Assembly: GCA_964431905.1 (NCBI GenBank)
Contig: CAYSLE010000001.1
Span: 1,185-50,649 of the forward strand
DNA: 49,465 bases
DNA from: an uncultured Dehalococcoidales bacterium
GTDB lineage: Bacteria > Chloroflexota > Dehalococcoidia > E44-bin15
Direction of reading: 5' to 3'
Shown: piece after piece, positions 1-49,465 of the stretch
Layout: the number at the start of each line of letters is the position of its first letter
Numbering within the stretch: the first letter of the stretch is position 1
Notes under the pieces: generated by a model
Told to the model about the DNA's origin: nothing
Seen by the model: the letters and a program-made list of their open reading frames with translations, nothing else
Databases searched by the model: none
Made by a program: the position numbers and the translations under genes

Positions 1-1
1 T

Positions 2-1645
2 ATCATCAACGAGGACATCAAGAATAGCAAATATGGGGGACGTGTGCACACTCGGTTCCCGCCGGAGCCAAATGGCTATTTGCACATCGGCCATGCTAAG
101 TCCATCTGCCTCAATTTCGGTATCGCCGCCCAATATGGAGGCCTGTGCAATCTCCGATTCGATGATACAAATCCCACCAAAGAAGAAGATGAATACGTCA
201 GAGCAATCATAGAGGACGTGCGCTGGCTCGGGTTCGATTGGGAGGACAGGCTATATTTTGCCTCGGACTATTTCGACCAAATGTATGATTATGCTGTCCA
301 GTTGATCCTAGCTGGTAAGGCCTACGTCGATGATCTGAGCGCAGATGAGATCAGGGAATACCGCGGCACACTGACCAAGCCCGGTAAAGAGAGTCCCTAC
401 CGAAACCGTTCGGTTGAGGAGAATCTCGACCTATTCCAGCGTATGCGGGCTGGGGAGTTCGAGGATGGCTCACGAGTGCTTCGCGCCAAAATAGATATGG
501 CATCGCCGAACTTGAATATGCGGGACCCGGTAATGTACCGCATCATGCACGTAGAGCATCACCGCACCGGCAACAAGTGGTGCATCTACCCGACGTATGA
601 TTGGGCTCACGGACTTGAGGATTCCATTGAAAAGATCACCCATTCCATTTGCACACTGGAGTTCGAGGATCACCGCCCGCTATACGACTGGTTTCTCGAC
701 CAGTTGGGAGTATATCATCCCCAGCAGATCGAGTTCGCCCGCCTTGAACTCACCTACACCCTAATGAGCAAGAGAAGGCTTCTGAAGCTGGTGGAACTGG
801 GACATGTCACCGGATGGGACGACCCCCGGATGCCGACAATTTCAGGGTTGCGCCGACGTGGCTACACACCGGAGGCTATCCGATATTTCTGCGACCGTGT
901 GGGCGTGGCCAAGACCGATAGCGTTATCGATATTGCGCTGCTTGAGCACTGTATCAGGGAGGACTTGAACCAGCGCGCTCCGCGGGTTATGTGCGTGTTG
1001 CGCCCCCTTCGCTTGGTCATTGACAATTATCCCGAAGGCCAAACTGAAGACATGGATGCTGTCAACAACCCCGAGGACCCCACTATGGGGACCCGGAGGG
1101 TGCCTTTCTCACGTGTCCTATACATCGAGCGGGACGACTTCCGCGAAGAACCACCGGCCAAGTTCTTCCGTCTGGCCCCGGGCCGTGAGGTGCGGCTGCG
1201 ATACGCATATCTTATCACCTGCGTCGGTGTGGTGAAGGACGAGCGTACCGGAGAGGTTGTTGAGCTACATTGCACTATCGATCCGGAATCTCGTGGGGGA
1301 AACCCGCCGGATGGACGTAAGGTCAAAGGAACCATCCACTGGGTTTCGGCTGCCCACGTACTGGAGGCCGATGTCCGCCTCTACGACCGGCTCTTTATCG
1401 TAGCCAATCCCGGCGATATCGCGGATAGTGCCGATCTTGAAGATGTTCTCAATCCCAATTCGCTGGAGAGGTTAACCGGTTATATCGAACCCAGCGTGTC
1501 AGGCGCAGCCCAGGGAAGCCGGTACCAGTTTGAAAGGCTGGGCTATTTCTGCGTCGACTCGAAAGATACCTCCTCCGGCCGGATGGTATTCAATCGAACG
1601 ATTTCCTTGCGCGATTCGTGGGCCAAGATCGAGAAGCAGCTTTAA
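2..1645 (+). CDS. glnS: Glutamine--tRNA ligase (GlnRS), 5' end cut by window edge
   Basis: The frame is open from nt 2 ([15 protein letters not shown] precedes the first listed Met), so the true start lies upstream of the window. Class-I HIGH motif [20 protein letters not shown] and an LMSKR (KMSKS-type) loop are present. The sequence is near-collinear with E. coli GlnS as I recall it. Confidence 0.95.
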
Positions 1646-1808
1646 TATAGACAATACCCCCATCGTTCAAGGCGCTTCGACTGTTGAAGAGGGCGGCCCT
1701 GAGGTTGCCCACGTGAGGAATACCGGTGGGACTAGGGCAAAGCGAACGCGCACCGATAGTTTCACCCCATAACTCGCTATGGCCGCTACCGCACAATAAA
1801 AGCCCGCT

Positions 1809-2075
1809 CTAGGCTGCCCAGAAGATTAATCCAACCCAAAAGAAGACGATCAACCAGATAACCATGCCCACAATGCCACAGACTAAACCAGCTACTGCCA
1901 TCCCCCTACCCCTAAGGTTGGGGTCTTTGCTGGTTTGGCTCATCGCCACCACTCCAAATATTACGGCAAGTATGCCAAGGAGAAACCCAAGCCCTGGAAC
2001 CCAGACTAACACCAGACTGCAAATACCGCAAACCAATGAGGCTATTGCCAATCCGCTGGTGCGCGCTCTTTCCAT
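1809..2075 (-). CDS. DUF4190-like small membrane protein
   Basis: 88 aa with two hydrophobic hairpin segments (LAIASLVCGICSLVLVWVPG, AVAGLVCGIVGMVIWLIVFFWV). A strong SD (AAGGAGG) sits 6 nt upstream of ATG 2075. Confidence 0.7.
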   Translation of the reverse strand: MERARTSGLAIASLVCGICSLVLVWVPGLGFLLGILAVIFGVVAMSQTSKDPNLRGRGMAVAGLVCGIVGMVIWLIVFFWVGLIFWAA

Positions 2076-2113
2076 TCACCACCTCCTTTTTGGTGTTTGG
2101 CCGTTTAATTTTT

Positions 2114-2333
2114 GAAAAGCCTCGATTTTAGTTCAAATTTCGGGCTTTTCCCGCCCAATCACTAAGACCCTCACCCCCTTTATCCCTCTCTCCCTCAAGG
2201 AGAGGGGGAAGATTTTTAGTAAGAGAGGCTCCGCCTCTCTTTGACTCTCCTCAGGATACAGTAAAGAGCGTTTAAGAGGGGCACTAGCCCCTCTTTCTAG
2301 TCTCCTCCCCTTCCCCTTGTCAAGGGGAAGGGG
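2114..2333. repeat. Cluster of five hairpins, four with homopurine/homopyrimidine arms (REP-like intergenic palindromes)
   Basis: Arms read directly: 2114-2121 gaaaagcc / 2143-2150 ggcttttc; 2184-2193 ccctctctcc / 2199-2208 ggagaggggg (one G-T); 2221-2229 aagagaggc / 2233-2241 gcctctctt; 2274-2281 aagagggg / 2288-2295 cccctctt; 2307-2318 ccccttcccctt / 2322-2333 aaggggaagggg. The cluster lies between the rluD stop and the DUF4190 start. Confidence 0.75.
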
Positions 2334-2512
2334 ATACAGGGGATAGGGTTTATGAACTGTTGTTAAGGTGCTATGCTCCTCTTGCACGGATTTGAGAGGG
2401 TGGAAACCAAAAGCCGCTTTTCTGTCAGTTTTCTTACCCGAACTGCTCAAAGGGAATTTCAACCTCCATTTTTGAACAGCCTCACCGTTATTCTACCACC
2501 CCGACAAAAAGG

Positions 2513-3412
2513 CTACAACAGCGCAATGCGCCTAAGCGACTCCTCCAGGTCGGGAGCTAGCTTTGAGCTGAATTCCACATATTGGCCAGTTGAGGGCAGC
2601 CTGAAACCGAGGCTGGAGGCATGGACAAACTGTCGCTTAAGCTGAGGCGACTTCATCCCGTAGACCTCATCCCCCGCTACCGGAAAGCCAATGGCGGAAA
2701 GATGAACCCTTATCTGGTGGGTGCGACCCGTTTCCAATGTTACCTCGAGAAGGGTGTAGTTATCCAAATACTTGATAACCCGATATTTGGTGCGCGCCTC
2801 CCTGCCGGTGGAGACCACTGCCATCCGCTTCCTATTGCTCGGGTCCCGCCCGATGGGGGCTTCTATCAAGCCCTTCTCTGGGGAGAGGCGACCGTGAACC
2901 AGCACTAGGTATCTCTTTACTATGGAACGGGCCTTAATCTGATTTGAGAGGTATTGCTGAGCAGCATCGTTCTTAGCCACCACCATAAGCCCGGAGGTAT
3001 TTTTATCCAGGCGATGCACGATCCCGGGTCGCACTGAGCCTTTGATAGCGATGTCGGGGCAGTGGGAAAGGATGGCGTTCACCAGGGTATGGCTGGGGTG
3101 ACCGGGGGCGGGGTGAACCGTCAGCCCCGCTGGCTTGTCCACTACTAGAAGGTCATCATCCTCGTAGACTATATTAAGCGGGATTTCCTCCGGCAGTGGC
3201 GTGGAGGGGGCAGGCGGTGGTATTACAGCATCAATCCTGTCCCCGATATTGAGCCTCAGGCTCGCCTTCACCGCTCGGCCATTGACGGTGACATAGCCCT
3301 CCTGGATAAGCCTCTGGACATAAGAGCGGGAGAGCTCAGGGCACTCCTCAGCGACGTATTTATCCACCCGAACCCCGGCTCTGGTCACAGTGAATTGAAG
3401 CTTGCCGCTCAT
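2513..3412 (-). CDS. rluD: 23S rRNA pseudouridine synthase, RluA/RluD family
   Basis: S4-like N-terminus, catalytic-Asp motif HRLDKNTSGLMVVAKN and THQIRVH. Its ATG overlaps the lspA stop (ATGA). Confidence 0.9.
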   Translation of the reverse strand: MSGKLQFTVTRAGVRVDKYVAEECPELSRSYVQRLIQEGYVTVNGRAVKASLRLNIGDRIDAVIPPPAPSTPLPEEIPLNIVYEDDDLLVVDKPAGLTVHPAPGHPSHTLVNAILSHCPDIAIKGSVRPGIVHRLDKNTSGLMVVAKNDAAQQYLSNQIKARSIVKRYLVLVHGRLSPEKGLIEAPIGRDPSNRKRMAVVSTGREARTKYRVIKYLDNYTLLEVTLETGRTHQIRVHLSAIGFPVAGDEVYGMKSPQLKRQFVHASSLGFRLPSTGQYVEFSSKLAPDLEESLRRIALL

Positions 3413-3900
3413 TTTCCTCTTGGAATAGACTCTCGCCTTCTCGCTGGAAACAGAAGGTAGTAAATCATGAGGATAACGCCCACAGTGATAGCGCTGTCGG
3501 CGAGGTTAAACACGGGCCAGGCACCGATGTCGATGAAGTCGACCACCCACCCGAAGGCGAGGCGGTCGATCAGGTTACCTACGGCACCCCCCAGGAGCAA
3601 TCCCAGGGCGATCCTGACCAGCATACTTTTGAAGTGGGGATAGCGCATATAGATAAGGATTGCAGCGATGCCAACAATGGCGGTGAGGGTGAGAAGGAAG
3701 GCTTGATTGCCCAGGATGCCGAAAACCCCTCCGACATTGGTAACGTAGTTGATCCTGAAAAAACCCTCCTCGGGTATAGGGAGTATGTCCTGGTTGGCTC
3801 TGATGAGAAACTTGCTCACCTGATCCAAGATCACCACTGCTAGAGCGGTGAAGAAAAAGGGCAGCCCTTTGCTCAGCCGTTGTCGAGGCGTTTCATACAT
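3409..3900 (-). CDS. lspA: Lipoprotein signal peptidase II
   Basis: Four TM segments with the NVGGVFG and VDFIDIGAWPVFNLADSAI motifs. lspA-rluD is a common gene pairing. Confidence 0.9.
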   Translation of the reverse strand: MYETPRQRLSKGLPFFFTALAVVILDQVSKFLIRANQDILPIPEEGFFRINYVTNVGGVFGILGNQAFLLTLTAIVGIAAILIYMRYPHFKSMLVRIALGLLLGGAVGNLIDRLAFGWVVDFIDIGAWPVFNLADSAITVGVILMIYYLLFPARRRESIPRGK

Positions 3901-3951
3901 CCGGATACCCGCGCTGGCCAGGATTTGAGGGCCGGTTCTAGCATCATATGT

Positions 3952-4293
3952 TCAGGACTCCAGGGTTACCAGCACAGCAGCGTTGGATATGATTATGTTA
4001 TCGGGCGCGGTGTGCTCCACATCCATACCGCCTGGGACTACCTTGATCGACTTCTCGCCGAAGGGGAGCGACTGGAGCACTGCCTCGCCATCTACCGCTT
4101 CAGGCTTGGGCGAGGCTATGGTGACGTCTATATACACCTTAGGTAGGCGGCTGGCTTTAGCGACATCGGCCAGATAAAGCAACGAGCCGCGGTGAATGGC
4201 GTCCTCCACCGCCCTTCTCGCCGACTTAGTGTAGTCTCTGCCATGAACATCAACCCCCATGCCCAGCTCCACAATCAATCTAGTTCGCGCCAT
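3952..4293 (-). CDS. Lin0512-family conserved hypothetical protein
   Basis: LIVELGMGVDVHGRDYTKSARRAVEDAI resembles the Lin0512 (TIGR02058) family as I recall it. ATG 4293 has an AGGTGG SD 5 nt upstream; GTG 4302 is also possible. Confidence 0.5.
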   Translation of the reverse strand: MARTRLIVELGMGVDVHGRDYTKSARRAVEDAIHRGSLLYLADVAKASRLPKVYIDVTIASPKPEAVDGEAVLQSLPFGEKSIKVVPGGMDVEHTAPDNIIISNAAVLVTLES

Positions 4294-4575
4294 GGTTGCC
4301 ACCTACTTTTTCCTAGTTCCCTTTTCCCATCGTCTGCATCTATGAGGCCCTCACGGGGCCTCCCTCTATGTGGAGCGTCAGCATCCCGGCTCTCCGGGAT
4401 GGCCGCAGCAAGTTTGCCATCGCCGTATCTTGATCAGGTTATTACGGAACAGGAGATAGAGCTTCCGTTGCAATGGCATGGGAACCGACATATTGGTGAA
4501 GATAGCTCGCATACTTGGCCTTGGCATTTTCCCACCCCCGTAAAAAGTTTACACACTGATAGGAAGTCGAAGTGC

Positions 4576-5511
4576 TCAGGCGACCACTTCGTATTCTCTT
4601 GCCCCCAAGCCATGTTTAAGCGCAGTTGCGATCTGGGGGGAATCGTAGGGATCGGACATCAGTCTGTTTTTGGCCGGATAAGAGCCCAGTATCTTCAAAC
4701 CTTCAACATCAATGGCCACCATATCCCCAGACGCTATAATGACCCCCGGCTCCACCAGCTCACCCCTTTCCGGGCCGGCAGACACAAAGGCTTTTCTGCC
4801 ATCCATAATAATGAGATCGGGCTGCCACACCAGGTTCAGCTCGGCAGCCTTTTGCTCCAGATTTCTTACGTGGAGGGCGCGGCGCTCACCGGGATGTAAG
4901 AAGCCCACTGCAAGCTTTAATGACATCGAGAATCGTCCCAGACGATGGGTCTTCAGGCAAGGCAAGTAGACTATTTTATTGGCTTCATAGGCTGACCTTG
5001 GCACTGTGACTTCATGCAGGTAGTCACCGTCTATTTTGACCCGGACCCAGTCCTCGGGTCTGTCATCGAAGGCTATTACCTCCGCCCCCATCTCAGCTAG
5101 CGGGCCCAGCACTCCCAACTTTTCCAACACCTTTCTAGTGGGCCTCCACATGCCGCCGGCACTATCGCCCACAGTCACCTTGGCGCCGCCCCCGGCTAGG
5201 ATGCGGACGACAGCCTTCAGGAAATCGAGGTCGGTGGAGGCGGGATAGGGGTCGGGGCTGTTGAAATTGGGCTTCACCATCACCCGATCGCCCCGGGAGA
5301 TGGCCTTCTCCAGCCCACCGATAAGCTCTAAGCACTTAGTAACGGAGGACATAAGGTCATGCTCAACCTGAACCTTGCTAACCAGCACTGTGCCGTCCCT
5401 GGAAAAGCGGTTCTGATGGCGTGGCCTTGGTAGGGCGGTCTCCACCTTTTTAGGTGTTCTATCGCTCAGAAAGTGATAAATCCCTATCACCGAGTCGAAA
5501 AACTCTGCCAT
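4576..5511 (-). CDS. DUF362 domain-containing protein
   Basis: GDRVMVKPNFNSPDPYPASTDLDFLKAVV...VTVGDSAG is the typical DUF362 core. A GAGG SD precedes the ATG. Confidence 0.8.
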   Translation of the reverse strand: MAEFFDSVIGIYHFLSDRTPKKVETALPRPRHQNRFSRDGTVLVSKVQVEHDLMSSVTKCLELIGGLEKAISRGDRVMVKPNFNSPDPYPASTDLDFLKAVVRILAGGGAKVTVGDSAGGMWRPTRKVLEKLGVLGPLAEMGAEVIAFDDRPEDWVRVKIDGDYLHEVTVPRSAYEANKIVYLPCLKTHRLGRFSMSLKLAVGFLHPGERRALHVRNLEQKAAELNLVWQPDLIIMDGRKAFVSAGPERGELVEPGVIIASGDMVAIDVEGLKILGSYPAKNRLMSDPYDSPQIATALKHGLGAREYEVVA

Positions 5512-5582
5512 ACATTACCTCAACAAAAATGGGCCTATCTCCATTGTATCTTTTCCTAGGACTATGTCAAGCTAGCTGATGT

Positions 5583-6365
5583 TTAAGCCGGATATGCCGA
5601 TTCCAGCATCTTGCGTAAAAGGCGGATGGTATCTACACTTTTAGCTCGGAAATGGTTGTTGGCGAAAACGAAGGTCTTCTCCGCAATTTGATCCAGGTGG
5701 TGTACCTTGGGCAGCCATTCTTCAAGCTCCTGGGCAGTGTAAGAATAGTCATACCTTTCATAGGCATATTTATGATCCCACCACTTGTCCTTATTGCGCC
5801 CGTGAAAGCGCACATAGGCTATGCTGCTGGTGGCCTGGGCAATGGGCGGCAACAGGTTGGGCAATTGCGGCTCATCTACGCAGCAGAAGCCGAGCTCGTT
5901 GCGCCGCAGCCAGTCAAAGACCTCCTTCCTCAGCCACCCCGCATTGCGGAATTCGATGACAACGGGTAAATCGCCCAACCTTTCCTTAAACGCCTCTAAA
6001 TAGTCGCGATTTTGGCGATTCAATCTGAAGCTATAGGGGAATTGAGCTAGCACACAGCCCAACTTCCCTCTTTCGATCAGCGGCGTGAGCACCTGGCGAA
6101 AGGCGGTGAACACATCCTCATTGCGCTGCTGTTCATGGGTCATCTGCTGGTTTGCCTTAATGACGAAGAGGAAGCCCTGGCCAGTCTTCTCCGCCATAGC
6201 CTCCAGGGTCGAGGGCTTGGGCAGGGCATAGTATGTGGAATTGATTTCACAGGCGTTGAATTCACGAGCATAGTAGAGGAGCCATTCCCGTTTGGGCATA
6301 CCTGGAGGATAGAAAGGCCCGACCCAGTCGTCGTAGCTGAACCCAGAGGTGCCCAGATAAATCAC
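5583..6365 (-). CDS. DUF72 (YecE/UPF0759) family protein
   Basis: The N-terminus IYLGTSGFSYDDWVGPFYP and the overall 260-aa length are characteristic of DUF72. The start is GTG. Confidence 0.85.
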   Translation of the reverse strand: MIYLGTSGFSYDDWVGPFYPPGMPKREWLLYYAREFNACEINSTYYALPKPSTLEAMAEKTGQGFLFVIKANQQMTHEQQRNEDVFTAFRQVLTPLIERGKLGCVLAQFPYSFRLNRQNRDYLEAFKERLGDLPVVIEFRNAGWLRKEVFDWLRRNELGFCCVDEPQLPNLLPPIAQATSSIAYVRFHGRNKDKWWDHKYAYERYDYSYTAQELEEWLPKVHHLDQIAEKTFVFANNHFRAKSVDTIRLLRKMLESAYPA

Positions 6366-6491
6366 AGCCTCAGTCTACCATATCCCGCCCTTTTTTCGAA
6401 CTGGGGGCCACCCTTGGTGATAGGCGTTACCGCTCTCTTTCCTTTGATTATGTCGTAGCATTTTTTCAAGGTTCGGGGTAGAATCTTCATT

Positions 6492-6935
6492 GTGAAGAGA
6501 GGAACCTATGCCCTAGTTATCGCCTTAGAAACGAAGAGGAAAGTCGACGTTGGCAAGCTGGGCCGATATAACTTCCCTGCGGGCTACTATATCTATGTAG
6601 GCAGCGCCGGTGGCGGCATCTCTCAAAGGGTGCAGCGCTATCTACGGGAAGGGAAAAAACTCAGGTGGCACATCGATTATCTGCTAGAGCAGGCCGAAGT
6701 AGTTGAGGTGTGGTATGCAGAGGATTCACAAGAGTGCCTTTGGGCCTCTGTAGTAAGAGGGATGCCTCAAGGTCAAATCATCGTTCCTGGCTTTGGCTCC
6801 TCCGACTGCCGTTGTCCCTCGCACCTGATATACTTTCCTCTCCTGCCGTCCTTCGAGCTTTTTCAAGGGATGCTCGGAGAAAAAGGCCACCGGGCGAAAA
6901 GAGCGTCTCCTACCGGCTTCCCCTCAGAGCGCTGA
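6492..6935 (+). CDS. GIY-YIG superfamily DUF123 protein
   Basis: GTYALV...YYIYVGSAGGG...RVQRYL...LRWHIDYL...SSDCRCPSHLIYF matches the DUF123/GIY-YIG pattern. GTG start. The 3' end overlaps the convergent hydrolase gene by 26 nt. Confidence 0.75.
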   Translation: MKRGTYALVIALETKRKVDVGKLGRYNFPAGYYIYVGSAGGGISQRVQRYLREGKKLRWHIDYLLEQAEVVEVWYAEDSQECLWASVVRGMPQGQIIVPGFGSSDCRCPSHLIYFPLLPSFELFQGMLGEKGHRAKRASPTGFPSER

Positions 6936-7554
6936 CGAAGAAGGATGCAACCGTTTCCCCAACCTGGTCCTCATAGCCCCACCAGAAGTGGTCGGCGCCG
7001 GGGATAACCTCGCACTGCTTCGGCTCAGCGAGGCTCTGGAAGAAGCGCTGGAAGTCCTCAAGTCGGGTGAAGTCGTCCCTAGTGCCGGTGACGATGAGTT
7101 TCGGCTTTGGGTATCCCCTAAGCCCATTGAGAGAGACCATAGAGAGCGGTGGGGAGATGGCGGCAGCCGCCTCAATCCGCCCATCCATGGGACTGGTTGT
7201 GAAGGCAGCAACAGCACCGGCGGAGTACCCACAAAGCCCTATTCTCCCACCATCTACCTTCTCCACAGAGGCGATGAAGGAAACTGCGGCGATAACGTCT
7301 TCGGGATCACCCATCCCTCCAACCATCCCCTGACTTCGGCCCACACCGCGGAAGTTGAACCTGAGGGCAAGGATTCCCTTGCGGCAAAGCGCCTGACAAA
7401 CGGCATAAACCACATTGTTGTCCATGGTGCCGCCGTAAAGGGGGTGGGGATGGCAGACCACCACCGCGGGAAAAGGGCCTGGCCCCTCGGGGATATGGCT
7501 TACGCCCTCAAGGGAGAGGTCGCCGCAGGGGAAGGTCGCATATTTCTCTTGCAT
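6910..7554 (-). CDS. Alpha/beta hydrolase (COG2945-like)
   Basis: The HPHPLYGGTMDNNVV pattern and nucleophile elbow GYSAG are present. I place the start at ATG 7554 (MQEKYATF) because it overlaps the rarA stop as ATGA; the listed ORF extends to 7587. Confidence 0.75.
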   Translation of the reverse strand: MQEKYATFPCGDLSLEGVSHIPEGPGPFPAVVVCHPHPLYGGTMDNNVVYAVCQALCRKGILALRFNFRGVGRSQGMVGGMGDPEDVIAAVSFIASVEKVDGGRIGLCGYSAGAVAAFTTSPMDGRIEAAAAISPPLSMVSLNGLRGYPKPKLIVTGTRDDFTRLEDFQRFFQSLAEPKQCEVIPGADHFWWGYEDQVGETVASFFVSALRGSR

Positions 7555-8894
7555 CACTCCTTCTCTTCCTTCTCCTTTCCTCCCCACCAGCCTTTGAGCC
7601 GCCTCTCCACCTCCGCCTCATACCCCTGGTCGCTGGGGGTATAGTAGCGCTGGCCTTGGAGGGCCGGAGGCAGGTTCTGCTGCTTGACAAAGTGGCCGGG
7701 GAAGTCATGGGCATACTTGTAACCTTTGCCGTATCCGATGCGCTTCATGAGGCCGGTAACCGGATTGCGAAGGTGAAGGGGCACGGGGTCGGTGCGCGTT
7801 CTCCGCACATCCTCCTGCACCTTAGAGTAAGCCTTGTAGAGCGAGTTGCTCTTGGGCGCTGTCGCCAGATAGACCACCGTCTGGGCCAGGGCTAGGTTGC
7901 CCTCAGGCATGCCGATGAAATGGACCGCCTGCTGCGCCGCCATCGCCACCACTAGCGCCTGGGGGTCGGCCATGCCTACATCCTCTGAGGCGAAGCGCAC
8001 CAGGCGCCGCGCCACATAAAGCGGGTCCTCACCGGCCTCAAGCATGCGCCCCAGCCAGTAGAGGCCAGCATCTGGGTCTGAGCCGCGGAGCGACTTATGA
8101 AGCGCCGAGATGAGGTCATAGTGCTGCTCCCCCGCCTTATCGTAGAGAAGGGCGCGATGCTGAAGGGCATCCTCGATGGTGGGTAGTGGTATATATCGCT
8201 TGCCCTCATCATCAGGCCCGGTGGCCAGGGCCGCCATCTCCAGGGCATTGAGGGCAACGCGGGCATCGCCATTGGCCATAATAACAAGGTGCTCCAGGGC
8301 GTCGGCCTCCAGCTCCACCCCCAGCTTGCCCAGGCCGCGCTCCTCATCGCTAATCGCCCGCTGGACAATGAGCCGAACCTGGTCATTGGTGAGCGGTTCC
8401 AGGGTGAAGACCCGACAGCGGGAGAGCAAGGGTGAGATCACCTCAAAGGACGGGTTCTCGGTGGTGGCGCCGATAAGGGTGATGGTGCCATCCTCGACGA
8501 AAGGTAAGATGACGTCCTGCTGTGCCTTGTTGAAGCGGTGAATCTCATCGATGAAGAGGATGGTCCTCTGAGCGTGCATGCCGCGGCGCTCCTTGGCCTC
8601 GTCGATGATGCGCCGCAGGTCGGCGACGCCGGCGGTGACGGCGCTGATGGGGCTGAAGTGAGAGCTTGTTATCCTGGCGATGATGCGGGCGAGTGTGGTC
8701 TTGCCGCTCCCGGGCGGGCCCCAGAAGATCATGGAGACAAGCTGGTCGGCCTCGATGGTCTTTCTCAGCACATGCCCCTCGCCAACGAGGTGCTCCTGGC
8801 CGACGAACTCGTCGAAGGTGCGGGGGCGCATTCGCGCTGCCAGTGGCGCCTCGCGCTCCAGTTGCTCCTCACGCCTAAGGTCAAACATATCCAT
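7554..8894 (-). CDS. rarA: Replication-associated recombination protein A (AAA+ ATPase)
   Basis: Walker [16 protein letters not shown], Walker [12 protein letters not shown], and the conserved MgsA C-terminal domain ([18 protein letters not shown]). Confidence 0.95.
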
Positions 8895-8943
8895 GATAGC
8901 CCCACTTGTTAAGGGAGGCTCACGGCCTCCCCGGCGGCCCGCA

Positions 8944-9126
8944 TCAGGGGGCGAGGCAGGCCCCGAAATAGTCCTGAGCGGTCAGCTCATCGGCGCTGGG
9001 GGTGCCGAAGAGGAAACGGCTTTCCACCTCCTCGCTGCCGCACCTGGGACAGCGAATTTCGCCCTCATCCGCCTTCTCGAACTCATGGCCGCACCGGCTG
9101 CATTTATAGCTGGTTTTTGCGGTCAT
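8944..9126 (-). CDS. Zinc-ribbon protein (FmdB-like)
   Basis: CSRCGHEFE...CPRCGS gives two CxxC pairs. ATG 9126 is preceded by AAGGAG at good spacing; the longer 97-aa ORF has no SD. Confidence 0.55.
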
Positions 9127-9152
9127 GCTTTTTCTCCTTGATTTCATAGTCG

Positions 9153-9623
9153 TTAACCCTTTTCTCGCTTCGGTCGCGTCACGACGGCTAAGAGAGCTGC
9201 CAACAGCACACCCACGATGAGTACAACAAGCACCCACCAGTACATCATAAGAGGTGGCTGCGGTATCGTGTCGAGAATATCGTACGCCTCGCGGATAAGT
9301 CTATCGGCATCTGCGTAATCTCCATGATCCCATAGCGTTTCTGCCTGTTGACGCAAGTCTATGGCTAACTGCAACTTTGCCTTCGACTCGGTAGTATCCT
9401 GACCAAGGCTTCCAGCAGTGTCGATCCAACCTTGCGCTCGCTCTATTCTTTCGTCAAGCCTGCAAAGCCTGTCGTAAATCTCGTTATGCTGCGTATGTGG
9501 CTTAGTAAGCTCAGTGTAGTGTATGTTCTCAGAGTATATAGCGTAACCAGAAAGCATCATCGCGACTGTGGCAACGATTAATGTGCCCCATGTTTGCAGC
9601 CAACGTCTCACTCTCGACCACAT
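9153..9623 (-). CDS. Hypothetical membrane-anchored protein (N- and C-terminal TM helices, helical middle)
   Basis: TM helices are GTLIVATVAMMLSGYAIY and WWVLVVLIVGVLLAALLAVV. I recognise no family. G+C is visibly lower than in the neighbours. Confidence 0.45.
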   Translation of the reverse strand: MWSRVRRWLQTWGTLIVATVAMMLSGYAIYSENIHYTELTKPHTQHNEIYDRLCRLDERIERAQGWIDTAGSLGQDTTESKAKLQLAIDLRQQAETLWDHGDYADADRLIREAYDILDTIPQPPLMMYWWVLVVLIVGVLLAALLAVVTRPKREKG

Positions 9624-9670
9624 ATACTTGCCTATGTTTTGCTTCCACTCCTCACATTAAACCCTTATAG

Positions 9671-9940
9671 TCAGAACAGCTCATCCACGCCTTCGTAGGT
9701 GCGCTGGGAGCGCCGGGCCACCTTGCCCACGATCACCAGTTGGTCTTTATCGAAAACGGCGTAGACCACCCGCCAGTCGCCAACTCGGACTCGATGGATG
9801 GGGCCTCTGAGCTTTCTAGCGCCGTGCGGTCTTGGGTTCTCTCCTAAGCCTCGGATGGCTGCTGCCACCCGCTCCAGGTCATCACCGGTAAGCTTGTCCA
9901 AATCGCGCTGCGCCCGCTTGGTTAGCTCAAGCCGATACAC
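9671..9940 (-). CDS. Type II toxin, RelE/ParE family
   Basis: 89 aa. The pattern MYRLELTKRAQRDLDKL...NPRPHGARKL...RVRVGDWRVVY is typical of RelE/ParE. It overlaps the upstream antitoxin gene by 14 nt. Confidence 0.85.
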   Translation of the reverse strand: MYRLELTKRAQRDLDKLTGDDLERVAAAIRGLGENPRPHGARKLRGPIHRVRVGDWRVVYAVFDKDQLVIVGKVARRSQRTYEGVDELF

Positions 9941-10166
9941 GCGCCTTCCTCTGTTTCAGGTACTCCTCCAGCGTTATCGCTGAGCCGGGGTCGGCGCGGT
10001 ATTTGGCCAGCTCCTCCTCCATGTCCCGAATGTCTTCGATGTCCTCCCCATAAACTATATCGATAGCCCTCCGAATCAACTCGGCAGCGGATGTCCTGGT
10101 CTCAAAGGCCAGACGTTTGAGCCCTTCGTGGGTCTCCTCCGGCAGGTAAATCATGGTTTTCTTCAT
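9927..10166 (-). CDS. Type II antitoxin, ribbon-helix-helix (CopG-like)
   Basis: 79 aa. TMIYLPEETHEGLKRLAFETRTSAAELIRRAI is an RHH fold signature. It sits immediately upstream of the toxin. Confidence 0.8.
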   Translation of the reverse strand: MKKTMIYLPEETHEGLKRLAFETRTSAAELIRRAIDIVYGEDIEDIRDMEEELAKYRADPGSAITLEEYLKQRKARVSA

Positions 10167-10194
10167 TCGCCACTCCTATCACCGATTCCTATAT

Positions 10195-10224
10195 ATCATA
10201 ACATATATATGTCAATATGTCAAT
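10195..10224 (-). promoter_or_regulatory. Candidate TA promoter with operator repeats
   Basis: Minus strand: TTGACA (10223-10218), 17 nt, TATGAT (10200-10195). The spacer carries a perfect 12-bp palindrome ACATATATATGT (10201-10212), and ATTGACAT occurs twice in tandem (10209-10224). Confidence 0.5.
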
Positions 10225-11543
10225 CATCTATACCTCTTGACCTCAAAGCGGTAGAGCACCACCGGCTCGTCGGGCAGGATGCCGGCTTTGGCGCGGCAGA
10301 TCTCGATCTGGTGCTCCACGCTGTCCACCCCCTCCAGGTCGGGGAGAAGAAGCCCCTTCCTCCAGCCGCTCTCAACGATGACCCCGTATCTCTTGGGGTC
10401 GAGCTGGGCCGGGCTCTCCACCGGCTCCGGCTTGGTCAGGACATCGACGCTGTATTCCAGGCCGGAAAGCTCGGCGGGGGTCACCGGCTGGAAGCGGGGG
10501 TCGCGGGTGGCTGAGCTTATAGCGTTGGAGATAACCTCCTCAGCCACATTGGGCTTGGCCGGCTCGAAGGTGCCGATGCAGCCCCGGAGCAGGCCGCCGA
10601 CCTTCAGCGAAACAAACACACCGGCACGCTCCCTCATCTCTGGGGTAAGCTCCGATGGCGGTCTGGGTATCTTCCCCTCGCGGACGTAGCTCTCTATGGT
10701 ATCTTTAGCCAGGCGCACCAGCGGGTGCATCTCCTCACCCGCCTTTATTATTATGCCGGCATAGCCCACTACGGCGTGGTAATCGCCGGTTACGTCGCCG
10801 CTTGTCTGGTACAGAACCAATTCCGCCTTGGCCGCCCCCAGTCCTTTGCACGCCGAGAGGAGGGCGACCGTGGGCGCATAGCCACACATTGTTATACGGA
10901 AATCCTCAACACGCCTTAGGAGTTCGTCTTCATTGAGCTCCAATATTGCCTCTATGGCCAGCTTATCCTTCCTGTTAGCCGACTCCTGAGGCTCGTAATG
11001 CGTCATGTCGCTGCTGGCCATGATCACCACGCCTCTTTTCGAGTCCCTGATCGCCTTGGCTATCCCTTTCCCGATCTCCTTATAGGTGGTGCCAATAGAT
11101 GGGCCCAGGACAATAGGCACGATCTTAATGTCCCTCTTGAAGTATTGCAGGAAGGGTAGCTGCACCTCGATGGAGTGCTCCTCAAGATGGGCGATGTGGT
11201 CCGGTTTCAAATGTGGGGATGACTTCAATATCCTCTTGCCCAGCTCCGAGTCGATCTCCACCTCACCCAGCGGCGTTGACCAAGTCCCCTCTACCATGAT
11301 ACTGAAGGGGTGCCCCAAACCGGTATGGTTAGGCCCCATGATGACGAAGGTATCTTTAAATCTAATCCTTGATATGACAGCGCCGGCCACCGGCCCGGAA
11401 TACATGTATCCAGCATGGGGTGAAACCAGGCCCAGCACCTCTTCCTTGGGTGCCTGTTCATCGATGAGTCTCCGAATCTGTGCCTCCAGCGAAGAAGGCG
11501 AGCCGGGATAGAACTGGCCGGCTACAATAGGATGTCTGATCAT
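10224..11543 (-). CDS. AmmeMemoRadiSam system protein B (Memo-like) fused to protein A (AMMECR1-like)
   Basis: The N-terminal half ([13 protein letters not shown]...[10 protein letters not shown]) is Memo-like. The C-terminal half ([21 protein letters not shown]) is AMMECR1-like. ATG 11543 has a GGGAGG SD and overlaps the stop of the radical SAM gene (ATGA). Confidence 0.85.
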
Positions 11544-12568
11544 AGTGACCTCCCCATCCTCATGTTGAGATCGGCACCGCAATAGCGGCATCTGGAATCC
11601 TCGAGGCCAACGATGTCGGTGTGATAGCCCATCCTTCCGATGACCAGGTTGCCGCAGGAATAGCAGATGGTATTCTCGTTGGCATGACCGGGCACATTGC
11701 CGGTATAGACGAAGCGCAGGCCAACCCTCTTGCCGATGGCATAGGCCCGCTCCAGGGTGGATATGGGGGTCGGGGGCAGGTCCAGTAGCTCATGTTGGGG
11801 GTAGAACCGAGTGACATGCCAGGGGGTCAGCTCCCCCAGCTTATCCCGGATCCAGGTAGCGATGCCCTCAAGCTGCTCCTCATCATCGTTCATGGTGGGG
11901 ATTATGTTGGTCACCACCTCCACATGCATCCCCCACTTCTCTTTAGCCCTCTCCGCCACCTCCAGGATCCCACGCCACCGACTTATTCGGGCGAGTTCCC
12001 GGTGAAAGCGATCGCTGAAGCCTTTTACATCAACGCGGTAGGCCTCGAGATAGGGGCCGATCATGTCCAGAGCCTCTGGGGTGATGTAGCCGTTGGTCAC
12101 ATAGACGGTATAGAGGTTGTTCTCCTTGGCCAGCTTGGCTGAATCGAGGGTATACTCAAACCATATAGTAGGCTCATTATAGGTCCAAGCGATGCCCTGG
12201 CAGTTGGAGCGCTTTGTCATATCAATCGCAGCCTGCGGCGAGACGGTTCGCGACTCTGTAAGGAAGGAGGGGTCACCGCATGAGATCTGCCAGTTCTGGC
12301 AGTGCTTGCAGTGGAAGTTGCAGCCCCAGGTGCCTAAAGAGAAGACCAGGGTCCCGGGAAAGAAGTGGAACAGCGGTTTCTTCTCGATGGGGTCCACAGC
12401 CACCGATGAAGCCGCAGCGTAATTCAGGGCGTAGAGCACACCATCGATGTTCTGGCGCATCTTGCAGACGCCTAGCTTGCCCGGAGCGATGGCGCAACGC
12501 CACTGGCAGATATGGCATCTCACTCTGGAGCCGGGGAGCTTGTCATAGAGCAACACCTCGCGCCTCAT
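11540..12568 (-). CDS. AmmeMemoRadiSam system radical SAM enzyme
   Basis: [11 protein letters not shown] (CxxxCxxC) plus the N-terminal Cys cluster [21 protein letters not shown] place the start at ATG 12568 (GGAGG 5 nt upstream). The listed ORF extends to 12751 and would overlap the divergent thiolase-like gene. Confidence 0.85.
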
Positions 12569-12625
12569 CACCGCCTCCGGCCGTATTTTAGCATATTTGG
12601 GGTACGGTGTAACCCCGACTTCAAC

Positions 12626-12654
12626 TTGACTACCTTCCCCTGAGTTGGTAGACT
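12626..12654 (+). promoter_or_regulatory. Candidate sigma70-type promoter of the CoA operon
   Basis: TTGACT (12626-12631), 17 nt, TAGACT (12649-12654), about 30 nt upstream of the first CDS. Confidence 0.45.
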
Positions 12655-12686
12655 GAACTAGATAGGCAACCGTTAAAAGGGGCTTG

Positions 12687-13877
12687 ATGAAGCGGTTTAG
12701 CCTTAGAGATAAGGCCGCTATAGTTGGAATCGGTGAGACGGAGTATTCCAAAAACTCCGGGATGAGCCACCTGGCGTTACTGCTTCAGGCAGCGACCAGA
12801 GCTATAGAGGATGCCGGCCTCCGTCCCCGGGACATCGATGGCGTGATACCGGCCATGGGTGTTATCCCCTTTGAGGATATTGCCGTCAACCTGGGGACTG
12901 AAGACCTGAGATACACAGTGTCTATCCATATGGGAGGTGCCAGCGCCGTGGCCACGCTGCAGAGTGCCGCCATGGCGGTGGCCTCTGGGATTGCCACCAA
13001 TGTCCTTTGCCTCACCGGCTGGAATGGCTATTCCGGGTTTCGGGCTTCAACCGTCGGCGAGGCTGCGGATGTGTCAGCGCTACCCATGACGGCCATGGCA
13101 TCGCCAATGACCAAGTTACGGGATTTTGAAGTGCCTTATGGGATTTTGGTCCCGGCCCATTGGTATGCCCAACTTGCCATGAGGCACATGCACGAGTTCG
13201 GGACCACCAGCAGGCAACTGGGGGCAGTGGCGGTGGCCTGCCGCAAGCATGCTCAGCTCAATGAGAGAGCGATAATGCGGGGCAGGCCGATGACCATCGA
13301 GGATCATCAGAGTTCAAGGATGATCGTAACCCCCTTCCGCCTTTTCGATTGCTGCCTGGAGAACGATGGCGCTGCTGCCGTGGTGGTAACGTCGGCGGAG
13401 AGAGCTAAGGGCATGAAGCATCGCCCGGTCTACATAATGGGCATTGCCGAAGGCCATCCGGTGCCGGTCGACCACATTGCCAGCAGACTGGATATGTTTC
13501 AAGTAGGCCTTTCCTATGCTGCACCTAGGGCCTTCGCCATGGCCGGCGTCGCCCCCAGGGACATCGCTGTCGCTGAGATCTACGACTGCTTCACCTGGAC
13601 GGTGATCTGCCAGCTTGAGGCACTGGGCTTCTGTAAGCGGGGGGAGGGTGGTCCCTTCGTCGAGGGGGGTCGCATCGAACTCGGTGGAGAGTTGCCGGTA
13701 AACACCCACGGTGGCCTTCTCTCCCAGGCCCATGTATTGGGAATGAACCACGTTGTCGAGGCAGTGAGGCAGGTGCGGGGAGACGCCGGTGACGCCCAGG
13801 TCAGGGATGCTGAGATCGCTCTTGTCACCGGGTGGGGCGACCTGGGCGATGGCTCTGTTGCCATATTGAGGAGATAG
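12687..13877 (+). CDS. Thiolase-fold protein, SCP-x/Ltp2-like, lacking the canonical nucleophilic Cys
   Basis: Thiolase-like pattern (RLFDCCLENDGAAAVVV, NTHGGLLS). The nucleophile motif position reads HMGGASAV, not C-A-S-G. ATG 12687 has a better SD spacing than TTG 12684. Confidence 0.8.
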   Translation: MKRFSLRDKAAIVGIGETEYSKNSGMSHLALLLQAATRAIEDAGLRPRDIDGVIPAMGVIPFEDIAVNLGTEDLRYTVSIHMGGASAVATLQSAAMAVASGIATNVLCLTGWNGYSGFRASTVGEAADVSALPMTAMASPMTKLRDFEVPYGILVPAHWYAQLAMRHMHEFGTTSRQLGAVAVACRKHAQLNERAIMRGRPMTIEDHQSSRMIVTPFRLFDCCLENDGAAAVVVTSAERAKGMKHRPVYIMGIAEGHPVPVDHIASRLDMFQVGLSYAAPRAFAMAGVAPRDIAVAEIYDCFTWTVICQLEALGFCKRGEGGPFVEGGRIELGGELPVNTHGGLLSQAHVLGMNHVVEAVRQVRGDAGDAQVRDAEIALVTGWGDLGDGSVAILRR

Positions 13878-13878
13878 A

Positions 13879-14286
13879 ATGGCTTCTTATGATAAGCCCC
13901 TGCCGCTGATGACACGGGAGACGCGGGAATTCTGGCAGGGATGTAAAAGACACGAGCTTCTCATTCAAAGATGCAAGGACTGTAGAACCTACCGTCATTA
14001 CCCTCGTATCTTGTGCCCTAACTGCGGCTCTTGGAACGTAGAGTGGGCCAAGGTCAGCGGGAAGGGAAAGGTCTATAGCTACATAGTTGCCCACCGGCCG
14101 TTTCACCCCGCCTTCGCCGACGATGTCCCCTATGCCGCGGTCATTGTCGAACTGGAGGAGGGGGTTCGCATGGTGAGCAATGTGGTAGACTGCCGGCCGG
14201 AGGACATATACATCGGGATGCCGGTGGAGGTGGTGTTCGATGACGTCACCAAAGAGGTAACCCTGCCCCGATTTCGAAGGGCATAG
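13879..14286 (+). CDS. DUF35 OB-fold / zinc-ribbon protein
   Basis: CKDCRTYRHYPRILCPNCGS is a zinc ribbon followed by an OB-fold region. It starts 1 nt after the thiolase-like stop. Confidence 0.85.
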   Translation: MASYDKPLPLMTRETREFWQGCKRHELLIQRCKDCRTYRHYPRILCPNCGSWNVEWAKVSGKGKVYSYIVAHRPFHPAFADDVPYAAVIVELEEGVRMVSNVVDCRPEDIYIGMPVEVVFDDVTKEVTLPRFRRA

Positions 14287-14351
14287 CTGGCGTGAAATTA
14301 CGGTAATACCAGCCTTACATAGCAAATGTTCACGGAAAAGGGGGAGAGTGT

Positions 14352-15482
14352 ATGAGCCTTAAAGACAAGTATGCAATTGTGGGGGTGGGATATACCCCTC
14401 AGGGCAAGCTTCCGGATTGGACGGTGAGAGGCCTGTTTCTGGAGGCGTCGAAGAACGCCATCGAGGATGCCGGCCTCACCACCAAGGACATCGATGGCAT
14501 CCTGGTCGAGCTGTGCTGGACGGACCCTACCACCCAGTGCTGGAGCCTACAAGCAGACCTGGGCATCGAGCATACCGGGCTCTGTGCCAACTACGATTCC
14601 ATGGGGGCCAGCGCCAGCGCCAAGGTGCAACTGGCGGCCATGGCCATCGATGCCGGGCTGTGTAAAGCGGTGCTCTGTGCCTTTGTCGAGAAGTCAGCCA
14701 CCGCCTTTGCCGTCCCCTACCGTGTTTCGCTAGGTGCTGGTCTAGCCTATGGATTCTTCGGCGCCATGCCCGGCATTGCTATGGCGGCACAGGCGCACAT
14801 GAGCAAATACGGCACTACCAGCAGGCAACTGGGGGCGATAGCCGTTACCCAGCGACGGCATGCCAGCCTCAATCCCATCGCTCAGATGCGGACCCCGATA
14901 ACCATCGAGGATCACCAGAATTCGAGGATGATTGCGGCGCCGCTTCACCTACTCGATTGCTGCCTCGTCTCCGATGGCGGCCGGGCACTGGTGGTCACCT
15001 CAGCCAAGCGGGCGAAATCGCTGCGGCACCAGCCGGTCTACATCATGGGCATGGGACAGGGCCACGTCATCCTCGACCTCCCGGAGCGGCCGGATATGCT
15101 GGATACCGGTGCCAAACGTTCGGGGGAGGCAGCCTTCAAGATGGCAGGGATCACCTGCAAAGATGTGGATGTTCTCGAGCTTTACGATGCTACCACCTAT
15201 AATGTCATCACCCAGCTGGAGGAGCTCGGCTTTTGCAAGCGGGGCGAGGCCGGGCCTTTCGTAGAGGGGGGAATGCTGTCCATCGATGGCGAGCTGCCCA
15301 CTAATACCTCGGGGGGAATGCTGTCCGAGGCCTACCTCCAGGGCTGGACCGGGCTTATCGAGTTGGTGCGCCAGCTAAGGGGCGATTGCGGCCAGCGCCA
15401 GGTCAAGGATGCTGAGATCGGGCTGGTCACCAACCAGGGAGGCTTCATCGGCTTCCACTCCACCCTTATCCTGAGGAGGTAA
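14352..15482 (+). CDS. Thiolase-fold protein paralog, SCP-x/Ltp2-like, also lacking the nucleophilic Cys
   Basis: Paralog of 12687-13877 and shares an identical 20-mer with it (13206-13225 = 14817-14836). The motif position reads SMGASASA. Also LLDCCLVSDGG and NTSGGMLS. Confidence 0.8.
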   Translation: MSLKDKYAIVGVGYTPQGKLPDWTVRGLFLEASKNAIEDAGLTTKDIDGILVELCWTDPTTQCWSLQADLGIEHTGLCANYDSMGASASAKVQLAAMAIDAGLCKAVLCAFVEKSATAFAVPYRVSLGAGLAYGFFGAMPGIAMAAQAHMSKYGTTSRQLGAIAVTQRRHASLNPIAQMRTPITIEDHQNSRMIAAPLHLLDCCLVSDGGRALVVTSAKRAKSLRHQPVYIMGMGQGHVILDLPERPDMLDTGAKRSGEAAFKMAGITCKDVDVLELYDATTYNVITQLEELGFCKRGEAGPFVEGGMLSIDGELPTNTSGGMLSEAYLQGWTGLIELVRQLRGDCGQRQVKDAEIGLVTNQGGFIGFHSTLILRR

Positions 15483-15913
15483 TGATGGTTGAAATGCAGA
15501 AGCCACTTCCGGGCATAACCGAGGCGACAAAGCCCTACTGGGAGGCAGCTAAGCGGCACGAGCTATTGCTCCTGAAGTGCGTTGATTGCGGCCACTACCG
15601 CCATCCTTTGGCCCCTGGGGAGAGCTTCATGTGTCCCAACTGCAACTCGGTAAAGCAGCCGCAGTGGGTTAAGGCCAGCGGCAGGGGGAAACTTGTAACC
15701 TGGACGGTGATGTACAAAATTTTCCACCCCGCCTTCGCCAGCGAGGCGCCATATGCTGTCGCCATCGCCGAGTTGAAGGAGGGGCCGAGGATGCTGGCTA
15801 ACCTCCGCGGGGTGAAGCCTGAAAATATAAAAGCTAATATGGAGGTGGAGGTCTTTTATGAGGATCTGACCGATGAGGTCACCCTGCCCCAGTTCAGACC
15901 GAGAGGGAAATGA
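15482..15913 (+). CDS. DUF35 OB-fold / zinc-ribbon protein (second copy)
   Basis: CVDCGHYRHP...CPNCNS zinc ribbon. TAATG overlap with the upstream gene. Confidence 0.85.
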   Translation: MMVEMQKPLPGITEATKPYWEAAKRHELLLLKCVDCGHYRHPLAPGESFMCPNCNSVKQPQWVKASGRGKLVTWTVMYKIFHPAFASEAPYAVAIAELKEGPRMLANLRGVKPENIKANMEVEVFYEDLTDEVTLPQFRPRGK

Positions 15914-16524
15914 GGATGATAGTCATTGGCCTCACCGGAGGGATTCTCAGCGGAAAAAGCACTGTATCCGAGATGCTGGCTAAAAAAGGAGCGGTTATCA
16001 TAGATGCCGACAAGATCGGCCATCAAGCGTATAAGCCCGGCACGGAGACTTGGCAAAAGCTCGTTACCGCCTTCGGCAGGGGGATCCTTAAAGAGAACGA
16101 TGAGATAGATCGAAAAAAGCTGGGCGATATCGTCTTTAACAACCCCCAGGCCCTGGCCCAGCTGAACCGGATCGTGCATCCCAAGATGCACTCCATGATG
16201 AAGGAGGAGATCGAGAGACTGAGAGGTAAAGGGGTAGACGTGGTGGTGCTTGAGGCCGCGGTGCTCATCGAGGCTAACTGGACTGACCTTGTTGACGAGG
16301 TCTGGGTCACGGTAGCCCCGGAGGAAGTGGCGGTCAAGCGCCTTCAAAATAGGGGCGGCCTTAACGAGGAGCAGGCCCGGGCTCGCATCCGCTCCCAGCT
16401 CTCCCCTAATGAGCGGGCCGAGCACGCCGATGTAATAATAGATACCGATTGCCAGCTTTCCCAAGTCAGAGCCAAGGTGGAAGAGCTGTGGCAAGGGCTT
16501 CAAAAAAGGAGTGGTTCAGAATGA
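15910..16524 (+). CDS. coaE: Dephospho-CoA kinase
   Basis: [16 protein letters not shown]-loop, [12 protein letters not shown], and 204-aa length. ATGA overlaps at both ends. Confidence 0.9.
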
Positions 16525-17414
16525 GTTTGCAGAGCACCAGGACGCTTTATAGGGAACACATGATCGAGGAATATGTGGTCCGGAGGGAGCCCTATTACCT
16601 GCCCATCGGCGATGAGGTCCAAATCTTCGAGGCTGCCTTTGCCCAGAAGATACCGGTTATCCTTAAGGGGCCGACTGGCTGCGGCAAGACCAGGTTTTTG
16701 GAGTATATGGCCTACAGGTTAGGGCGCCCCCTTACCATCGTGAAGCCACGGAGTAAACAGGGGTTGCCCGAGAAAAGCGGTATCCCCCTGGTCACTGTGG
16801 CCTGCCATGAGGACCTGAGCGCCACCGATCTGGTGGGCAGATACCTCCTTGAAGGGGACTCGACCAAGTGGCTCGACGGGCCGTTAACCAGGGCAGTGAA
16901 GGCCGGGGCTATCTGTTACCTGGATGAGATCGTGGAGGCGAGAAAGGATACCACGGTGCTCATTCACCCCCTCACCGACCACCGCCGCATCCTGCCGGTG
17001 GAGAAGAAGGGACAGGTCATCGAGGCTGACAGCAATTTCCTCCTGGTGATCTCCTATAATCCCGGATACCAGAGCGCCCTGAAGGACCTCAAGCACAGCA
17101 CCCGCCAGAGATTCATCGCCATCGACTTCGCCTATCCACCTCGAGATAAGGAAAAGGAGATCATCGAGCACGAGAGCGGGGTCTCAGCAGAGGTCGCCTG
17201 GGATCTGGCCAAGCTTGGCGAGAAGGTGAGGAACCTCAAGGAGCACGGGCTTGAGGAGGGGGCTTCTACCCGTCTCTTGATCTACGCCGGCAGGCTCATC
17301 GGGGAGGGCATCCCACCGCGGAGGGCCTGTCAGGTGGCTATAGTATCGGTGCTAAGCGACGATGCCGAGGTGCAGCGAAGCATTGAGGAGGTCGTGTCCA
17401 CCATCTTTGAGTAG
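16521..17414 (+). CDS. CbbQ/NirQ/NorQ-family MoxR-type AAA+ ATPase
   Basis: Walker [24 protein letters not shown], Walker [20 protein letters not shown]...[14 protein letters not shown] 16521 follows an AAAGGAG SD and overlaps the coaE stop. Confidence 0.85.
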
Positions 17415-17443
17415 GCACCCCTTGGGAGTTGTCGGTGAACAGA

Positions 17444-18823
17444 ATGAAGCTCTTTATGGAGCCTGATTCGGTGGCCATTATCGGGGTCTCCAGAGTCACC
17501 GGCCCCGTTACCCTGAATATCCTGGAGAACCTGGTGAACGCCGGTTTTCTGGGGAGGGTCTACCCGGTGAATCCCAATGCCGACGAGATCCTGGGGATGA
17601 AATGCTACCGCAGTGTGCTCGACATCCCCGATGGTATCGACCTCGCCGTGATAACCACGCCGCGCTCAGTGGTGCCACGCATCGTCGGCGAGTGCACCCA
17701 AAAGGGAATAAGGGCTCTCATCGTCGTCGGTCAAGGGTTCGCCGACGGGGATGAGGAGGGTAAAAAGCTACAAGAAGAGATAGTGAGGATCGCCAGGGAA
17801 GGCGGGGCCAGGATACTGGGGCCCAATACCTTCGGCATCGCTAACGCCTTCAATAATCTCAGCTCAGCCTATATGAAACTGGAGATGAATAAGGTCCCCA
17901 TAGGGATTATCGCTCAGAGCGGGTTCTTTTTTGTTGGCCTGCCCAAATTCACCGTAGTGGGAAAGGGGATCGACCTGGGCAATGCCTGTGATATCGATTT
18001 CGCCGATGGCCTGGAATATTTTGAGGATGACCCCCAGATTAAATTGATCCTCCTCCATATAGAAGGGACGAAGGATGGCAGACGGTTTATTGAGGTCGCA
18101 GGGCGAGTGGCGAAGAAAAAGCCCATAATCGCCCTCAAGACGGGCAGAGGAGAAGACGGGGCCAGGGCAGCCCGCTCTCACAGCGGCTCGCTGGCAGGCA
18201 GGGACGAGGTCTACGATGCCGCTTTTCGGCAACACGGTATCATCAGGGTTGGCGATGTCGATGAGTTCCATGACCTGGCCAAGGCCTTCCTACACCTGCC
18301 CCCGATCAAGGGAAGGAGCATTGGGGTAATCACCATCACCGGCGCTGGCGGCATCATCGCCACTGACGCCTGCGAAAGGTATAACCTGCACTTGGCCAAG
18401 CTTTCACCCCAGACCTTGAGCACAATCGGCCCTTTGGCACCCTCGTGGCAGACCCTGGAGAATCCCGCCGATATCTGGCCAGCGATGATGATTGAGAGGC
18501 ACCCTTTTGATGAGGTCTTCACCACCATCCTGGAGGCATTCCTGGCCGATGGTAATATCCATGCTGTCATCCTCATCTTCGCTGCTTTCCCTATCCAGTT
18601 CCCGACATTCCCGATGAGGGACCTCAGCCAGATTGCCAACAGATTCGAAAAGCCCGTCGTCTGCTGGCTATACGGGCCCGATCCAGAGAAGATGGCCAGT
18701 CTGATAGAGAACGAGGCGAGAATAGTGGTTTTCCCCACCTTAGATCGGGCGATGAGGACTCTCTCCAGGCTCAACGATTATTTCGAATACCTAGCGAGCG
18801 CCAACAATGAAGGTGACAGATAG
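17444..18823 (+). CDS. ADP-forming acyl-CoA synthetase alpha-subunit-like CoA-binding protein
   Basis: N-terminus MKLFMEPDSVAIIGVS (CoA-binding Rossmann fold) and phosphohistidine-loop-like ARSHSGSLAG. The size matches an AcdA-type alpha subunit. The start is uncertain (TTG 17429, GTG 17435 or ATG 17444). Confidence 0.8.
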   Translation: MKLFMEPDSVAIIGVSRVTGPVTLNILENLVNAGFLGRVYPVNPNADEILGMKCYRSVLDIPDGIDLAVITTPRSVVPRIVGECTQKGIRALIVVGQGFADGDEEGKKLQEEIVRIAREGGARILGPNTFGIANAFNNLSSAYMKLEMNKVPIGIIAQSGFFFVGLPKFTVVGKGIDLGNACDIDFADGLEYFEDDPQIKLILLHIEGTKDGRRFIEVAGRVAKKKPIIALKTGRGEDGARAARSHSGSLAGRDEVYDAAFRQHGIIRVGDVDEFHDLAKAFLHLPPIKGRSIGVITITGAGGIIATDACERYNLHLAKLSPQTLSTIGPLAPSWQTLENPADIWPAMMIERHPFDEVFTTILEAFLADGNIHAVILIFAAFPIQFPTFPMRDLSQIANRFEKPVVCWLYGPDPEKMASLIENEARIVVFPTLDRAMRTLSRLNDYFEYLASANNEGDR

Positions 18824-19448
18824 TTCTCGACAGCGGAAACACCGAGCGGCCAAGGATAGCAATGCGTTCAAAGAGAAGATCCGCCGAATCCTCTCCCAGA
18901 GGGTGAAGCATACCATCGTCTTCACCGATGCCCCTTTAGCTCCGGCTGCGGTGCTGGTGCCCCTTTATAAGAGGGAAGGGGAATACTACCTCCTGTTCAC
19001 CAAGAGAACGGAGAGACTGGTGCATCATAAAGGCCAGATATCCTTCCCCGGAGGGGCACAACACAAGGAGGATCGAGACCTTGCGACCACCGCCCTCCGC
19101 GAGACCTTTGAGGAGATCGGGGTCAAGCCTGAGGACGTGGAGATATTGGGGGAGCTGGACCGGATGGGCACGGTCACCAGCTACTTCCTCATCACACCCT
19201 TCGTTGGCATTATCCCATATCCGTACAAGTTCACCGTGAGCCAAGATGAGATAGAGGAGCTGGTGGAGGTCCCCATATCGGCGCTTCTGTCCAAAGCGAA
19301 CTATCGGGAAGAGAACCACGAGTATGAGGGCAAAACCTATGTGGCGAGCTTCTTCGATTATAAAGGCAAGGTGATTTGGGGAGCAACCGCCAAGATTCTA
19401 AAGCAGTTCCTGGATCTTGTCTTCGAGGAAAATGGCACGAGGGCATGA
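18807..19448 (+). CDS. Nudix hydrolase, CoA pyrophosphatase type
   Basis: NuCoA-type motif LLFTKRTERLVHHKGQISFPGG followed by the Nudix box GGAQHKEDRDLATTALRETFEEIGV. Overlaps the upstream gene by 17 nt. Confidence 0.85.
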   Translation: MKVTDSSRQRKHRAAKDSNAFKEKIRRILSQRVKHTIVFTDAPLAPAAVLVPLYKREGEYYLLFTKRTERLVHHKGQISFPGGAQHKEDRDLATTALRETFEEIGVKPEDVEILGELDRMGTVTSYFLITPFVGIIPYPYKFTVSQDEIEELVEVPISALLSKANYREENHEYEGKTYVASFFDYKGKVIWGATAKILKQFLDLVFEENGTRA

Positions 19449-19449
19449 C

Positions 19450-22400
19450 ATGGCAGATGAGCACCTTTCACCACTGGAGCGGGAACTGGGCCACTTTCCC
19501 CCTGCACTCCTAGCCGAATTCCACAAAGCGGCTCCGGCGGCCAGGGCCCGACTCTCCCCAAAGGAGTTTGAGGATTGGGCCAAGGAGGGCATTGCCATAG
19601 CCCAGTCTTCCTACCGCGCCTGGGAGCCGGCTTTGGAGTATTTCAGGGCAACCCCCAAGACCCTGGAGAAACTCTCCTTTCCCACTCTGATCTCATGGGT
19701 CCAAGTGGGCAAAAGGCTTTCTCAGGAGTCCTGCACCCTCTCCTCAGCCTATTTTCGAGCAAGCCCTGGCGCCATCAACTTCCTCGCACCGAACCAGTTT
19801 GAGGACTGGGCCAGCATAGGGAGAAGCCTGTACAAAGAGACCTGGCGCTCCAGCTCCCTCTCAGCGAAGTTTTTCGAGTGCAGCCCAGGGTTCCTGTCCT
19901 ACCTAGACCTTGAGGCGGTCTCGCGGTTTGTCCTTTTTCTGGGGACGCTCGCCGAGAAATCCTATGACCTGGCTAACGAGTGCTTGCTTCTGGCCGAGGA
20001 GGTCTTTGCCGGGTTGGAACGGGATGAGCGGATGCCCTTTATCAACCTGGCGTCGGTTCTGGCACAAACCAATTGTGCCGATGCCAGAACCTACTTCGCC
20101 CTCGGGCCCAGGATCCTTTCCCGGATCGAGCGGGGGGAGAGGAACCGCTTCCTGTCTCTGGCCATGGCCATTGCCAGCTCTAAGGGCATCCACGCCCCCT
20201 CCTTTCTGTTCGATGGGTCTCAGGCTCTAAGCAAGCTGGACGCCGCGCTCCACAGCCCCCTGCTCGATGCCTTCGAGGAGCTATCGCCCCTTTCCGCCGC
20301 CTCTGCCATCGAGTTCCTGAGGGTCTCTCCCACCCTGCTGCAGCGGATCGATATCTCAAGGCTAGGGCACTGGCTCAGCGAGGGGAAGAGCATTTTGAAG
20401 AAACGGAGAGAGGCTGGGGAAGCCTACTTCCGCTTGGAGTCGATGAGGTGTGAGGAGGTTTTGCAGCGCCTGTCCTCCGGGGTTGAGCTAGACCAAGTTA
20501 AAGAGGTGCTGCGAATGTACTGTAGAGCGCTCACCGGGCGCAATGCTCAAATACTTTCCACCGAGAATTTGACGGGTAGAGGCATCGGATGGACCTCCCT
20601 GGAAATGCCCTCCACCGAGGGAACCGGAGTGTTTCTACCGTCCATCGTCGACAAATATGACACCAAGAGAGATAACTTCGGCTGGTATAAGGTTATGGTC
20701 ACCCACCAGGCAGGGCATCTTGAATTTGGCAGCTTCGATTTCTCCTTCGAGAAGGAGGCCACCCTCTTCCCCAACCTGCGCTTTGAGCTTGGCGACCGAA
20801 GCGGGAATGGTATTACCGACCTGGAGAGGTTCTTCGATCTCTTCGCCGACCGTCGCCTTGCCGCCGACATCTTTACTGCGGTGGAGGACACGAGGGTAGA
20901 CTACCTGCTCAAGGGAGAATATGCCGGGATTAGAAAAAGATATGAGCAGGTGCAGCGAGAGGCGCTGGCGGATAGACCCCCGGTGAATTCCCTGCCATTG
21001 AGGCAGGCATTTGTCGAGTTCCTGACCCAAGTGAGCCTGGTGGACCTTGACCATGTCGAATTTCCCGCTGAAGTGGCGCGTGAGCTTCGCCTGGTTACTC
21101 AAATCGCCAGCAAGGTAAAGTCGCCCCAGGCCACCGTGGAGGACTCCGCTGAAGCTACCATCAGGCTCTATGCCCTCATAGCTAAGATCATCAATATGAT
21201 GTATGAGCAGGGGTGGCAGACCATCGATCTGAACATGGATTTTGAAGACCTCGATGAGCTCATCGTATCCCTCGATGGCATTCCCAAGGGGGATAGGGTA
21301 GAGGGCACTGAACTGCCCTATGAAAGCCCGCCACAAGTGGATTTCCGCGGCGATTTCAAACCGGAGCTTGTTCAATTGCTAATGAAATTAAAGCAGGACT
21401 ACTCTCAGCGCGATACTCCTCCGGGCACACCTCTGTCCCCAGAGGCCCTGAAGGAACTGGCGGAGAAGAGCGTTGAGATCGAGCTTGCCTGTGTATCACC
21501 CGGCGATCTATCCTCCTCCATCGGCCTATTCATCAGCAACCTGATGGACCAACTGAACCAGCCGATACCTTCTCTAACCATCCCAGAAAGGAAAGAAGCA
21601 AAAAAAGCCGCCTCGGAGGAGAAGGCCCTGGAAGAGGAAAAGAATTCCTTCCTCTATGATGAATGGGACTTTCGCGCCAACGATTATAAGCCCAGGTGGT
21701 GTCGCCTCCGAGAGAAGACCACCGCTGAAGGGACAGCGGAGTTCTTCGAAGACACCCTGAAAGATCATTCCCATCTGGCTGCTCAGATCAAGAGACAATT
21801 CGAACTGGTGACGCTGGAATTCTTCAAGAAGATAAAGAGGCTTCACGATGGAGAGGATTTCGATCTAGATGCCGTGATTGAGGCCATGGTAGAGAAAAAG
21901 GCCGGGGTTGCTCCCAGCGAGAAGATCTACTGGAGACGGAACAAAGTGGAGAGGGATGTCTCCGTGGCCTTTCTCCTCGATATGAGCGCATCGACCTCCG
22001 AAGCCATCGAGGAGGTAAAAACGAAACCGGATAATTGGGATTTCGATACCAACCTGAGAGGCTATTTGCAGTATCTCAGGATGCAGCGCGAAGACATGGG
22101 AGGACAAAAAACAAGGCGCATCATCGATGTGGAAAAAGAGAGCCTGGTCCTCCTGATCGGGGCGCTGGAAACCATCGGCGACCAATATGGAATCTATGGC
22201 TTCTCCGGGTATGGCAGGGACAATGTGGAGTTCTTTGTCATCAAGGACATCGATGAGGATTTTTCGGAGAGGGTAAAACAACGGATCGACAAGCTTGCTC
22301 CACTGCACGCCACCAGAATGGGGCCAGCGATAAGACATGCCACCTCAAAGCTACTGAGGCAGGATTCCAGGACCAAGATCCTCTTCCTGATCAGCGATGG

Positions 22401-22641
22401 TCGCCCCCAGGATCATGGTTATGGCCGGGATTCTATGGAGAAAGACTACGCCATCCACGATACCAAGATGGCGCTCCTGGAGGCCAAGCGAAAGAATATA
22501 GTGCCCTTCTGTCTAACTGTGGATAAGGCAGGGCAGGACTACCTAAAGAAGATGTGCCATGATATCGGCTATGAAGTGGTGTGGGACATCGAATCCCTGC
22601 CCAAACGCCTGCCCACCCTCTATAGAAGGCTGACCACCTAG
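19450..22641 (+). CDS. Large VWA-domain protein, CbbO/NorD-like
   Basis: The C-terminal VWA domain has the MIDAS motif DMSASTS, then FLISDGRPQD and FCLTVD. The N-terminal ~330 aa consist of ~37-aa helical repeats. ATG 19450 lies 1 nt after the Nudix stop. Confidence 0.8.
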   Translation: MADEHLSPLERELGHFPPALLAEFHKAAPAARARLSPKEFEDWAKEGIAIAQSSYRAWEPALEYFRATPKTLEKLSFPTLISWVQVGKRLSQESCTLSSAYFRASPGAINFLAPNQFEDWASIGRSLYKETWRSSSLSAKFFECSPGFLSYLDLEAVSRFVLFLGTLAEKSYDLANECLLLAEEVFAGLERDERMPFINLASVLAQTNCADARTYFALGPRILSRIERGERNRFLSLAMAIASSKGIHAPSFLFDGSQALSKLDAALHSPLLDAFEELSPLSAASAIEFLRVSPTLLQRIDISRLGHWLSEGKSILKKRREAGEAYFRLESMRCEEVLQRLSSGVELDQVKEVLRMYCRALTGRNAQILSTENLTGRGIGWTSLEMPSTEGTGVFLPSIVDKYDTKRDNFGWYKVMVTHQAGHLEFGSFDFSFEKEATLFPNLRFELGDRSGNGITDLERFFDLFADRRLAADIFTAVEDTRVDYLLKGEYAGIRKRYEQVQREALADRPPVNSLPLRQAFVEFLTQVSLVDLDHVEFPAEVARELRLVTQIASKVKSPQATVEDSAEATIRLYALIAKIINMMYEQGWQTIDLNMDFEDLDELIVSLDGIPKGDRVEGTELPYESPPQVDFRGDFKPELVQLLMKLKQDYSQRDTPPGTPLSPEALKELAEKSVEIELACVSPGDLSSSIGLFISNLMDQLNQPIPSLTIPERKEAKKAASEEKALEEEKNSFLYDEWDFRANDYKPRWCRLREKTTAEGTAEFFEDTLKDHSHLAAQIKRQFELVTLEFFKKIKRLHDGEDFDLDAVIEAMVEKKAGVAPSEKIYWRRNKVERDVSVAFLLDMSASTSEAIEEVKTKPDNWDFDTNLRGYLQYLRMQREDMGGQKTRRIIDVEKESLVLLIGALETIGDQYGIYGFSGYGRDNVEFFVIKDIDEDFSERVKQRIDKLAPLHATRMGPAIRHATSKLLRQDSRTKILFLISDGRPQDHGYGRDSMEKDYAIHDTKMALLEAKRKNIVPFCLTVDKAGQDYLKKMCHDIGYEVVWDIESLPKRLPTLYRRLTT

Positions 22642-22662
22642 CCTGTAACCCTAAACAAGAAA

Positions 22663-22683
22663 GGGGCGGGGCTTTCCCGTCCC
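22663..22683. terminator. Bidirectional intrinsic terminator between convergent VWA and hsp20 genes
   Basis: ggggcggg (22663-22670) pairs with cccgtccc (22676-22683) with one G-T pair, loop gcttt. T-rich tails follow on both strands (ttcttcgcctt on +, tttcttgttt on -). Confidence 0.55.
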
Positions 22684-22710
22684 TTCTTCGCCTTAAACGG
22701 GGGCGTCAGT

Positions 22711-23181
22711 TCACTGCTTCTTGCCCTCAATGGCCCCCTTGGTTTTGACCTTCATGGTCTTGGGCTTAGCCTCCTCAGACCTGGGGATGGTTAGGGTCAA
22801 GATACCGTTCTCAAAGGTGGCCTCAGCCTTGTCCGTTTTAAGGTCAGCGGGGAGTTTTACCGAGCGACTGAAGGCACCATAGCGATGCTCCTGATAGAGG
22901 TAGTCCTCCCGCTTCACCTCCTCTTTTACTTTGGTCTCGCCTTTTATGGATAGTGTGTCTCCAGTGATGGTAACCTCTACCTCCTCAGGCTTGACGCCGG
23001 GCAAGGCGGCTTTAACCACCACCTCTTTCGCCGTCTGATACATGTCGATAAGCGGCTGCTCCTCTTCACCGAAGAACTCCTTGATGCGCGATGGCCGGAC
23101 AAAGCTCTCCTCGAAGAGCCGGTCCATAGCCTGACGCAGGCTCATCAACTCCCTGAAGGGCTCCCAACGAACAATGCTCAT
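22711..23181 (-). CDS. Hsp20/alpha-crystallin small heat-shock protein
   Basis: MSIVRWEPFRELMSL N-terminus and an alpha-crystallin domain ending GILTLTIP. ATG 23181 has an AGGAGGTGA SD; the listed GTG 23190 does not. Confidence 0.9.
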   Translation of the reverse strand: MSIVRWEPFRELMSLRQAMDRLFEESFVRPSRIKEFFGEEEQPLIDMYQTAKEVVVKAALPGVKPEEVEVTITGDTLSIKGETKVKEEVKREDYLYQEHRYGAFSRSVKLPADLKTDKAEATFENGILTLTIPRSEEAKPKTMKVKTKGAIEGKKQ

Positions 23182-23217
23182 CTTCCTCACCTCCTTTCAT
23201 GAATTAATCTCGCTATT

Positions 23218-23246
23218 AGTCTAGCGTGTTAGTATGATTTTGTCAA
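23218..23246 (-). promoter_or_regulatory. Candidate hsp20 promoter
   Basis: Minus strand: TTGACA (23246-23241), 17 nt, TAGACT (23223-23218). Confidence 0.5.
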
Positions 23247-23296
23247 GACTCCTACAATCACGTTGCAATATATCAATAATAAATCATTTAAAAGTA

Positions 23297-23325
23297 TTGA
23301 CATAATTTTATAATTATCTTATAAT
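23297..23325 (+). promoter_or_regulatory. Consensus sigma70 promoter of dnaJ-hspR-clpC
   Basis: TTGACA (23297-23302), exactly 17 nt, TATAAT (23320-23325), in a very AT-rich spacer. The AAGGAGAGG SD and ATG 23348 follow. Confidence 0.6.
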
Positions 23326-23347
23326 AAAAATCAATAAGGAGAGGAAA

Positions 23348-24346
23348 ATGGCGGCTAAGGACTTCTATCAAATTCTCGGTGTGAGTCGGAAGGCCAGCGA
23401 TAAGGAGATAAAGCAGGCCTATCGCCGGCTGGCACGTAAGTATCACCCCGATGTTAACCCGGGCAATCCCTCCGCTGAGGCCAAGTTCAAGGAGATAAAC
23501 GCTGCTTATGAAGTCCTCTCCGATCCGGAGAAGCGCAAGAAATACGACCAGTTTGGCGATAAGTGGCAGTATGCCGACCAATTCGCTGGATGGCAGCAGG
23601 GCTCCTTTGGCGACCATGCCCGGCAAGGGGCCACTGTCTTCGACTTTGGTGACGCCTTCGGCGAAGGCGACCTGGGCGGGATTTTCGATGGCCTGTTTCG
23701 AGGTTTCGGCACCAGGACCGCATCCCGCCGGCCCAGGCGCGGCCGTGACATCGAGCAGCCCATTGAGGTCACTCTAGAGGAAGCCTATCACGGCAGCACC
23801 CGCACTATTGGCACTCAGGCTGAGAGCGTCTGCGACGTCTGCAATGGAAGAGGGGCACTGGGGAATGCCCCCTGCTACACCTGTGGCGGCACGGGTAGGG
23901 TGCTCCGGCAGCAGCGTCTCGAGGTCAAGATCCCACCCGGGGTTAAGGATGGCTCGCGGATACGTGTCGCGGGCAAGGGTGGGCCCGGCTCCGCCGGCGG
24001 CTCAAGCGGCGATCTTTATCTTGTAGTCACGGTCCAGCCCCATTCTATATTCCAGCGGAAAGATAGCGATCTCCAGGTGGAAGTTGCCGTTCCCATTACC
24101 GATGCCATACTGGGCGGCGAGGTGGAGGTGCCGACGCTAAAGGGCAAAGTTGCCCTCAAGATACCCCCCGAGACCCAGAATGGGCGGGTGTTTCGCCTCG
24201 CCGGACAGGGCATGCCGGTGATGGGCAATACCAAGAAGGGCGACCTCCTGGCCAAGGTTAATATCGTCCTGCCCACCAAGCTAACGGAAAGGGAAAGGGA
24301 GCTTTTCCGGGAGCTGAGAAAGCTTCGCGGAGGTGACAAGAGATGA
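23348..24346 (+). CDS. dnaJ: DnaJ-class co-chaperone with a two-repeat zinc finger
   Basis: J domain with HPD ([10 protein letters not shown]) and a G/F-rich linker. Only two CxxCxGxG repeats ([16 protein letters not shown]), followed by C-terminal substrate-binding domains. Confidence 0.85.
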
Positions 24347-24657
24347 TGTTCGATGATACTGAACCCTGCTACGTGATCAGCGTCGTCGCCAGGATGCTGG
24401 GCGTCAGTGCCCAGTCACTGCGCTATTATGAAAAGGCGGGGCTCATTGAGCCATCGCGCTCCCAGGGGCGGGTGCGCCTTTACTCCCAAAGGGACGTGGA
24501 GAGGCTGCGCCAGGCAAAGACGCTGATCGATGACCTGGGGGTAAACCTTGCTGGGGTGGAGGTCATACTCCGCCTTAGGGAGCATATCGCTGAGATGGAG
24601 AGACAGATGGAGGAGTTGGAGGTAGAGATCAAGCGCCTCAGGGAGGCCAAGCTCTAG
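24343..24657 (+). CDS. hspR: MerR-family heat-shock repressor HspR
   Basis: [46 protein letters not shown] is a MerR HTH. ATGA overlap with dnaJ. The position after dnaJ is the classic hspR context. Confidence 0.8.
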
Positions 24658-24675
24658 CTCGAAAAGGAGTTTACC

Positions 24676-27087
24676 ATGATGAGACAGGATAGATTTACGG
24701 AACAGGCACAGGAGGCACTGGCCCTCTCCCAGGAGCTGGTGCGTCGTTACCGCCACAACCAGTGGGATGTGGAGCACATACTTCTCGCCCTGCTCCAGCA
24801 GGAGAATGGTTTGACCGGCGATATACTGAGAAAGCTGGGGGTGAATGCCGACGAGGTGCGGAGCCGCGTCGAAGCAGCGCTGGAGAAAACGCCCAAGATC
24901 GCCTATGAAGGGGCCACGCTCTACGCCACGCCGCGCACGGTGCGCCTTATGGAGAATGCCGCCTCCGAGGCCGAGCGGCTGAAGGATGAGTTCATCGGCA
25001 CTGAACACCTGCTCATCGCTATAGCCGGCGACCGGCAGGGGGACGCCGCCGCCATCCTTAGTGACTTCGGCATCGATCAGGAGAAGATATATCGCGCCCT
25101 TCAGGACATCCGCGGCGGACACCGCGTTACCGACCCCAGAGCGGAGAGCAAATACGGTGCTTTGGAGAAGTATAGCCGCGACCTGACCATGCTCGCCCGC
25201 GAGGGAAAGCTAGACCCGGTTATCGGGCGAGACGACGAAATAAAAAGGGTGATGCAAATCCTCACCAGACGCACCAAGAATAACCCGGTTATCATCGGCG
25301 AGGCCGGGGTGGGCAAGACTGCCATCGTGGAGGGCCTGGCCCAGAAGATCGTGGCCGATGATGTGCCCGATTCCCTCAAAGGCAAAAGGGTGATCGCCCT
25401 GGATATGGGGGCTCTGGTAGCCGGCTCCAAGTTCCGTGGCGAGTTCGAGGAGCGGCTCAAGGCGGTGATGGACGAAATCCGCCAGGCTCACGGCGAGATC
25501 ATCCTATTTATCGATGAGATGCACACCGTGGTCGGCGCCGGCGCGGCGGAGGGGGCCATCGATGCTAGCAACATGCTCAAGCCAGCCCTGGCCCGGGGCG
25601 AGCTCCGATGCGTGGGGGCGACAACGCTGGATGAGTATCGGGAGCATATCGAAAAGGATGCTGCCCTGGAGCGGCGGCTACAACCGGTTTACATCGATGA
25701 GCCCAGCGTCGAGGCTACCATCGAGATGCTCCGTGGGCTGCGCCCACGGTATGAGGCTCACCACAAGATACAGATCACCGATTCCGCCCTTGAGGCTGCT
25801 GCCCGGCTAAGCCAGAGGTATATCTCGGACCGCTTCCTCCCGGACAAGGCGGTGGACCTCATCGATGAGGCGGCATCGAAGATCAGGATCGACACCGAGA
25901 GCGCGCCCTCTGAGGTGAAGGAGCTGGAGAAAAAGGTAAAGCAACTAATCAATGAGGAGGAAGCAGCATCGCAGCGTCGAGAATACGAGCATGCCGCCGA
26001 GCTTAAGGTGGAACGACTGCGCCTGGAAGAGAGCTATAATCAAGCCAAGGCCAACTGGCTCCAAGAGAAGAGGATCGATGGGGTTGTGGACGAGGAGAAC
26101 ATCGCTGAGCTGATATCCAAATGGACCGGCATCCCCGTGTCCCGCATGCTGGAAGGGGAGACGGAGAAGCTCTTACATATGGAGGAGCGCATTCATGATA
26201 GGATCATCGGCCAGGATGCTGCGGTTGAGGTTGTCTCCCAGGCCATTAGACGGGCCAGGGCCGGGCTCAAGGATCCGAAGAGACCCATAGGCAGCTTCAT
26301 GTTCCTGGGGCCAACCGGCGTGGGCAAGACCGAGCTGGCTCGGGCCCTGGCTGAGTTCCTCTTCGATGATGAGGAGGCCATGGTCCGGCTCGATATGTCC
26401 GAGTACATGGAAAAGCACACCGTGTCTCGGCTTATCGGTGCCCCACCGGGCTACATCGGCTACGAAGAAGGGGGACAGCTCACCGAGGCAGTGCGCCGCC
26501 GACCCTATAAGGTGATCCTCTTCGATGAGGTGGAAAAGGCGCACCCCGATGTGTTCAACATCCTGCTTCAGATACTGGAGGACGGCCGGCTGACCGATGG
26601 TCATGGCAGAACCGTCGACTTTAAGAACACCGTGGTGATCATGACCTCCAACCTGGGCACTGAGGAGTTCCAGCGCCAAGCCATCGGTTTCTCCAAGGAG
26701 ACCAAGAGCGAACAGAAACGGCTAAAGGGCGCCATAGATAGCGCCCTGAAAAAGACCTTCCGCCCTGAGTTCCTCAACCGTCTTGATGAGATCGTTATCT
26801 TCCAGCCCCTCACCGAGGAGCAGATCAAACAGATCGTCGATCTCATGATGAAGGACGTTAGGAAGCGACTTGCCGATAGAAAGATAACTGTGGAACTTTC
26901 CCAGGCAGCCAAGGCTAAACTGGCCGAAGAGGGCTTCGACCCGGTATTTGGGGCCCGCCCATTGCGCCGCACCATACAGCGCCGGGTGGAGAACCCCTTG
27001 TCCATGAAGATACTTCAAGGGGAGTTTAAGGAGGGAGACCGCGTAGTCGTCGATGTCGGCCCCGATGGCTTCACCTTCACCGCTTGA
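24676..27087 (+). CDS. clpC: Clp/Hsp100 AAA+ chaperone, ClpC type
   Basis: Clp_N repeats and two Walker A boxes ([16 protein letters not shown]). The middle domain is short (~65 aa) with a UVR-like [14 protein letters not shown] sits where B. subtilis ClpC has its VGF ClpP-docking loop; ClpB lacks that loop. Confidence 0.75.
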
Positions 27088-27121
27088 CTTCTCTAGCCGT
27101 TCTGTGTAGTCTCAAAAAGCG

Positions 27122-27769
27122 ATGGGGAGCGACAACAAGGGATCGGCCAAAGAGGGCAACAGCGGGGAAAGCACGGCTGGCTTGAATCCGGCGGGTGAAG
27201 GGGTCGCCGAGCCGGCGAAGGTTCGCCGCTGGACAAAGCGGCACTGGGTTAGCCTTCTGATTATATTAGCCATCGCCATCATCTTTGTGGCGGTCTACTT
27301 CTTGAGCCAGGCATTAGATGATGTCTGGCTCTATGGCTATTTGGGGGCTTTTGTCATCAGTCTGATGGCCAGCGCCGTCGTTCTCCTCCCCGTGCCCGGC
27401 CTGCCGGTGATATTCCTCCTCGGGGCGATATTGAATCCCTTCATTTTGGGGCTGATGGTGGGGCTGGCTGAGCCCATAGGCGAGCTGACCAGCTACATGG
27501 CAGGCTATAGCGGGAGGGTCACCCTGCAGAATAGAGGTTCTTACACCAAATTGCAGGACTGGATGAAGCGCAGGGGCTCGCTAGTTCTCTTTGGCTTCTC
27601 CGCAGTGCCCAATCCTCTCACCGATGTCGCTGGTATTGCCGCCGGGGCACTTCGCTACCCGGTATGGAAGTTCCTCCTTATTCTCTTCTTGGGCAAGACA
27701 GTGAAGGGCATGATAGTGGCCTTAGCTGGGTATTGGACCCTACGGTTGGTGCTGGAGTCCATCATCTGA
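27122..27769 (+). CDS. YqaA/DedA-related (VTT domain) membrane protein
   Basis: Multiple TM helices. YGYLGAFVISLMASAVVLLPVPG...EPIGELTSYMAGYSG resembles COG1238 YqaA. Confidence 0.55.
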   Translation: MGSDNKGSAKEGNSGESTAGLNPAGEGVAEPAKVRRWTKRHWVSLLIILAIAIIFVAVYFLSQALDDVWLYGYLGAFVISLMASAVVLLPVPGLPVIFLLGAILNPFILGLMVGLAEPIGELTSYMAGYSGRVTLQNRGSYTKLQDWMKRRGSLVLFGFSAVPNPLTDVAGIAAGALRYPVWKFLLILFLGKTVKGMIVALAGYWTLRLVLESII

Positions 27770-27779
27770 TAACAACATT

Positions 27780-27808
27780 TTGACATATCCCCGTTTTTGT
27801 GTTAAGCT
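27780..27808 (+). promoter_or_regulatory. Candidate extended -10 promoter upstream of the PIN/TRAM-ispDF-cysS cluster
   Basis: TTGACA (27780-27785), 17 nt, TAAGCT (27803-27808), with TGT immediately upstream of the -10. Confidence 0.4.
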
Positions 27809-27822
27809 ATTAAGTGGAAAAA

Positions 27823-27931
27823 TCTAAGCTACCTCCCAGCAAACGAGGCGAGGCTGCTTTAATTATAGATTATTTTCTCATACTAAAGTAGCTTAGAAGC
27901 TCCTTCTAAGTGTACGTGTGTACACTTTTTT
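27823..27931 (+). promoter_or_regulatory. Candidate attenuator/riboswitch-like leader with three overlapping helices and a U-tract
   Basis: P1 is tctaagctac (27823-27832) / gtagcttaga (27888-27897). The middle hairpin is cttagaag (27892-27899) / cttctaag (27903-27910). The terminator-like hairpin is aagtgtac (27908-27915) / gtacactt (27920-27927), with the T run continuing to 27931. Confidence 0.4.
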
Positions 27932-27959
27932 CTTGCTTGGGGGGTGGAGGAGGTGAAGA

Positions 27960-28841
27960 ATGAGCTCTTCTTATCAGCGGCGCCGGCGGTTCCGGCGAAT
28001 CCCGCCCCATGTTCTCCTTCCCGCCATCGTAGGATTGATCACCGCCCTGCTCATCTCCGTGCTCCTGGCTTTCCCCCTTTCCCTGCTTCCTGGCCTCTGG
28101 GGAAAGCTAACCCCTATTGGGGTAAGCCTTTTCCTCTGCCTGATTCTCACCGCTATCGCAGTTGCCCAGGGAAGAGAGCTGTTCCAGATGTTGGGCATAG
28201 CCCTTCCCGAGGTAGCCGAAGGCATTGGAACTATAGTGCCTCGTAACGGACAGGCCATTGTCGACACCAGCGCCATCATTGACGGGCGCATCGCTGACAT
28301 AGGCGCGGCCGGCTTTATTCCAGGGGCACTGATCATCCCCAGATTTGTCCTCAACGAACTGCACCACATAGCTGATTCCTATGACCCGGTTCGCCGCAAC
28401 CGAGGACGTAGAGGCCTAGAGGTGCTGGCCAAGCTTCAGAAACAGCCTAATATCAACATAGACATCTCGGAGATGGATGCCAAGGATGTCCCAGATGTTG
28501 ACAACAAGCTGGTGAAATTGGCTAAGACATTCGGTTGCGCCATTATCACCAACGATTTTAACCTGAATCGGGTGGCTGAACTCCAGGGGGTGCATGTGCT
28601 GAACATCAATGAGCTGGCCAATGCGCTGCGACCTGTGGTCCTGCCCGGCGAGGAGATGGAAGTTCGCATCATCCAAGAGGGGAAGGAGCTGGGGCAAGGA
28701 GTAGGCTTTCTCGACGACGGGACCATGATCGTGGTCGAAGATGGACGACGCTATATCAATACCAGCATCGAAGTGGTGATCACCAGGGTACTGCAAACGG
28801 CGGCGGGACGGATGATCTTCGCCCACCCTAAAGCGGAGTGA
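27960..28841 (+). CDS. PIN/TRAM domain protein (YacL-like)
   Basis: N-terminal TM segments, a PIN domain ([15 protein letters not shown]...[11 protein letters not shown]) and a C-terminal TRAM-like domain. It sits upstream of ispD as in Firmicutes yacL. A GGAGG SD is present. Confidence 0.85.
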
Positions 28842-28919
28842 GCGTTTCGAACTTAAGGAGGCATCCTTCAACAGCAGTACCAAAATGACTGACCTTCAAG
28901 GATCTTAGAGAGGCTGAGG

Positions 28920-29600
28920 ATGAAAAAGGTTGGCGCCGTCATTGTCGCCGCCGGCACGAGCAGGCGAATGGGTGGGGTCAACAAAATCTACACCGCAGTA
29001 GCGGGCAAGCCCCTCATCGCCCACACCGTCAATGTGTTCCAAGAGTGCCCTTCTGTCAGCCAGGTGATCCTTGTATTGAGCCAGGACAAGGTAGATGAAG
29101 GGTGGAGGCTGGTAAAGAAGTATGGCTGGTCCAAGGTGAGCGATGTATGCCCCGGGGGAGCACGCCGGCAGGATTCGGTAAAGGAGGGGCTCAACCGGCT
29201 CTCCGATTGCCAGTGGGTGGTGGTCCATGACGGAGCGCGCCCCTGCCTTAGCGCTGATTTAATTGAGAGGGGGCTTGAGGAGGCTCGGCACACTGGCGCA
29301 GCCATCGCCGCCCTCCCGGTTACCGATACTATCAAGGTTATTTCTCAGGACTCTCTTGTTGAGAAGACGCCGCATCGCCAACACCTGTGGGCGGTCCAGA
29401 CCCCGCAGGTGTTTCGATTTGATATAATAAGCGAAGCCTACCGAAAGGCTGAGGGCGATGTCACCGACGACGCCACCCTGGTCGAGAATCTAGGGTACAG
29501 AGTTAAGGTCTATCCCGGCTCCGAGGCCAATATTAAGGTTACAACCCGTGAGGACCTGTTGCTGGCAGAGGCTATTTTGAAGAGCAGAAAGCGAGGCTAG
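28920..29600 (+). CDS. ispD: 2-C-methyl-D-erythritol 4-phosphate cytidylyltransferase
   Basis: VGAVIVAAGTSRRMGG-VNKIY and VVVHDGARPC motifs; 226 aa. Confidence 0.95.
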   Translation: MKKVGAVIVAAGTSRRMGGVNKIYTAVAGKPLIAHTVNVFQECPSVSQVILVLSQDKVDEGWRLVKKYGWSKVSDVCPGGARRQDSVKEGLNRLSDCQWVVVHDGARPCLSADLIERGLEEARHTGAAIAALPVTDTIKVISQDSLVEKTPHRQHLWAVQTPQVFRFDIISEAYRKAEGDVTDDATLVENLGYRVKVYPGSEANIKVTTREDLLLAEAILKSRKRG

Positions 29601-29621
29601 GAACGCTGGGATTTCCTAGCC
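29595..29621 (+). terminator. Hairpin overlapping the ispD stop codon (possible partial terminator)
   Basis: ggctaggaa (29595-29603) / ttcctagcc (29613-29621) form a 9-bp stem with a 9-nt loop, followed by tttatgctt. Confidence 0.3.
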
Positions 29622-29723
29622 TTTATGCTTGCCGACGAAGAAGCCTTCCATTAGTATATGAGGGGTGGATAGCTATATCTAGTTGCCGGTTGGTCAACAC
29701 CATAAAATGCGAAAATACGAAAA

Positions 29724-30206
29724 ATGCGGATTGGAATCGGCTATGACGTTCATCCTTTAAGGACGGGGCGCCCCCTGGTGCTGGGAGGGGTGAAGGTGCC
29801 CTTTGGACGCGGCCTGTGGGGCCATAGCGATGCCGATGTGGTGGTGCACGCCATTATCGATGCCCTCCTCGGCGCTGCTGCCCTGGGGGACATCGGCACC
29901 CATTTTCCACCCTCCGACCCCCAATATGAGGGCATATCCAGTATCATCCTCCTCCAGCGGGTTGGCCAGATGCTGGGTGCTCATGGCTTTGGAGTAGAAA
30001 ATATCGATGCCACCATCGTGGCCCAAGAGCCTAAGCTGGCCCCCTATATCGATGAGATGCGGCGCAATATCGGCGATGCGCTGGGCATTGACAAAAAACG
30101 GGTCTCGGTGAAGGCCAAAACCTCAGCGGGCCTGGGCTTTTTGGGCAAAGGGGAAGGCATAGCCGCCCACGCCGTGGCGTTGATAAGAAGACGGGGGGAC
30201 GAGTAA
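29724..30206 (+). CDS. ispF: 2-C-methyl-D-erythritol 2,4-cyclodiphosphate synthase
   Basis: MRIGIGYDVH and GHSDADVVVHAIIDALLGAAALGDIG motifs; 160 aa. Confidence 0.95.
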   Translation: MRIGIGYDVHPLRTGRPLVLGGVKVPFGRGLWGHSDADVVVHAIIDALLGAAALGDIGTHFPPSDPQYEGISSIILLQRVGQMLGAHGFGVENIDATIVAQEPKLAPYIDEMRRNIGDALGIDKKRVSVKAKTSAGLGFLGKGEGIAAHAVALIRRRGDE

Positions 30207-30207
30207 A

Positions 30208-31035
30208 GTGGCTACTGACAGCAATCTCGACTTGAAAACAATTATTGACCTCTTAAAGAAAGGCCGAACTACCGATTGGGATTTTGATCAAGATGAAGAG
30301 CTGCAAAAAGAGCATAGCGGATTGCTCAGGACAAGGCTTGAGTTTGTATGCCGCCTGCAATACCAGAAGGTTAAACTTTATGAGATGGACGCATCGGAGT
30401 TTCTGTCGTTTGCAAGACAGGATTTGCAGGACTATTCCGAAAGGGGAGGGATAAATGCACTGAGCAACGCTAAGCGGGCAATAGAATGTCGCATAGATGA
30501 GTTATTGACGCTATTTAATTTCAAAGGTTTTTCTTCGCGACATGGGTGGAAACTACCATACAAAATGCAAGTCCTCCAGACCTTTGAAGTAACAGCTCCA
30601 GACATACTGAGGCGTCACATAGTAAAAAAGCGAAACCTATTAGAGCATGAATATGTTAGACCCGACCGACAGGAAACTCAAGACGTTGTGGAAATAGCGG
30701 AGCTTTTTCTAAAGGCAACCGATGAATATGTTGAAAGAGGTTATGTAGCCTCTGCCGAAGTGAGTGAGACCAAGTGGTTTCCGGATTATGCGGATACAAC
30801 GAAAGCGCAGTTCCCGTACGATAGAATCATAGGCTTCTGCACTGAATACAAGCTGATTTTTGACCTCCACAATGAGAAATTAACAGTGAAACACTCAGAG
30901 AGTGAGCGCTACACTAAAGTAACTCGCTTAAGGTCAGCACCGCGGTCACGTCCCCTAGTTGTACCCATTCGTGACTGTGCAGAGGAAGATGTTAGAGACC
31001 TCATGGTTCTACTCATGAAAAAGGGGGGAAAATGA
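30208..31035 (+). CDS. Hypothetical protein with HEPN-like R-x4-H motif; low-GC insert
   Basis: 275 aa. GTG start 1 nt after the ispF TAA; the 3' end overlaps the cysS ATG (ATGA). [10 protein letters not shown] (R142-H147, nt 30631-30648) follows helical segments. My hand counts of seven 60-nt lines give 33-52% G+C, against 58% for the one cysS line I counted. Confidence 0.6.
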
Positions 31036-32465
31036 GGGTTTTAAGCATCCTCTCCGGCCGAAAAGAGGAGTTTGTGCCCCAAGGCGACCCGGTAAGGATG
31101 TATGTCTGCGGCGTCACCCCTTATAGCGATTGCCACGTCGGGCACGCTATGAGCTATATCCTCTTCGATGTCATCAGGCGCTATCTTGAGTTTCGCGGCT
31201 ACAGGGTGAAGCATGTTCAGAACTTCACCGATATCGATGACAAGATCATCGCCCGCGCCCATCAACTGGGCATCCCCCCACGTGAGCTGGCCGAGGCGTT
31301 CATCTCACAATACTTTGAAGATATGGATGCGTTGAATATCAAAAGGGCCGATCTTTATCCCCGGGCTACCGAGGAGATCCCTAAAATCATCGAGGTCATC
31401 CAGGGCCTCATCGAAAAAGGGCACGCCTATGAGGCCGGGGGAGATGTCTATTTTCGAGTGGATAGTTTCCCCCAGTATGGAAAACTCAGCCATCGGGGGC
31501 TTGGTGAGATGATGGCCGGAGCTGGCGGCGAGGAGAGAGGCGGGAAAGAGCATCCAATGGATTTCGCCCTGTGGAAGGCAGCCAAGCCCGGCGAGCCATC
31601 CTGGGAAAGCCCCTGGGGACCGGGGAGACCCGGCTGGCACATTGAGTGCAGCGCCATGTCCCTGAAATACCTGGGCCAGACCCTGGATATTCACGGCGGC
31701 GGGCAGGACCTCATCTTCCCCCACCATGAGAACGAGACCGCCCAGTCGGAGGCCTTCACCGGCGTAAGCCCCTTCGTCAAGTATTGGCTCCATAACGGGC
31801 TGATGCAACTGGGCGAGGAGAAGATGAGCAAATCGCTGGGCAATCTGATCACAGTCAGGGATGCCCTGGCCCGCTATAGCGCCGATGCCATCAGGCTCTT
31901 CGTCCTCAGCTCCCATTACCGAAGCCCCATCACCTATACCGAGGAAGGCCTGGAGGCAGCGGAGAGAGGGGTGGAGAGGCTGCGCCTGGCAGCACATCGC
32001 AGAAGCCCTGATTCAACGAATACGATCGTCGATGTTGCGTCTTATCGCCAGCGTTTCATCGAGGCTATGGACGACGATTTCAGCACCCCGCAGGCCATCG
32101 CCGTCCTCTTCGACCTGGCCACCGCCATTAACCAGGCTGGGGACGAGGGTTTTTCCATCGAAGGAGCGCAAAGGGAGCTGATGGAGCTAAGCGAAATACT
32201 GGGCTTGACATTTAGGGAATACCGTTTCAGGGTTGATGCTGAGGCAGTGGCTGGGGTGGCGGCACAGGTCGGCGTTAAGATAGAGGGAAAAGATAAAGAA
32301 CCGAGGACTGAAGACTATATACAACAAATGGTGGATAAGCGGAACGAGCTCAGGGCGCAGAAGCAGTGGGAGCTTGCCGATAAGATCCGCGCTGAGCTGA
32401 GAAAGCTGGGCATAATCCTCGAAGACACCCCCCACGGGACGGTGTGGCGATATCGGCGGTTCTGA
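31032..32465 (+). CDS. cysS: Cysteine--tRNA ligase
   Basis: HIGH-type CHVGHAMSY and KMSKSLGN motifs, C-terminal anticodon-binding helices; 477 aa. Confidence 0.95.
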
Positions 32466-32724
32466 GCATACGTGGGGACACCAGGCCCGGAGACAGGGAT
32501 AAAGCCTTGTAGTTCACTGCTGCTGCGTGCTATACTGCACCCTGCGAGCAGGATTTACAGAAGCTCTCCCTCGATGTGACGGAGAGCGACAAATGAATTG
32601 TTGCCCTGCCCATCGTCGTCCTCCACTTTATGGGCACTCTTCCGGTCTGGAGCAGCCGGCCGTCGGAAAAGCGCATTGCTCTGCCTGAAGCCCGGACAGA
32701 GACTTGATAAAGGAAGCTACCTTG

Positions 32725-32822
32725 GGGAGCGGATGGGTCCCGGTGGGCTCCGCGGACTTCAAATCCGTCGGCAGGTACCCTGCGGTGTCTGCGGTAGGTT
32801 CGACTCCTATGCGCTCCCGCCA
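32725..32822 (+). tRNA. selC: tRNA-Sec (anticodon UCA)
   Basis: Folded by hand. Acceptor GGGAGCGG/GCGCUCCC (7 WC pairs plus a terminal G:G). 6-bp D stem GGGUCC/GGGCUC with a 4-nt loop CGGU. Anticodon loop CUUCAAA (UCA at 32759-32761). 25-nt variable arm with a ~9-bp stem. T arm GUAGG-UUCGACU-CCUAU. Discriminator G and an encoded CCA. Confidence 0.85.
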
Positions 32823-32825
32823 ATG

Positions 32826-34676
32826 CTATCTTAAAACCCGCTCATCGCCGATGCGGCGGGTTATTTTTTGGCTGTCCAGGTATTCCATCAAGGCCAGGGC
32901 ATACTTGCGGCTGGTGTGAAACAGATCGCGAACCTCGGCCACTGTTATCCTGCCCTGGGACTTTATGTGGGCCACTATGGCTTCCACCATACTATCGTAG
33001 GCGGAGGCGGCGAAGACCACGTCATCGCTCACCTTCACCACCCGGCGCTGCTCTATGAGCAGATTGAGCAGGTCAGGGTCGGGCAGCGGTTCGCTGGGCG
33101 GGGAGTAAGGAGTGCGCGCCAACCCCTCTAAGAAAGCGTCAACTGCTGCCTGCTGCTGGGGGGTAAGCTGAATACGGTAACTTGGCAGATGCACCACTGG
33201 CCCGGCCTCAATCAGGGTGCCCTCCTGAAAAAGCCGTTCCAGGGCGTGGGCAAAGAACCTGGAGGGGACTTTCAGCCTGGCCCTCAGCTCCTCTTTGGGA
33301 AGGCCGTGGCGAAGCGGGAATTGCTGATGGTAGCTTTGGACCGCCAACCTCGCTTGCCTTGCCAGCTTCTCCCAGCCCTGGGCTGAGAAAAGAAGCCCCA
33401 TATCCCCCAATGTCATAACCCTCTTCTGTGCCACCAGCGCCTTTATGGCCTCCTCCGCCTCTTCTCGGGGCAGGTTGGATAGGGCCAGCAGCCTCGCCAG
33501 CTCAAGGGGCTCCTCTTCCTGGATCATGTTCAGAATCACCTGCTCGGCGTTGCCCCTCTCTCTGGTTGCCAGCCTCTGGATGATATCGGGGCGAAAGCGG
33601 CGGTGTCGCCTCGCCCTGGGATCGACAATCTGGCCGCCGCCCAGGGTCTCCTTGGGGGAGCGAATTATGAAGGGGTCATCCTTTACCGCGACAATTGGTT
33701 CCGCCAGCAAAACCTGAGCCCAGGTGGTCTCTCCGGGCTCGACCTTGTCCCGCTCCAGCAGGCGGACCTTGCCCTGAACCTCAGCCGCGCCGTGGTGAAA
33801 GGCGACGGTAGCATTGTGAGCCAGGGGGCGGGGTGCCGAGACCAAAAGGCGTAGCTTAACATCGGCAGCCCGGGTGGGGGTCAGCCAGCCCGGGCGGGTC
33901 AATACATCGCCGCGCTTTATCTCGCTGGTGGCCACCGCGGCCAGGTTGGCCGCCACCCGGCTCCCCGGCGAGGCAACATCGATCTTTCGCTTGTGGGTTT
34001 GCAGCCCGCGGATGCGGGCCATCACCGCCGGCGGGAGGATCTCCACCTCCTGCCCCTGGGATAGGTTGCCGTCGATCAGGGTTCCAGTGACCACCGTGCC
34101 AAAGCCGGCTATGGTAAAGACACGGTCTATGGGAAGCCTGGGCCGGCCCATATCCTTCCGCGGCGGCGTAAAGTCCAGAACCTGGTCGATGGTAGAAACC
34201 AGCTGGGGCAGGCCGTCACCGGTTAACGCCGATACAGCCACAATCGGGGCTTGAGCCAAGGTAGTGCCGGCCACAACCTCGCTCACCTCCAGCGTCACCA
34301 GCTCCAGCAACTCATCATCCACCAAGTCCTTTTTGGTGATCACCACGATGCCCCGTTCCACCCGGAGCAGGTCGAGAATGGCCAGATGCTCCCTGGTCTG
34401 GGGCATGACCCCTTCATCGGCGGCCACCACCAACAAGGCGAGGTCGATGCCGCCAACACCGGCCAGCATGTTCTTGATGAAACGCTCATGCCCGGGGACG
34501 TCCACAATGCCCACCTCTCGACCGCTGGGCAGGTCTAGCCAGGCAAAGCCGAGGTCGATGGTCATGCCCCGCTCCTTCTCCTCCCGCAACCTATCGGGGT
34601 CGATGCCGGTCAGGGCCTCAACCAGGACCGATTTCCCGTGATCCACATGGCCGGCTGTGCCCAGGACAAAGGACAT
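32826..34676 (-). CDS. selB: Selenocysteine-specific elongation factor
   Basis: G1 motif [13 protein letters not shown]-Tu-like domains I-III, and a long C-terminal winged-helix extension; 616 aa. Adjacent to selD and selC. Confidence 0.9.
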
Positions 34677-34679
34677 GCT

Positions 34680-35732
34680 TCACTCCTTGATTACGATCCT
34701 GCCCTTGGGTTGTGCCAGGACCTCGCCGATGATCGCTGCCCTCTCTATACCATCACGGTGCAGCTTTTGAAGAAGCGCCTTAGCCTTTTTTCCGGGGACC
34801 GAGATCAGCAGTCCCCCCGATGTCTGAGGGTCGAAGAGAAGGTTAAGCATCTCATCGGATATGTCATAGGTCAGCTCTATCATTTGCCAGCGAAATTCAC
34901 GATTGCGCTGCATTCCTCCCGGCACCAGCCCCATCTGGGCAAACTGGAGCGCCTCGGGAAATAGGGGGATAGATGCGACGCGGATCTCCATACCCACTTC
35001 GCTATTCTCAATCATGCCGCAGGCGTGGCCGAGGAAACCGAAGCCGGTGATGTCGGTGCAGGCGTGGACCCCTGCCTCCAGCATTAACTCCGATGCCCTC
35101 TGGTTCAAGGCGGCCATGCTTCGAGAGGCCCGGAGAATGGTCCCCCTCTCGGCCACCCCACCCTTTATGGCTGTGCTCACCAGTCCCGTGCCCAGGGGCT
35201 TGGTCAGGATCAGCTTATCCCCGACTTTGACCCCTGCCCTGGCGATGATCCTCAAAGGATGCACCACGCCGGTGACCGATAGGCCATATTTCAGCTCAAC
35301 ATCATCGACGCTGTGTCCCCCCACCAGGGCGACCCCCGCCTCCCGCAGCTTGTCGAAGCCACCGCGCAGTATGTCTTTGAGCACCGATATGTCCTGGGTC
35401 TTTATCGGAAAGCAGACCACATTCATCGCGGTGACTGGCCTGCCTCCCATGGCATAGACATCGCTCAGGGCATTGGCGGCAGCGATCTGGCCAAAGGTGT
35501 AAGGGTCATCGACGATGGGGGTGATGAAATCGATGGTCTGGATGATAGCCAGCTCATCGCTCAGCTTATAGACCCCAGCATCATCGCCCTTTTCCAGGCC
35601 CACCAGCAGGTTGGGGTCATCGACCACAGGCAGCCCGCACAAGGCTTTATCCAGGTCCGACGGACCTATTTTTGCGGCTCAACCTGCCCCGCGAACGCTC
35701 TCGGTCAGGCGTGGCCTCACCTTATCGTCCAT
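34680..35732 (-). CDS. selD: Selenide, water dikinase, selenocysteine-containing (in-frame TGA at 35679-35681)
   Basis: The listed ORF lacks the SelD N-terminus. Reading upstream in frame gives MDDKVRPRLTESVRGAG-U-AAKIGPSDLDKAL from ATG 35732 (GGGAGGA SD). TGA sits at the position of the catalytic Cys/Sec in the GxG(C/U)xxK loop. Confidence 0.85.
35653..35667 (-). promoter_or_regulatory. SECIS-like hairpin downstream of the selD UGA
   Basis: Minus strand AGGUCC-GUC-GGACCU (6-bp stem, loop GUC). It begins after an 11-nt spacer (GCCGCAAAAAU) following the UGA. Confidence 0.6.
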
Positions 35733-35743
35733 CTTATCCTCCC

Positions 35744-36481
35744 TTACTTAGTGGCTAGGGCTACCAGCCTCTTTGCCGTGTGATCATAGGGCGCCCCGCT
35801 CAAATCACCAAACAGCTCCACCGAGCTAAAGCCGGATTGGGACAACAGCGAAGACAATTCCGCTCCCGAATAGAGGCGAAGTGAAAATGTGAACTCCTTC
35901 CGCTCTTTGCCTTTGATCATGATCCATCGGGCCTGAATCCAATCCCAGCCACTACTGATCTTCCTCTCCTCCAGGAAGATGATACCGTTGTCCTCGTGCC
36001 AATCTCGTTCGCGGAAAACACCAGCCAGAACCTCTTTCCCCATCAAATCCATAAGCAGCTTGCCACCGGTTTTTAGCGACACATGAATATTCTTGAGGAC
36101 TTGCCTTTCCTCCTCTGGATTTTCAAAGTAGCCAAAGGAGGTGTAAAGGTTCAATACTGCGTCGAAGGCCTCTGGTCTACGAAATTCTCTCATGCCCTCC
36201 TGCACAAAGTCCACATTCAACCCCTCTGCCCCCGCTTGCTTCCGCGCCGCCACCAAATATTTTAATGTCCTATCTACGCCGGTTACTTGAAACCCACGGC
36301 GTGCCAGCTCTAATGAATGCCTTCCCGGCCCGCAGCAGAGGTCTAGTACATACGCACCTGGGCTGATTTTGAGCAAAGAGATGGCGTTTTCAACCTCCGC
36401 TGGAGCATTTTCCCACTGCTTCTTGCCGAATATCTTGGGCGCCATTACCTTCCAGAAATCGTCCTCTTCATGCCAAACCAT
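35744..36481 (-). CDS. Class I SAM-dependent methyltransferase
   Basis: Motif I VLDLCCGPGRHSLELARRGFQVTGVD; 245 aa. Located between the tusA-like genes and selD. Confidence 0.85.
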   Translation of the reverse strand: MVWHEEDDFWKVMAPKIFGKKQWENAPAEVENAISLLKISPGAYVLDLCCGPGRHSLELARRGFQVTGVDRTLKYLVAARKQAGAEGLNVDFVQEGMREFRRPEAFDAVLNLYTSFGYFENPEEERQVLKNIHVSLKTGGKLLMDLMGKEVLAGVFRERDWHEDNGIIFLEERKISSGWDWIQARWIMIKGKERKEFTFSLRLYSGAELSSLLSQSGFSSVELFGDLSGAPYDHTAKRLVALATK

Positions 36482-36486
36482 TATTA

Positions 36487-36699
36487 CTACCCCTTAGTCA
36501 AGGTTAGATAAAAGTCCTCCCCTCTTCGCTCCACGGAGACAACACAGCCCTTGCTTTTAGCCAAGCGCATCACATTATCACGGGCGGTGGCGTTATCGAC
36601 AATGACCACCAGCGAGCCGCGCTCCATGCCCTTCAGGGTCTTCTGGGTCTCTATCACCGGCATAGGGCAGGAAAGCCCGCGAACATCCAATTCATCCAT
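36487..36699 (-). CDS. TusA/SirA/YedF-like sulfur (selenium) carrier protein
   Basis: LDVRGLSCPMPVIETQKTL carries the CPxP motif. ATG 36699 follows a GGAG SD and overlaps the upstream tusA-like stop by 8 nt (ATGGATGA). Confidence 0.8.
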   Translation of the reverse strand: MDELDVRGLSCPMPVIETQKTLKGMERGSLVVIVDNATARDNVMRLAKSKGCVVSVERRGEDFYLTLTKG

Positions 36700-36919
36700 T
36701 TCCCTTCTCCCCGACAATGGTCAGCCTGAATTCCCCACCCTCCCCCTCCACCCGACAAGCCAGCCCCAGGGCCTTGGCCGCCCGCACCACGCTCTCCCTG
36801 GCCGCGACTTCATCCACCCAAACGACGATCTCGGCCCATCCGTTGGAGCGGATAGCGGCCATGGTCTTCATTTGGGGTATGGGGCAGGACAGCCCCCGGG
36901 CATCGATAATCAGTTGCAC
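36692..36919 (-). CDS. TusA/SirA/YedF-like sulfur (selenium) carrier protein (second copy)
   Basis: IIDARGLSCPIPQMKTMAAI carries the CPxP motif. GTG 36919 follows a GGAGGG SD and lies 4 nt after the yedE-like stop. The listed 117-aa ORF over-extends into yedE. Confidence 0.75.
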   Translation of the reverse strand: MQLIIDARGLSCPIPQMKTMAAIRSNGWAEIVVWVDEVAARESVVRAAKALGLACRVEGEGGEFRLTIVGEKGNG

Positions 36920-36923
36920 CCGC

Positions 36924-38057
36924 TTACCCTCCCCCCGAAGACGAGTCGGCAACAGATGGAGCGCGGCGGATGAGAACCTTCTCCCGCACCAGCAGACCGA
37001 TGATAATAGCGATGAGCAATCCCAGAGCCACGGCCCAGGGTCCAAGGCTGGATGGCCCCGCGTCGCTTGAGGCCAATGCGAAGTTATGGGCTATAGCGGC
37101 CCCGGCGAGCATACCGAGAACGGCCATCCCGGCGTCGGTATCCCCCTCACCGCTGAGGATGAGTTGGCGCAAGGGGCAGCCTCCAGCGAGGGTCGCCGCC
37201 AGCCCCACCAGGGCCATGCCCAAGAAGTTCCACAGGTGGTTGGAGTGGGCAATGGGCTGGCCCTGGAAGCCGAGCATGAATTGGTCGCTCCCAAAGCCGT
37301 AGGTGAGGACCAGGTTCAATACCAGCGCCCCGGCGAAGAGTCCGATCACTGCCTTTATTAGATAGCCATCCCGGATCAGGAACAGGTCGCGCCAGGCCCC
37401 GACAAAGCACATCCGCGTCCGCTGGGCCAAGATGCCCACCACGAGACCGATCACCAGGGAGATGATGAGCGGGGCATGGAGCGATCCCGGCCCCGAGGCG
37501 CTGGAGCCGATAAAGTCATGTTTCAGGATGGCCAAGAGGAGAAGAACCACCATGCCCAGGGGCATTATCCACCCCACCGCCGTTGGCATCCTCACCGAGC
37601 GCCCCAGGTTAAAGCCCCGTCTCAGCAGAAACACCCCGACCAGCGCGCCAAAGGCGGTGCCGGCAAGGCCGGTGAGGCCATTGAGGTCGCCACCGGCGAG
37701 CCTGAGGGTGGCTCTGATGGGGCAGCCTAGGAACACCAGGGCCCCGATCATGATGAACATGCCCAATAAAAATCGGACTAGCGGGGCCGAGCCCCCCCTA
37801 GCCCGAAACTCACCGAAGATATAGGCAGCGGCGAAGCTGCCCAAAACGAAGCCTATGATCTCAGGGCGGATATACTGAACTGCCTCCGCCCCATGCAGGC
37901 CCAGCGCCCCTGAGGTGTCCCTCAGAAAGCAGGCAACGCATATCCCCATGTTGGGCGGGTTTCCCCACCTCACCAGTAACGCCGCCAGGACCCCTATCGT
38001 CAGACCGGAGAGGGTGATCAAGACGCCCGGCGTCAACAGTCGTGAAGCACGCGTCAA
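36924..38057 (-). CDS. YedE/YeeE family permease (putative selenium/thiosulfate transporter)
   Basis: Polytopic membrane protein with the paired conserved Cys regions GICVACFLRD and TRMCFVGAW. There is no ATG near the 5' end; TTG 38057 has an AAGGAGG SD 5 nt upstream (the listed start is TTG 38078). Confidence 0.8.
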   Translation of the reverse strand: MTRASRLLTPGVLITLSGLTIGVLAALLVRWGNPPNMGICVACFLRDTSGALGLHGAEAVQYIRPEIIGFVLGSFAAAYIFGEFRARGGSAPLVRFLLGMFIMIGALVFLGCPIRATLRLAGGDLNGLTGLAGTAFGALVGVFLLRRGFNLGRSVRMPTAVGWIMPLGMVVLLLLAILKHDFIGSSASGPGSLHAPLIISLVIGLVVGILAQRTRMCFVGAWRDLFLIRDGYLIKAVIGLFAGALVLNLVLTYGFGSDQFMLGFQGQPIAHSNHLWNFLGMALVGLAATLAGGCPLRQLILSGEGDTDAGMAVLGMLAGAAIAHNFALASSDAGPSSLGPWAVALGLLIAIIIGLLVREKVLIRRAPSVADSSSGGG

Positions 38058-38168
38058 AACGCCCTCCTTTCCTTCCAATCACCGGTAAGAGCCACGCTCT
38101 TAGCTCCTTCACGACTCATGTCCGGCGCTTCACTGCTCTCACCCCCTCTCTCCGCGATTCCCGGCAAC

Positions 38169-38198
38169 TTTATATCACGGTGGTAAATACCCTGTCAA
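38169..38198 (-). promoter_or_regulatory. Candidate promoter of the yedE-tusA-tusA-MTase-selD-selB operon
   Basis: Minus strand: TTGACA (38198-38193), 18 nt, TATAAA (38174-38169), with TGA immediately upstream (extended -10). Confidence 0.4.
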
Positions 38199-38209
38199 GG
38201 GCAATACGT

Positions 38210-38239
38210 TTGACACCTGTTTGGGCGTTATGCTACATT
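38210..38239 (+). promoter_or_regulatory. Candidate selA promoter placing +1 at the ATG
   Basis: TTGACA (38210-38215), 18 nt, TACATT (38234-38239), preceded by TGC. ATG 38246 begins 7 nt after the -10, with no SD between them. Confidence 0.4.
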
Positions 38240-38245
38240 GCTTTT

Positions 38246-39604
38246 ATGAGCGATTTTCGTCACCTCCCCAGCGTTGACCGGCTCATCTCCGATGAACGCC
38301 TCCAGGCGGCGGCGGCGGTCTATTCCCGCCCCCTTGTGGTGGAGATAGCGCGCCAGTATCTGGAGGAGGTCCGGCACAACATCGCCCAGGGCCAGTCACC
38401 GCCATCCTTCGACCAATTAGCGGAATCGATATGCGCTCGGCTCCACTCCACGGCTGAACCCAGCCTGAGGCTAGTGATAAACGCCACCGGCGTCCTGCTC
38501 CACACTAACCTGGGGCGGGCACCGTTGAGTCCGGAGGTCACAGCGGCTATGGAGCGGTGTGCCCGGGGCTACACCGATTTGGAGATCGACCTCGATAGCG
38601 GGAGGCGGGGCTCGCGCCAGGTTCACATCGAACCCCTGCTCTGCCAGCTAACCGGGGCCGAGGCGGCTCTGGTGGTGAACAACAATGCTTCGGCAGTGCT
38701 ACTGGCCCTTAGCGCTCTGGCCCGGGGCAAAGAGGTGATCGTCTCCCGAGGGCAGGCGGTAGAGATCGGCGGCGGCTTCCGCATCCCCGATGTCCTGCGC
38801 CAGAGCCGGGCCAAACTGGTAGAGGTAGGCACCACCAACCGCACCTATTTATCGGATTATGAGGAGGCGATCACTTCTCACACCGCCGCCCTGCTGCGGG
38901 TGCATTCCAGCAATTTCAAGGTTGTGGGCTTTGCTCAGGCGGTGGCCATTGAAGAGCTGACCCAGCTCGGGGAGCGTTACAACCTGCCGGTGCTCGATGA
39001 CCTGGGCAGCGGCTGCCTGATCGATACCTCCAAGTTCGGGCTGGACCCAGAGCCTCTGGTTCAGAAGAGCATCGCTGCCGGGGTGGGGCTGGCCATGTTC
39101 TCCGGGGATAAGCTTTTGGGTGGCCCCCAGGCCGGGATCATCGTCGGCCGCGAACTCCTTGTCGCCCAGCTTAGAAGGCATCCCCTAGCTCGGGCGGTGC
39201 GCATCGACAAGGTAAGGCTGGCCGGGCTGTCCGCCACCCTGCTCCACTATCTCAAGGGTGAAGCGGAGACTAAAATACCGGTGTGGCGGATGATTTCGGC
39301 ACCCCTGGGGGAAATAGAGGAGCGAGCCCGAAGATGGAGCCATCTCCTCGGCGATGTTGCCTCGGTAGTGGAAGGCGAATCAATGGTGGGAGGAGGAAGC
39401 CTGCCCGGGAGCACCCTGCCCACCCGATTGGTGGCTATCGGTCGCCGGGGCCAGGCTAAGGAAATAGCCGAAAAACTACGCCGGGAGTCGCCTCCCGTTA
39501 TCGGGCGCATCGAGAAAGACCTCCTGCTCCTCGACCCCCGCACTGTCCAGCCCGAGGAGGAAGAGGCTTTGCTCCATTCCCTGCGCCGCATCTTGACCTC
39601 TTAA
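38246..39604 (+). CDS. selA: L-seryl-tRNA(Sec) selenium transferase
   Basis: N-terminus MSDFRHLPSVDRLI and PLP-lysine motif FSGDKLLGGPQAG; about 452 aa. The listed ORF (from 38042) carries a non-homologous 68-aa extension that overlaps yedE. Confidence 0.9.
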   Translation: MSDFRHLPSVDRLISDERLQAAAAVYSRPLVVEIARQYLEEVRHNIAQGQSPPSFDQLAESICARLHSTAEPSLRLVINATGVLLHTNLGRAPLSPEVTAAMERCARGYTDLEIDLDSGRRGSRQVHIEPLLCQLTGAEAALVVNNNASAVLLALSALARGKEVIVSRGQAVEIGGGFRIPDVLRQSRAKLVEVGTTNRTYLSDYEEAITSHTAALLRVHSSNFKVVGFAQAVAIEELTQLGERYNLPVLDDLGSGCLIDTSKFGLDPEPLVQKSIAAGVGLAMFSGDKLLGGPQAGIIVGRELLVAQLRRHPLARAVRIDKVRLAGLSATLLHYLKGEAETKIPVWRMISAPLGEIEERARRWSHLLGDVASVVEGESMVGGGSLPGSTLPTRLVAIGRRGQAKEIAEKLRRESPPVIGRIEKDLLLLDPRTVQPEEEEALLHSLRRILTS

Positions 39605-39634
39605 GAGCTACATCTTAGGGAGACAAGTGGAGAG

Positions 39635-40792
39635 ATGAGAATGAAGAGAATATACCTCGACCATGCCGCTACCACCCCTACCGACCTCGAGGTGGTGGCA
39701 GCCATGCTGCCCTATTTCACCGATGCCTTCGGCAATCCATCCAGCATCCACTCTTTTGGCCAGGAGGCGAAGGCAGCGGTGGAGGAGGCGCGGGATAGGG
39801 TCGCCTCTCTCATCGGCGCTAAGAGTGAAGAGATCGTGTTCACCAGCGGTGGCACGGAGGCCGACAACTTTGCCCTCATGGGCGTAGCCTACGCCAACGA
39901 GGGCAAAGGAAACCACATCATCACCACCGCTATCGAGCACCACGCCGTTCTGGAGACCTGCAAATACCTGGAGAGAAAGGGTTTTGAGGTAACCTACCTG
40001 CCGGTGGACAGCTACGGCCTGGTCGATCCTGACGATGTCAGAAAGGCCATCACACATAAAACCGTCCTCATCTCGGTGATGCACGCCAATAACGAGGTCG
40101 GCACTATAGAGCCGGTAGCGGAGATTGGCAGCATTGCCCAGGAAAGGGGCATTCCCTTCCACACCGATGCGGTGCAGACAGTGGGCCATATCCCGGTGGA
40201 TGTGAATAATCTGGGGGTTGATCTACTGGCGATATCGGCCCATAAGCTCTACGGGCCCAAAGGGGTCGGGGCGCTCTACATCAGAAAGGGGACAAGGATG
40301 ACCCCTCTCCTCCACGGCGGCGAGCAGGAACGAAGGCGGAGGGCGGGCACCGAGAACGTGGCTGCCATCGTCGGCTTGGGCAAGGCGGCGGAGATTGCAA
40401 AGCAGAAAATGGCGTCAGAGGCGAAACGCCTGATCCCTCTCCGGGACAAGCTGATACAAGGTCTTATGGGGCGGATGGAGCATATCCGCCTCAACGGCCA
40501 TCCTACGCTGAGGCTGCCCAATAATGTCAATGTGAGCATTGAGTTTGTGGAGGGGGAGGCTATGCTGCTCAATCTCGACCTTGAAGGCATCGCCGCCTCC
40601 ACCGGCTCCGCCTGCGCCTCGGGCAGCCTGGAGCCATCCCATGTCCTGCTTGCCCTGGGACTGTCCCAGAGGCTTTCTCTAGGCTCGCTCAGGTTTACCT
40701 TAGGGCGAGATACCTGCGAAGAGGACATCGACCGCGTTATCCAGGTATTGCCCCAAATAGTGGCCAGGCTGCGCCTTATATCACATCGATAA
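39635..40792 (+). CDS. Cysteine desulfurase (NifS/IscS class; possible selenocysteine lyase role)
   Basis: IYLDHAATTP, PLP-Lys SAHKLYGPKG and active-site GSACASGS; 385 aa. Located directly downstream of selA. Confidence 0.9.
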   Translation: MRMKRIYLDHAATTPTDLEVVAAMLPYFTDAFGNPSSIHSFGQEAKAAVEEARDRVASLIGAKSEEIVFTSGGTEADNFALMGVAYANEGKGNHIITTAIEHHAVLETCKYLERKGFEVTYLPVDSYGLVDPDDVRKAITHKTVLISVMHANNEVGTIEPVAEIGSIAQERGIPFHTDAVQTVGHIPVDVNNLGVDLLAISAHKLYGPKGVGALYIRKGTRMTPLLHGGEQERRRRAGTENVAAIVGLGKAAEIAKQKMASEAKRLIPLRDKLIQGLMGRMEHIRLNGHPTLRLPNNVNVSIEFVEGEAMLLNLDLEGIAASTGSACASGSLEPSHVLLALGLSQRLSLGSLRFTLGRDTCEEDIDRVIQVLPQIVARLRLISHR

Positions 40793-40882
40793 AAACCTCG
40801 GTTTTACCCCAAAATTTCGTGAGCTTTAGTAGGCCACAGAAAGTAGCTGATATAGGGGATAAGGTGAAGGGCGAAAGAGCAC

Positions 40883-41878
40883 CTAGAGCTGCCAGAAGCT
40901 GACAAGATCGATATAGTCTAAGAGTCCGCACATTGCAATGTTCTCCGCCTCGATCCCAGCCTCGACCGCAGCCGCCACAGGATTGAGGCCACCCAACAGT
41001 ATCATGCCCACCTTGTTCAGCCCTACCGGGATCTCACACAGCGGCTCGCTGGTCTCCCCGATCATAACCAGGCCACCAAATCCAGCGTCTCTTAGACTTG
41101 AGATAACGGTCTCCGCCAGAGGTCGGCAGGGCGCTGGCATCTCCCGGAAGTTGGCCAGTATCTTACCCTGACCTTTCCTCGCCGCCTCGCCCACGGAGGT
41201 CATCCTGCTAGTGATAAATATCTCCGACGGGTCCAGGGAGGAGCCGCTATACTCGATAAGCTCGACAAAGCGCAGCGGCCTGTGATTTCTGAGCTGGAGG
41301 ATACCGCCGAATCTGGAATCGGCAGGGATGCCAGCCTTGAGCAATGCCCCATTGATTACGATGCTGCAAACTGTGGCGAAGCCCACCTTGCCTCGGGGGA
41401 CAGTAACCTCACCCAACCTCTGCCCCTCACCAGCCACTGCCACCAGCTCGCTGACCGAGAGCCCCGCCTTAAACGGGGCCTTCATCGCCTTTAAAGCGTC
41501 CTCAAATCTCCTTCGTGGGAAGAAGGAGATATTCATTGGGACTTGCCCGGTGCGCCTTTCCCAGTCGAAGGTGGTGCGAAAGGCCAGGAGTTGGATCTTG
41601 GAGATGACAAAGCCCACCTTGTCGCCCACCAAAGCGCTCCTTAGCTCCTCAACTCCGGCCGGGGTGATCAACCTTCCATCTCTGCCCACAGCCTGGGTGA
41701 GGCCTCGCTCATCCATGATCTTGAGGTGATACCTCACCGCCCTCTCCCCCAGCTCAACGCCATAATCCTTTAGTCTCTGGGCAATAACCCTGGCCCCCAC
41801 CGGCTCCGGGGAATCGTTTAATATCCTCAGGATGGTGACCACCTTCCTCTCCACCTCCCGCCTCTCCTGTCCAATCAT
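40883..41878 (-). CDS. NrpR-like regulator (winged HTH + DUF128/NrpR regulatory domain)
   Basis: VVTILRILNDSPEPVGARVIAQRLKDYGVELGERAVRYHLKIMDERGL is the winged HTH, followed by one NRD-type domain; 331 aa. ATGA overlap with the upstream LutB-like gene. Confidence 0.7.
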   Translation of the reverse strand: MIGQERREVERKVVTILRILNDSPEPVGARVIAQRLKDYGVELGERAVRYHLKIMDERGLTQAVGRDGRLITPAGVEELRSALVGDKVGFVISKIQLLAFRTTFDWERRTGQVPMNISFFPRRRFEDALKAMKAPFKAGLSVSELVAVAGEGQRLGEVTVPRGKVGFATVCSIVINGALLKAGIPADSRFGGILQLRNHRPLRFVELIEYSGSSLDPSEIFITSRMTSVGEAARKGQGKILANFREMPAPCRPLAETVISSLRDAGFGGLVMIGETSEPLCEIPVGLNKVGMILLGGLNPVAAAVEAGIEAENIAMCGLLDYIDLVSFWQL

Positions 41879-43188
41879 CCTTCTCCCCCCTTCTCCAGGC
41901 GTAACACCGCCGAGATCAGCGCCACCAGCTCCAGGCGGAGGGCGCTAAACAGGAGCCTGAGATGGGAATCAACGAACCGGTAGGCCTCCTCTAGGTGTGG
42001 CTCAGGAAGCCTGGCTCCATATTCCTGGCGTAGCCTTCTTATCATCTGAGGCAAATCTATGCCCACGGGGCAGTGGCTCTTGCAGCGGCCACAGGTGAGG
42101 CAGTAATCAAGCCCGCTCTCCTTAGCCGTCTCCATGCCCTGGCGAAAGGACGAATAGATAACACCGGTGCCGCCCTGGTTATGCTCATATCCGAACTTGC
42201 CGCCATGAACCTGGTAGGCGGGGCACTGGAGGAGGCACTCCCCGCACCCGATGCAGTAGAGGAGCTCCCGGAAATCGCTCTGCAGAATATCGCTCCTCTT
42301 GTTATCGAGGAGGATCAGGGATATGGTCTTTGGCCCATGAACGCCCCTAAATATCTTCTTCTCAATGTCTGCCGTCCTCGATGGCCCCCCGATAATGTTT
42401 ATGAAAGAGGTGATCACAGCGCCGGTGGCGTAGAAGGTCTGGAGCTTTGCCATATTCATCGCTTCCTCAAGGTTGGGGTATATCTTGTCCATCCCGGCGA
42501 CGATGATGTTCCCACCCGGGCACATCATCAATTCTAGGATATTCCCCTCGTTGTGGATGAGGAGGATGGCCCCCTCCTCCGCCGCTATCGCGTTGGCGCC
42601 AAAGATGCCGACCTTGGCCTGTTTCAGGTAGCTTGAGACCTCATCTCGTATGGTCTTTGTCAGGACATCGGGATCAGGGGCTATCTCCTTCTTGAAATGG
42701 CGAGAGAGGATGTTGGCAATCTCATCCCGTGAAAGGTGGCTCGCTGGCCCGGTGGGGTGAGAGGGCCGGTCACCGGCAAGCTGAATTATCCTATCGCCGA
42801 TATCGGTCTCGATAACCTCTATTCCTCGCAATTGCAGGGCTTCGGTGAGGCCGATCTCCTTAGCCGTGTTCGATTTGGCCTTGACCACCAGTTTTTCATC
42901 CCCTATCCTATTCAAAACGAGGGCAATCGCCTCCTCCTTGGTGGCGGCAAGCTCAACCTCTATGCCGTTACCCCTCAGGTTTTCAATGGCTTCATCGAGG
43001 AGCTCACGGTTGCCAAGGGAATACTCCCTGGTTCGCCTCAGTCTTTCCTTCCTCTGCTCCAGGTCTGGAATCCTCTTGGCGTTGTCCCCCTGCCTTCTCC
43101 TCACCGTAGCAAAGGACCTCCGCATTGTCCCGACCCTTTTTCTCTCCTTGGCCCCCATCCTCAGTCTATAGCTCAGGGAACCGGGCAT
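41875..43188 (-). CDS. LutB/LldF-like LUD-domain iron-sulfur protein
   Basis: LUD (DUF162) region plus two ferredoxin-type motifs, CIGCGECLLQCP and CLTCGRCKSHCP. The start is uncertain (Met 1, 11 or 22). Confidence 0.7.
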   Translation of the reverse strand: MPGSLSYRLRMGAKERKRVGTMRRSFATVRRRQGDNAKRIPDLEQRKERLRRTREYSLGNRELLDEAIENLRGNGIEVELAATKEEAIALVLNRIGDEKLVVKAKSNTAKEIGLTEALQLRGIEVIETDIGDRIIQLAGDRPSHPTGPASHLSRDEIANILSRHFKKEIAPDPDVLTKTIRDEVSSYLKQAKVGIFGANAIAAEEGAILLIHNEGNILELMMCPGGNIIVAGMDKIYPNLEEAMNMAKLQTFYATGAVITSFINIIGGPSRTADIEKKIFRGVHGPKTISLILLDNKRSDILQSDFRELLYCIGCGECLLQCPAYQVHGGKFGYEHNQGGTGVIYSSFRQGMETAKESGLDYCLTCGRCKSHCPVGIDLPQMIRRLRQEYGARLPEPHLEEAYRFVDSHLRLLFSALRLELVALISAVLRLEKGGEG

Positions 43189-43193
43189 GATCC

Positions 43194-43403
43194 TTAACCC
43201 TTGGCCGCCATACGCTCCAGCGACCTTTTCTCCATGTTTTTGTCACGGCTCCAGGCCAGGCAAGCAGCCTTGCACAGCCCGCAGGCGTAGCATTTGTCAC
43301 TATCTGCAGATACCCTTTTATCGCTCACGCTGATAGCCCCCGCCGGACAAACAGATTGGCAGTAGGGGATACAGCAATACTGAGGGCAGATAACATTTAT
43401 CAT
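43194..43403 (-). CDS. Small 4Fe-4S ferredoxin-like protein
   Basis: 69 aa with CPQYCCIPYCQSVCP and CYACGLCKAAC cysteine clusters. Confidence 0.65.
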   Translation of the reverse strand: MINVICPQYCCIPYCQSVCPAGAISVSDKRVSADSDKCYACGLCKAACLAWSRDKNMEKRSLERMAAKG

Positions 43404-43416
43404 CTTGAGCCTCCTT

Positions 43417-44979
43417 TTATCCCAGAATCCTATCTACTTCCTCGCCATCGGCATCCATTACGTAGGCAATGCCCGACACCTCCGCTGCCTCACGGGTGAG
43501 GGCCATGATGTCGTCCCTTGAGATATGCTCTAGGGCAAACTTCCTGGCCCCGGCCATTAGCTGCTGCAATCCAGCGCTCAGCCTCTCATAGTAGGTATAC
43601 ATCCCGATGGCAGCCGGGGGTATCCTGTCGAAGTCTTTTCCATACTTTTCCTTCAGCTTTGCCGCCCCGGAGAAGGCCTGGATGAGCGCCTCCTGACGCC
43701 TCTTCCGGTCATCGCCTCTCGCCTCCTCGATCAGCTTGCCATGGGTATGTCCTACCATAGCCGCCGCCTGGGTCGCCCGGCCCATACAAACCGCCTTTAT
43801 ATAGGGGGTGCCCAGGGCAATGGCCTTGAATATCTGGTCTTCAAGGACAATGCCGCCGGCGATAGCGCAACGGGGTATGAAGGCCCCCTTCCTCTCCAGC
43901 CTGGTGAGGTAATCATATAACATACACTCCAAGTAGACGGTGGGCACACCCCACTCATTCATCATCCGCCACGGGCTCATTCCGGTGCCGCCACCGGAGC
44001 CATCAACGGTGAGGAGGTCGATTCTTGCTTCTGAGGCGCACTTCACCGCCCTAGCCAGATCCGCCGGCCGATAGGCTCCAGTCTTGAGGGTCACATACCT
44101 GGCCCCCAGGCCCCTGAGCCTTTCAACCTCCCTGATGAACGCCTCCTCTTCGACCATGCCCAATCTAGAATGGCGCTCGAATTCACTAAAGGCCCCCAAC
44201 CTGAAGGCCTCTTGGTTTGTAGTGTCTTCCGGGTCGGGGAGAACGATATAGCCCCTCTTTTTGAGCTGGAGCGCCCGCTCCAGCGATGGTAGTTTCACCT
44301 CGCCACCGATGCTCTTGGCCCCCTGGCCCCACTTGGCCTCGATGACCTCCACACCCAGCTTCTCGATGACATACTCGGGGACGCCGAGACGCCCATCCTC
44401 CACATTATACTGCACCACAATGGCTCCATAGCCATTCTGCCACTCTTTGAAGATTCCCACCCGCCTCTCCATCTCCGGCGATCGCACAACCTTACCGCGG
44501 CTAAACTCGGCACGCGGGTCCATGCCACAGACGTTCTCGCCTACCACAACCATGGTGCCAGAGATGGCAGCACCGATGGCCATTCCCTCCCAGTGGATCC
44601 TGGCGATCTCTGTGGAGCCCAATGCGCCGGTGAAGAAGGGAACCTGAAGCCTTATCTGACCATCAGCTCCCACCGCGGTGGAGATGTCAACTGCGGGGAA
44701 TATCGCTATGTCCGAATCCGCCTTCACCCCCACCGCCCCAACACAGGTGCCCTGAATGTTAAAGTGAGAGAAGTCTATCGGGAAGTCCTTCTCCGCCCCC
44801 GCGGTCACCTTGCCAAAGGGCTGGGGGTAGATAATTTGCCTCCCTTTCAGGGCCGACCTCCCCACCTCGCAGTAGCCGGGGCAGCCATCATAGCAGGTGA
44901 CGCATAGCCCGGCAGGGGTAGCGTCAGCCCTGGTAGTGGTCAGAGTTGCAGCACTAGCGTTTGGCCTGCTCAGCGACAT
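43417..44979 (-). CDS. Glutamate synthase-related FMN-binding protein (GltB domain-2 type)
   Basis: N-terminal Cys cluster CVTCYDGCPGYCE and a TIM-barrel FMN region with DGSGGGTGMSPW; 520 aa. An AAAGGAGGAAG SD is present. Confidence 0.8.
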   Translation of the reverse strand: MSLSRPNASAATLTTTRADATPAGLCVTCYDGCPGYCEVGRSALKGRQIIYPQPFGKVTAGAEKDFPIDFSHFNIQGTCVGAVGVKADSDIAIFPAVDISTAVGADGQIRLQVPFFTGALGSTEIARIHWEGMAIGAAISGTMVVVGENVCGMDPRAEFSRGKVVRSPEMERRVGIFKEWQNGYGAIVVQYNVEDGRLGVPEYVIEKLGVEVIEAKWGQGAKSIGGEVKLPSLERALQLKKRGYIVLPDPEDTTNQEAFRLGAFSEFERHSRLGMVEEEAFIREVERLRGLGARYVTLKTGAYRPADLARAVKCASEARIDLLTVDGSGGGTGMSPWRMMNEWGVPTVYLECMLYDYLTRLERKGAFIPRCAIAGGIVLEDQIFKAIALGTPYIKAVCMGRATQAAAMVGHTHGKLIEEARGDDRKRRQEALIQAFSGAAKLKEKYGKDFDRIPPAAIGMYTYYERLSAGLQQLMAGARKFALEHISRDDIMALTREAAEVSGIAYVMDADGEEVDRILG

Positions 44980-45030
44980 ACTTCCTCCTTTTTACAGTTT
45001 CTGAGTCGCTATCGATTTTGAAGGTCAATA

Positions 45031-45074
45031 GGCAACCGTTTTCCTATCCTACATCATGCCACGACCGTTGTCAA
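45031..45074 (-). promoter_or_regulatory. Candidate promoter plus NrpR-type operator of the gltS-like operon
   Basis: Minus strand: TTGACA (45074-45069), 17 nt, TAGGAT (45051-45046). GGCA-ACCGTT-TTCC (45031-45044, inside the inverted repeat ATAGG-N10-CCTAT) spans the predicted +1. It differs at one position from the methanogen NrpR operator GGAA-N6-TTCC. Confidence 0.35.
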
Positions 45075-45109
45075 CAGCTAAGCATATCGGGACACTAGCT
45101 ATATCCCCC

Positions 45110-45138
45110 TTGACGCAGGTATAGAGCTACTGTATACT
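45110..45138 (+). promoter_or_regulatory. Candidate promoter of the CoA-transferase pair
   Basis: TTGACG (45110-45115), 17 nt, TATACT (45133-45138). The AAGGAAGGAGG SD and GTG 45169 follow. Confidence 0.45.
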
Positions 45139-45168
45139 GGCTGCACCCAACAAGGAAGGAGGTGCGAA

Positions 45169-46398
45169 GTGGCTAAAAAGGCTAGTGAAGAAACGCTTTT
45201 GGGCGACCTCAGGGTTCTGGATCTCGCCGATGAAAAGGGTGTTTATTGCACCAAGATCCTCGCCGATTTGGGTGCTGAGGTCATCAAGATTGAAAGACCT
45301 GGGGGAGACCCGATGCGGGACAACGGCCCCTTCTACCACGATATCCCCCACCGGGAACGGAGCCTTTATTTCTGGCAATTCAACGCTAACAAGAAGGGCA
45401 TCACCCTCAATCTGGAGACCGTCGATGGAGGCATGCTCTTCAAGAGGTTGGTCAAGACAGCAGATATGCTGGTGGAGACATACAATCCGGGGTATTTGGA
45501 TGGACTGGGATTGGGCTATAAACAGCTTTCTAAGGTTAACCCGGCGCTTATCATGACCTCCATCACCCCTTTCGGCCAGACTGGCCCGTATAAAGACTAC
45601 AAAGGCTCGGACATCGTCGGCGTGGCCATGGGGGGGATGATGAACGTATGTGGCCATCGGGATACCCCTCCGGTTATGCCCTTTGGGGGGCAAGCCTACC
45701 ACACGGTGTCGAGTTATGCTGCCATCGCCTCCCTCATTGCCCTGCAATACAGGGACGCCACCGGCAAGGGGCAGCACATCGATGTCCCGATGCAGAGCTG
45801 CGTCGCCTTCTCCCTGGAATTCGCAAACCTCTGGTATATCTACTGGGGTGAGATTTTAGTGAGGCGGGGGACAGTCCATGGCTCATCAGGGGTAGGGGCT
45901 TACGCCCCCAATGTCTACCCTTGCCAGAATGGCCATATATGCACCTTCCCCGGCATCGTTCCCCAGGACTGGATCGAGGCCGATGGCATGATCGGCGACC
46001 TGAAAGAGCCGAAATGGCAAGACCCCTTCACCAAGCTTTCCCCGGAAGGTCAGGACCATGTCATGGAAGTCACCAGCGCTTGGATGAAAACCCATACCAA
46101 GGCCGAACTCTTCGAGGGCTGCCAGAATATGCATATTAGCTGGGCCCCGGTTAATACTCTTGAGGACCTCTTCAGCGATCCTCACCTCATCGATCGCGGT
46201 TTCTTTGTCCCCTTGCCGCACCCGGAATTGGGAGAGACCATAACCTACCCCGGTGCTCCGATGAAAATGAAGGAGACCCCCTGGAGACTGAGAAGGCGGG
46301 CCCCACTTATCGGGGAGCACAATGTTGAGATATATGAGAAAGAGCTGGGATTATCCCGGGAGCAGCTCGCCCTTCTCGCCGAAGGCGGGGTCATATAA
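45169..46398 (+). CDS. Family III CoA-transferase (CaiB/BaiF/Frc type)
   Basis: LRVLDLADEKGVYCTKILADLGAEVIKIERPGGDPMR is the family N-terminus; 409 aa; GTG start. Confidence 0.9.
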   Translation: MAKKASEETLLGDLRVLDLADEKGVYCTKILADLGAEVIKIERPGGDPMRDNGPFYHDIPHRERSLYFWQFNANKKGITLNLETVDGGMLFKRLVKTADMLVETYNPGYLDGLGLGYKQLSKVNPALIMTSITPFGQTGPYKDYKGSDIVGVAMGGMMNVCGHRDTPPVMPFGGQAYHTVSSYAAIASLIALQYRDATGKGQHIDVPMQSCVAFSLEFANLWYIYWGEILVRRGTVHGSSGVGAYAPNVYPCQNGHICTFPGIVPQDWIEADGMIGDLKEPKWQDPFTKLSPEGQDHVMEVTSAWMKTHTKAELFEGCQNMHISWAPVNTLEDLFSDPHLIDRGFFVPLPHPELGETITYPGAPMKMKETPWRLRRRAPLIGEHNVEIYEKELGLSREQLALLAEGGVI

Positions 46399-46408
46399 AG
46401 GAGGCGAC

Positions 46409-47641
46409 ATGAAAGGCGCGCTTGATGGGATAAGGGTTATCGACTTCACCCGAGTGCTAGCCGGACCGGGGGCAGCCCGGATGCTTGCCGACCATGGGGC
46501 TGAGGTGATAAAGATCGAGGTGGTCGGCGGCGAAGTGGCCAGGTATGTCATCCCGGCCAAAGATAACGTTATGGGCATAAACCGCAGCGGCTACTACAAT
46601 AATATAAATCGCAATAAGCTGGGGGTAACCCTCAATCTCGCCGATCCCCGAGGTGCAGAATTGGCTAAAAGGCTGGTAGCAACAGCCGATGTGGTGATCG
46701 AGAACTTCAGCGCTGGCGTGATGGACCGCCTCGGCCTGGGCTATGAAGCATTGAAGAAGGTGAAACCGGACATTATCATGGTGAGCATGCCCGGCTTCGG
46801 ACAAACAGGGCCCTACAAGACTTATGCCTCCTACGGCCCCACGCTCCATGCGGTGGCGGGCATGACCTACCTAACCGCCTTCCCCGACCATGAACCGGCA
46901 GGCTTCGGCTACTCCTACTCCGATTATACCGGTGGCTGGCCAGCCCAGTACTGCATTCTGGCAGCCCTTCACCGCCGGCGTAAGACGGGTAAGGGGCTTT
47001 TTATCGACGTCTCTCAGATGGAAGCCCTCTGCGCTCTCTACGGGGCGGCCATGCTCGACTATTCCGTCAACAAAAGGGCGGCACAGCCAACGGGCAATCG
47101 CCTCCCCCACCGCAGCGCCGCACCCCACGGTGCCTACCGCTGCCAGGGGGAGGACAGATGGTGCGTCATCTCTGTCTTCAGCGAAGAGGAGTGGCACGCC
47201 TTCTGCCAGGCTATGGGAAACCCCGATTGGGTCAGGGACGAAAAATTTTCCACCCTGCTCGGCAGAGCTGAGCATATGGATGAGCTGGACCGCTTGATCG
47301 AGGAGTGGACTAAAGAGCGGACGGCGGAAGAGGTGATGAAGCTCTTGCAGCGCGCTGGGGTGGCCGCCGGCGTGGTTCAGAATTCGCGGGACCTCTTCGA
47401 GAGCGACCCCCAGCTCAAGCACTACCAGTTCTTCAAGGAGATGGAGCATCCTGTGATCGGCAGGGCCGCCTTCGAGAATGTGCCCTTCAAGCTATCCAAG
47501 ACCTCGGCCGAACTGCGTCGCCCCGCTCCCCGACTAGGCGAGCACAATGAACAAGTCCTAAGCCAGCTTCTCTGCATGTCCCAAGAGGAGATCGCAAAAT
47601 ACGTGGAAGAAGGGGTCATCGGAACCCCCGACCTAGGTTGA
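46409..47641 (+). CDS. Family III CoA-transferase (second paralog)
   Basis: IRVIDFTRVLAGPGAARMLADHGAEVIKIE. ATG 46409 follows an AAAGGAGG SD; the listed ORF start at 46322 overlaps the upstream gene. Confidence 0.9.
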   Translation: MKGALDGIRVIDFTRVLAGPGAARMLADHGAEVIKIEVVGGEVARYVIPAKDNVMGINRSGYYNNINRNKLGVTLNLADPRGAELAKRLVATADVVIENFSAGVMDRLGLGYEALKKVKPDIIMVSMPGFGQTGPYKTYASYGPTLHAVAGMTYLTAFPDHEPAGFGYSYSDYTGGWPAQYCILAALHRRRKTGKGLFIDVSQMEALCALYGAAMLDYSVNKRAAQPTGNRLPHRSAAPHGAYRCQGEDRWCVISVFSEEEWHAFCQAMGNPDWVRDEKFSTLLGRAEHMDELDRLIEEWTKERTAEEVMKLLQRAGVAAGVVQNSRDLFESDPQLKHYQFFKEMEHPVIGRAAFENVPFKLSKTSAELRRPAPRLGEHNEQVLSQLLCMSQEEIAKYVEEGVIGTPDLG

Positions 47642-47658
47642 AAAGGAGTAGGCCGGCA

Positions 47659-49113
47659 TCAGGAGATAGCTCCTTTTCGCCGATAGTAGTTCACAAGGTG
47701 GGTGAGGGCATTGGCGGCTTGGGCTGCATCGGAGTAGACTGGGATCTTAGCCGCAACCAGATTCGCCATCTGCTCCGCTAGGCACCTCCAGCGCGGGTTA
47801 TCGAAATCTTCTGTGCCCAAAGCGCCGGTATTCAGCACCACCGTCACCGGCTTTTTCCTGCTTATCTCGATGACATCCTTAATCTGATTGCCGAGGATGG
47901 GAGCCAGCTCCATCGGAGAAAAAGGACCGCCTATAGCCACATTGGCGATGAGCAGGTCGAGCTGAGGGCTCTCAGCCATCATCCTCAATATCTGCCCTTG
48001 GAGATTGGTCATATGAGCTTCCTCGGGGAAGATGGATACATCTACCGGGTTTCTCAGCCAGCCCCACCAGAGCTCAGGCAATATCTTCCTAATCTCCTCC
48101 TCGATCTCTGGAGGAAGAGGCGCTATGTTGAAGCCGGCCTCCTCCCATTCATCGGCAGAGAGCACGCTTCGGCCACCACCTCCCCCCACTATGCCCACCC
48201 TGGTTCCTTGGACGGGGGGTAGGAAGGAGAAGGAGACCACCAGGTCTATCATCTCCTCCAGGGTTCGCGCCCGGACTGCCCCCGCCTGCCTTATGGCGGT
48301 CTCCCAGCTTTGTGCGGAACCAGCCAGGGCCGCGGTATGGGAGGCTGCCTGTCTGGCCCCAGCGCTGCTTCTACCCGCCTTCAAAATGATGACCGGCTTG
48401 AAACGGGTCGCCCGACCCAGGGCGCTGAGGAAAGCCTTTCCATCGTTTAAGCCCTCAATGTAGCTGGCGATTACCCCGGTTTCATCATCCTGAGAGAGAT
48501 ATTGGAGGAAGTCGGTTTCATTCAGGTCCAGGGCATTGCCATAGCTTATGACTTTGCTGAAGCGGACGCCCCGCAGCGCAGCATAATAAATGAACTCGGT
48601 AGCAGCGCCACCGCTCTGGGAAAACACGCCTACATTGCCTGCCTCCTGGGGAAAGTCATAGGCGAAGGCGATCCCCTCTTTAGGATGGTAGAGGCCCATG
48701 CAGTTGGGGCCGAGGATGCGTATGCCCAACTCCCTGGCCCGGCGCAATATCTCCTTTTCCAGCTTGGCCGCATCCTCATGCCCGGTCTCGCTAAGGCGAC
48801 CGGTGAACATGTGGACAAGCTTGACCTGCTTCTGCGGGCATTGCGCCAGAAGCTCAGGCACCTTGGCCGCAGGAAGGCAGCAGATGACATAATCGACAGG
48901 GACGGGGGCATCCTTCAAAGCGGGATAGGCTCTTAGGTCCAGGACTTCAGGCCAGTGGGGGGTTACTGGATAGATTTGGCCACGAAAGCCATAAGTCTTC
49001 AGGTGGAGCAGATAGCGGTATCCCATAGAGAAGGGGTTTCCCGAGGCTCCCACTACGGCGATGGAGCGGGGGTGGAAGGCAGCCTCCAATTGCTCTATGA
49101 CCATTGGCACCAT
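47659..49113 (-). CDS. ADP-forming acyl-CoA synthetase alpha-subunit-like protein (second paralog)
   Basis: PRSIAVVGASGNP CoA-binding N-terminus and phosphohistidine-loop-like AASHTAALAG; 484 aa. Paralog of 17444-18823. Confidence 0.8.
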   Translation of the reverse strand: MVPMVIEQLEAAFHPRSIAVVGASGNPFSMGYRYLLHLKTYGFRGQIYPVTPHWPEVLDLRAYPALKDAPVPVDYVICCLPAAKVPELLAQCPQKQVKLVHMFTGRLSETGHEDAAKLEKEILRRARELGIRILGPNCMGLYHPKEGIAFAYDFPQEAGNVGVFSQSGGAATEFIYYAALRGVRFSKVISYGNALDLNETDFLQYLSQDDETGVIASYIEGLNDGKAFLSALGRATRFKPVIILKAGRSSAGARQAASHTAALAGSAQSWETAIRQAGAVRARTLEEMIDLVVSFSFLPPVQGTRVGIVGGGGGRSVLSADEWEEAGFNIAPLPPEIEEEIRKILPELWWGWLRNPVDVSIFPEEAHMTNLQGQILRMMAESPQLDLLIANVAIGGPFSPMELAPILGNQIKDVIEISRKKPVTVVLNTGALGTEDFDNPRWRCLAEQMANLVAAKIPVYSDAAQAANALTHLVNYYRRKGAIS

Positions 49114-49256
49114 TATAATGCCTCACCCTACCTCTAGCAACGCTATTGAGGTTAGAAGCGCGTCGACTTGATAGAGAGGCCACCGCCAAAGCCCATCTTT
49201 GAGGCCTCAAAATCGGCTCGCCCCGGCCTTGGCTTCAGCATCGGCAACCCCACCGA

Positions 49257-49463
49257 CTAGCCCTGGCCTGCCAGCACCCGGATAAGCGGCGGGATGAGAC
49301 GGCAGGCCAGGTCCCTGCGGCTGCCGCCACAAAGGACCACGATGAGCCTGCCGTGGCAAATATCGTCAGCCGCGCTGTTGAGTTCCTGGGCGAGCCGCAC
49401 ATGGCAGTCGGGGGTGAGGCCGATGTCTCCGTATTCCCCCTGGGTCCCGTCATAGCCCCAATT
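49257..49463 (-). CDS. 3' end of a gene running off the window; weak histone-deacetylase/acetoin-utilisation-family resemblance
   Basis: An open frame not in the ORF track (no Met in the window) reads NWGYDGTQGEYGDIGLTPDCHVRLAQELNSAADDICHGRLIVVLCGGSRRDLACRLIPPLIRVLAGQG*, with the stop at 49257-49259. The pattern loosely matches GFDxHxxDPLGxLxLT...VLEGGY. The listed 72-aa ORF (49235-49453) is Ser/Ala/Arg-rich with no recognisable motif and is probably a shadow. Confidence 0.3.
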   Translation of the reverse strand, partial: NWGYDGTQGEYGDIGLTPDCHVRLAQELNSAADDICHGRLIVVLCGGSRRDLACRLIPPLIRVLAGQG

Positions 49464-49465
49464 CC

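Follow-up and report, generated by a model that had tools for sequence, protein, structure and literature searches.

Organization of the locus

The window analyzed here is a 49,465-nucleotide stretch of DNA from an uncultured Dehalococcoidales bacterium. ORF calls place nine CDS, all on the + strand, at positions 12687-22641, with a promoter-like site on one side and a hairpin on the other:

12626..12654, + strand: sigma-70-type promoter-like site, TTGACT-17-TAGACT with a TG-extended -10, inside a 95-nt divergent intergenic region
12687..13877, + strand: thiolase-fold protein 1, SCP-x/Ltp2-like, with Gly for the nucleophilic Cys, a lineage-specific passenger (Thiolase_C_1)
13879..14286, + strand: DUF35 partner 1, zinc ribbon plus OB fold (zf-ChsH2 and OB_ChsH2_C)
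14352..15482, + strand: thiolase-fold protein 2, which shares 46% identity with its paralogue protein 1 and is likewise Cys-less (Thiolase_C_1)
15482..15913, + strand: DUF35 partner 2 (zf-ChsH2/OB_ChsH2_C)
15910..16524, + strand: coaE, for dephospho-CoA kinase, the gene that opens the conserved cassette (TIGR00152)
16521..17414, + strand: Q, CbbQ/NorQ-type MoxR AAA+ ATPase (AAA_5 and CbbQ_C)
17444..18823, + strand: ACD-alpha-like CoA-binding protein, a lineage-specific insertion between the Q and Nudix genes (CoA_binding_2 and Succ_CoA_lig)
18807..19448, + strand: NudL-like Nudix hydrolase of the CoA-pyrophosphatase family, in the variable slot of the cassette (PRK10707, NUDIX)
19450..22641, + strand: D, 1,063-aa NorD/CbbO-type VWA adaptor, whole gene (VWA, Pfam)
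22657..22688, no strand assigned: 13-bp GC-rich hairpin, terminator-like, where the VWA and Hsp20 genes converge

The gaps from one CDS to the next are, in order, +1, +65, -1, -4, -4, +29, -17 and +1 nt, and a purine-rich, SD-like motif lies 5' of most starts. ORF analysis reproduced exactly the nine co-directional genes and all of the junctions described in a first-pass annotation of this DNA. The nine CDS resemble one operon, and it is their spacing that suggests a single transcript. The promoter proposed in that annotation also stands: although it matches the consensus at only 9 of 12 positions, plus the TG extension, its -35 (CTTGACT) and -10 (TAGACTG) elements are invariant in five relatives, with 61% identity over the rest of the intergenic region. 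At the other end, the hairpin of the proposed bidirectional terminator is present (-27.4 kcal/mol over a 69-nt stretch, z = -2.0), but it has no clear T-run and was not called in a terminator scan.

Scanning the nine CDS against Pfam and NCBIfam agreed with all of the domain calls and bore out the reported lack of a dehydrogenase, hydratase or HMG-CoA synthase among them. The calls hold with two qualifications, as the AAA+/VWA pair belongs to the CbbQ/NorQ-NorD type and the "thiolases" are Ltp2 aldolase-like. At the Cys position of the AACxSG motif both have Gly, whereas co-aligned true thiolases have Cys; with the nucleophile replaced, we ruled out both as true thiolases (acetyl-CoA C-acyltransferase). 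For annotation purposes, the "thiolases" adjoining the cassette are not thiolases.

CoaE scores 171.3 bits against TIGR00152 (cut-off 65.55), and its P-loop motif, GxxGxGKS/T, can be read in the translation. It is an ordinary 204-aa enzyme with nothing distinctive in domain scans, and its gene overlaps the cbbQ-like gene by ATGA. The ACD-alpha gene, which has an alternative TTG start at 17429, encodes the phospho-His motif SHSGSLAG, also read in the translation. Its product scores 387 bits against TIGR02717, under the 567 cut-off, and the window ORFs scanned contain no beta/ATP-grasp partner for it; on these two grounds we rejected a complete ADP-forming acetyl-CoA synthetase (ACD). The window also encodes a 30% identical ACD-alpha paralogue, at 47659-49113, and two CoA-transferases.

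Conservation of a coaE-Q-slot-D cassette

Across related loci, the conserved unit consists of coaE, the cbbQ-like gene (Q), a slot occupied by a NudL-like Nudix gene, a YfcE-type metallophosphoesterase (MPE) gene or nothing, and the NorD-like VWA gene (D), whose product has ~1,060 aa. In 70 of the 78 Dehalococcoidia loci whose upstream sequence was long enough, coaE comes immediately before Q and the pair is directly upstream of D, and the cassette order persists in relatives at 25-30% identity with changed flanks. Within the neighborhood put forward earlier for a conservation check, the coaE, CbbQ-like, Nudix and VWA genes are therefore strongly conserved, whereas the ACD-alpha gene is confined to the window's sub-lineage. 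A literature search found nothing on this cassette.

The slot holds a Nudix gene in 30 Dehalococcoidia loci (26+4) and an MPE gene in 20, and is empty in 17. The MPE proteins belong to the YfcE family (TIGR00040, 62 bits vs 56). For the Nudix proteins, the CoA-pyrophosphatase model PRK10707 is the only strong family match; the window's protein scores 129.3 bits, just below the cut-off of 134, and distant cassette members score 87-101 bits. The occurrence of two unrelated (pyro)phosphodiesterase folds in one slot argues for a required activity. Placement of coaE with a NudL-like Nudix gene, which had been singled out as unusual, turns up again in about 30 loci.

Relatives are present in at least 561 species genomes and in at least 587 metagenome stretches, and the N-terminal region of the adaptor falls into 1,250 clusters at 50% identity. 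Of the best 80 of the at least 561 relatives, nearly all bear a Dehalococcoidia or Chloroflexota label, the exceptions being one Acidobacteriota and one "Bacterium HR24". Both SAR202 and an isolate, Tepidiforma flava, are among the carriers.

The remaining genes of the locus behave differently. Among Dehalococcoidia loci, thiolase-fold/DUF35 and ACD-alpha genes lie near the cassette only in the window's sub-lineage (VWA identity of at least 65%), and at least 60 loci have neither nearby. Even within the sub-lineage their presence varies. Thiolase-fold protein 1 was found among relatives only in L003 and L083-L085, and protein 2 only in L084, as a fusion with its DUF35; most sub-lineage relatives lack the second pair. 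The ACD-alpha gene occurs in L003, L083 and L085 and is missing from L084, L024 and all other loci. Unrelated flanking genes (AmmeMemoRadiSam and Hsp20/DnaJ/HspR/ClpB) are likewise syntenic in this sub-lineage. Conservation thus gives no support to the earlier view of the nine genes as one dedicated module, since the nine-gene unit is restricted to the sub-lineage and its ACD-alpha gene and second pair are variable there. We conclude that 12687-22641 is probably a composite operon, with a conserved four-gene core and sub-lineage-specific additions under a shared promoter.

The Q-D pair

Q matches AAA_5 (3.5e-29) and CbbQ_C (1.2e-31) in Pfam, and its best PDB matches are CbbQ (5c3c, E 2.5e-102) and NorQ (9qh4, E 9e-93). 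Its Walker A (GPTGCGKT) and Walker B (YLDE) motifs can be read in the translation. On these sequence grounds, Q belongs to the CbbQ/NorQ/GvpN (CGN) subfamily of MoxR AAA+ ATPases. Genes for D are at present annotated "NorD" or "hypothetical". The product has four parts:

19450..20469, + strand: residues 1-340, alpha-solenoid of two-helix repeats of ~37-40 residues, W..G...S.R.WE.A.EYFRASP (AF2 pLDDT ~90)
20482..21249, + strand: residues 345-600, alpha/beta domain without a known fold (AF2 pLDDT 88, pTM 0.87)
21250..21639, + strand: residues 601-730, low-confidence linker, probably disordered (AF2 pLDDT 29-60)
21640..22641, + strand: residues 731-1063, NorD-like beta-hairpin "finger", VWA and C-terminal LPxLYRRLT tail (NorD 9qhd)

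The C-terminal part aligns with NorD 9qhd (E 1.5e-47, over profile positions 745-1072), and Foldseek matches the VWA domain to that of NorD (E 1.5e-15). AF2 predicts the finger as a beta-hairpin at residues 732-757, and the NorD alignment spans both Y..EWD..x..Y.P and the tail, LPxxYRxL. The MIDAS is intact (D844-x-S-x-S with S846 and S848, T955 and D983) and invariant in 73 sequences. Over its N-terminal 730 residues D has no significant alignment to NorD's N-terminal domain. The solenoid, marked by the periodic invariant residues W43, W83 and W120, has no Pfam match, and the N-terminal region as modelled has neither a Pfam nor a PDB relative. A Foldseek search of the PDB returned no fold match for the central domain (best E 2.4), which contains the invariants T-H-Q-x-x-H-x-E, E479-D480-x-R-x-D and E564-D565. 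Judged by its finger, VWA/MIDAS and tail, D is a NorD/CbbO-type adaptor with a distinct N-terminal region. We conclude that Q-D is related to the machines that activate Rubisco and NO reductase. It is part of a large family brought to light here, uncharacterised to the extent of our searches, whose members occur in Dehalococcoidia (SAR202 and Tepidiforma flava, which has been cultured, included), in Nitrospirota-like lineages and in Thermoleophilia.

Candidate clients and the link to CoA

The explanation that we favor, and consider likely, is a Dehalococcoidia four-gene cassette with sub-lineage additions, in which Q-D serves as an ATP-driven client remodeller. Going by the homologous NorQD and CbbQO, Q would form a hexamer, with D's beta-finger entering its pore and D's conserved C-terminal tail touching Q. 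The MIDAS site of D, together with its unique N-terminal solenoid and central domain, may hold the client; it has been proposed that client specificity is set by the VWA partner's variable N-terminal domain (PMC9976466). ATP hydrolysis would stretch the linker and remodel the client, loading a cofactor or metal or releasing an inhibitor. The linker of NorD is essential (PMC13036017), and residues 601-730 of D are analogous to it. Counted against this explanation are the 17 Dehalococcoidia loci with an empty slot and the sub-threshold PRK10707 score of the window's Nudix protein.

To our knowledge, CbbQ/NorQ-type AAA+/VWA remodellers have few known clients; the two compared here are Rubisco and NO reductase. 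Neither norC/norB nor Rubisco (cbbL/S, cbbM) or carboxysome genes were found among the scanned window ORFs or in the called-gene tables of the relatives' loci. Because no such genes are linked, we set aside both a NorQD NO-reductase maturation system and a CbbQO Rubisco activase, and the client is probably neither of these two enzymes. A CoA-related ligand or client in Dehalococcoidia is the reading that we prefer, plausible although somewhat less likely than not. The inference drawn earlier, of CoA turnover, CoA-pool editing or activation of a CoA enzyme, may hold, with coaE and the Nudix gene in a conserved cassette, although the thiolase-fold and ACD-alpha genes are passengers and Q-D pairs elsewhere lack coaE.

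Those pairs are one reason to take seriously a quite possible alternative, in which coaE and the Nudix or MPE gene are housekeeping sharers of an ancestral operon and Q-D chaperones a non-CoA client encoded elsewhere, such as a metalloenzyme or respiratory complex. Outside Dehalococcoidia (a Nitrospirota-like clade, Thermoleophilia and others), Q-D occurs without coaE or a slot hydrolase and among quite different neighbors, including Mdh/NuoF/FolE-like genes and CobW with apparent MtaA-like methyltransferase and corrinoid-protein genes, so the coaE link could be a class-specific operon fusion. The empty slots point the same way. Moreover, wider synteny is partly conserved across the class, with EtfB-EtfA upstream and CinA downstream, which makes adjacency alone weak functional evidence, and coaE is found in functionally mixed operons of many bacteria. 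Yet coaE-Q adjacency outlasts the change of every other neighbor, two of the four cassette genes encode CoA-nucleotide enzymes, and the exchange of Nudix for a non-homologous phosphodiesterase suggests selection for an activity within the operon.

We regard as improbable a dedicated nine-gene module for CoA thioesters or the CoA pool, with Q-D as activator of the co-encoded thiolase-fold/DUF35 or ACD-alpha enzymes. The single conserved promoter and the tight or overlapping junctions would fit it, and there is an independent echo in Thermoleophilia, where a split D and Q adjoin Cys-less thiolase-fold/DUF35 pairs, an AMP-forming CoA ligase and a ThDP enzyme; this system is equidistant from all Dehalococcoidia and hence not a recent transfer. 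In two further lineages (L112 and L132), beta-oxidation genes adjoin D or Q-D. However, the at least 60 Dehalococcoidia loci without nearby thiolase/DUF35 or ACD-alpha genes, the variation of the ACD-alpha gene and second pair among close relatives, and the equal conservation of unrelated flanks in the sub-lineage all speak against it. Acyl-CoA genes appear enriched near the cassette (0.103 vs 0.030 per kb), but the panel was chosen post hoc and the excess vanishes when the inherited EtfAB block is left out. This genome is rich in CoA enzymes, and the earlier argument that seven of the nine products are CoA-related is weakened by the second ACD-alpha paralogue and two CoA-transferases, because such enzymes are common in this window.

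CoaE itself might be the client, with Q-D folding, assembling or de-inhibiting the kinase. MoxR/VWA pairs usually adjoin their client genes (nor, cbb), and the invariant neighbor here is coaE, with its ATGA overlap. A precedent is M. tuberculosis CoaE, for which two reports describe a chaperone-like helper (a UPF0157 domain, reported as needed for folding) and regulation by CTP (PMC2765170, PMC3123319). Still, the ordinary 204-aa CoaE of the cassette, the occurrence of the Q-D family in other phyla without an adjacent coaE and the pairing, without known precedent, of a 23-kDa kinase with an adaptor of 1,060 aa make this very unlikely. An anti-phage or conflict system of MoxR-like ATPase, VWA protein and Nudix effector is hardly credible: some NTP-dependent conflict systems reportedly contain MoxR/VWA modules, but no PADLOC defence model matched beyond a marginal IetA P-loop match (E 1.5e-4), and the cassette is chromosomal, near-universal in the class, vertically inherited and tied to an essential biosynthetic gene, whereas defence islands are patchy.

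The favored reading, of a four-gene cassette built around a Q-D remodeller, draws attention to a gene set conserved in abundant bacteria of the ocean and the subsurface. Its operon link to the last CoA-biosynthetic enzyme and to an interchangeable nucleotide (pyro)phosphodiesterase yields a testable hypothesis of cofactor loading or repair.

Comparison with known systems

Among the passengers, the thiolase-fold proteins most resemble the Ltp2-ChsH2(DUF35) steroid side-chain aldolase (6ok1), in which an SCP-x-type thiolase fold is likewise paired with a DUF35 zinc-ribbon/OB partner; 6ok1 is the top PDB match of protein 1 (E 1.8e-85) and the second match of protein 2, after an uncharacterised "Thiolase" (4u4e). 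Like Ltp2, both have Gly instead of the thiolase nucleophile and keep the equivalent of Tyr294, which, with Tyr344, we take to be catalytic in Ltp2-type retro-aldolases. At the position of Tyr344, protein 2 has Tyr but protein 1 has His, the DUF35 proteins stand alone rather than forming the C-terminus of a MaoC hydratase, and no steroid-degradation genes are present. Archaeal thiolase-HMGCS-DUF35 and BbsAB also pair a thiolase fold with a DUF35 zinc-ribbon/OB protein.

The cassette Nudix proteins resemble CoA pyrophosphatases of the NudL/NUDT7/Pcd1 type in their best match, PRK10707, and in having a Nudix box of NudL type with an FPGG-containing motif upstream. The NuCoA motif, which lies upstream of the Nudix box, is LLTxR[SA]x3Rx3Gx3FPGG; 28 of 29 cassette proteins carry the variant [KR]R[ST]x3[VE]x3Gx3FPGG, with V or E for the second Arg. 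They differ further in their sub-threshold score and in being interchangeable, within the operon, with a non-homologous YfcE-type metallophosphoesterase.

NorQ-NorD matures cytochrome c-dependent NO reductase, and cryo-EM structures are available (9qh4-9qhg; PMC13036017). Q is closely similar to NorQ, and D shares NorD's finger, VWA/MIDAS domain and C-terminal tail, as well as, by prediction, a long disordered linker that joins the N-terminal part to the VWA. Unlike NorD, D is ~420 residues longer, its N-terminal 730 residues are dissimilar, and its operon partners are coaE and a phosphohydrolase instead of norCB.

The CbbQ-CbbO Rubisco activase (CbbQ structures 5c3c and 6l1q) provides the top PDB match of Q and also has a large VWA protein as partner, but Rubisco genes are absent nearby and the carrier lineages have no tie to Rubisco. 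Rubisco activase pairs with inhibitor phosphatases: a tightly bound phosphorylated ligand is freed, then degraded by a separate hydrolase. We took this idea of ligand release followed by hydrolysis over for the cassette. The slot hydrolase would break down an adenine-nucleotide cofactor (CoA, dephospho-CoA or CoA disulfide) that had been released or damaged, and CoaE would finish making its replacement. In a proposal that we rate as rather unlikely, Q-D may then be, by function, a third kind of CbbQ/NorQ-type MoxR-VWA machine: a "CoA-enzyme activase" able to pry a dead-end or damaged CoA-type nucleotide from its client enzyme, or to load one; if so, it would be near-universal in Dehalococcoidia, marine SAR202 included.

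The nine-gene unit and its conserved core

The window belongs to a MAG of Chloroflexota/Dehalococcoidia. The nine genes at 12687-22641 all lie on the + strand, as the first-pass annotation had stated, and their junctions (+1, +65, -1, -4, -4, +29, -17 and +1 nt) match its values exactly. Its domain calls were upheld by Pfam and NCBIfam, with four refinements. The products are two thiolase-fold/DUF35 pairs, coaE, a CbbQ/NorQ-type MoxR AAA+ ATPase (Q, 16521-17414), an ACD-alpha-like protein, a Nudix hydrolase and a 1,063-aa NorD/CbbO-type VWA adaptor (D, 19450-22641). A purine-rich, SD-like motif lies 5' of most of the nine starts, and scanning the DNA 5' of the operon against Rfam revealed neither a riboswitch nor a leader. 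The proposed promoter (TTGACT-17-TAGACT, 12626-12654) matches the consensus at just 9 of 12 positions. We aligned the divergent intergenic region from five relatives (VWA proteins 65-85% identical to that of the window): neither the -35 (CTTGACT) nor the -10 (TAGACTG) varies, against an average identity of 61% over the rest of the region. Another conserved block in this alignment matches the -10 of the radical-SAM gene on the opposite strand; the -10 region of the AmmeMemoRadiSam system is likewise conserved in relatives. At the other end, the proposed terminator corresponds to a GC-rich hairpin of 13 bp at 22657-22688, where the VWA and Hsp20 genes converge. Because this hairpin has no clear T-run and was not called by a terminator scan, co-transcription of the nine genes is likely rather than demonstrated.

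A profile built on the VWA protein was run against one genome per species and identified at least 561 genomes with a D relative. The best 80 of these are nearly all labelled Dehalococcoidia or Chloroflexota, the exceptions being one Acidobacteriota-labelled MAG and 'Bacterium HR24'; the 80 include the isolate Tepidiforma flava and SAR202. Neighbors were tabulated by tblastn at the 78 loci with at least 3 kb of upstream sequence. At 70 of the 78, coaE and, directly after it, the cbbQ-like gene lie 5' of the VWA gene on the same strand, and in just one of the 70 is the distance from this pair to D greater than 2.5 kb. The layout is kept in the most divergent members reached (L086 and the SAR202 locus L087; L-numbers denote loci of D relatives), despite 25-30% identity in the N-terminal region and other flanking genes. 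The four-gene core, consisting of coaE, Q, a gene in the slot between Q and D, and D, is conserved class-wide in Dehalococcoidia.

What occupies the slot tracks the VWA phylogeny. Among the 70 loci, it holds a NudL-like Nudix gene in 26 and the same together with ACD-alpha in 4 more, a YfcE-family metallophosphoesterase in 20 (Metallophos_2, with TIGR00040 above its cut-off), nothing in 17, and another or unassigned gene in 2, one of them an SDR (L025). The isolate Tepidiforma flava YIM 72310 carries the order coaE, Q, metallophosphoesterase, D. The window's own Nudix is NudL-like; its sole strong match is the CoA-pyrophosphatase model, at 129.3 bits against a cut-off of 134, and a variant NuCoA motif precedes its FPGG. 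Either of two unrelated (pyro)phosphodiesterase folds can fill the slot, and such non-homologous displacement usually marks a required activity. In L001, L086 and about 28 other loci, a convergent, - strand CinA gene (MoCF_biosynth and CinA domains) lies 3' of the VWA gene, and it is common to the Nudix, metallophosphoesterase and empty-slot clades. CinA is another nucleotide pyrophosphatase/NMN deamidase.

The remaining genes of the unit are far less widespread. Only the sub-lineage to which the window belongs (L003, L083, L084 and L085) has thiolase-fold/DUF35 and ACD-alpha genes near the cassette, and not uniformly: ACD-alpha is missing from L084 and L024, and the second thiolase pair from L003, L083 and L085. 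In the same sub-lineage the flanks, AmmeMemoRadiSam upstream and Hsp20 and DnaJ-HspR-ClpB downstream, are likewise conserved. With these passengers limited to a group whose unrelated flanks are equally conserved, the nine-gene unit is preserved no better than ordinary synteny. The proposal that all nine genes form a dedicated module therefore reduces mostly to local synteny.

Other features in the window
10224-12592, - strand: AmmeMemoRadiSam system, divergent from the operon
10224-11591, - strand: Memo-AMMECR1 fusion protein of that system, which also includes a radical SAM enzyme
22711-27087: heat-shock cluster 3' of the operon, Hsp20 (- strand), then dnaJ - merR/hspR-like - clpB
32725-32822, + strand: tRNA-Sec
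32826-34676, - strand: SelB
34680-35642, - strand: SelD-like AIRS protein
38042-39604, + strand: SelA
40883-43188, - strand: NrpR-type regulator (HTH_12 and NRD1_2) adjoining a LUD-domain/4Fe-4S protein
45169-46398 and 46322-47641: two overlapping family III CoA-transferase genes
47659-49113, - strand: second ACD-alpha paralogue, 30% identical to the operon copy

A perfect TTGACA-17-TATAAT promoter (23297-23325) stands ahead of dnaJ - merR/hspR-like - clpB, and the heat-shock cluster is syntenic in L084 and L085. The tRNA-Sec and sel genes form a selenocysteine island (32725-39604); in other Dehalococcoidia clades, SelA is directly 5' of coaE. The NrpR family is best known for the nitrogen repressor of methanogenic archaea. 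Together, the extra ACD-alpha paralogue and the two CoA-transferases (45169-49113) suggest that CoA enzymes are simply frequent in this genome.

The best alignments of both thiolase-fold proteins of the unit are to 6ok1, the steroid side-chain aldolase Ltp2, and to 4u4e, a Cys-less and uncharacterised 'thiolase', and both proteins have Gly at the position of the nucleophilic Cys of true thiolases. Judged from these residues, neither is catalytically a thiolase; together with its DUF35 partner, each more likely acts as a retro-aldolase or a similar C-C lyase. In the close relative L084 (3782-5254), the second thiolase-fold protein and its DUF35 are fused into one 490-aa protein, which backs a physical complex of the two. 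The ACD-alpha-like protein retains the phospho-His motif and scores below the alpha-subunit cut-off; we found no ATP-grasp partner for it among the scanned ORFs of the window.

We also compared acyl-CoA gene density near the cassette (0.103/kb at 0-4 kb) with that farther away (0.030/kb at 6-10 kb). We discarded this enrichment as evidence because an inherited EtfB/EtfA/Fe-S block carries the signal (72 of 107 proximal hits) and the query panel was assembled post hoc from proximal genes.

The Q and D proteins

Q is very close to CbbQ (5c3c, E 2.5e-102) and NorQ (9qh4, E 9e-93). Residues ~745-1063 of D align to NorD and include a finger hairpin, a VWA domain with an invariant MIDAS, and a C-terminal LPxLYRRLT tail; the hairpin and tail are NorD's two contacts with the AAA+ ring in the cryo-EM structure of NorQD, the NO-reductase maturation pair (PMC13036017). 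Every feature of sequence and structure that marks a NorQD/CbbQO-type pair is present in Q and D. The first 730 residues of D are unrelated to NorD, and an AlphaFold2 model of the whole protein (pLDDT 79.8) divides them as follows:

Residues 1-340: alpha-solenoid of two-helix repeats
Residues 345-600 (window 20482-21249): compact alpha/beta domain
Residues 600-730: disordered linker

Modelled by itself, the central domain reaches pLDDT 88 and pTM 0.87, and it has no fold match in the PDB (Foldseek, best E 2.4) and no Pfam match; full-length D matches VWA/NorD proteins and nothing else in Foldseek. The domain carries invariant T-H-Q-x-x-H-x-E, E-D-x-R-x-D and E-D motifs. Across 73 sequences, H419, Q420, E425, E479, D480, D484, E564 and D565 are invariant and H423 nearly so (at least 90%). 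We considered a zincin-like reading of H-Q-x-x-H and dropped it, given that so confident a model lacks matches in Pfam and the PDB, and that the second His is missing in Thermoleophilia, where the motif reads H-G-x-x-R. The Nitrospirota-like clade retains H-Q-x-x-H. In source databases D is annotated 'NorD' or 'hypothetical'; its closest named relative is from 'Dehalococcoidia bacterium DG_18' (72% identity), and a homologue at 85% identity comes from a hydrothermal-vent metagenome.

Relatives outside Dehalococcoidia

The family of the D N-terminal region comprises 1,250 clusters at 50% identity (E <= 1e-3), with named members in Dehalococcoidia/SAR202 and also in Nitrospiria and Candidatus Manganitrophaceae. 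A metagenome scan seeded with the divergent Nitrospiria/Ca. Manganitrophaceae clade returned at least 587 stretches. In this Nitrospirota-like clade, cbbQ adjoins the VWA gene or sits 1-5.5 kb upstream with other genes between (L092-L111, L134, L153 and L170), and neither coaE nor a slot hydrolase lies beside Q-D in the loci examined. Conserved downstream genes there putatively resemble Mdh, NuoF, FolE, QueD and RarA, as judged by eye from sequence. Elsewhere, D (L112) or Q-D (L132) adjoins beta-oxidation genes, and in L139 Q-D adjoins a CobW GTPase identified by domain scan and genes that by appearance encode a putative MtaA-like methyltransferase and corrinoid protein.

In Thermoleophilia (Actinomycetota), D occurs naturally as two separate proteins, an N protein of ~361 aa and a VWA protein of ~550-600 aa, encoded after CbbQ (L088, 7608-11318; L089, L090, L091 and L145). 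The surrounding block is conserved and also holds a ThDP enzyme, Cys-less thiolase-fold/DUF35 pairs and an AMP-forming CoA ligase, with two acetoacetate-decarboxylase-family genes in L088, L090 and L091 and a TRAP transporter in L090 and L091. The split adaptor forms more than 120 clusters at 72-94% identity, and a 46.6-kb plasmid of Miltoncostaea oceani carries one copy. Because the Thermoleophilia system is equidistant from all Dehalococcoidia, the thiolase-fold/DUF35 neighborhood common to both is not the product of recent transfer.

Candidate clients and comparison with known systems

By homology, the Q hexamer would thread the D finger through its pore and bind the D tail, the client would be held by the MIDAS site and N-terminal parts of D, and ATP-driven rotation would stretch the linker and remodel the client (PMC13036017). 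In adaptors of this type the N-terminal domain varies and, by one proposal, determines client specificity (PMC9976466), so the distinct 730-residue N-terminus of D implies a distinct client. For Dehalococcoidia we tentatively favor a CoA-related client or ligand, since two of the four cassette genes encode predicted CoA-nucleotide enzymes and two unrelated folds share the slot. In a working model patterned on Rubisco activase and its inhibitor phosphatases, Q-D would open the client and so free a CoA-type nucleotide that is damaged or a dead end; the slot enzyme would then hydrolyse this nucleotide, and new CoA would be completed by CoaE.

The main rival, a serious contender, holds that the client is unrelated to CoA and that coaE and the hydrolase gene hitch-hike as housekeeping genes in an operon specific to the class. 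Q-D without adjoining coaE in other phyla, the 17 empty slots and the generally conserved synteny of the region all fit such hitch-hiking; the interchangeable slot folds speak for the CoA-related client. A pathway spanning all nine genes, as first proposed, gains a lead from the thiolase-fold/DUF35 context in Thermoleophilia; set against the restricted range of the passengers, it is unlikely. That CoaE, encoded next to Q, is itself the client of Q-D seems more doubtful still, and a defence-system role, rejected on a PADLOC scan, is very unlikely.

We found no published description of the cassette among 7.7 million PMC papers and in bioRxiv: neither dephospho-CoA kinase with CbbQ nor Dehalococcoidia with CbbQ co-occurs in any paper there, and searches for MoxR, Nudix and von Willebrand or for SAR202 and NorD returned nothing relevant. 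The existence of a cultured carrier, together with the size and taxonomic coherence of the family, opens the question of the client to direct test. The cassette departs from the defining features of both NorQD and the Rubisco activase pair CbbQO, because it lacks both a client operon and an N-terminal domain of the NorD type; nor and Rubisco genes were absent from every neighborhood table examined. Even so, Q and D share their AAA+ subfamily and VWA-adaptor superfamily with these pairs, and would work alike.

Follow-up and report, generated by a model that had tools for sequence, protein, structure and literature searches.

A CbbQ/NorQ-type AAA+ ATPase and its VWA adaptor in a gene block with dephospho-CoA kinase in Chloroflexota

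For AAA+ motors of the CbbQ/NorQ type just two clients are, to our knowledge, well understood: Rubisco and cNOR. Which client is served by such a motor and its VWA adaptor where neither of the two is encoded nearby? This question is raised by a locus of an uncultured Dehalococcoidales bacterium, of which 49,465 nt of contig CAYSLE010000001.1 (GCA_964431905.1), here called the window, were analysed. A sequence-only reading of this DNA had described a CbbQ/NorQ-type ATPase (Q) and a NorD-type VWA protein without a nearby client, and had proposed a new client class made up of the enclosed ACD-alpha-like protein or of thiolase-like/DUF35 complexes. The description of the pair holds and a new client class is plausible, but neither of the named candidates is supported.

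The gene run and its ATPase

Nine tightly packed genes on the + strand (12684-22641) include those of Q and the VWA protein, both real, intact ORFs at the positions first claimed (Table 1). As had also been stated, they bracket an ACD-alpha-like gene followed by one of the CoA pyrophosphatase type, with which Pfam and NCBIfam matches agree. The four genes are indeed coupled: 14 nt separate Q from the ACD-alpha-like gene, the latter overlaps the Nudix gene by 17 nt, and the Nudix and VWA genes lie one base apart. The CoaE gene directly 5' of Q, overlooked before, overlaps Q as well, its stop and the Q start sharing ATGA. Pfam annotation of the large ORFs of the window, several short ORFs having no Pfam match, finds no Rubisco, NOR or CODH gene, as claimed. 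Among the PADLOC defence-system models just IetA matched, at the level of the P-loop (E 1.5e-4, 19 bits).

Table 1 Features of the gene run, in positions of the window
Feature	Coordinates	Strand	Basis
Two thiolase-like/DUF35 (ChsH2-type) pairs, head of the nine-gene run, lineage-specific accessories	12684..15913	+	Pfam, NCBIfam
CoaE, dephospho-CoA kinase, conserved first gene of the module	15910..16524	+	Pfam CoaE 2.7e-50; TIGR00152
Q, CbbQ/NorQ-type MoxR AAA+ ATPase, 297 aa	16521..17414	+	Pfam, motifs, structure matches
Q clade-specific insertion, 19 residues	16731..16787	+	Alignment
ACD-alpha-like CoA-binding protein, lineage-specific insertion into the module	17429..18823	+	CoA_binding + Succ_CoA_lig
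Nudix hydrolase, CoA-pyrophosphatase type	18807..19448	+	NUDIX Pfam; G-x3-FPGG motif + REx2EExG box
VWA protein, whole gene	19450..22641	+	
VWA residues 1-340, about eight helical-hairpin repeats of ~38-40 aa	19450..20469	+	AF2 model, sequence pattern
VWA residues 345-600, family-specific alpha/beta domain	20482..21249	+	Invariant columns, domain model
VWA residues 601-735, acid-rich linker, mostly low-confidence	21250..21654	+	AF2 model, sequence
VWA residues 736-1063, NorD-like finger, VWA domain with MIDAS, C-terminal tail	21655..22641	+	HMM, Foldseek

CoaE is the last enzyme of coenzyme A biosynthesis. The protein scores 171.3 bits against the TIGR00152 equivalog cutoff of 65.55 and is probably the housekeeping copy; a conserved operon could simply carry it along. 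The Nudix hydrolase, a putative CoA pyrophosphatase, reaches 129.3 bits with the model NF007980 of that enzyme, just below the cutoff of 134. The ACD-alpha-like protein keeps a phosphohistidine-type motif (SHSGSLAG); its score with TIGR02717 (acetate-CoA ligase alpha) is 387 bits, under the cutoff of 567, and no ATP-grasp beta-subunit gene was found in the gene run or the window. It thus has neither the equivalog score nor the ATP-grasp partner of an ADP-forming acetyl-CoA synthetase alpha subunit.

Q matches AAA_5 (3.5e-29) and CbbQ_C (1.2e-31) in Pfam and, among solved structures, CbbQ 5c3c (2.5e-102) and NorQ 9qh4 (9.1e-93). Its Walker A (GPTGCGKT), Walker B (LDE) and helix-2-insert ([10 protein letters not shown]) motifs are intact, GRxLLxxxxT is kept, and its translation contains both motifs quoted in the sequence-only reading ([20 protein letters not shown] and SYNPGYQ). 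With AAA_5 and a CbbQ_C lid, both Walker motifs, the H2-insert and a co-encoded VWA/MIDAS partner, Q falls into the CbbQ/GvpN/NorQ subfamily. Its identity is 56-59% with CbbQ and NorQ alike and 69-88% with the Q proteins of related loci. The insertion after the Walker-A helix ([19 protein letters not shown]) is missing from the aligned CbbQ (5c3c, 6l1q) and NorQ (9qh4, 9qhd) and occurs, with a length of 14-29 residues, in 70/70 related loci. Judged by these alignments, Q is a branch of its own, equidistant from CbbQ and NorQ.

The VWA adaptor

Residues 1-340 of the 1063-aa VWA protein form 17 helices in the AF2 model (pLDDT ~90), with a repeat pattern visible in the sequence, and have no match in Pfam or NCBIfam. 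The alpha/beta domain that follows contains the invariant residues T418-H419-Q420, E425, E479-D480, R482, D484 and E564-D565, and THQxx[HR]xE is present in 81/81 loci; the domain model of residues 335-625 has a pLDDT of 83.6 and a pTM of 0.85, and the domain has no fold match in the PDB (best E 4.2). pLDDT falls below 50 at residues 606-616, 653-660, 681-687 and 704-751. The last ~330 residues align by HMM to NorD 352-643 with finger, MIDAS and C-terminal tail, Foldseek matches the NorD-like VWA region to 9qh6_G (3.3e-12), and the MIDAS is intact (D844/S846/S848, T955, D983). In NorD, finger and tail make the contact with NorQ (PMC13036017).

A 22-member family profile aligns significantly with NorD only from NorD ~265/352 onward; its N-terminal stretches give ~0 bits, and a NorD-type N-terminal domain is absent. 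Likewise, 257 of 258 matching plasmid records (NorD-type and unnamed VWA-protein genes) match residues ~734-1063 only. By these comparisons the first ~730 residues are family-specific and unrelated to NorD. The corresponding NorD region is not conserved among MoxR partners and has been suggested to mediate target specificity (PMC9976466), and because the adaptor differs just there, a new client class is plausible.

Conservation of the block in Chloroflexota

In the 90 related loci surveyed the genes form a conserved block, in which CoaE and Q are followed by VWA, either directly or after a gene for a Nudix hydrolase or for a YfcE-type phosphodiesterase of the metallophosphoesterase (MPE) fold. 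Among 81 species-level loci it reads CoaE-Q-Nudix-VWA in 25, CoaE-Q-MPE-VWA in 22-25 and CoaE-Q-VWA in 14-15. In about 68/81 loci Q precedes VWA by at most 3.5 kb; seven loci have a VWA gene and no Q nearby. Where Q is near VWA, CoaE stands directly 5' of Q in 68 of 72 loci, with a median of 159 nt from the CoaE stop to the Q Walker A (143 nt in the window), and the CoaE P-loop is found in 66/69 loci. The split of the Q/VWA pair, first taken to be unusual, turns out to be common in this family: of its three major clades, two normally have a small phosphohydrolase in between, and one has none there. The slot is filled by two unrelated phosphohydrolase folds in two deep clades with all catalytic motifs intact, and both Nudix motifs are kept in 28/28 Nudix genes at that position. 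We know of no CoA substrate of YfcE-type enzymes.

Even where members share only 25-31% identity in the N-terminal region and the flanks are quite different, the block is retained. Downstream, a convergent CinA gene is kept in ~31 loci, so plain synteny is preserved in the region. The adaptor has ~1060-1100 aa in the block; shorter relatives of ~725 aa are found without CoaE and often without an adjacent Q. The neighbour survey which the sequence-only reading had called for showed every surveyed locus to be free of nor (NOR), cbb (Rubisco) and cox genes over +/-8 kb. No known client gene lies nearby, in the window or in the 90 related loci, and the conserved partners are CoaE and the hydrolase. 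The family is widespread in Chloroflexota, mainly in Dehalococcoidia: a pattern scan with one genome per species yielded at least 564 genome stretches encoding a relative, and for the N-terminal region of the adaptor there are matches to 1247 cluster representatives at 50% identity. Cultured Tepidiforma flava (NZ_CP115149) also has the block.

Proposed role, alternatives and known systems

Because Q and VWA stand in a fixed block with CoaE and a small phosphohydrolase in hundreds of Chloroflexota genomes, their target here is probably different from Rubisco and nitric-oxide reductase. Since the invariant partners are CoaE and a nucleotide-diphosphate/phosphodiester hydrolase, the opening of a client that holds CoA or a nucleotide cofactor appears as the most likely role. 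We give an even chance to the reading that these Q/VWA remodellers are a third branch, spread across Chloroflexota, and act on a client enzyme with bound CoA or a related nucleotide cofactor; the tie to the handling of such cofactors is speculative and drawn solely from gene linkage. For the block observed here, with its domain anatomy and intact catalytic motifs, we infer the mechanics of the pair by homology. Q would form a hexamer on which one VWA protein docks with its finger and its C-terminal tail. The client would be held by the MIDAS together with the unique ~730 N-terminal residues, and ATP hydrolysis would twist or pull it open. A bound or damaged CoA-type ligand might thereby be released or exchanged, the hydrolase would destroy the released species and CoaE would resupply CoA. 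A more ambitious form is doubtful: a self-contained cofactor-repair machine, in which the activase would free a trapped or damaged CoA species from a CoA-dependent enzyme or from CoA-modified proteins, the hydrolase would destroy it, and CoaE would complete the resynthesis of CoA. The novel N-terminal domains of the adaptor would then read out the client, and the machine would do for CoA enzymes what Rubisco activase and an inhibitor phosphatase do for Rubisco. The sublineage of the window has brought further CoA enzymes into the same gene run, which was counted in favour of a CoA role; counted against it were the clade without hydrolase, the seven loci without Q nearby, the short relatives without CoaE, the lack of a known CoA substrate of YfcE-type enzymes and the probable housekeeping nature of CoaE.

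Operon hitch-hiking is a possible, though less probable, explanation: the client would be unrelated to CoA, for instance a metalloenzyme encoded elsewhere, and CoaE and hydrolase merely co-transcribed housekeeping genes. NorQD puts metal into its client (PMC13036017), and the invariant His/Glu/Asp cluster in the novel domain of the adaptor could bind metal; the hydrolase-free clade, the short-type relatives and the synteny extending to CinA point the same way. However, the block outlasts complete turnover of its flanks and the divergence noted above, CoaE and Q abut nearly always, and phosphohydrolases of two unrelated folds have come to fill one slot. Improbable as client are the enclosed ACD-alpha-like protein and the upstream thiolase/DUF35 complexes. 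Their genes are translationally coupled in the window's run, the loci L002 and L085 also have the ACD-alpha-like gene in this slot, and a Miltoncostaea plasmid carries, ~4 kb away from its short-type Q/VWA pair, a cluster of thiolase, OB-fold and AMP-binding genes. But of the five closest loci only three have the ACD-alpha-like gene (window, L002, L085), which is missing from L086 and L087 in the same flanking synteny, and four have thiolase/DUF35 genes (window, L002, L085, L087), absent in L086. None of these genes occurs in the 79 other species-level loci or in distant members, where the 1063-aa adaptor is nevertheless conserved end to end. As general clients they are disfavoured, as they come and go within otherwise identical synteny.

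A genuine NorQD or CbbQO, whose NOR or Rubisco would be encoded in another part of the genome, is very unlikely. The high similarity of Q to both motors and the JGI names of the pair would fit, but the equidistance of Q with its clade-specific insertion, the N-terminal ~730 residues of the adaptor without NorD counterpart, also outside nearly all plasmid matches, and the absence of nor, cbb and cox genes within +/-8 kb of all surveyed loci argue against it. Just as remote is an adaptor whose own N-terminal domains do the work, chelatase-like or enzymatic, with no separate protein client. Its invariant THQxxHxE and ED/EDxxE clusters and weak CobT Pfam matches (E 0.024, 2/18 members) are set against domains with no significant family or fold match and against an intact MIDAS, the site proposed to bind the client in NorD and CbbO.

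The proposed remodeller branch is large and coherent, with a distinct adaptor, an ATPase signature of its own and linkage to CoaE and a phosphohydrolase. It offers a testable entry point to the role of orphan MoxR/VWA pairs, and cultured Tepidiforma flava carries the block. These Chloroflexota genes bear NorQ/NorD labels at JGI. In an omics study of another phylum such labels were read as evidence for NO reduction (PMC6081418); in Chloroflexota this conclusion would probably be wrong.

Among known systems, the MoxR/VWA pair RavA/ViaA has respiratory-complex partners encoded elsewhere in the genome (PMC10585395), but belongs to another MoxR subfamily, and no LdcI-like or Frd context is found here. 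NorQ/NorD is resembled in the identity of Q (56-59%), the kept H2-insert motif and the finger, MIDAS and tail, the parts of NorD that engage NorQ. It differs in that the adaptor here is ~420 residues longer with an unrelated N-terminal part, Q carries the 14-29-residue insertion, and the block contains CoaE and a phosphohydrolase, with no norCB cluster in the window or related loci. NorQ/NorD serves the insertion of non-haem iron into cNOR. With CbbQ/CbbO the locus shares the pairing of MoxR ATPase and VWA adaptor and 58% identity of Q to CbbQ (5c3c, 6l1q); cbbL/S, cbbM and carboxysome genes are absent from the window and related loci, and the adaptor was compared with NorD. The chelatases CobS/CobT and BchI/BchD likewise join an AAA+ motor to a VWA/MIDAS partner, with a third component as their target, but Q is of the CbbQ_C family and not CobS, the CobT matches are weak, and no CobN/BchH-like gene was found. 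The remodeller CbbX, an activase, likewise has a small hydrolase encoded alongside it, the xylulose-bisphosphate phosphatase CbbY. By analogy, the hydrolase here could destroy a ligand released by the remodeller, with another AAA+ clade and other hydrolase folds.

Gene run and neighbouring loci in the window

The window is of bacterial origin, encoding LspA, IspD/IspF, SelB, DnaJ and ClpB according to the annotation of its ORFs, and its nearest relatives in a homologue search are Chloroflexota/Dehalococcoidia MAGs. The CbbQ/NorQ-type MoxR ATPase (Q) and its NorD-type VWA partner (the adaptor) belong to a plus-strand run of nine genes (12684-22641) in which neighbouring genes overlap or lie no more than 14 nt apart, except for a single gap of 65 nt; CoaE and Q overlap by ATGA. 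Both proteins are located where the sequence-only reading had placed them, and all motifs quoted there were found in the two translations. It had also correctly put an ACD-alpha-like and a Nudix gene between Q and the VWA gene, but CoaE, directly upstream of Q, was not mentioned. Its statement that the window lacks Rubisco, NOR and CODH agrees with the Pfam annotation of the large ORFs, in which none of the three was found.

Coordinates of annotated features in the window
Feature	Position	Strand	Basis or remark
Memo+AMMECR1 fusion beside radical-SAM protein	10224-12751	-	
Thiolase-like	12684-13877	+	Pfam/NCBIfam annotation
DUF35/ChsH2	13879-14286	+	Pfam/NCBIfam annotation
Thiolase-like, second	14352-15482	+	Pfam/NCBIfam annotation
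DUF35, second	15482-15913	+	Pfam/NCBIfam annotation
CoaE	15910-16524	+	Pfam/NCBIfam annotation
Q	16521-17414	+	AAA_5 + CbbQ_C
ACD-alpha-like	17429-18823	+	Pfam/NCBIfam annotation
Nudix	18807-19448	+	Pfam/NCBIfam annotation
VWA protein, 1063 aa	19450-22641	+	Pfam annotation
Heat-shock block	22711-27087		Hsp20 (-), then dnaJ, MerR/HspR-like regulator, clpB
Perfect TTGACA-17-TATAAT	23297-23325		ahead of dnaJ
tRNA-Sec	32725-32818		Rfam 72.6 bits
SelB	32826-34676	-	
SelD-like AIRS protein	34680-35642	-	
SelA	38042-39604	+	
Class-V aminotransferase	39635-40792	+	
NrpR-type regulator beside LUD-domain/4Fe-4S protein	40883-43188	-	HTH_12 + NRD1_2
Family-III CoA-transferase	45169-46398		
Family-III CoA-transferase	46322-47641		
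ACD-alpha-like, second paralogue	47659-49113	-	adjoins the CoA-transferases

Outside the run, the selenocysteine machinery is clustered (32725-40792). An ATP-grasp beta subunit was seen nowhere in the window. NrpR-type regulators are known mainly from archaea.

Anatomy of the ATPase and the adaptor

Q matches solved CbbQ (2.5e-102) and solved NorQ (9.1e-93) and shares 56-59% identity with the CbbQ and NorQ references, which are 51% identical to each other; the identity of the window's Q to its counterparts at related loci is 69-88%. Q keeps both Walker motifs (A and B) as well as GRxLLxxxxT, the helix-2-insert motif, which touches the NorD finger in NorQD structures (PMC13036017). After the Walker-A helix it has an insertion of 19 residues that all four solved references lack and that measures 14-29 residues in 70/70 related loci.

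The NorD match of the adaptor is confined to its C-terminus. Residues ~735-1063, the sole NorD-like part, align to NorD 352-643. That stretch of NorD holds its finger (PdNorD 403-448), its MIDAS residues and its C-terminal tail, parts by which NorD has been shown to contact NorQ (PMC13036017). For residues 1 to ~730, Pfam and NCBIfam scans gave nothing beyond weak CobT hits. In the AF2 model of the whole adaptor (pLDDT 74.8), residues 1-340 form ~17 helices, corresponding to about eight sequence repeats of ~40 residues, followed by an alpha/beta domain (345-600) and an acid-rich, mostly low-confidence linker. VWA/MIDAS structures were the sole Foldseek matches of this model. Modelled separately, residues 335-625 reached a pLDDT of 83.6 and a pTM of 0.85, with no fold match in the PDB (best E 4.2). 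Invariant in the alpha/beta domain are T418-H419-Q420, E425, E479-D480, R482, D484 and E564-D565, and THQxx[HR]xE is kept in 81/81 loci.

Conservation of the gene block

In a collection with one genome per species, at least 564 stretches encode a relative. The best 80 of these are nearly all from Dehalococcoidia/Chloroflexota, including the isolate Tepidiforma flava; architectures in 81 loci were called from stop-to-stop ORFs and iterated profile searches (jackhmmer). The adaptor N-terminal region alone matched 1247 representatives of 50%-identity clusters, with E<=1e-10 for 732. CoaE directly abuts Q almost everywhere, and the gene between Q and VWA varies: CoaE-Q-Nudix-VWA occurs in 25/81 loci, CoaE-Q-MPE-VWA (MPE, a metallophosphoesterase of the YfcE family, TIGR00040, 4.4e-16) in 22-25 and CoaE-Q-VWA in 14-15, while VWA stands alone in seven, plus three at contig ends. 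The Nudix, MPE and no-insert types correspond to three deep clades in a neighbour-joining tree of the adaptor. Only one of the 81 loci (L002) shares the window's architecture, CoaE-Q-ACD-alpha-Nudix-VWA.

The survey of genes between and beside Q and VWA, which the sequence-only reading had proposed, showed that Rubisco, NOR and CODH are not among the recurrent neighbours. These are otherwise a convergent CinA (~31 loci) and ETF alpha/beta (~22 loci). CinA, with MoCF_biosynth and CinA domains, lies downstream of VWA in L001, L089 and ~29 further loci. CinA is an NMN deamidase/ADP-ribose pyrophosphatase; if so here, it would be another nucleotide-cofactor salvage enzyme near the module.

The closest relatives share radical-SAM and Memo-AMMECR1 genes upstream and Hsp20/DnaJ/MerR/ClpB downstream. 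The upstream domain trio is kept in L002 and L085-L087, the immediate sublineage of the window, and only there and in the window does the heat-shock block adjoin the module; a heat-shock linkage (Hsp20, DnaJ, HspR-like, ClpB) was therefore rejected as local synteny limited to this sublineage. With the same flanks, L085 has both thiolase-DUF35 and ACD-alpha, L087 has thiolases without ACD-alpha, and L086 has neither. Loci that lack the ACD-alpha-like and thiolase/DUF35 genes still encode an adaptor conserved over its full length, so these proteins, originally suggested as clients, cannot be the general client.

Short adaptor relatives (~725 aa) lack the helical repeats and CoaE and often an adjacent Q; a survey of their neighbours found no recurrent gene as a candidate ancestral client. 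On the Miltoncostaea oceani (Actinomycetota) plasmid NZ_CP064358 (3076-11318), Q is accompanied by a short-type adaptor that is divided between two genes (362 + 548 aa), and CoaE is missing. A thiolase, OB-fold and AMP-binding cluster is found on the opposite strand at a distance of ~4 kb, a weak hint at a thiolase link which is seen in no other locus. An acetolactate-synthase-like gene is also located near this pair. In the plasmid collection, 257/258 matching records (NorD-type or unnamed VWA-protein genes) cover only adaptor ~734-1063. Among fusions of module parts, the sole candidate (P0307) was an uninformative PAS/HisKA fusion.

Possible function and relation to NorQD and CbbQO

By analogy to NorQD (PMC13036017; PMC9976466), Q would form a hexameric motor; the adaptor would insert its finger into the pore, place its C-terminal tail against the post-sensor-1 loop and grip the client by the MIDAS site together with the N-terminal domain. 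The NorD N-terminal domain, not conserved among MoxR partners, has been suggested to mediate target specificity (PMC9976466); the family-specific 730-residue region of the adaptor therefore argues for a different client.

The conserved partners of the pair are CoaE and, in two of the three clades, a phosphohydrolase that occupies the same slot with two unrelated folds, one of CoA-pyrophosphatase type; further CoA enzymes were recruited into the run in the window's sublineage. This gene linkage favours a functional link to the handling of CoA or nucleotide cofactors. For example, a bound ligand might be released from the client and cleaned up before the cofactor is resupplied. A serious rival explanation is that CoaE and the hydrolase are passenger genes beside Q and VWA. 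Catalytic motifs are intact in 28/28 Nudix and 26/26 MPE proteins, and CoaE-Q-Nudix-VWA or CoaE-Q-VWA is kept in members with 25-31% N-terminal identity and unrelated flanks.

A comparison with the PADLOC defence library returned no meaningful match, and our literature search, which also covered NorQ/CbbQ in Dehalococcoidia and Tepidiforma, found no paper on a CoaE- or CoA-pyrophosphatase-linked MoxR/VWA system. JGI names many of these homologues 'nitric oxide reductase NorD/NorQ protein', a label that is probably misleading for Chloroflexota because of protein anatomy and gene context. The CoaE-linked pair represents a large, coherent and probably misannotated branch, with an adaptor fold unmatched in the PDB and a candidate cofactor role. 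Its Q/VWA module would be expected to work like NorQD and CbbQO. However, these two are linked to their own clients whereas the CoaE-linked module has no such linkage, and the NorD N-terminal domain has no counterpart in its adaptor.

Follow-up and report, generated by a model that had tools for sequence, protein, structure and literature searches.

A probable HEPN-superfamily gene lodged between ispF and cysS in an uncultured Dehalococcoidales bacterium

Introduction

HEPN RNases serve as effectors in many toxin-antitoxin, abortive-infection and CRISPR systems. In the HepT-MNT pair, the tyrosine of the HepT motif is the AMPylation site. HicAB is a self-sufficient toxin-antitoxin pair, HicA being a small RNase with a fold unlike HEPN. 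The gene described here, which we call X, is also reminiscent of the single-gene HEPN abortive-infection proteins: AbiD/AbiF (Abi_2), AbiU2 and AbiV appear to follow the same logic, that of a mobile single gene for a HEPN effector, antitoxin-less, patchily distributed and low in G+C.

In the published definition of the HEPN domain, helix 3 ends with the motif, whose conserved R is followed by a polar residue (N, D or H), and an insert separates helix 2 from helix 3 (PMC3710099). Cleavage by HEPN enzymes leaves products with 5'-OH and 2',3'-cyclic phosphate ends that RtcB can use as substrates, and AF0298 (2hsb)-type HEPN proteins typically lack the motif H (PMC3710099). RAZR, also known as PD-T7-4, is a one-gene abortive-infection RNase of the DUF4145 type that cleaves ssRNA and tRNA (PMC13017515).

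Here, we analyzed X in its genomic setting, the window, by which we mean the whole stretch of 49,465 nucleotides from contig CAYSLE010000001.1 of an uncultured Dehalococcoidales bacterium. A first-pass annotation, made from the sequence alone, had read X as a horizontally acquired single-gene HEPN nuclease wedged between ispF and cysS.

Results

In the window, X is flanked by ispF and cysS without intergenic DNA on either side (Table 1). The ispF stop TAA (30204-30206) is separated by 1 nt from the GTG of X at 30208, and the TGA stop of X (31033-31035) overlaps the cysS ATG (31032-34) as ATGA, exactly as the first-pass annotation had drawn this 275-aa reading frame. The GTG start is supported by the conservation of N-terminal residues, L9 and I13 being kept in at least 90% of the homologs. 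The terminal codons of X had also been proposed to supply the cysS Shine-Dalgarno sequence; a GGGGGGA run was indeed found there (31023-31029), which would serve cysS as a Shine-Dalgarno-like element. At two other loci carrying an X homolog, L034 and L117, the ispF tail is similarly G-rich and the gap is 1-2 nt, and overlaps with the downstream gene recur as GTGA in L034, as 14 nt in L117 and as 14 nt with hicB in L028 and L001. A scan for promoters and terminators around X gave hits at shuffle level only, and Rfam returned no match in or beside the gene.

Table 1 Features of X and its junctions in the window.
Feature	Position	Strand	Basis
Gene X, 275-aa stand-alone protein, probable HEPN-superfamily member, GTG start, TGA stop	30208..31035	+	ORF list and sequence
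Upstream junction: replaced ispF tail with a Shine-Dalgarno-like GGGGGGA, then TAA, 1 nt, X GTG	30193..30210	+	Sequence
Downstream junction: GGGGGGA within the final X codons and ATGA stop/start overlap	31023..31035	+	Sequence
N-terminal segment, residues 1-57	30208..30378	+	Alignment, model
HEPN-like helical domain, residues 58-178	30379..30741	+	AlphaFold models, Foldseek
Catalytic-type motif RNLLEHEY, R142-x4-H147	30631..30654	+	Conservation; position agrees with PMC3710099
C-terminal beta-rich domain, residues 179-256, and terminal helix, residues 259-273	30742..31032	+	Model
Segment absent from L035, 867 nt here against 45 nt there	30183..31049	+	Global alignment of the window with L035

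The composition of X sets it apart from its surroundings. Its G+C content is 0.444, compared with 0.569 over the whole window and 0.57-0.60 in ispD, ispF and cysS, and its GC3 (0.446) is the minimum among the ~48 long ORFs of the window (mean 0.674, SD 0.070). The low G+C content, with a break at the ORF borders, that had been noticed from hand counts is thus borne out.

We compared the ispF-cysS junction with that of related genomes. The closest relative, L035 (~87% nucleotide identity, 80-92%), has the same junction without X, its ispF TGA being followed by 6 nt and then by the cysS ATG. Homology between the two genomes stops at 30182 and restarts at 31050, with flank identities of 0.90 and 0.92 up to the borders, and the segment in between comprises the last 8 sense codons of ispF with the stop, the whole of X and the first 6 cysS codons. 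As read from this alignment, the segment occupies an ancestral junction at which ispF and cysS directly abut, and translational coupling is kept on both sides. X is also absent from 50/50 other sampled ispF-cysS loci, where the junction is empty or holds cysE/gltX. The locus therefore shows a presence/absence polymorphism with conserved flanks, and the gene is not an old core gene of this junction; an old core gene is what the annotation had named as overturning its proposal.

About 20 loci have longer ispF-cysS gaps (600-3100 nt), which were considered as possible sites of alternative cargo. This was rejected, as they contain cysE and sometimes gltX with host-like G+C, and for the same reason the junction does not look like a general variable hotspot. 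An origin of the X tail (ending in MKKGGK) from the displaced ispF tail (ending in IEKAGV in L035) was likewise rejected, since the family has a conserved C-terminus of its own, LLR(E/K)KG, whatever the insertion site.

Diverged alleles of X occur in other Chloroflexota, at ispF|cysS in three further lineages and at a few other operon junctions. The sites recorded besides ispF|cysS are the mdh-fumA interval, a position upstream of hypC and a histidine-gene region, which makes at least four kinds of site in all. The homologs are always co-oriented with their flanks and always poorer in G+C; their own G+C stays at 0.41-0.45 (0.34 in L119) in hosts ranging from 44 to 57%, and host-deviating composition was recorded for X in the window and in L034, L117, L031, L115 and L119. 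The 100-nt spacer between mdh and X is not conserved in sequence, which leaves a shared regulatory element unsupported.

At the ispF-site loci, identity is 52-57% for X and 57-61% for ispF. In the pair L034 and L117, cysS is 90% identical at the nucleotide level and X 72% (54% between the proteins), with a sharp step at the X/cysS border. On these alignments, the divergence of X is decoupled from that of its hosts, and the L034/L117 border is a mosaic breakpoint. X thus probably entered the lineage of the window recently, by horizontal acquisition. Loss from the L035 lineage may be the explanation instead of gain, but this would need a precise deletion restoring the phylum-typical junction. 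The horizontal acquisition proposed in the annotation agrees with the empty site and the low GC3; with its junction occupied in other lineages and other junctions used too, X behaves like recurrent, recombination-driven cargo and not like a one-off random insertion.

To describe the protein, we used an AlphaFold model of full-length X, which is confident (mean pLDDT 89.3, pTM 0.85). Residues ~60-177 are helical in the model, in line with the earlier estimate of ~60-170, and form helix 1 (62-73), helix 2 (78-102), insert helices (106-124), helix 3 (132-146) and helix 4 (154-177). The RNxxxH motif singled out by the annotation is present, with R142 encoded by nt 30631-33 and H147 by nt 30646-48, and both residues are placed in helix 142-146, directly before the loop to helix 154-177.

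The remainder of the protein is built differently. The N-terminal segment contains a helix (9-18) and a strand (41-53) predicted to pair with the C-terminal sheet, and residues 19-40 are a variable insert, gapped in 74% of the homologs. Residues 179-256 are highly variable and the terminal helix is conserved (consensus DVRELMxLLRxK), the mean top-residue frequency being 0.39 in the C-terminal beta-rich domain versus 0.64-0.78 in the HEPN domain. In the model, the HEPN domain interrupts a single beta-rich domain made up of the first ~57 and the C-terminal ~100 residues. What the annotation took for an uncharacterized C-terminal domain of ~100 aa would have to include residues 1-57 as well. No credible structural match to this domain was obtained in PDB or BFVD, the BFVD search giving noise only (rmsd >20 Å, low probabilities). 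A profile of residues 179-275 retrieved a single 63-aa fragment and missed even the family itself, which makes it silent on the modularity of the beta domain. The four cysteines of X are widely spaced and form no CxxC pair.

Foldseek searches with the helical domain returned HEPN proteins as seven of the top eight matches, the best being 2q00 (prob 1.00, TM 0.70/0.72, rmsd 3.2 Å over 123 columns); the HepT toxin 7ae6 was also retrieved (prob 0.69, TM 0.52). With the full-length model, 2hsb (prob 0.99) and 2q00 (prob 0.97) were recovered, and the HEPN structures matched were 2q00, 1ylm, 1wwp, 1wty, 2hsb and 7ae6. E-values were weak throughout (0.1-0.8, and 0.16-0.8 with the helical domain), as expected for small helical bundles. 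A non-HEPN fold, which would have contradicted the annotation, is thus not what the structural comparison points to.

A word-indexed search yielded 59 homologs of X, and an exhaustive search 1006 representative clusters (50% identity) of relatives from bacteria, archaea and a few viral contigs. Residues 58-178 are the sole part common to the ~1000 distant relatives. Two alignments were built, A1 with 53 close relatives and A2 with 130 diverse family representatives. In A2, no column other than R142 and H147 is invariant, and both are invariant in A1 too, so the R-x4-H motif in X is not a chance match; their conservation was what the annotation depended on. At least 90% of the A2 sequences also keep N143 and E146, and N143 shows no variation in A1, where Y149 is kept in at least 90%. 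X retains all 14 family-invariant residues, including R142, N143, E146 and H147. In helix 2, D97 is invariant and E98 kept in at least 90% of the close homologs, with a spacing that differs from the typical Ex3[KR]; neither is among the columns conserved at 90% or more in A2.

Described families do not recognize X. Searched with X alone, Pfam, PADLOC and PDB sequences yielded no match (none in Pfam even at E<=10), and NCBIfam yielded a single non-significant one (E 0.055; 12.6 bits, the cutoff being 475), in keeping with the annotation, whose author had recognized no family. The 130-sequence profile had no match among PDB sequences, no relative was found in the 50,697 phage records of INPHARED, and none of the HEPN-clan models reached its curated threshold with X or the 130 relatives. 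Among the latter, the sub-threshold Pfam matches were to DUF4145 (20/130, E 0.002-1), HepT-like (4, best E 0.02), RiboL-PSP (3, best E 0.001) and Apea (1); the HepT-like and RiboL-PSP ones, inspected singly, centre on the motif.

Set against the definition of the superfamily (Anantharaman et al. 2013), X has the HEPN-like fold and the R-x4-H position in the AlphaFold model, the Foldseek matches and the alignments, and a polar residue, N143, right after the conserved R; a significant profile match to a HEPN-clan (CL0291) model was not obtained. The predicted fold is HEPN-like, with invariant catalytic-type residues at the canonical position, and at the level of prediction the HEPN-nuclease identity given in the annotation is supported by the fold matches together with R142 and H147.

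DUF4145 (PF13643), the most frequent sub-threshold match of the relatives, is a divergent HEPN domain that shares the R...H active site with X. It is found in single-protein architectures combining HEPN and non-HEPN parts, with restriction-type fusions, and one relative of X is fused to Mrr_N. However, X itself fails the DUF4145 model even at E<=10 and does not reach the gathering score. RAZR has an N-terminal Cys4 zinc ribbon, whereas X is without Cys4, has a beta-rich domain instead and is not matched by PADLOC; the catalytic spacing also differs (R146...H154 in RAZR, R-x4-H in X).

HepT (DUF86, PF01934) shares the R-x4-H-x-Y motif, which reads RNLLEHEY in X, and is linked to it by the structural neighbour 7ae6 and by the weak HepT-like matches on the relatives' motif region. 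X is nevertheless twice the size of HepT, has an extra domain and is far below threshold in the HMM match, with no adjacent MNT in the window or at most loci. The best structural matches to its core are minimal PF05168-type HEPN proteins (2q00, 2hsb, 1wwp, 1wty) and YutE (1ylm), but the sequence identity is only 12-19%, and these are ~120-aa stand-alone domains usually paired with nucleotidyltransferases. AbiD/AbiF, AbiU2 and AbiV have no sequence match to X in Pfam or PADLOC.

We then looked at the genes next to X. As the annotation had stated, no MNT antitoxin adjoins the window copy, whose neighbours are ispF and cysS, and a comparison of 26 loci revealed no conserved partner. Only L003-L005 and L118 have an NTP_transf_2 gene 1.6-1.7 kb downstream of X, with other genes intervening, and MNT was rejected as a general partner on account of this restricted, separated occurrence and its absence elsewhere. 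Other relatives adjoin a DNA methylase and HNH, lie near putAbiC in a prophage-like contig or sit in a Vibrio cassette array, and many distant ones are placed among ordinary housekeeping genes.

A hicB-hicA pair directly follows the 3' end of X at two chromosomal sites, mdh|fumA in L028 and ispF|cysS in L030, and a truncated hicB (a pseudogene) follows it in L001, so that three lineages carry hicBA or a hicB remnant. HicAB shares with X its intra-operon junctions and low G+C; it does not occur in the window, and its proteins bear no relation to X. X, HicB and HicA could form a three-gene cassette, either a tripartite toxin-antitoxin or a defence system, of which the window copy was orphaned by loss of hicBA. 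The recurrence at two different sites and the remnant in L001 favour such a cassette, and the nucleotide identities between L028 and L030 (~0.70 for X, ~0.78 for hicBA) are compatible with co-transfer. Yet most copies of X are without hicBA (the window, L034, L117, L031, L115, L003, L118 and L119) and still have invariant catalytic residues, no hicBA was seen beside distant relatives, and HicAB is sufficient by itself. The protein identities between L028 and L030 (85% for HicB and 79% for HicA versus 53% for X) suggest that hicBA may have landed independently, and we regard a three-gene cassette as unlikely.

Discussion

The reading that we favour, and consider probable, is that X was acquired horizontally and encodes a stand-alone protein of the HEPN superfamily, whose members are metal-independent RNases that build a composite active site on dimerizing; it would belong to a large undescribed family nearest to DUF4145. 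A toxin or abortive-infection role is plausible by analogy with such systems; the conservation of the effector domain, the variability of the beta domain and the absence of a conserved partner gene are consistent with a function in conflict, and so are hicBA or its remnant behind X in three lineages, the Mrr_N fusion and the methylase, putAbiC and cassette-array settings of other relatives. The empty PADLOC and phage-record searches and the housekeeping surroundings of many distant relatives count on the other side. On the RAZR model, X would combine sensor and effector in one protein, as an abortive-infection or toxin-type system. Its transcription would be supplied by the host operon, and its HEPN domain would dimerize and cleave RNA (tRNA, rRNA or mRNA), leaving 2',3'-cyclic phosphate ends. 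The variable beta-rich domain of X itself might keep the enzyme inactive until a trigger arises from infection or stress, a tight autoinhibition that we assume because an antitoxin-less toxin co-transcribed with essential genes would need such control. Spread would occur by recombination via the conserved flanking genes.

If so, this family of 1006 clusters, which is covered by no curated library, is a candidate addition to the resources used to annotate defence and toxin genes. The locus would also illustrate cleanly how a small conflict gene can enter a tightly coupled housekeeping operon and leave it intact, and its empty site, recurrent target junctions and recombination mosaic make it useful for following the flux of accessory genes in the compact genomes of uncultured Chloroflexota. 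The biochemistry predicted for X is conventional, and the locus opens no long-standing question.

X might instead be an RNase of physiological RNA processing or RNA stress, acting in tRNA metabolism or in the damage and repair of RNA under regulated co-expression with housekeeping genes, and not a conflict gene at all. An Acinetobacter baumannii relative (36% identity over residues 62-177, E 6e-11) lies between rtcB and rtcA in an rtcR-controlled operon, the substrates of RtcB match HEPN product ends, and X is always co-oriented and translationally coupled in operons. Against this, only one record shows the Rtc context, the operons hosting X are mutually unrelated (isoprenoid/cysS, TCA, hyp and his), the distribution is patchy (0/50 loci, nearest relative empty), the composition is foreign in every host, and divergence is fast and decoupled from that of the host. 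A physiological role for X is therefore doubtful.

A bolder version of the acquired conflict gene can be considered, at long odds, in which X is an operon-embedded selfish or defence cassette of a kind not described before, a HEPN sensor-effector in one protein. Its coding ends would double as translation signals, allowing it to slot between coupled essential genes without polar effects, as at ispF|cysS, at mdh|fumA or ahead of hypC. The G-rich run in the replaced upstream tail and the conserved C-terminal LLREKG codons would each provide the Shine-Dalgarno sequence for the next gene. Such a cassette would carry a new beta-rich sensor fold, be exchanged between lineages via the conserved flanks and be hard to delete without hurting downstream expression, and it could also have served as a landing pad for hicBA.

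An old vertical gene, lost repeatedly and AT-rich through weak codon-usage selection, would agree with the ATGA/GTGA junction architecture common to the window and L034, with the nearness of X and ispF divergence at the ispF site and with the loose clustering of the X proteins by insertion site in a neighbour-joining tree, but it is very improbable in view of the vacant site in L035, whose flanks match at 90% right to the borders, the 50/50 other junctions that are empty or hold cysE/gltX, the un-ameliorated GC3 in hosts of 44-57% G+C, and the sharp breakpoint between hosts 90% identical in cysS whose X proteins are 54% identical. The resampling supports of that tree looked unreliable, and no conclusion here rests on its topology. 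Hardly any weight is left for X as an inert or decaying HEPN-fold remnant, currently functionless: split or truncated relatives do exist, the X-like match of L021 being spread over two ORFs of 99 and 123 aa, but in the window the reading frame is intact with every family-invariant residue in place, and the persistence of the HEPN core over ~1000 clusters implies purifying selection.

Gene X and its borders

The first-pass annotation described a 275-aa ORF (here X) that begins with GTG 1 nt after ispF and overlaps the start of cysS, and the sequence is exactly so: the ispF TAA lies at 30204–30206, and the TGA of X and the ATG of cysS share an ATGA at 31032–31035. The final codons of X contain a GGGGGGA run (31023–31029). 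The GTG start is supported by the conservation of the first residues in homologs, L9 and I13 being kept in at least 90% of them. A composition check recovered the proposed low-GC break, with a G+C content of 0.444 for X against 0.57–0.60 for ispD, ispF, and cysS, and the GC3 of X (0.446) is the lowest among the ~48 long ORFs of the window (mean 0.674, SD 0.070). A promoter/terminator scan of the surroundings rose no higher than the shuffle level, which, with the tight coupling, suggests that X would be co-transcribed with ispD, ispF, and cysS.

Just downstream of cysS, a tRNA-Sec gene and, on the opposite strand, two ORFs, one SelB-like (GTPase N-terminus) and one SelD-like, make up a selenocysteine-incorporation cluster.

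Features in the window and at the compared loci (L numbers)
Feature	Location	Strand	Details
X ORF	window 30208–31035	+	GTG start, 275 aa, TGA stop
R/H motif of X	window 30625–30654	+	R142 30631–33, H147 30646–48
tRNA-Sec gene	window 32725–32818	+	Rfam RF01852, 72.6 bits
SelB-like ORF	window 32826–34676	-	
SelD-like ORF	window 34680–35642	-	
X at ispF–cysS	L034, L117, L030		L034, stop/start overlap GTGA; L030, hicB-hicA between X and cysS
X at mdh–fumA	L001, L006/L028/L029, L031–33, L115/116		inside TCA-cycle operon; L006/L028/L029, then hicB-hicA
X between HypF-like gene and hypC	L119		HypF-like called by eye on translated N-terminus
X in histidine-gene region	L003–5, L118		
hisB fragments, nucleotidyltransferase	L003 5603–5926, 8500–8856; L118 2778–3134, 3354–3521		
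hicBA or remnant 3′ of X	L028 5881–6341; L030 2323–2798; L001 6848–6940		
hicA-like stretch	L039 3816–4001		
X-HEPN relative, Acinetobacter baumannii	L120 (NZ_CP098797.1) 5911–6561		WP_000468787.1, 216 aa, annotated hypothetical
X-HEPN relative, Vibrio plasmid	L121 (Vibrio sp. THAF191c) 4929–5651		240 aa
Split X-like match	L021 7893–8353		two ORFs, 99 and 123 aa
Multi-copy Methanosarcina genomes	L012 + L018; L014 + L020		each pair in the same MAG, the second M. barkeri

Predicted fold and family of X

The alignment-based AlphaFold2 model of X is confident (pLDDT 89.3, pTM 0.85) and places a helical domain (helices 62–73, 78–102, 106–112, 116–124, 132–140/142–146, and 154–177) within a beta-rich domain made of strand 41–53 and strands 179–253 and capped by helices 9–18 and 259–273. 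The only high-probability Foldseek matches of full-length X in the PDB were HEPN structures (2hsb, 0.99; 2q00, 0.97; 1wwp, 0.63). With a model of the HEPN region alone (pLDDT 83.8), seven of the eight top matches were HEPN structures, namely 2q00 chains A and B, YutE 1ylm, 1wwp, 1wty, 2hsb, and the HepT toxin 7ae6; chain B of 2q00 aligned with a probability of 1.00, TM 0.70/0.72, and an rmsd of 3.2 Å over 123 columns. Because the E-values of the domain-only search are weak (0.16–0.8), it is the agreement among the matches, together with the motif, that carries the fold assignment. The RNxxxH-type motif reported at first pass is present, and its position fits the HEPN definition (PMC3710099): it closes helix 3 and leads into the helix 3–4 loop, its R is followed by a polar residue (N), and an insert separates helices 2 and 3.

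An uncharacterized C-terminal domain of ~100 aa had also been proposed. The beta-rich part indeed has no credible structural match in the PDB or BFVD, but the model assigns strand 41–53 to the same domain, which is thus not purely C-terminal. Its mean top-residue frequency is 0.39, versus 0.64–0.78 for the HEPN core.

As first suspected, X falls in no recognizable family, with no usable match of its own in Pfam, PADLOC, NCBIfam, or PDB sequences. A word-indexed search returned 59 clusters, none with a protein name, and the few with a named source were Chloroflexi or Dehalococcoidia MAGs. At E ≤ 1e-3, exhaustive searching reached 1006 representative clusters, of which 473 have E ≤ 1e-10; only about two dozen match X over its full length, the remainder being proteins of ~210–250 aa with only residues ~58–177 in common. 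Invariant in 53 close homologs are D72, N83, N87, K89, R95, D97, K119, L134, R142, N143, E146, H147, G178, and F218, while in 130 diverse representatives R142 and H147 are the sole invariant columns and N143 and E146 are kept in at least 90%. In Pfam scans of these 130 one by one, every family that recurred below threshold was a member of the HEPN clan (DUF4145 in 20, best E 0.002; HepT-like in 4; RiboL-PSP-HEPN in 3; Apea-HEPN in 1), and the matches inspected individually map onto the motif region. The HEPN nature first claimed for X is thus upheld by the fold search and the invariant R142/H147 pair, and we conclude from model and alignment that X is probably a HEPN-superfamily protein of an undescribed family nearest DUF4145, with its predicted catalytic residues intact.

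X fails formal membership of DUF4145, RAZR, and HepT-MNT, with no HMM match at threshold, and has neither the zinc ribbon of RAZR nor the adjacent MNT gene of HepT-MNT, whereas its predicted structure and its motif are those of the HEPN superfamily. X is best regarded as a new family, in effect, within a known kind of protein.

Insertion at ispF–cysS and at other sites

A metagenome contig scan with the window CysS found 80 loci. Fifty of these also have ispF on the contig, upstream of cysS, and X is absent from all 50; ispF meets cysS directly, in many cases sharing 4 nt with it, or the two are parted by cysE, alone or together with gltX, at host-like G+C. In Chloroflexota-like contigs (L035–L114), PIN/TRAM-ispD-ispF is followed by cysS, or by cysE or gltX-cysE and then cysS, the direct arrangement being the type of the window's lineage.

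In the closest relative, L035 (amino-acid identity 92% for PIN-TRAM, 89% for ispF, and 84% for cysS; nucleotide identity 80–92%), only 6 nt separate the ispF TGA from the cysS ATG. In a global alignment, homology stops at 30182 and restarts at 31050; an 867-nt window segment takes the place of 45 nt, and flanking identity is 0.90/0.92 right to both borders. The segment supplies the last eight ispF codons (…IRRRGDE-stop versus …IEKAGV-stop in L035) and the first six cysS codons (MRVLSI versus MKVYNT). The empty site and the GC3 anomaly together support the claimed horizontal acquisition, here in the window's lineage; exact deletion in L035 would be less parsimonious. That X is a horizontally acquired HEPN-superfamily gene is very probable.

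At every locus with a full-length homolog, X has the orientation of the operon and is tightly packed. The G+C of X hardly varies (0.41–0.45; 0.34 in L119), independent of host composition, and its GC3 is always below that of most neighboring host genes, by ~0.2 in higher-G+C hosts but by almost nothing in L001 and L003, the loci lowest in G+C. The conserved, A/G-rich C-terminal codons (…LLREKG…) overlap or precede the next gene start (cysS, hicB, or hypC) in every tightly packed case. Between two ispF–cysS loci, L034 and L117, CysS (first 203 aa) is 91% identical and X 54%; nucleotide identity is 0.90 for cysS, 0.72 for X, and 0.79 for ispF, and the sharp step at the X/cysS border marks a recombination mosaic. 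The divergence of X is decoupled from that of the host. A neighbor-joining tree groups X loosely by site, with long star-like branches and unreliable supports.

What is unusual about X is evolutionary: precise, repeated insertion between translationally coupled housekeeping genes, constant low G+C, same-site allele replacement, and repeated joining by hicBA. Expectations on HEPN biology are not overturned. The family is large and unannotated, and the window locus is an unusually clean record of insertion.

In the histidine-gene loci L003 and L118, X is flanked by a partial IGPD duplicate (hisB fragments, 107 and 55 aa), and 1.6–1.7 kb downstream comes a lone minimal nucleotidyltransferase of 118 aa (NTP_transf_2/Polbeta); this is no adjacent HEPN-MNT pair, yet the combination recurs in two loci.

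Possible function and genomic company

X may act like known stand-alone HEPN RNases. By analogy with HEPN enzymes, it would dimerize and cut RNA independently of metal, leaving 2′,3′-cyclic phosphate ends; catalysis would fall to R142 and H147, assisted by N143 and E146 (PMC3710099). The initial remark that X lacks an adjacent antitoxin partner stands: no MNT gene lies beside it in the window, and across 26 loci of the family no neighbor recurs apart from hicBA. This lack, the variable beta domain, and the conserved effector core make an autoinhibited one-protein sensor-effector of abortive-infection or toxin type the most economical model, as shown for the DUF4145-type RAZR/PD-T7-4 (PMC13017515). 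A conflict-type role is, by analogy, marginally favored, and the overall reading, an acquired HEPN-superfamily protein with such a role, seems rather probable.

That X belongs to an X-HicB-HicA module is unlikely. hicB-hicA stands directly 3′ of X at two chromosomal sites, in L028 (mdh–fumA) and L030 (ispF–cysS), between which HicB is 85%, HicA 79%, and X 53% identical; in L001, a truncated 30-aa hicB directly follows X, then out-of-frame remnants. The first 12–13 nt of hicB, ATGAA[AG]GTCTATGA (MKVYDF; L001 6848, L030 2323), are nearly identical to the cysS start ATGAA[AG]GTCTATAAC (MKVYNT) in L035 (2204) and L117 (2170), which could be microhomology used in hicBA insertion or deletion beside cysS, or coincidence. 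At the mdh site, the downstream gene fumA has no hicB-like start similarity. L039, in whose genome ispF is not near, has a decayed hicA-like sequence without an intact ORF (41% identity) directly upstream of cysS. The start of cysS may be a site where hicBA lands repeatedly.

Similarly doubtful is a physiological RNase of RNA stress or repair, a reading suggested by a single Rtc context. In an rtcR-controlled A. baumannii operon, the order is RNase Z, RtcB, the X-like gene, DUF6847 (DUF6847/DIP1984), and RtcA, and this one record suggests a link of the X HEPN family to 2′,3′-cyclic-phosphate RNA repair. Very improbable are an old vertical gene, set against the empty site of L035, and an inert remnant, set against the intact predicted catalytic residues.

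For the conflict-type role, some neighborhoods of distant relatives are of that type (L016, DNA methylase and HNH; L018, DUF4011 helicase; L023, putAbiC and Siphovirus Gp157), within a mixed set in which many are plain housekeeping. One family protein, P0095 (321 aa), carries Mrr_N, a restriction-enzyme N-terminal domain (E 3e-27), fused ahead of the X-type HEPN domain. Relatives with just the HEPN domain in common with X are found in Methanosarcina (with several copies in a genome), Bathyarchaeota, a Micrarchaeota-like genome, Methanobacterium, Kosmotogaceae, and others, and on five IMG/VR contigs; a search of 50,697 phage records gave no match.

The Vibrio plasmid relative sits amid small unrelated genes (DUF3265, VOC, NUDIX, YbaK, GNAT), a run that looks like an integron-type cassette array. 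The split match in L021 suggests a frameshifted pseudogene. Some Methanosarcina genomes carry at least two diverged short-form copies (~215–235 aa) at unrelated loci.
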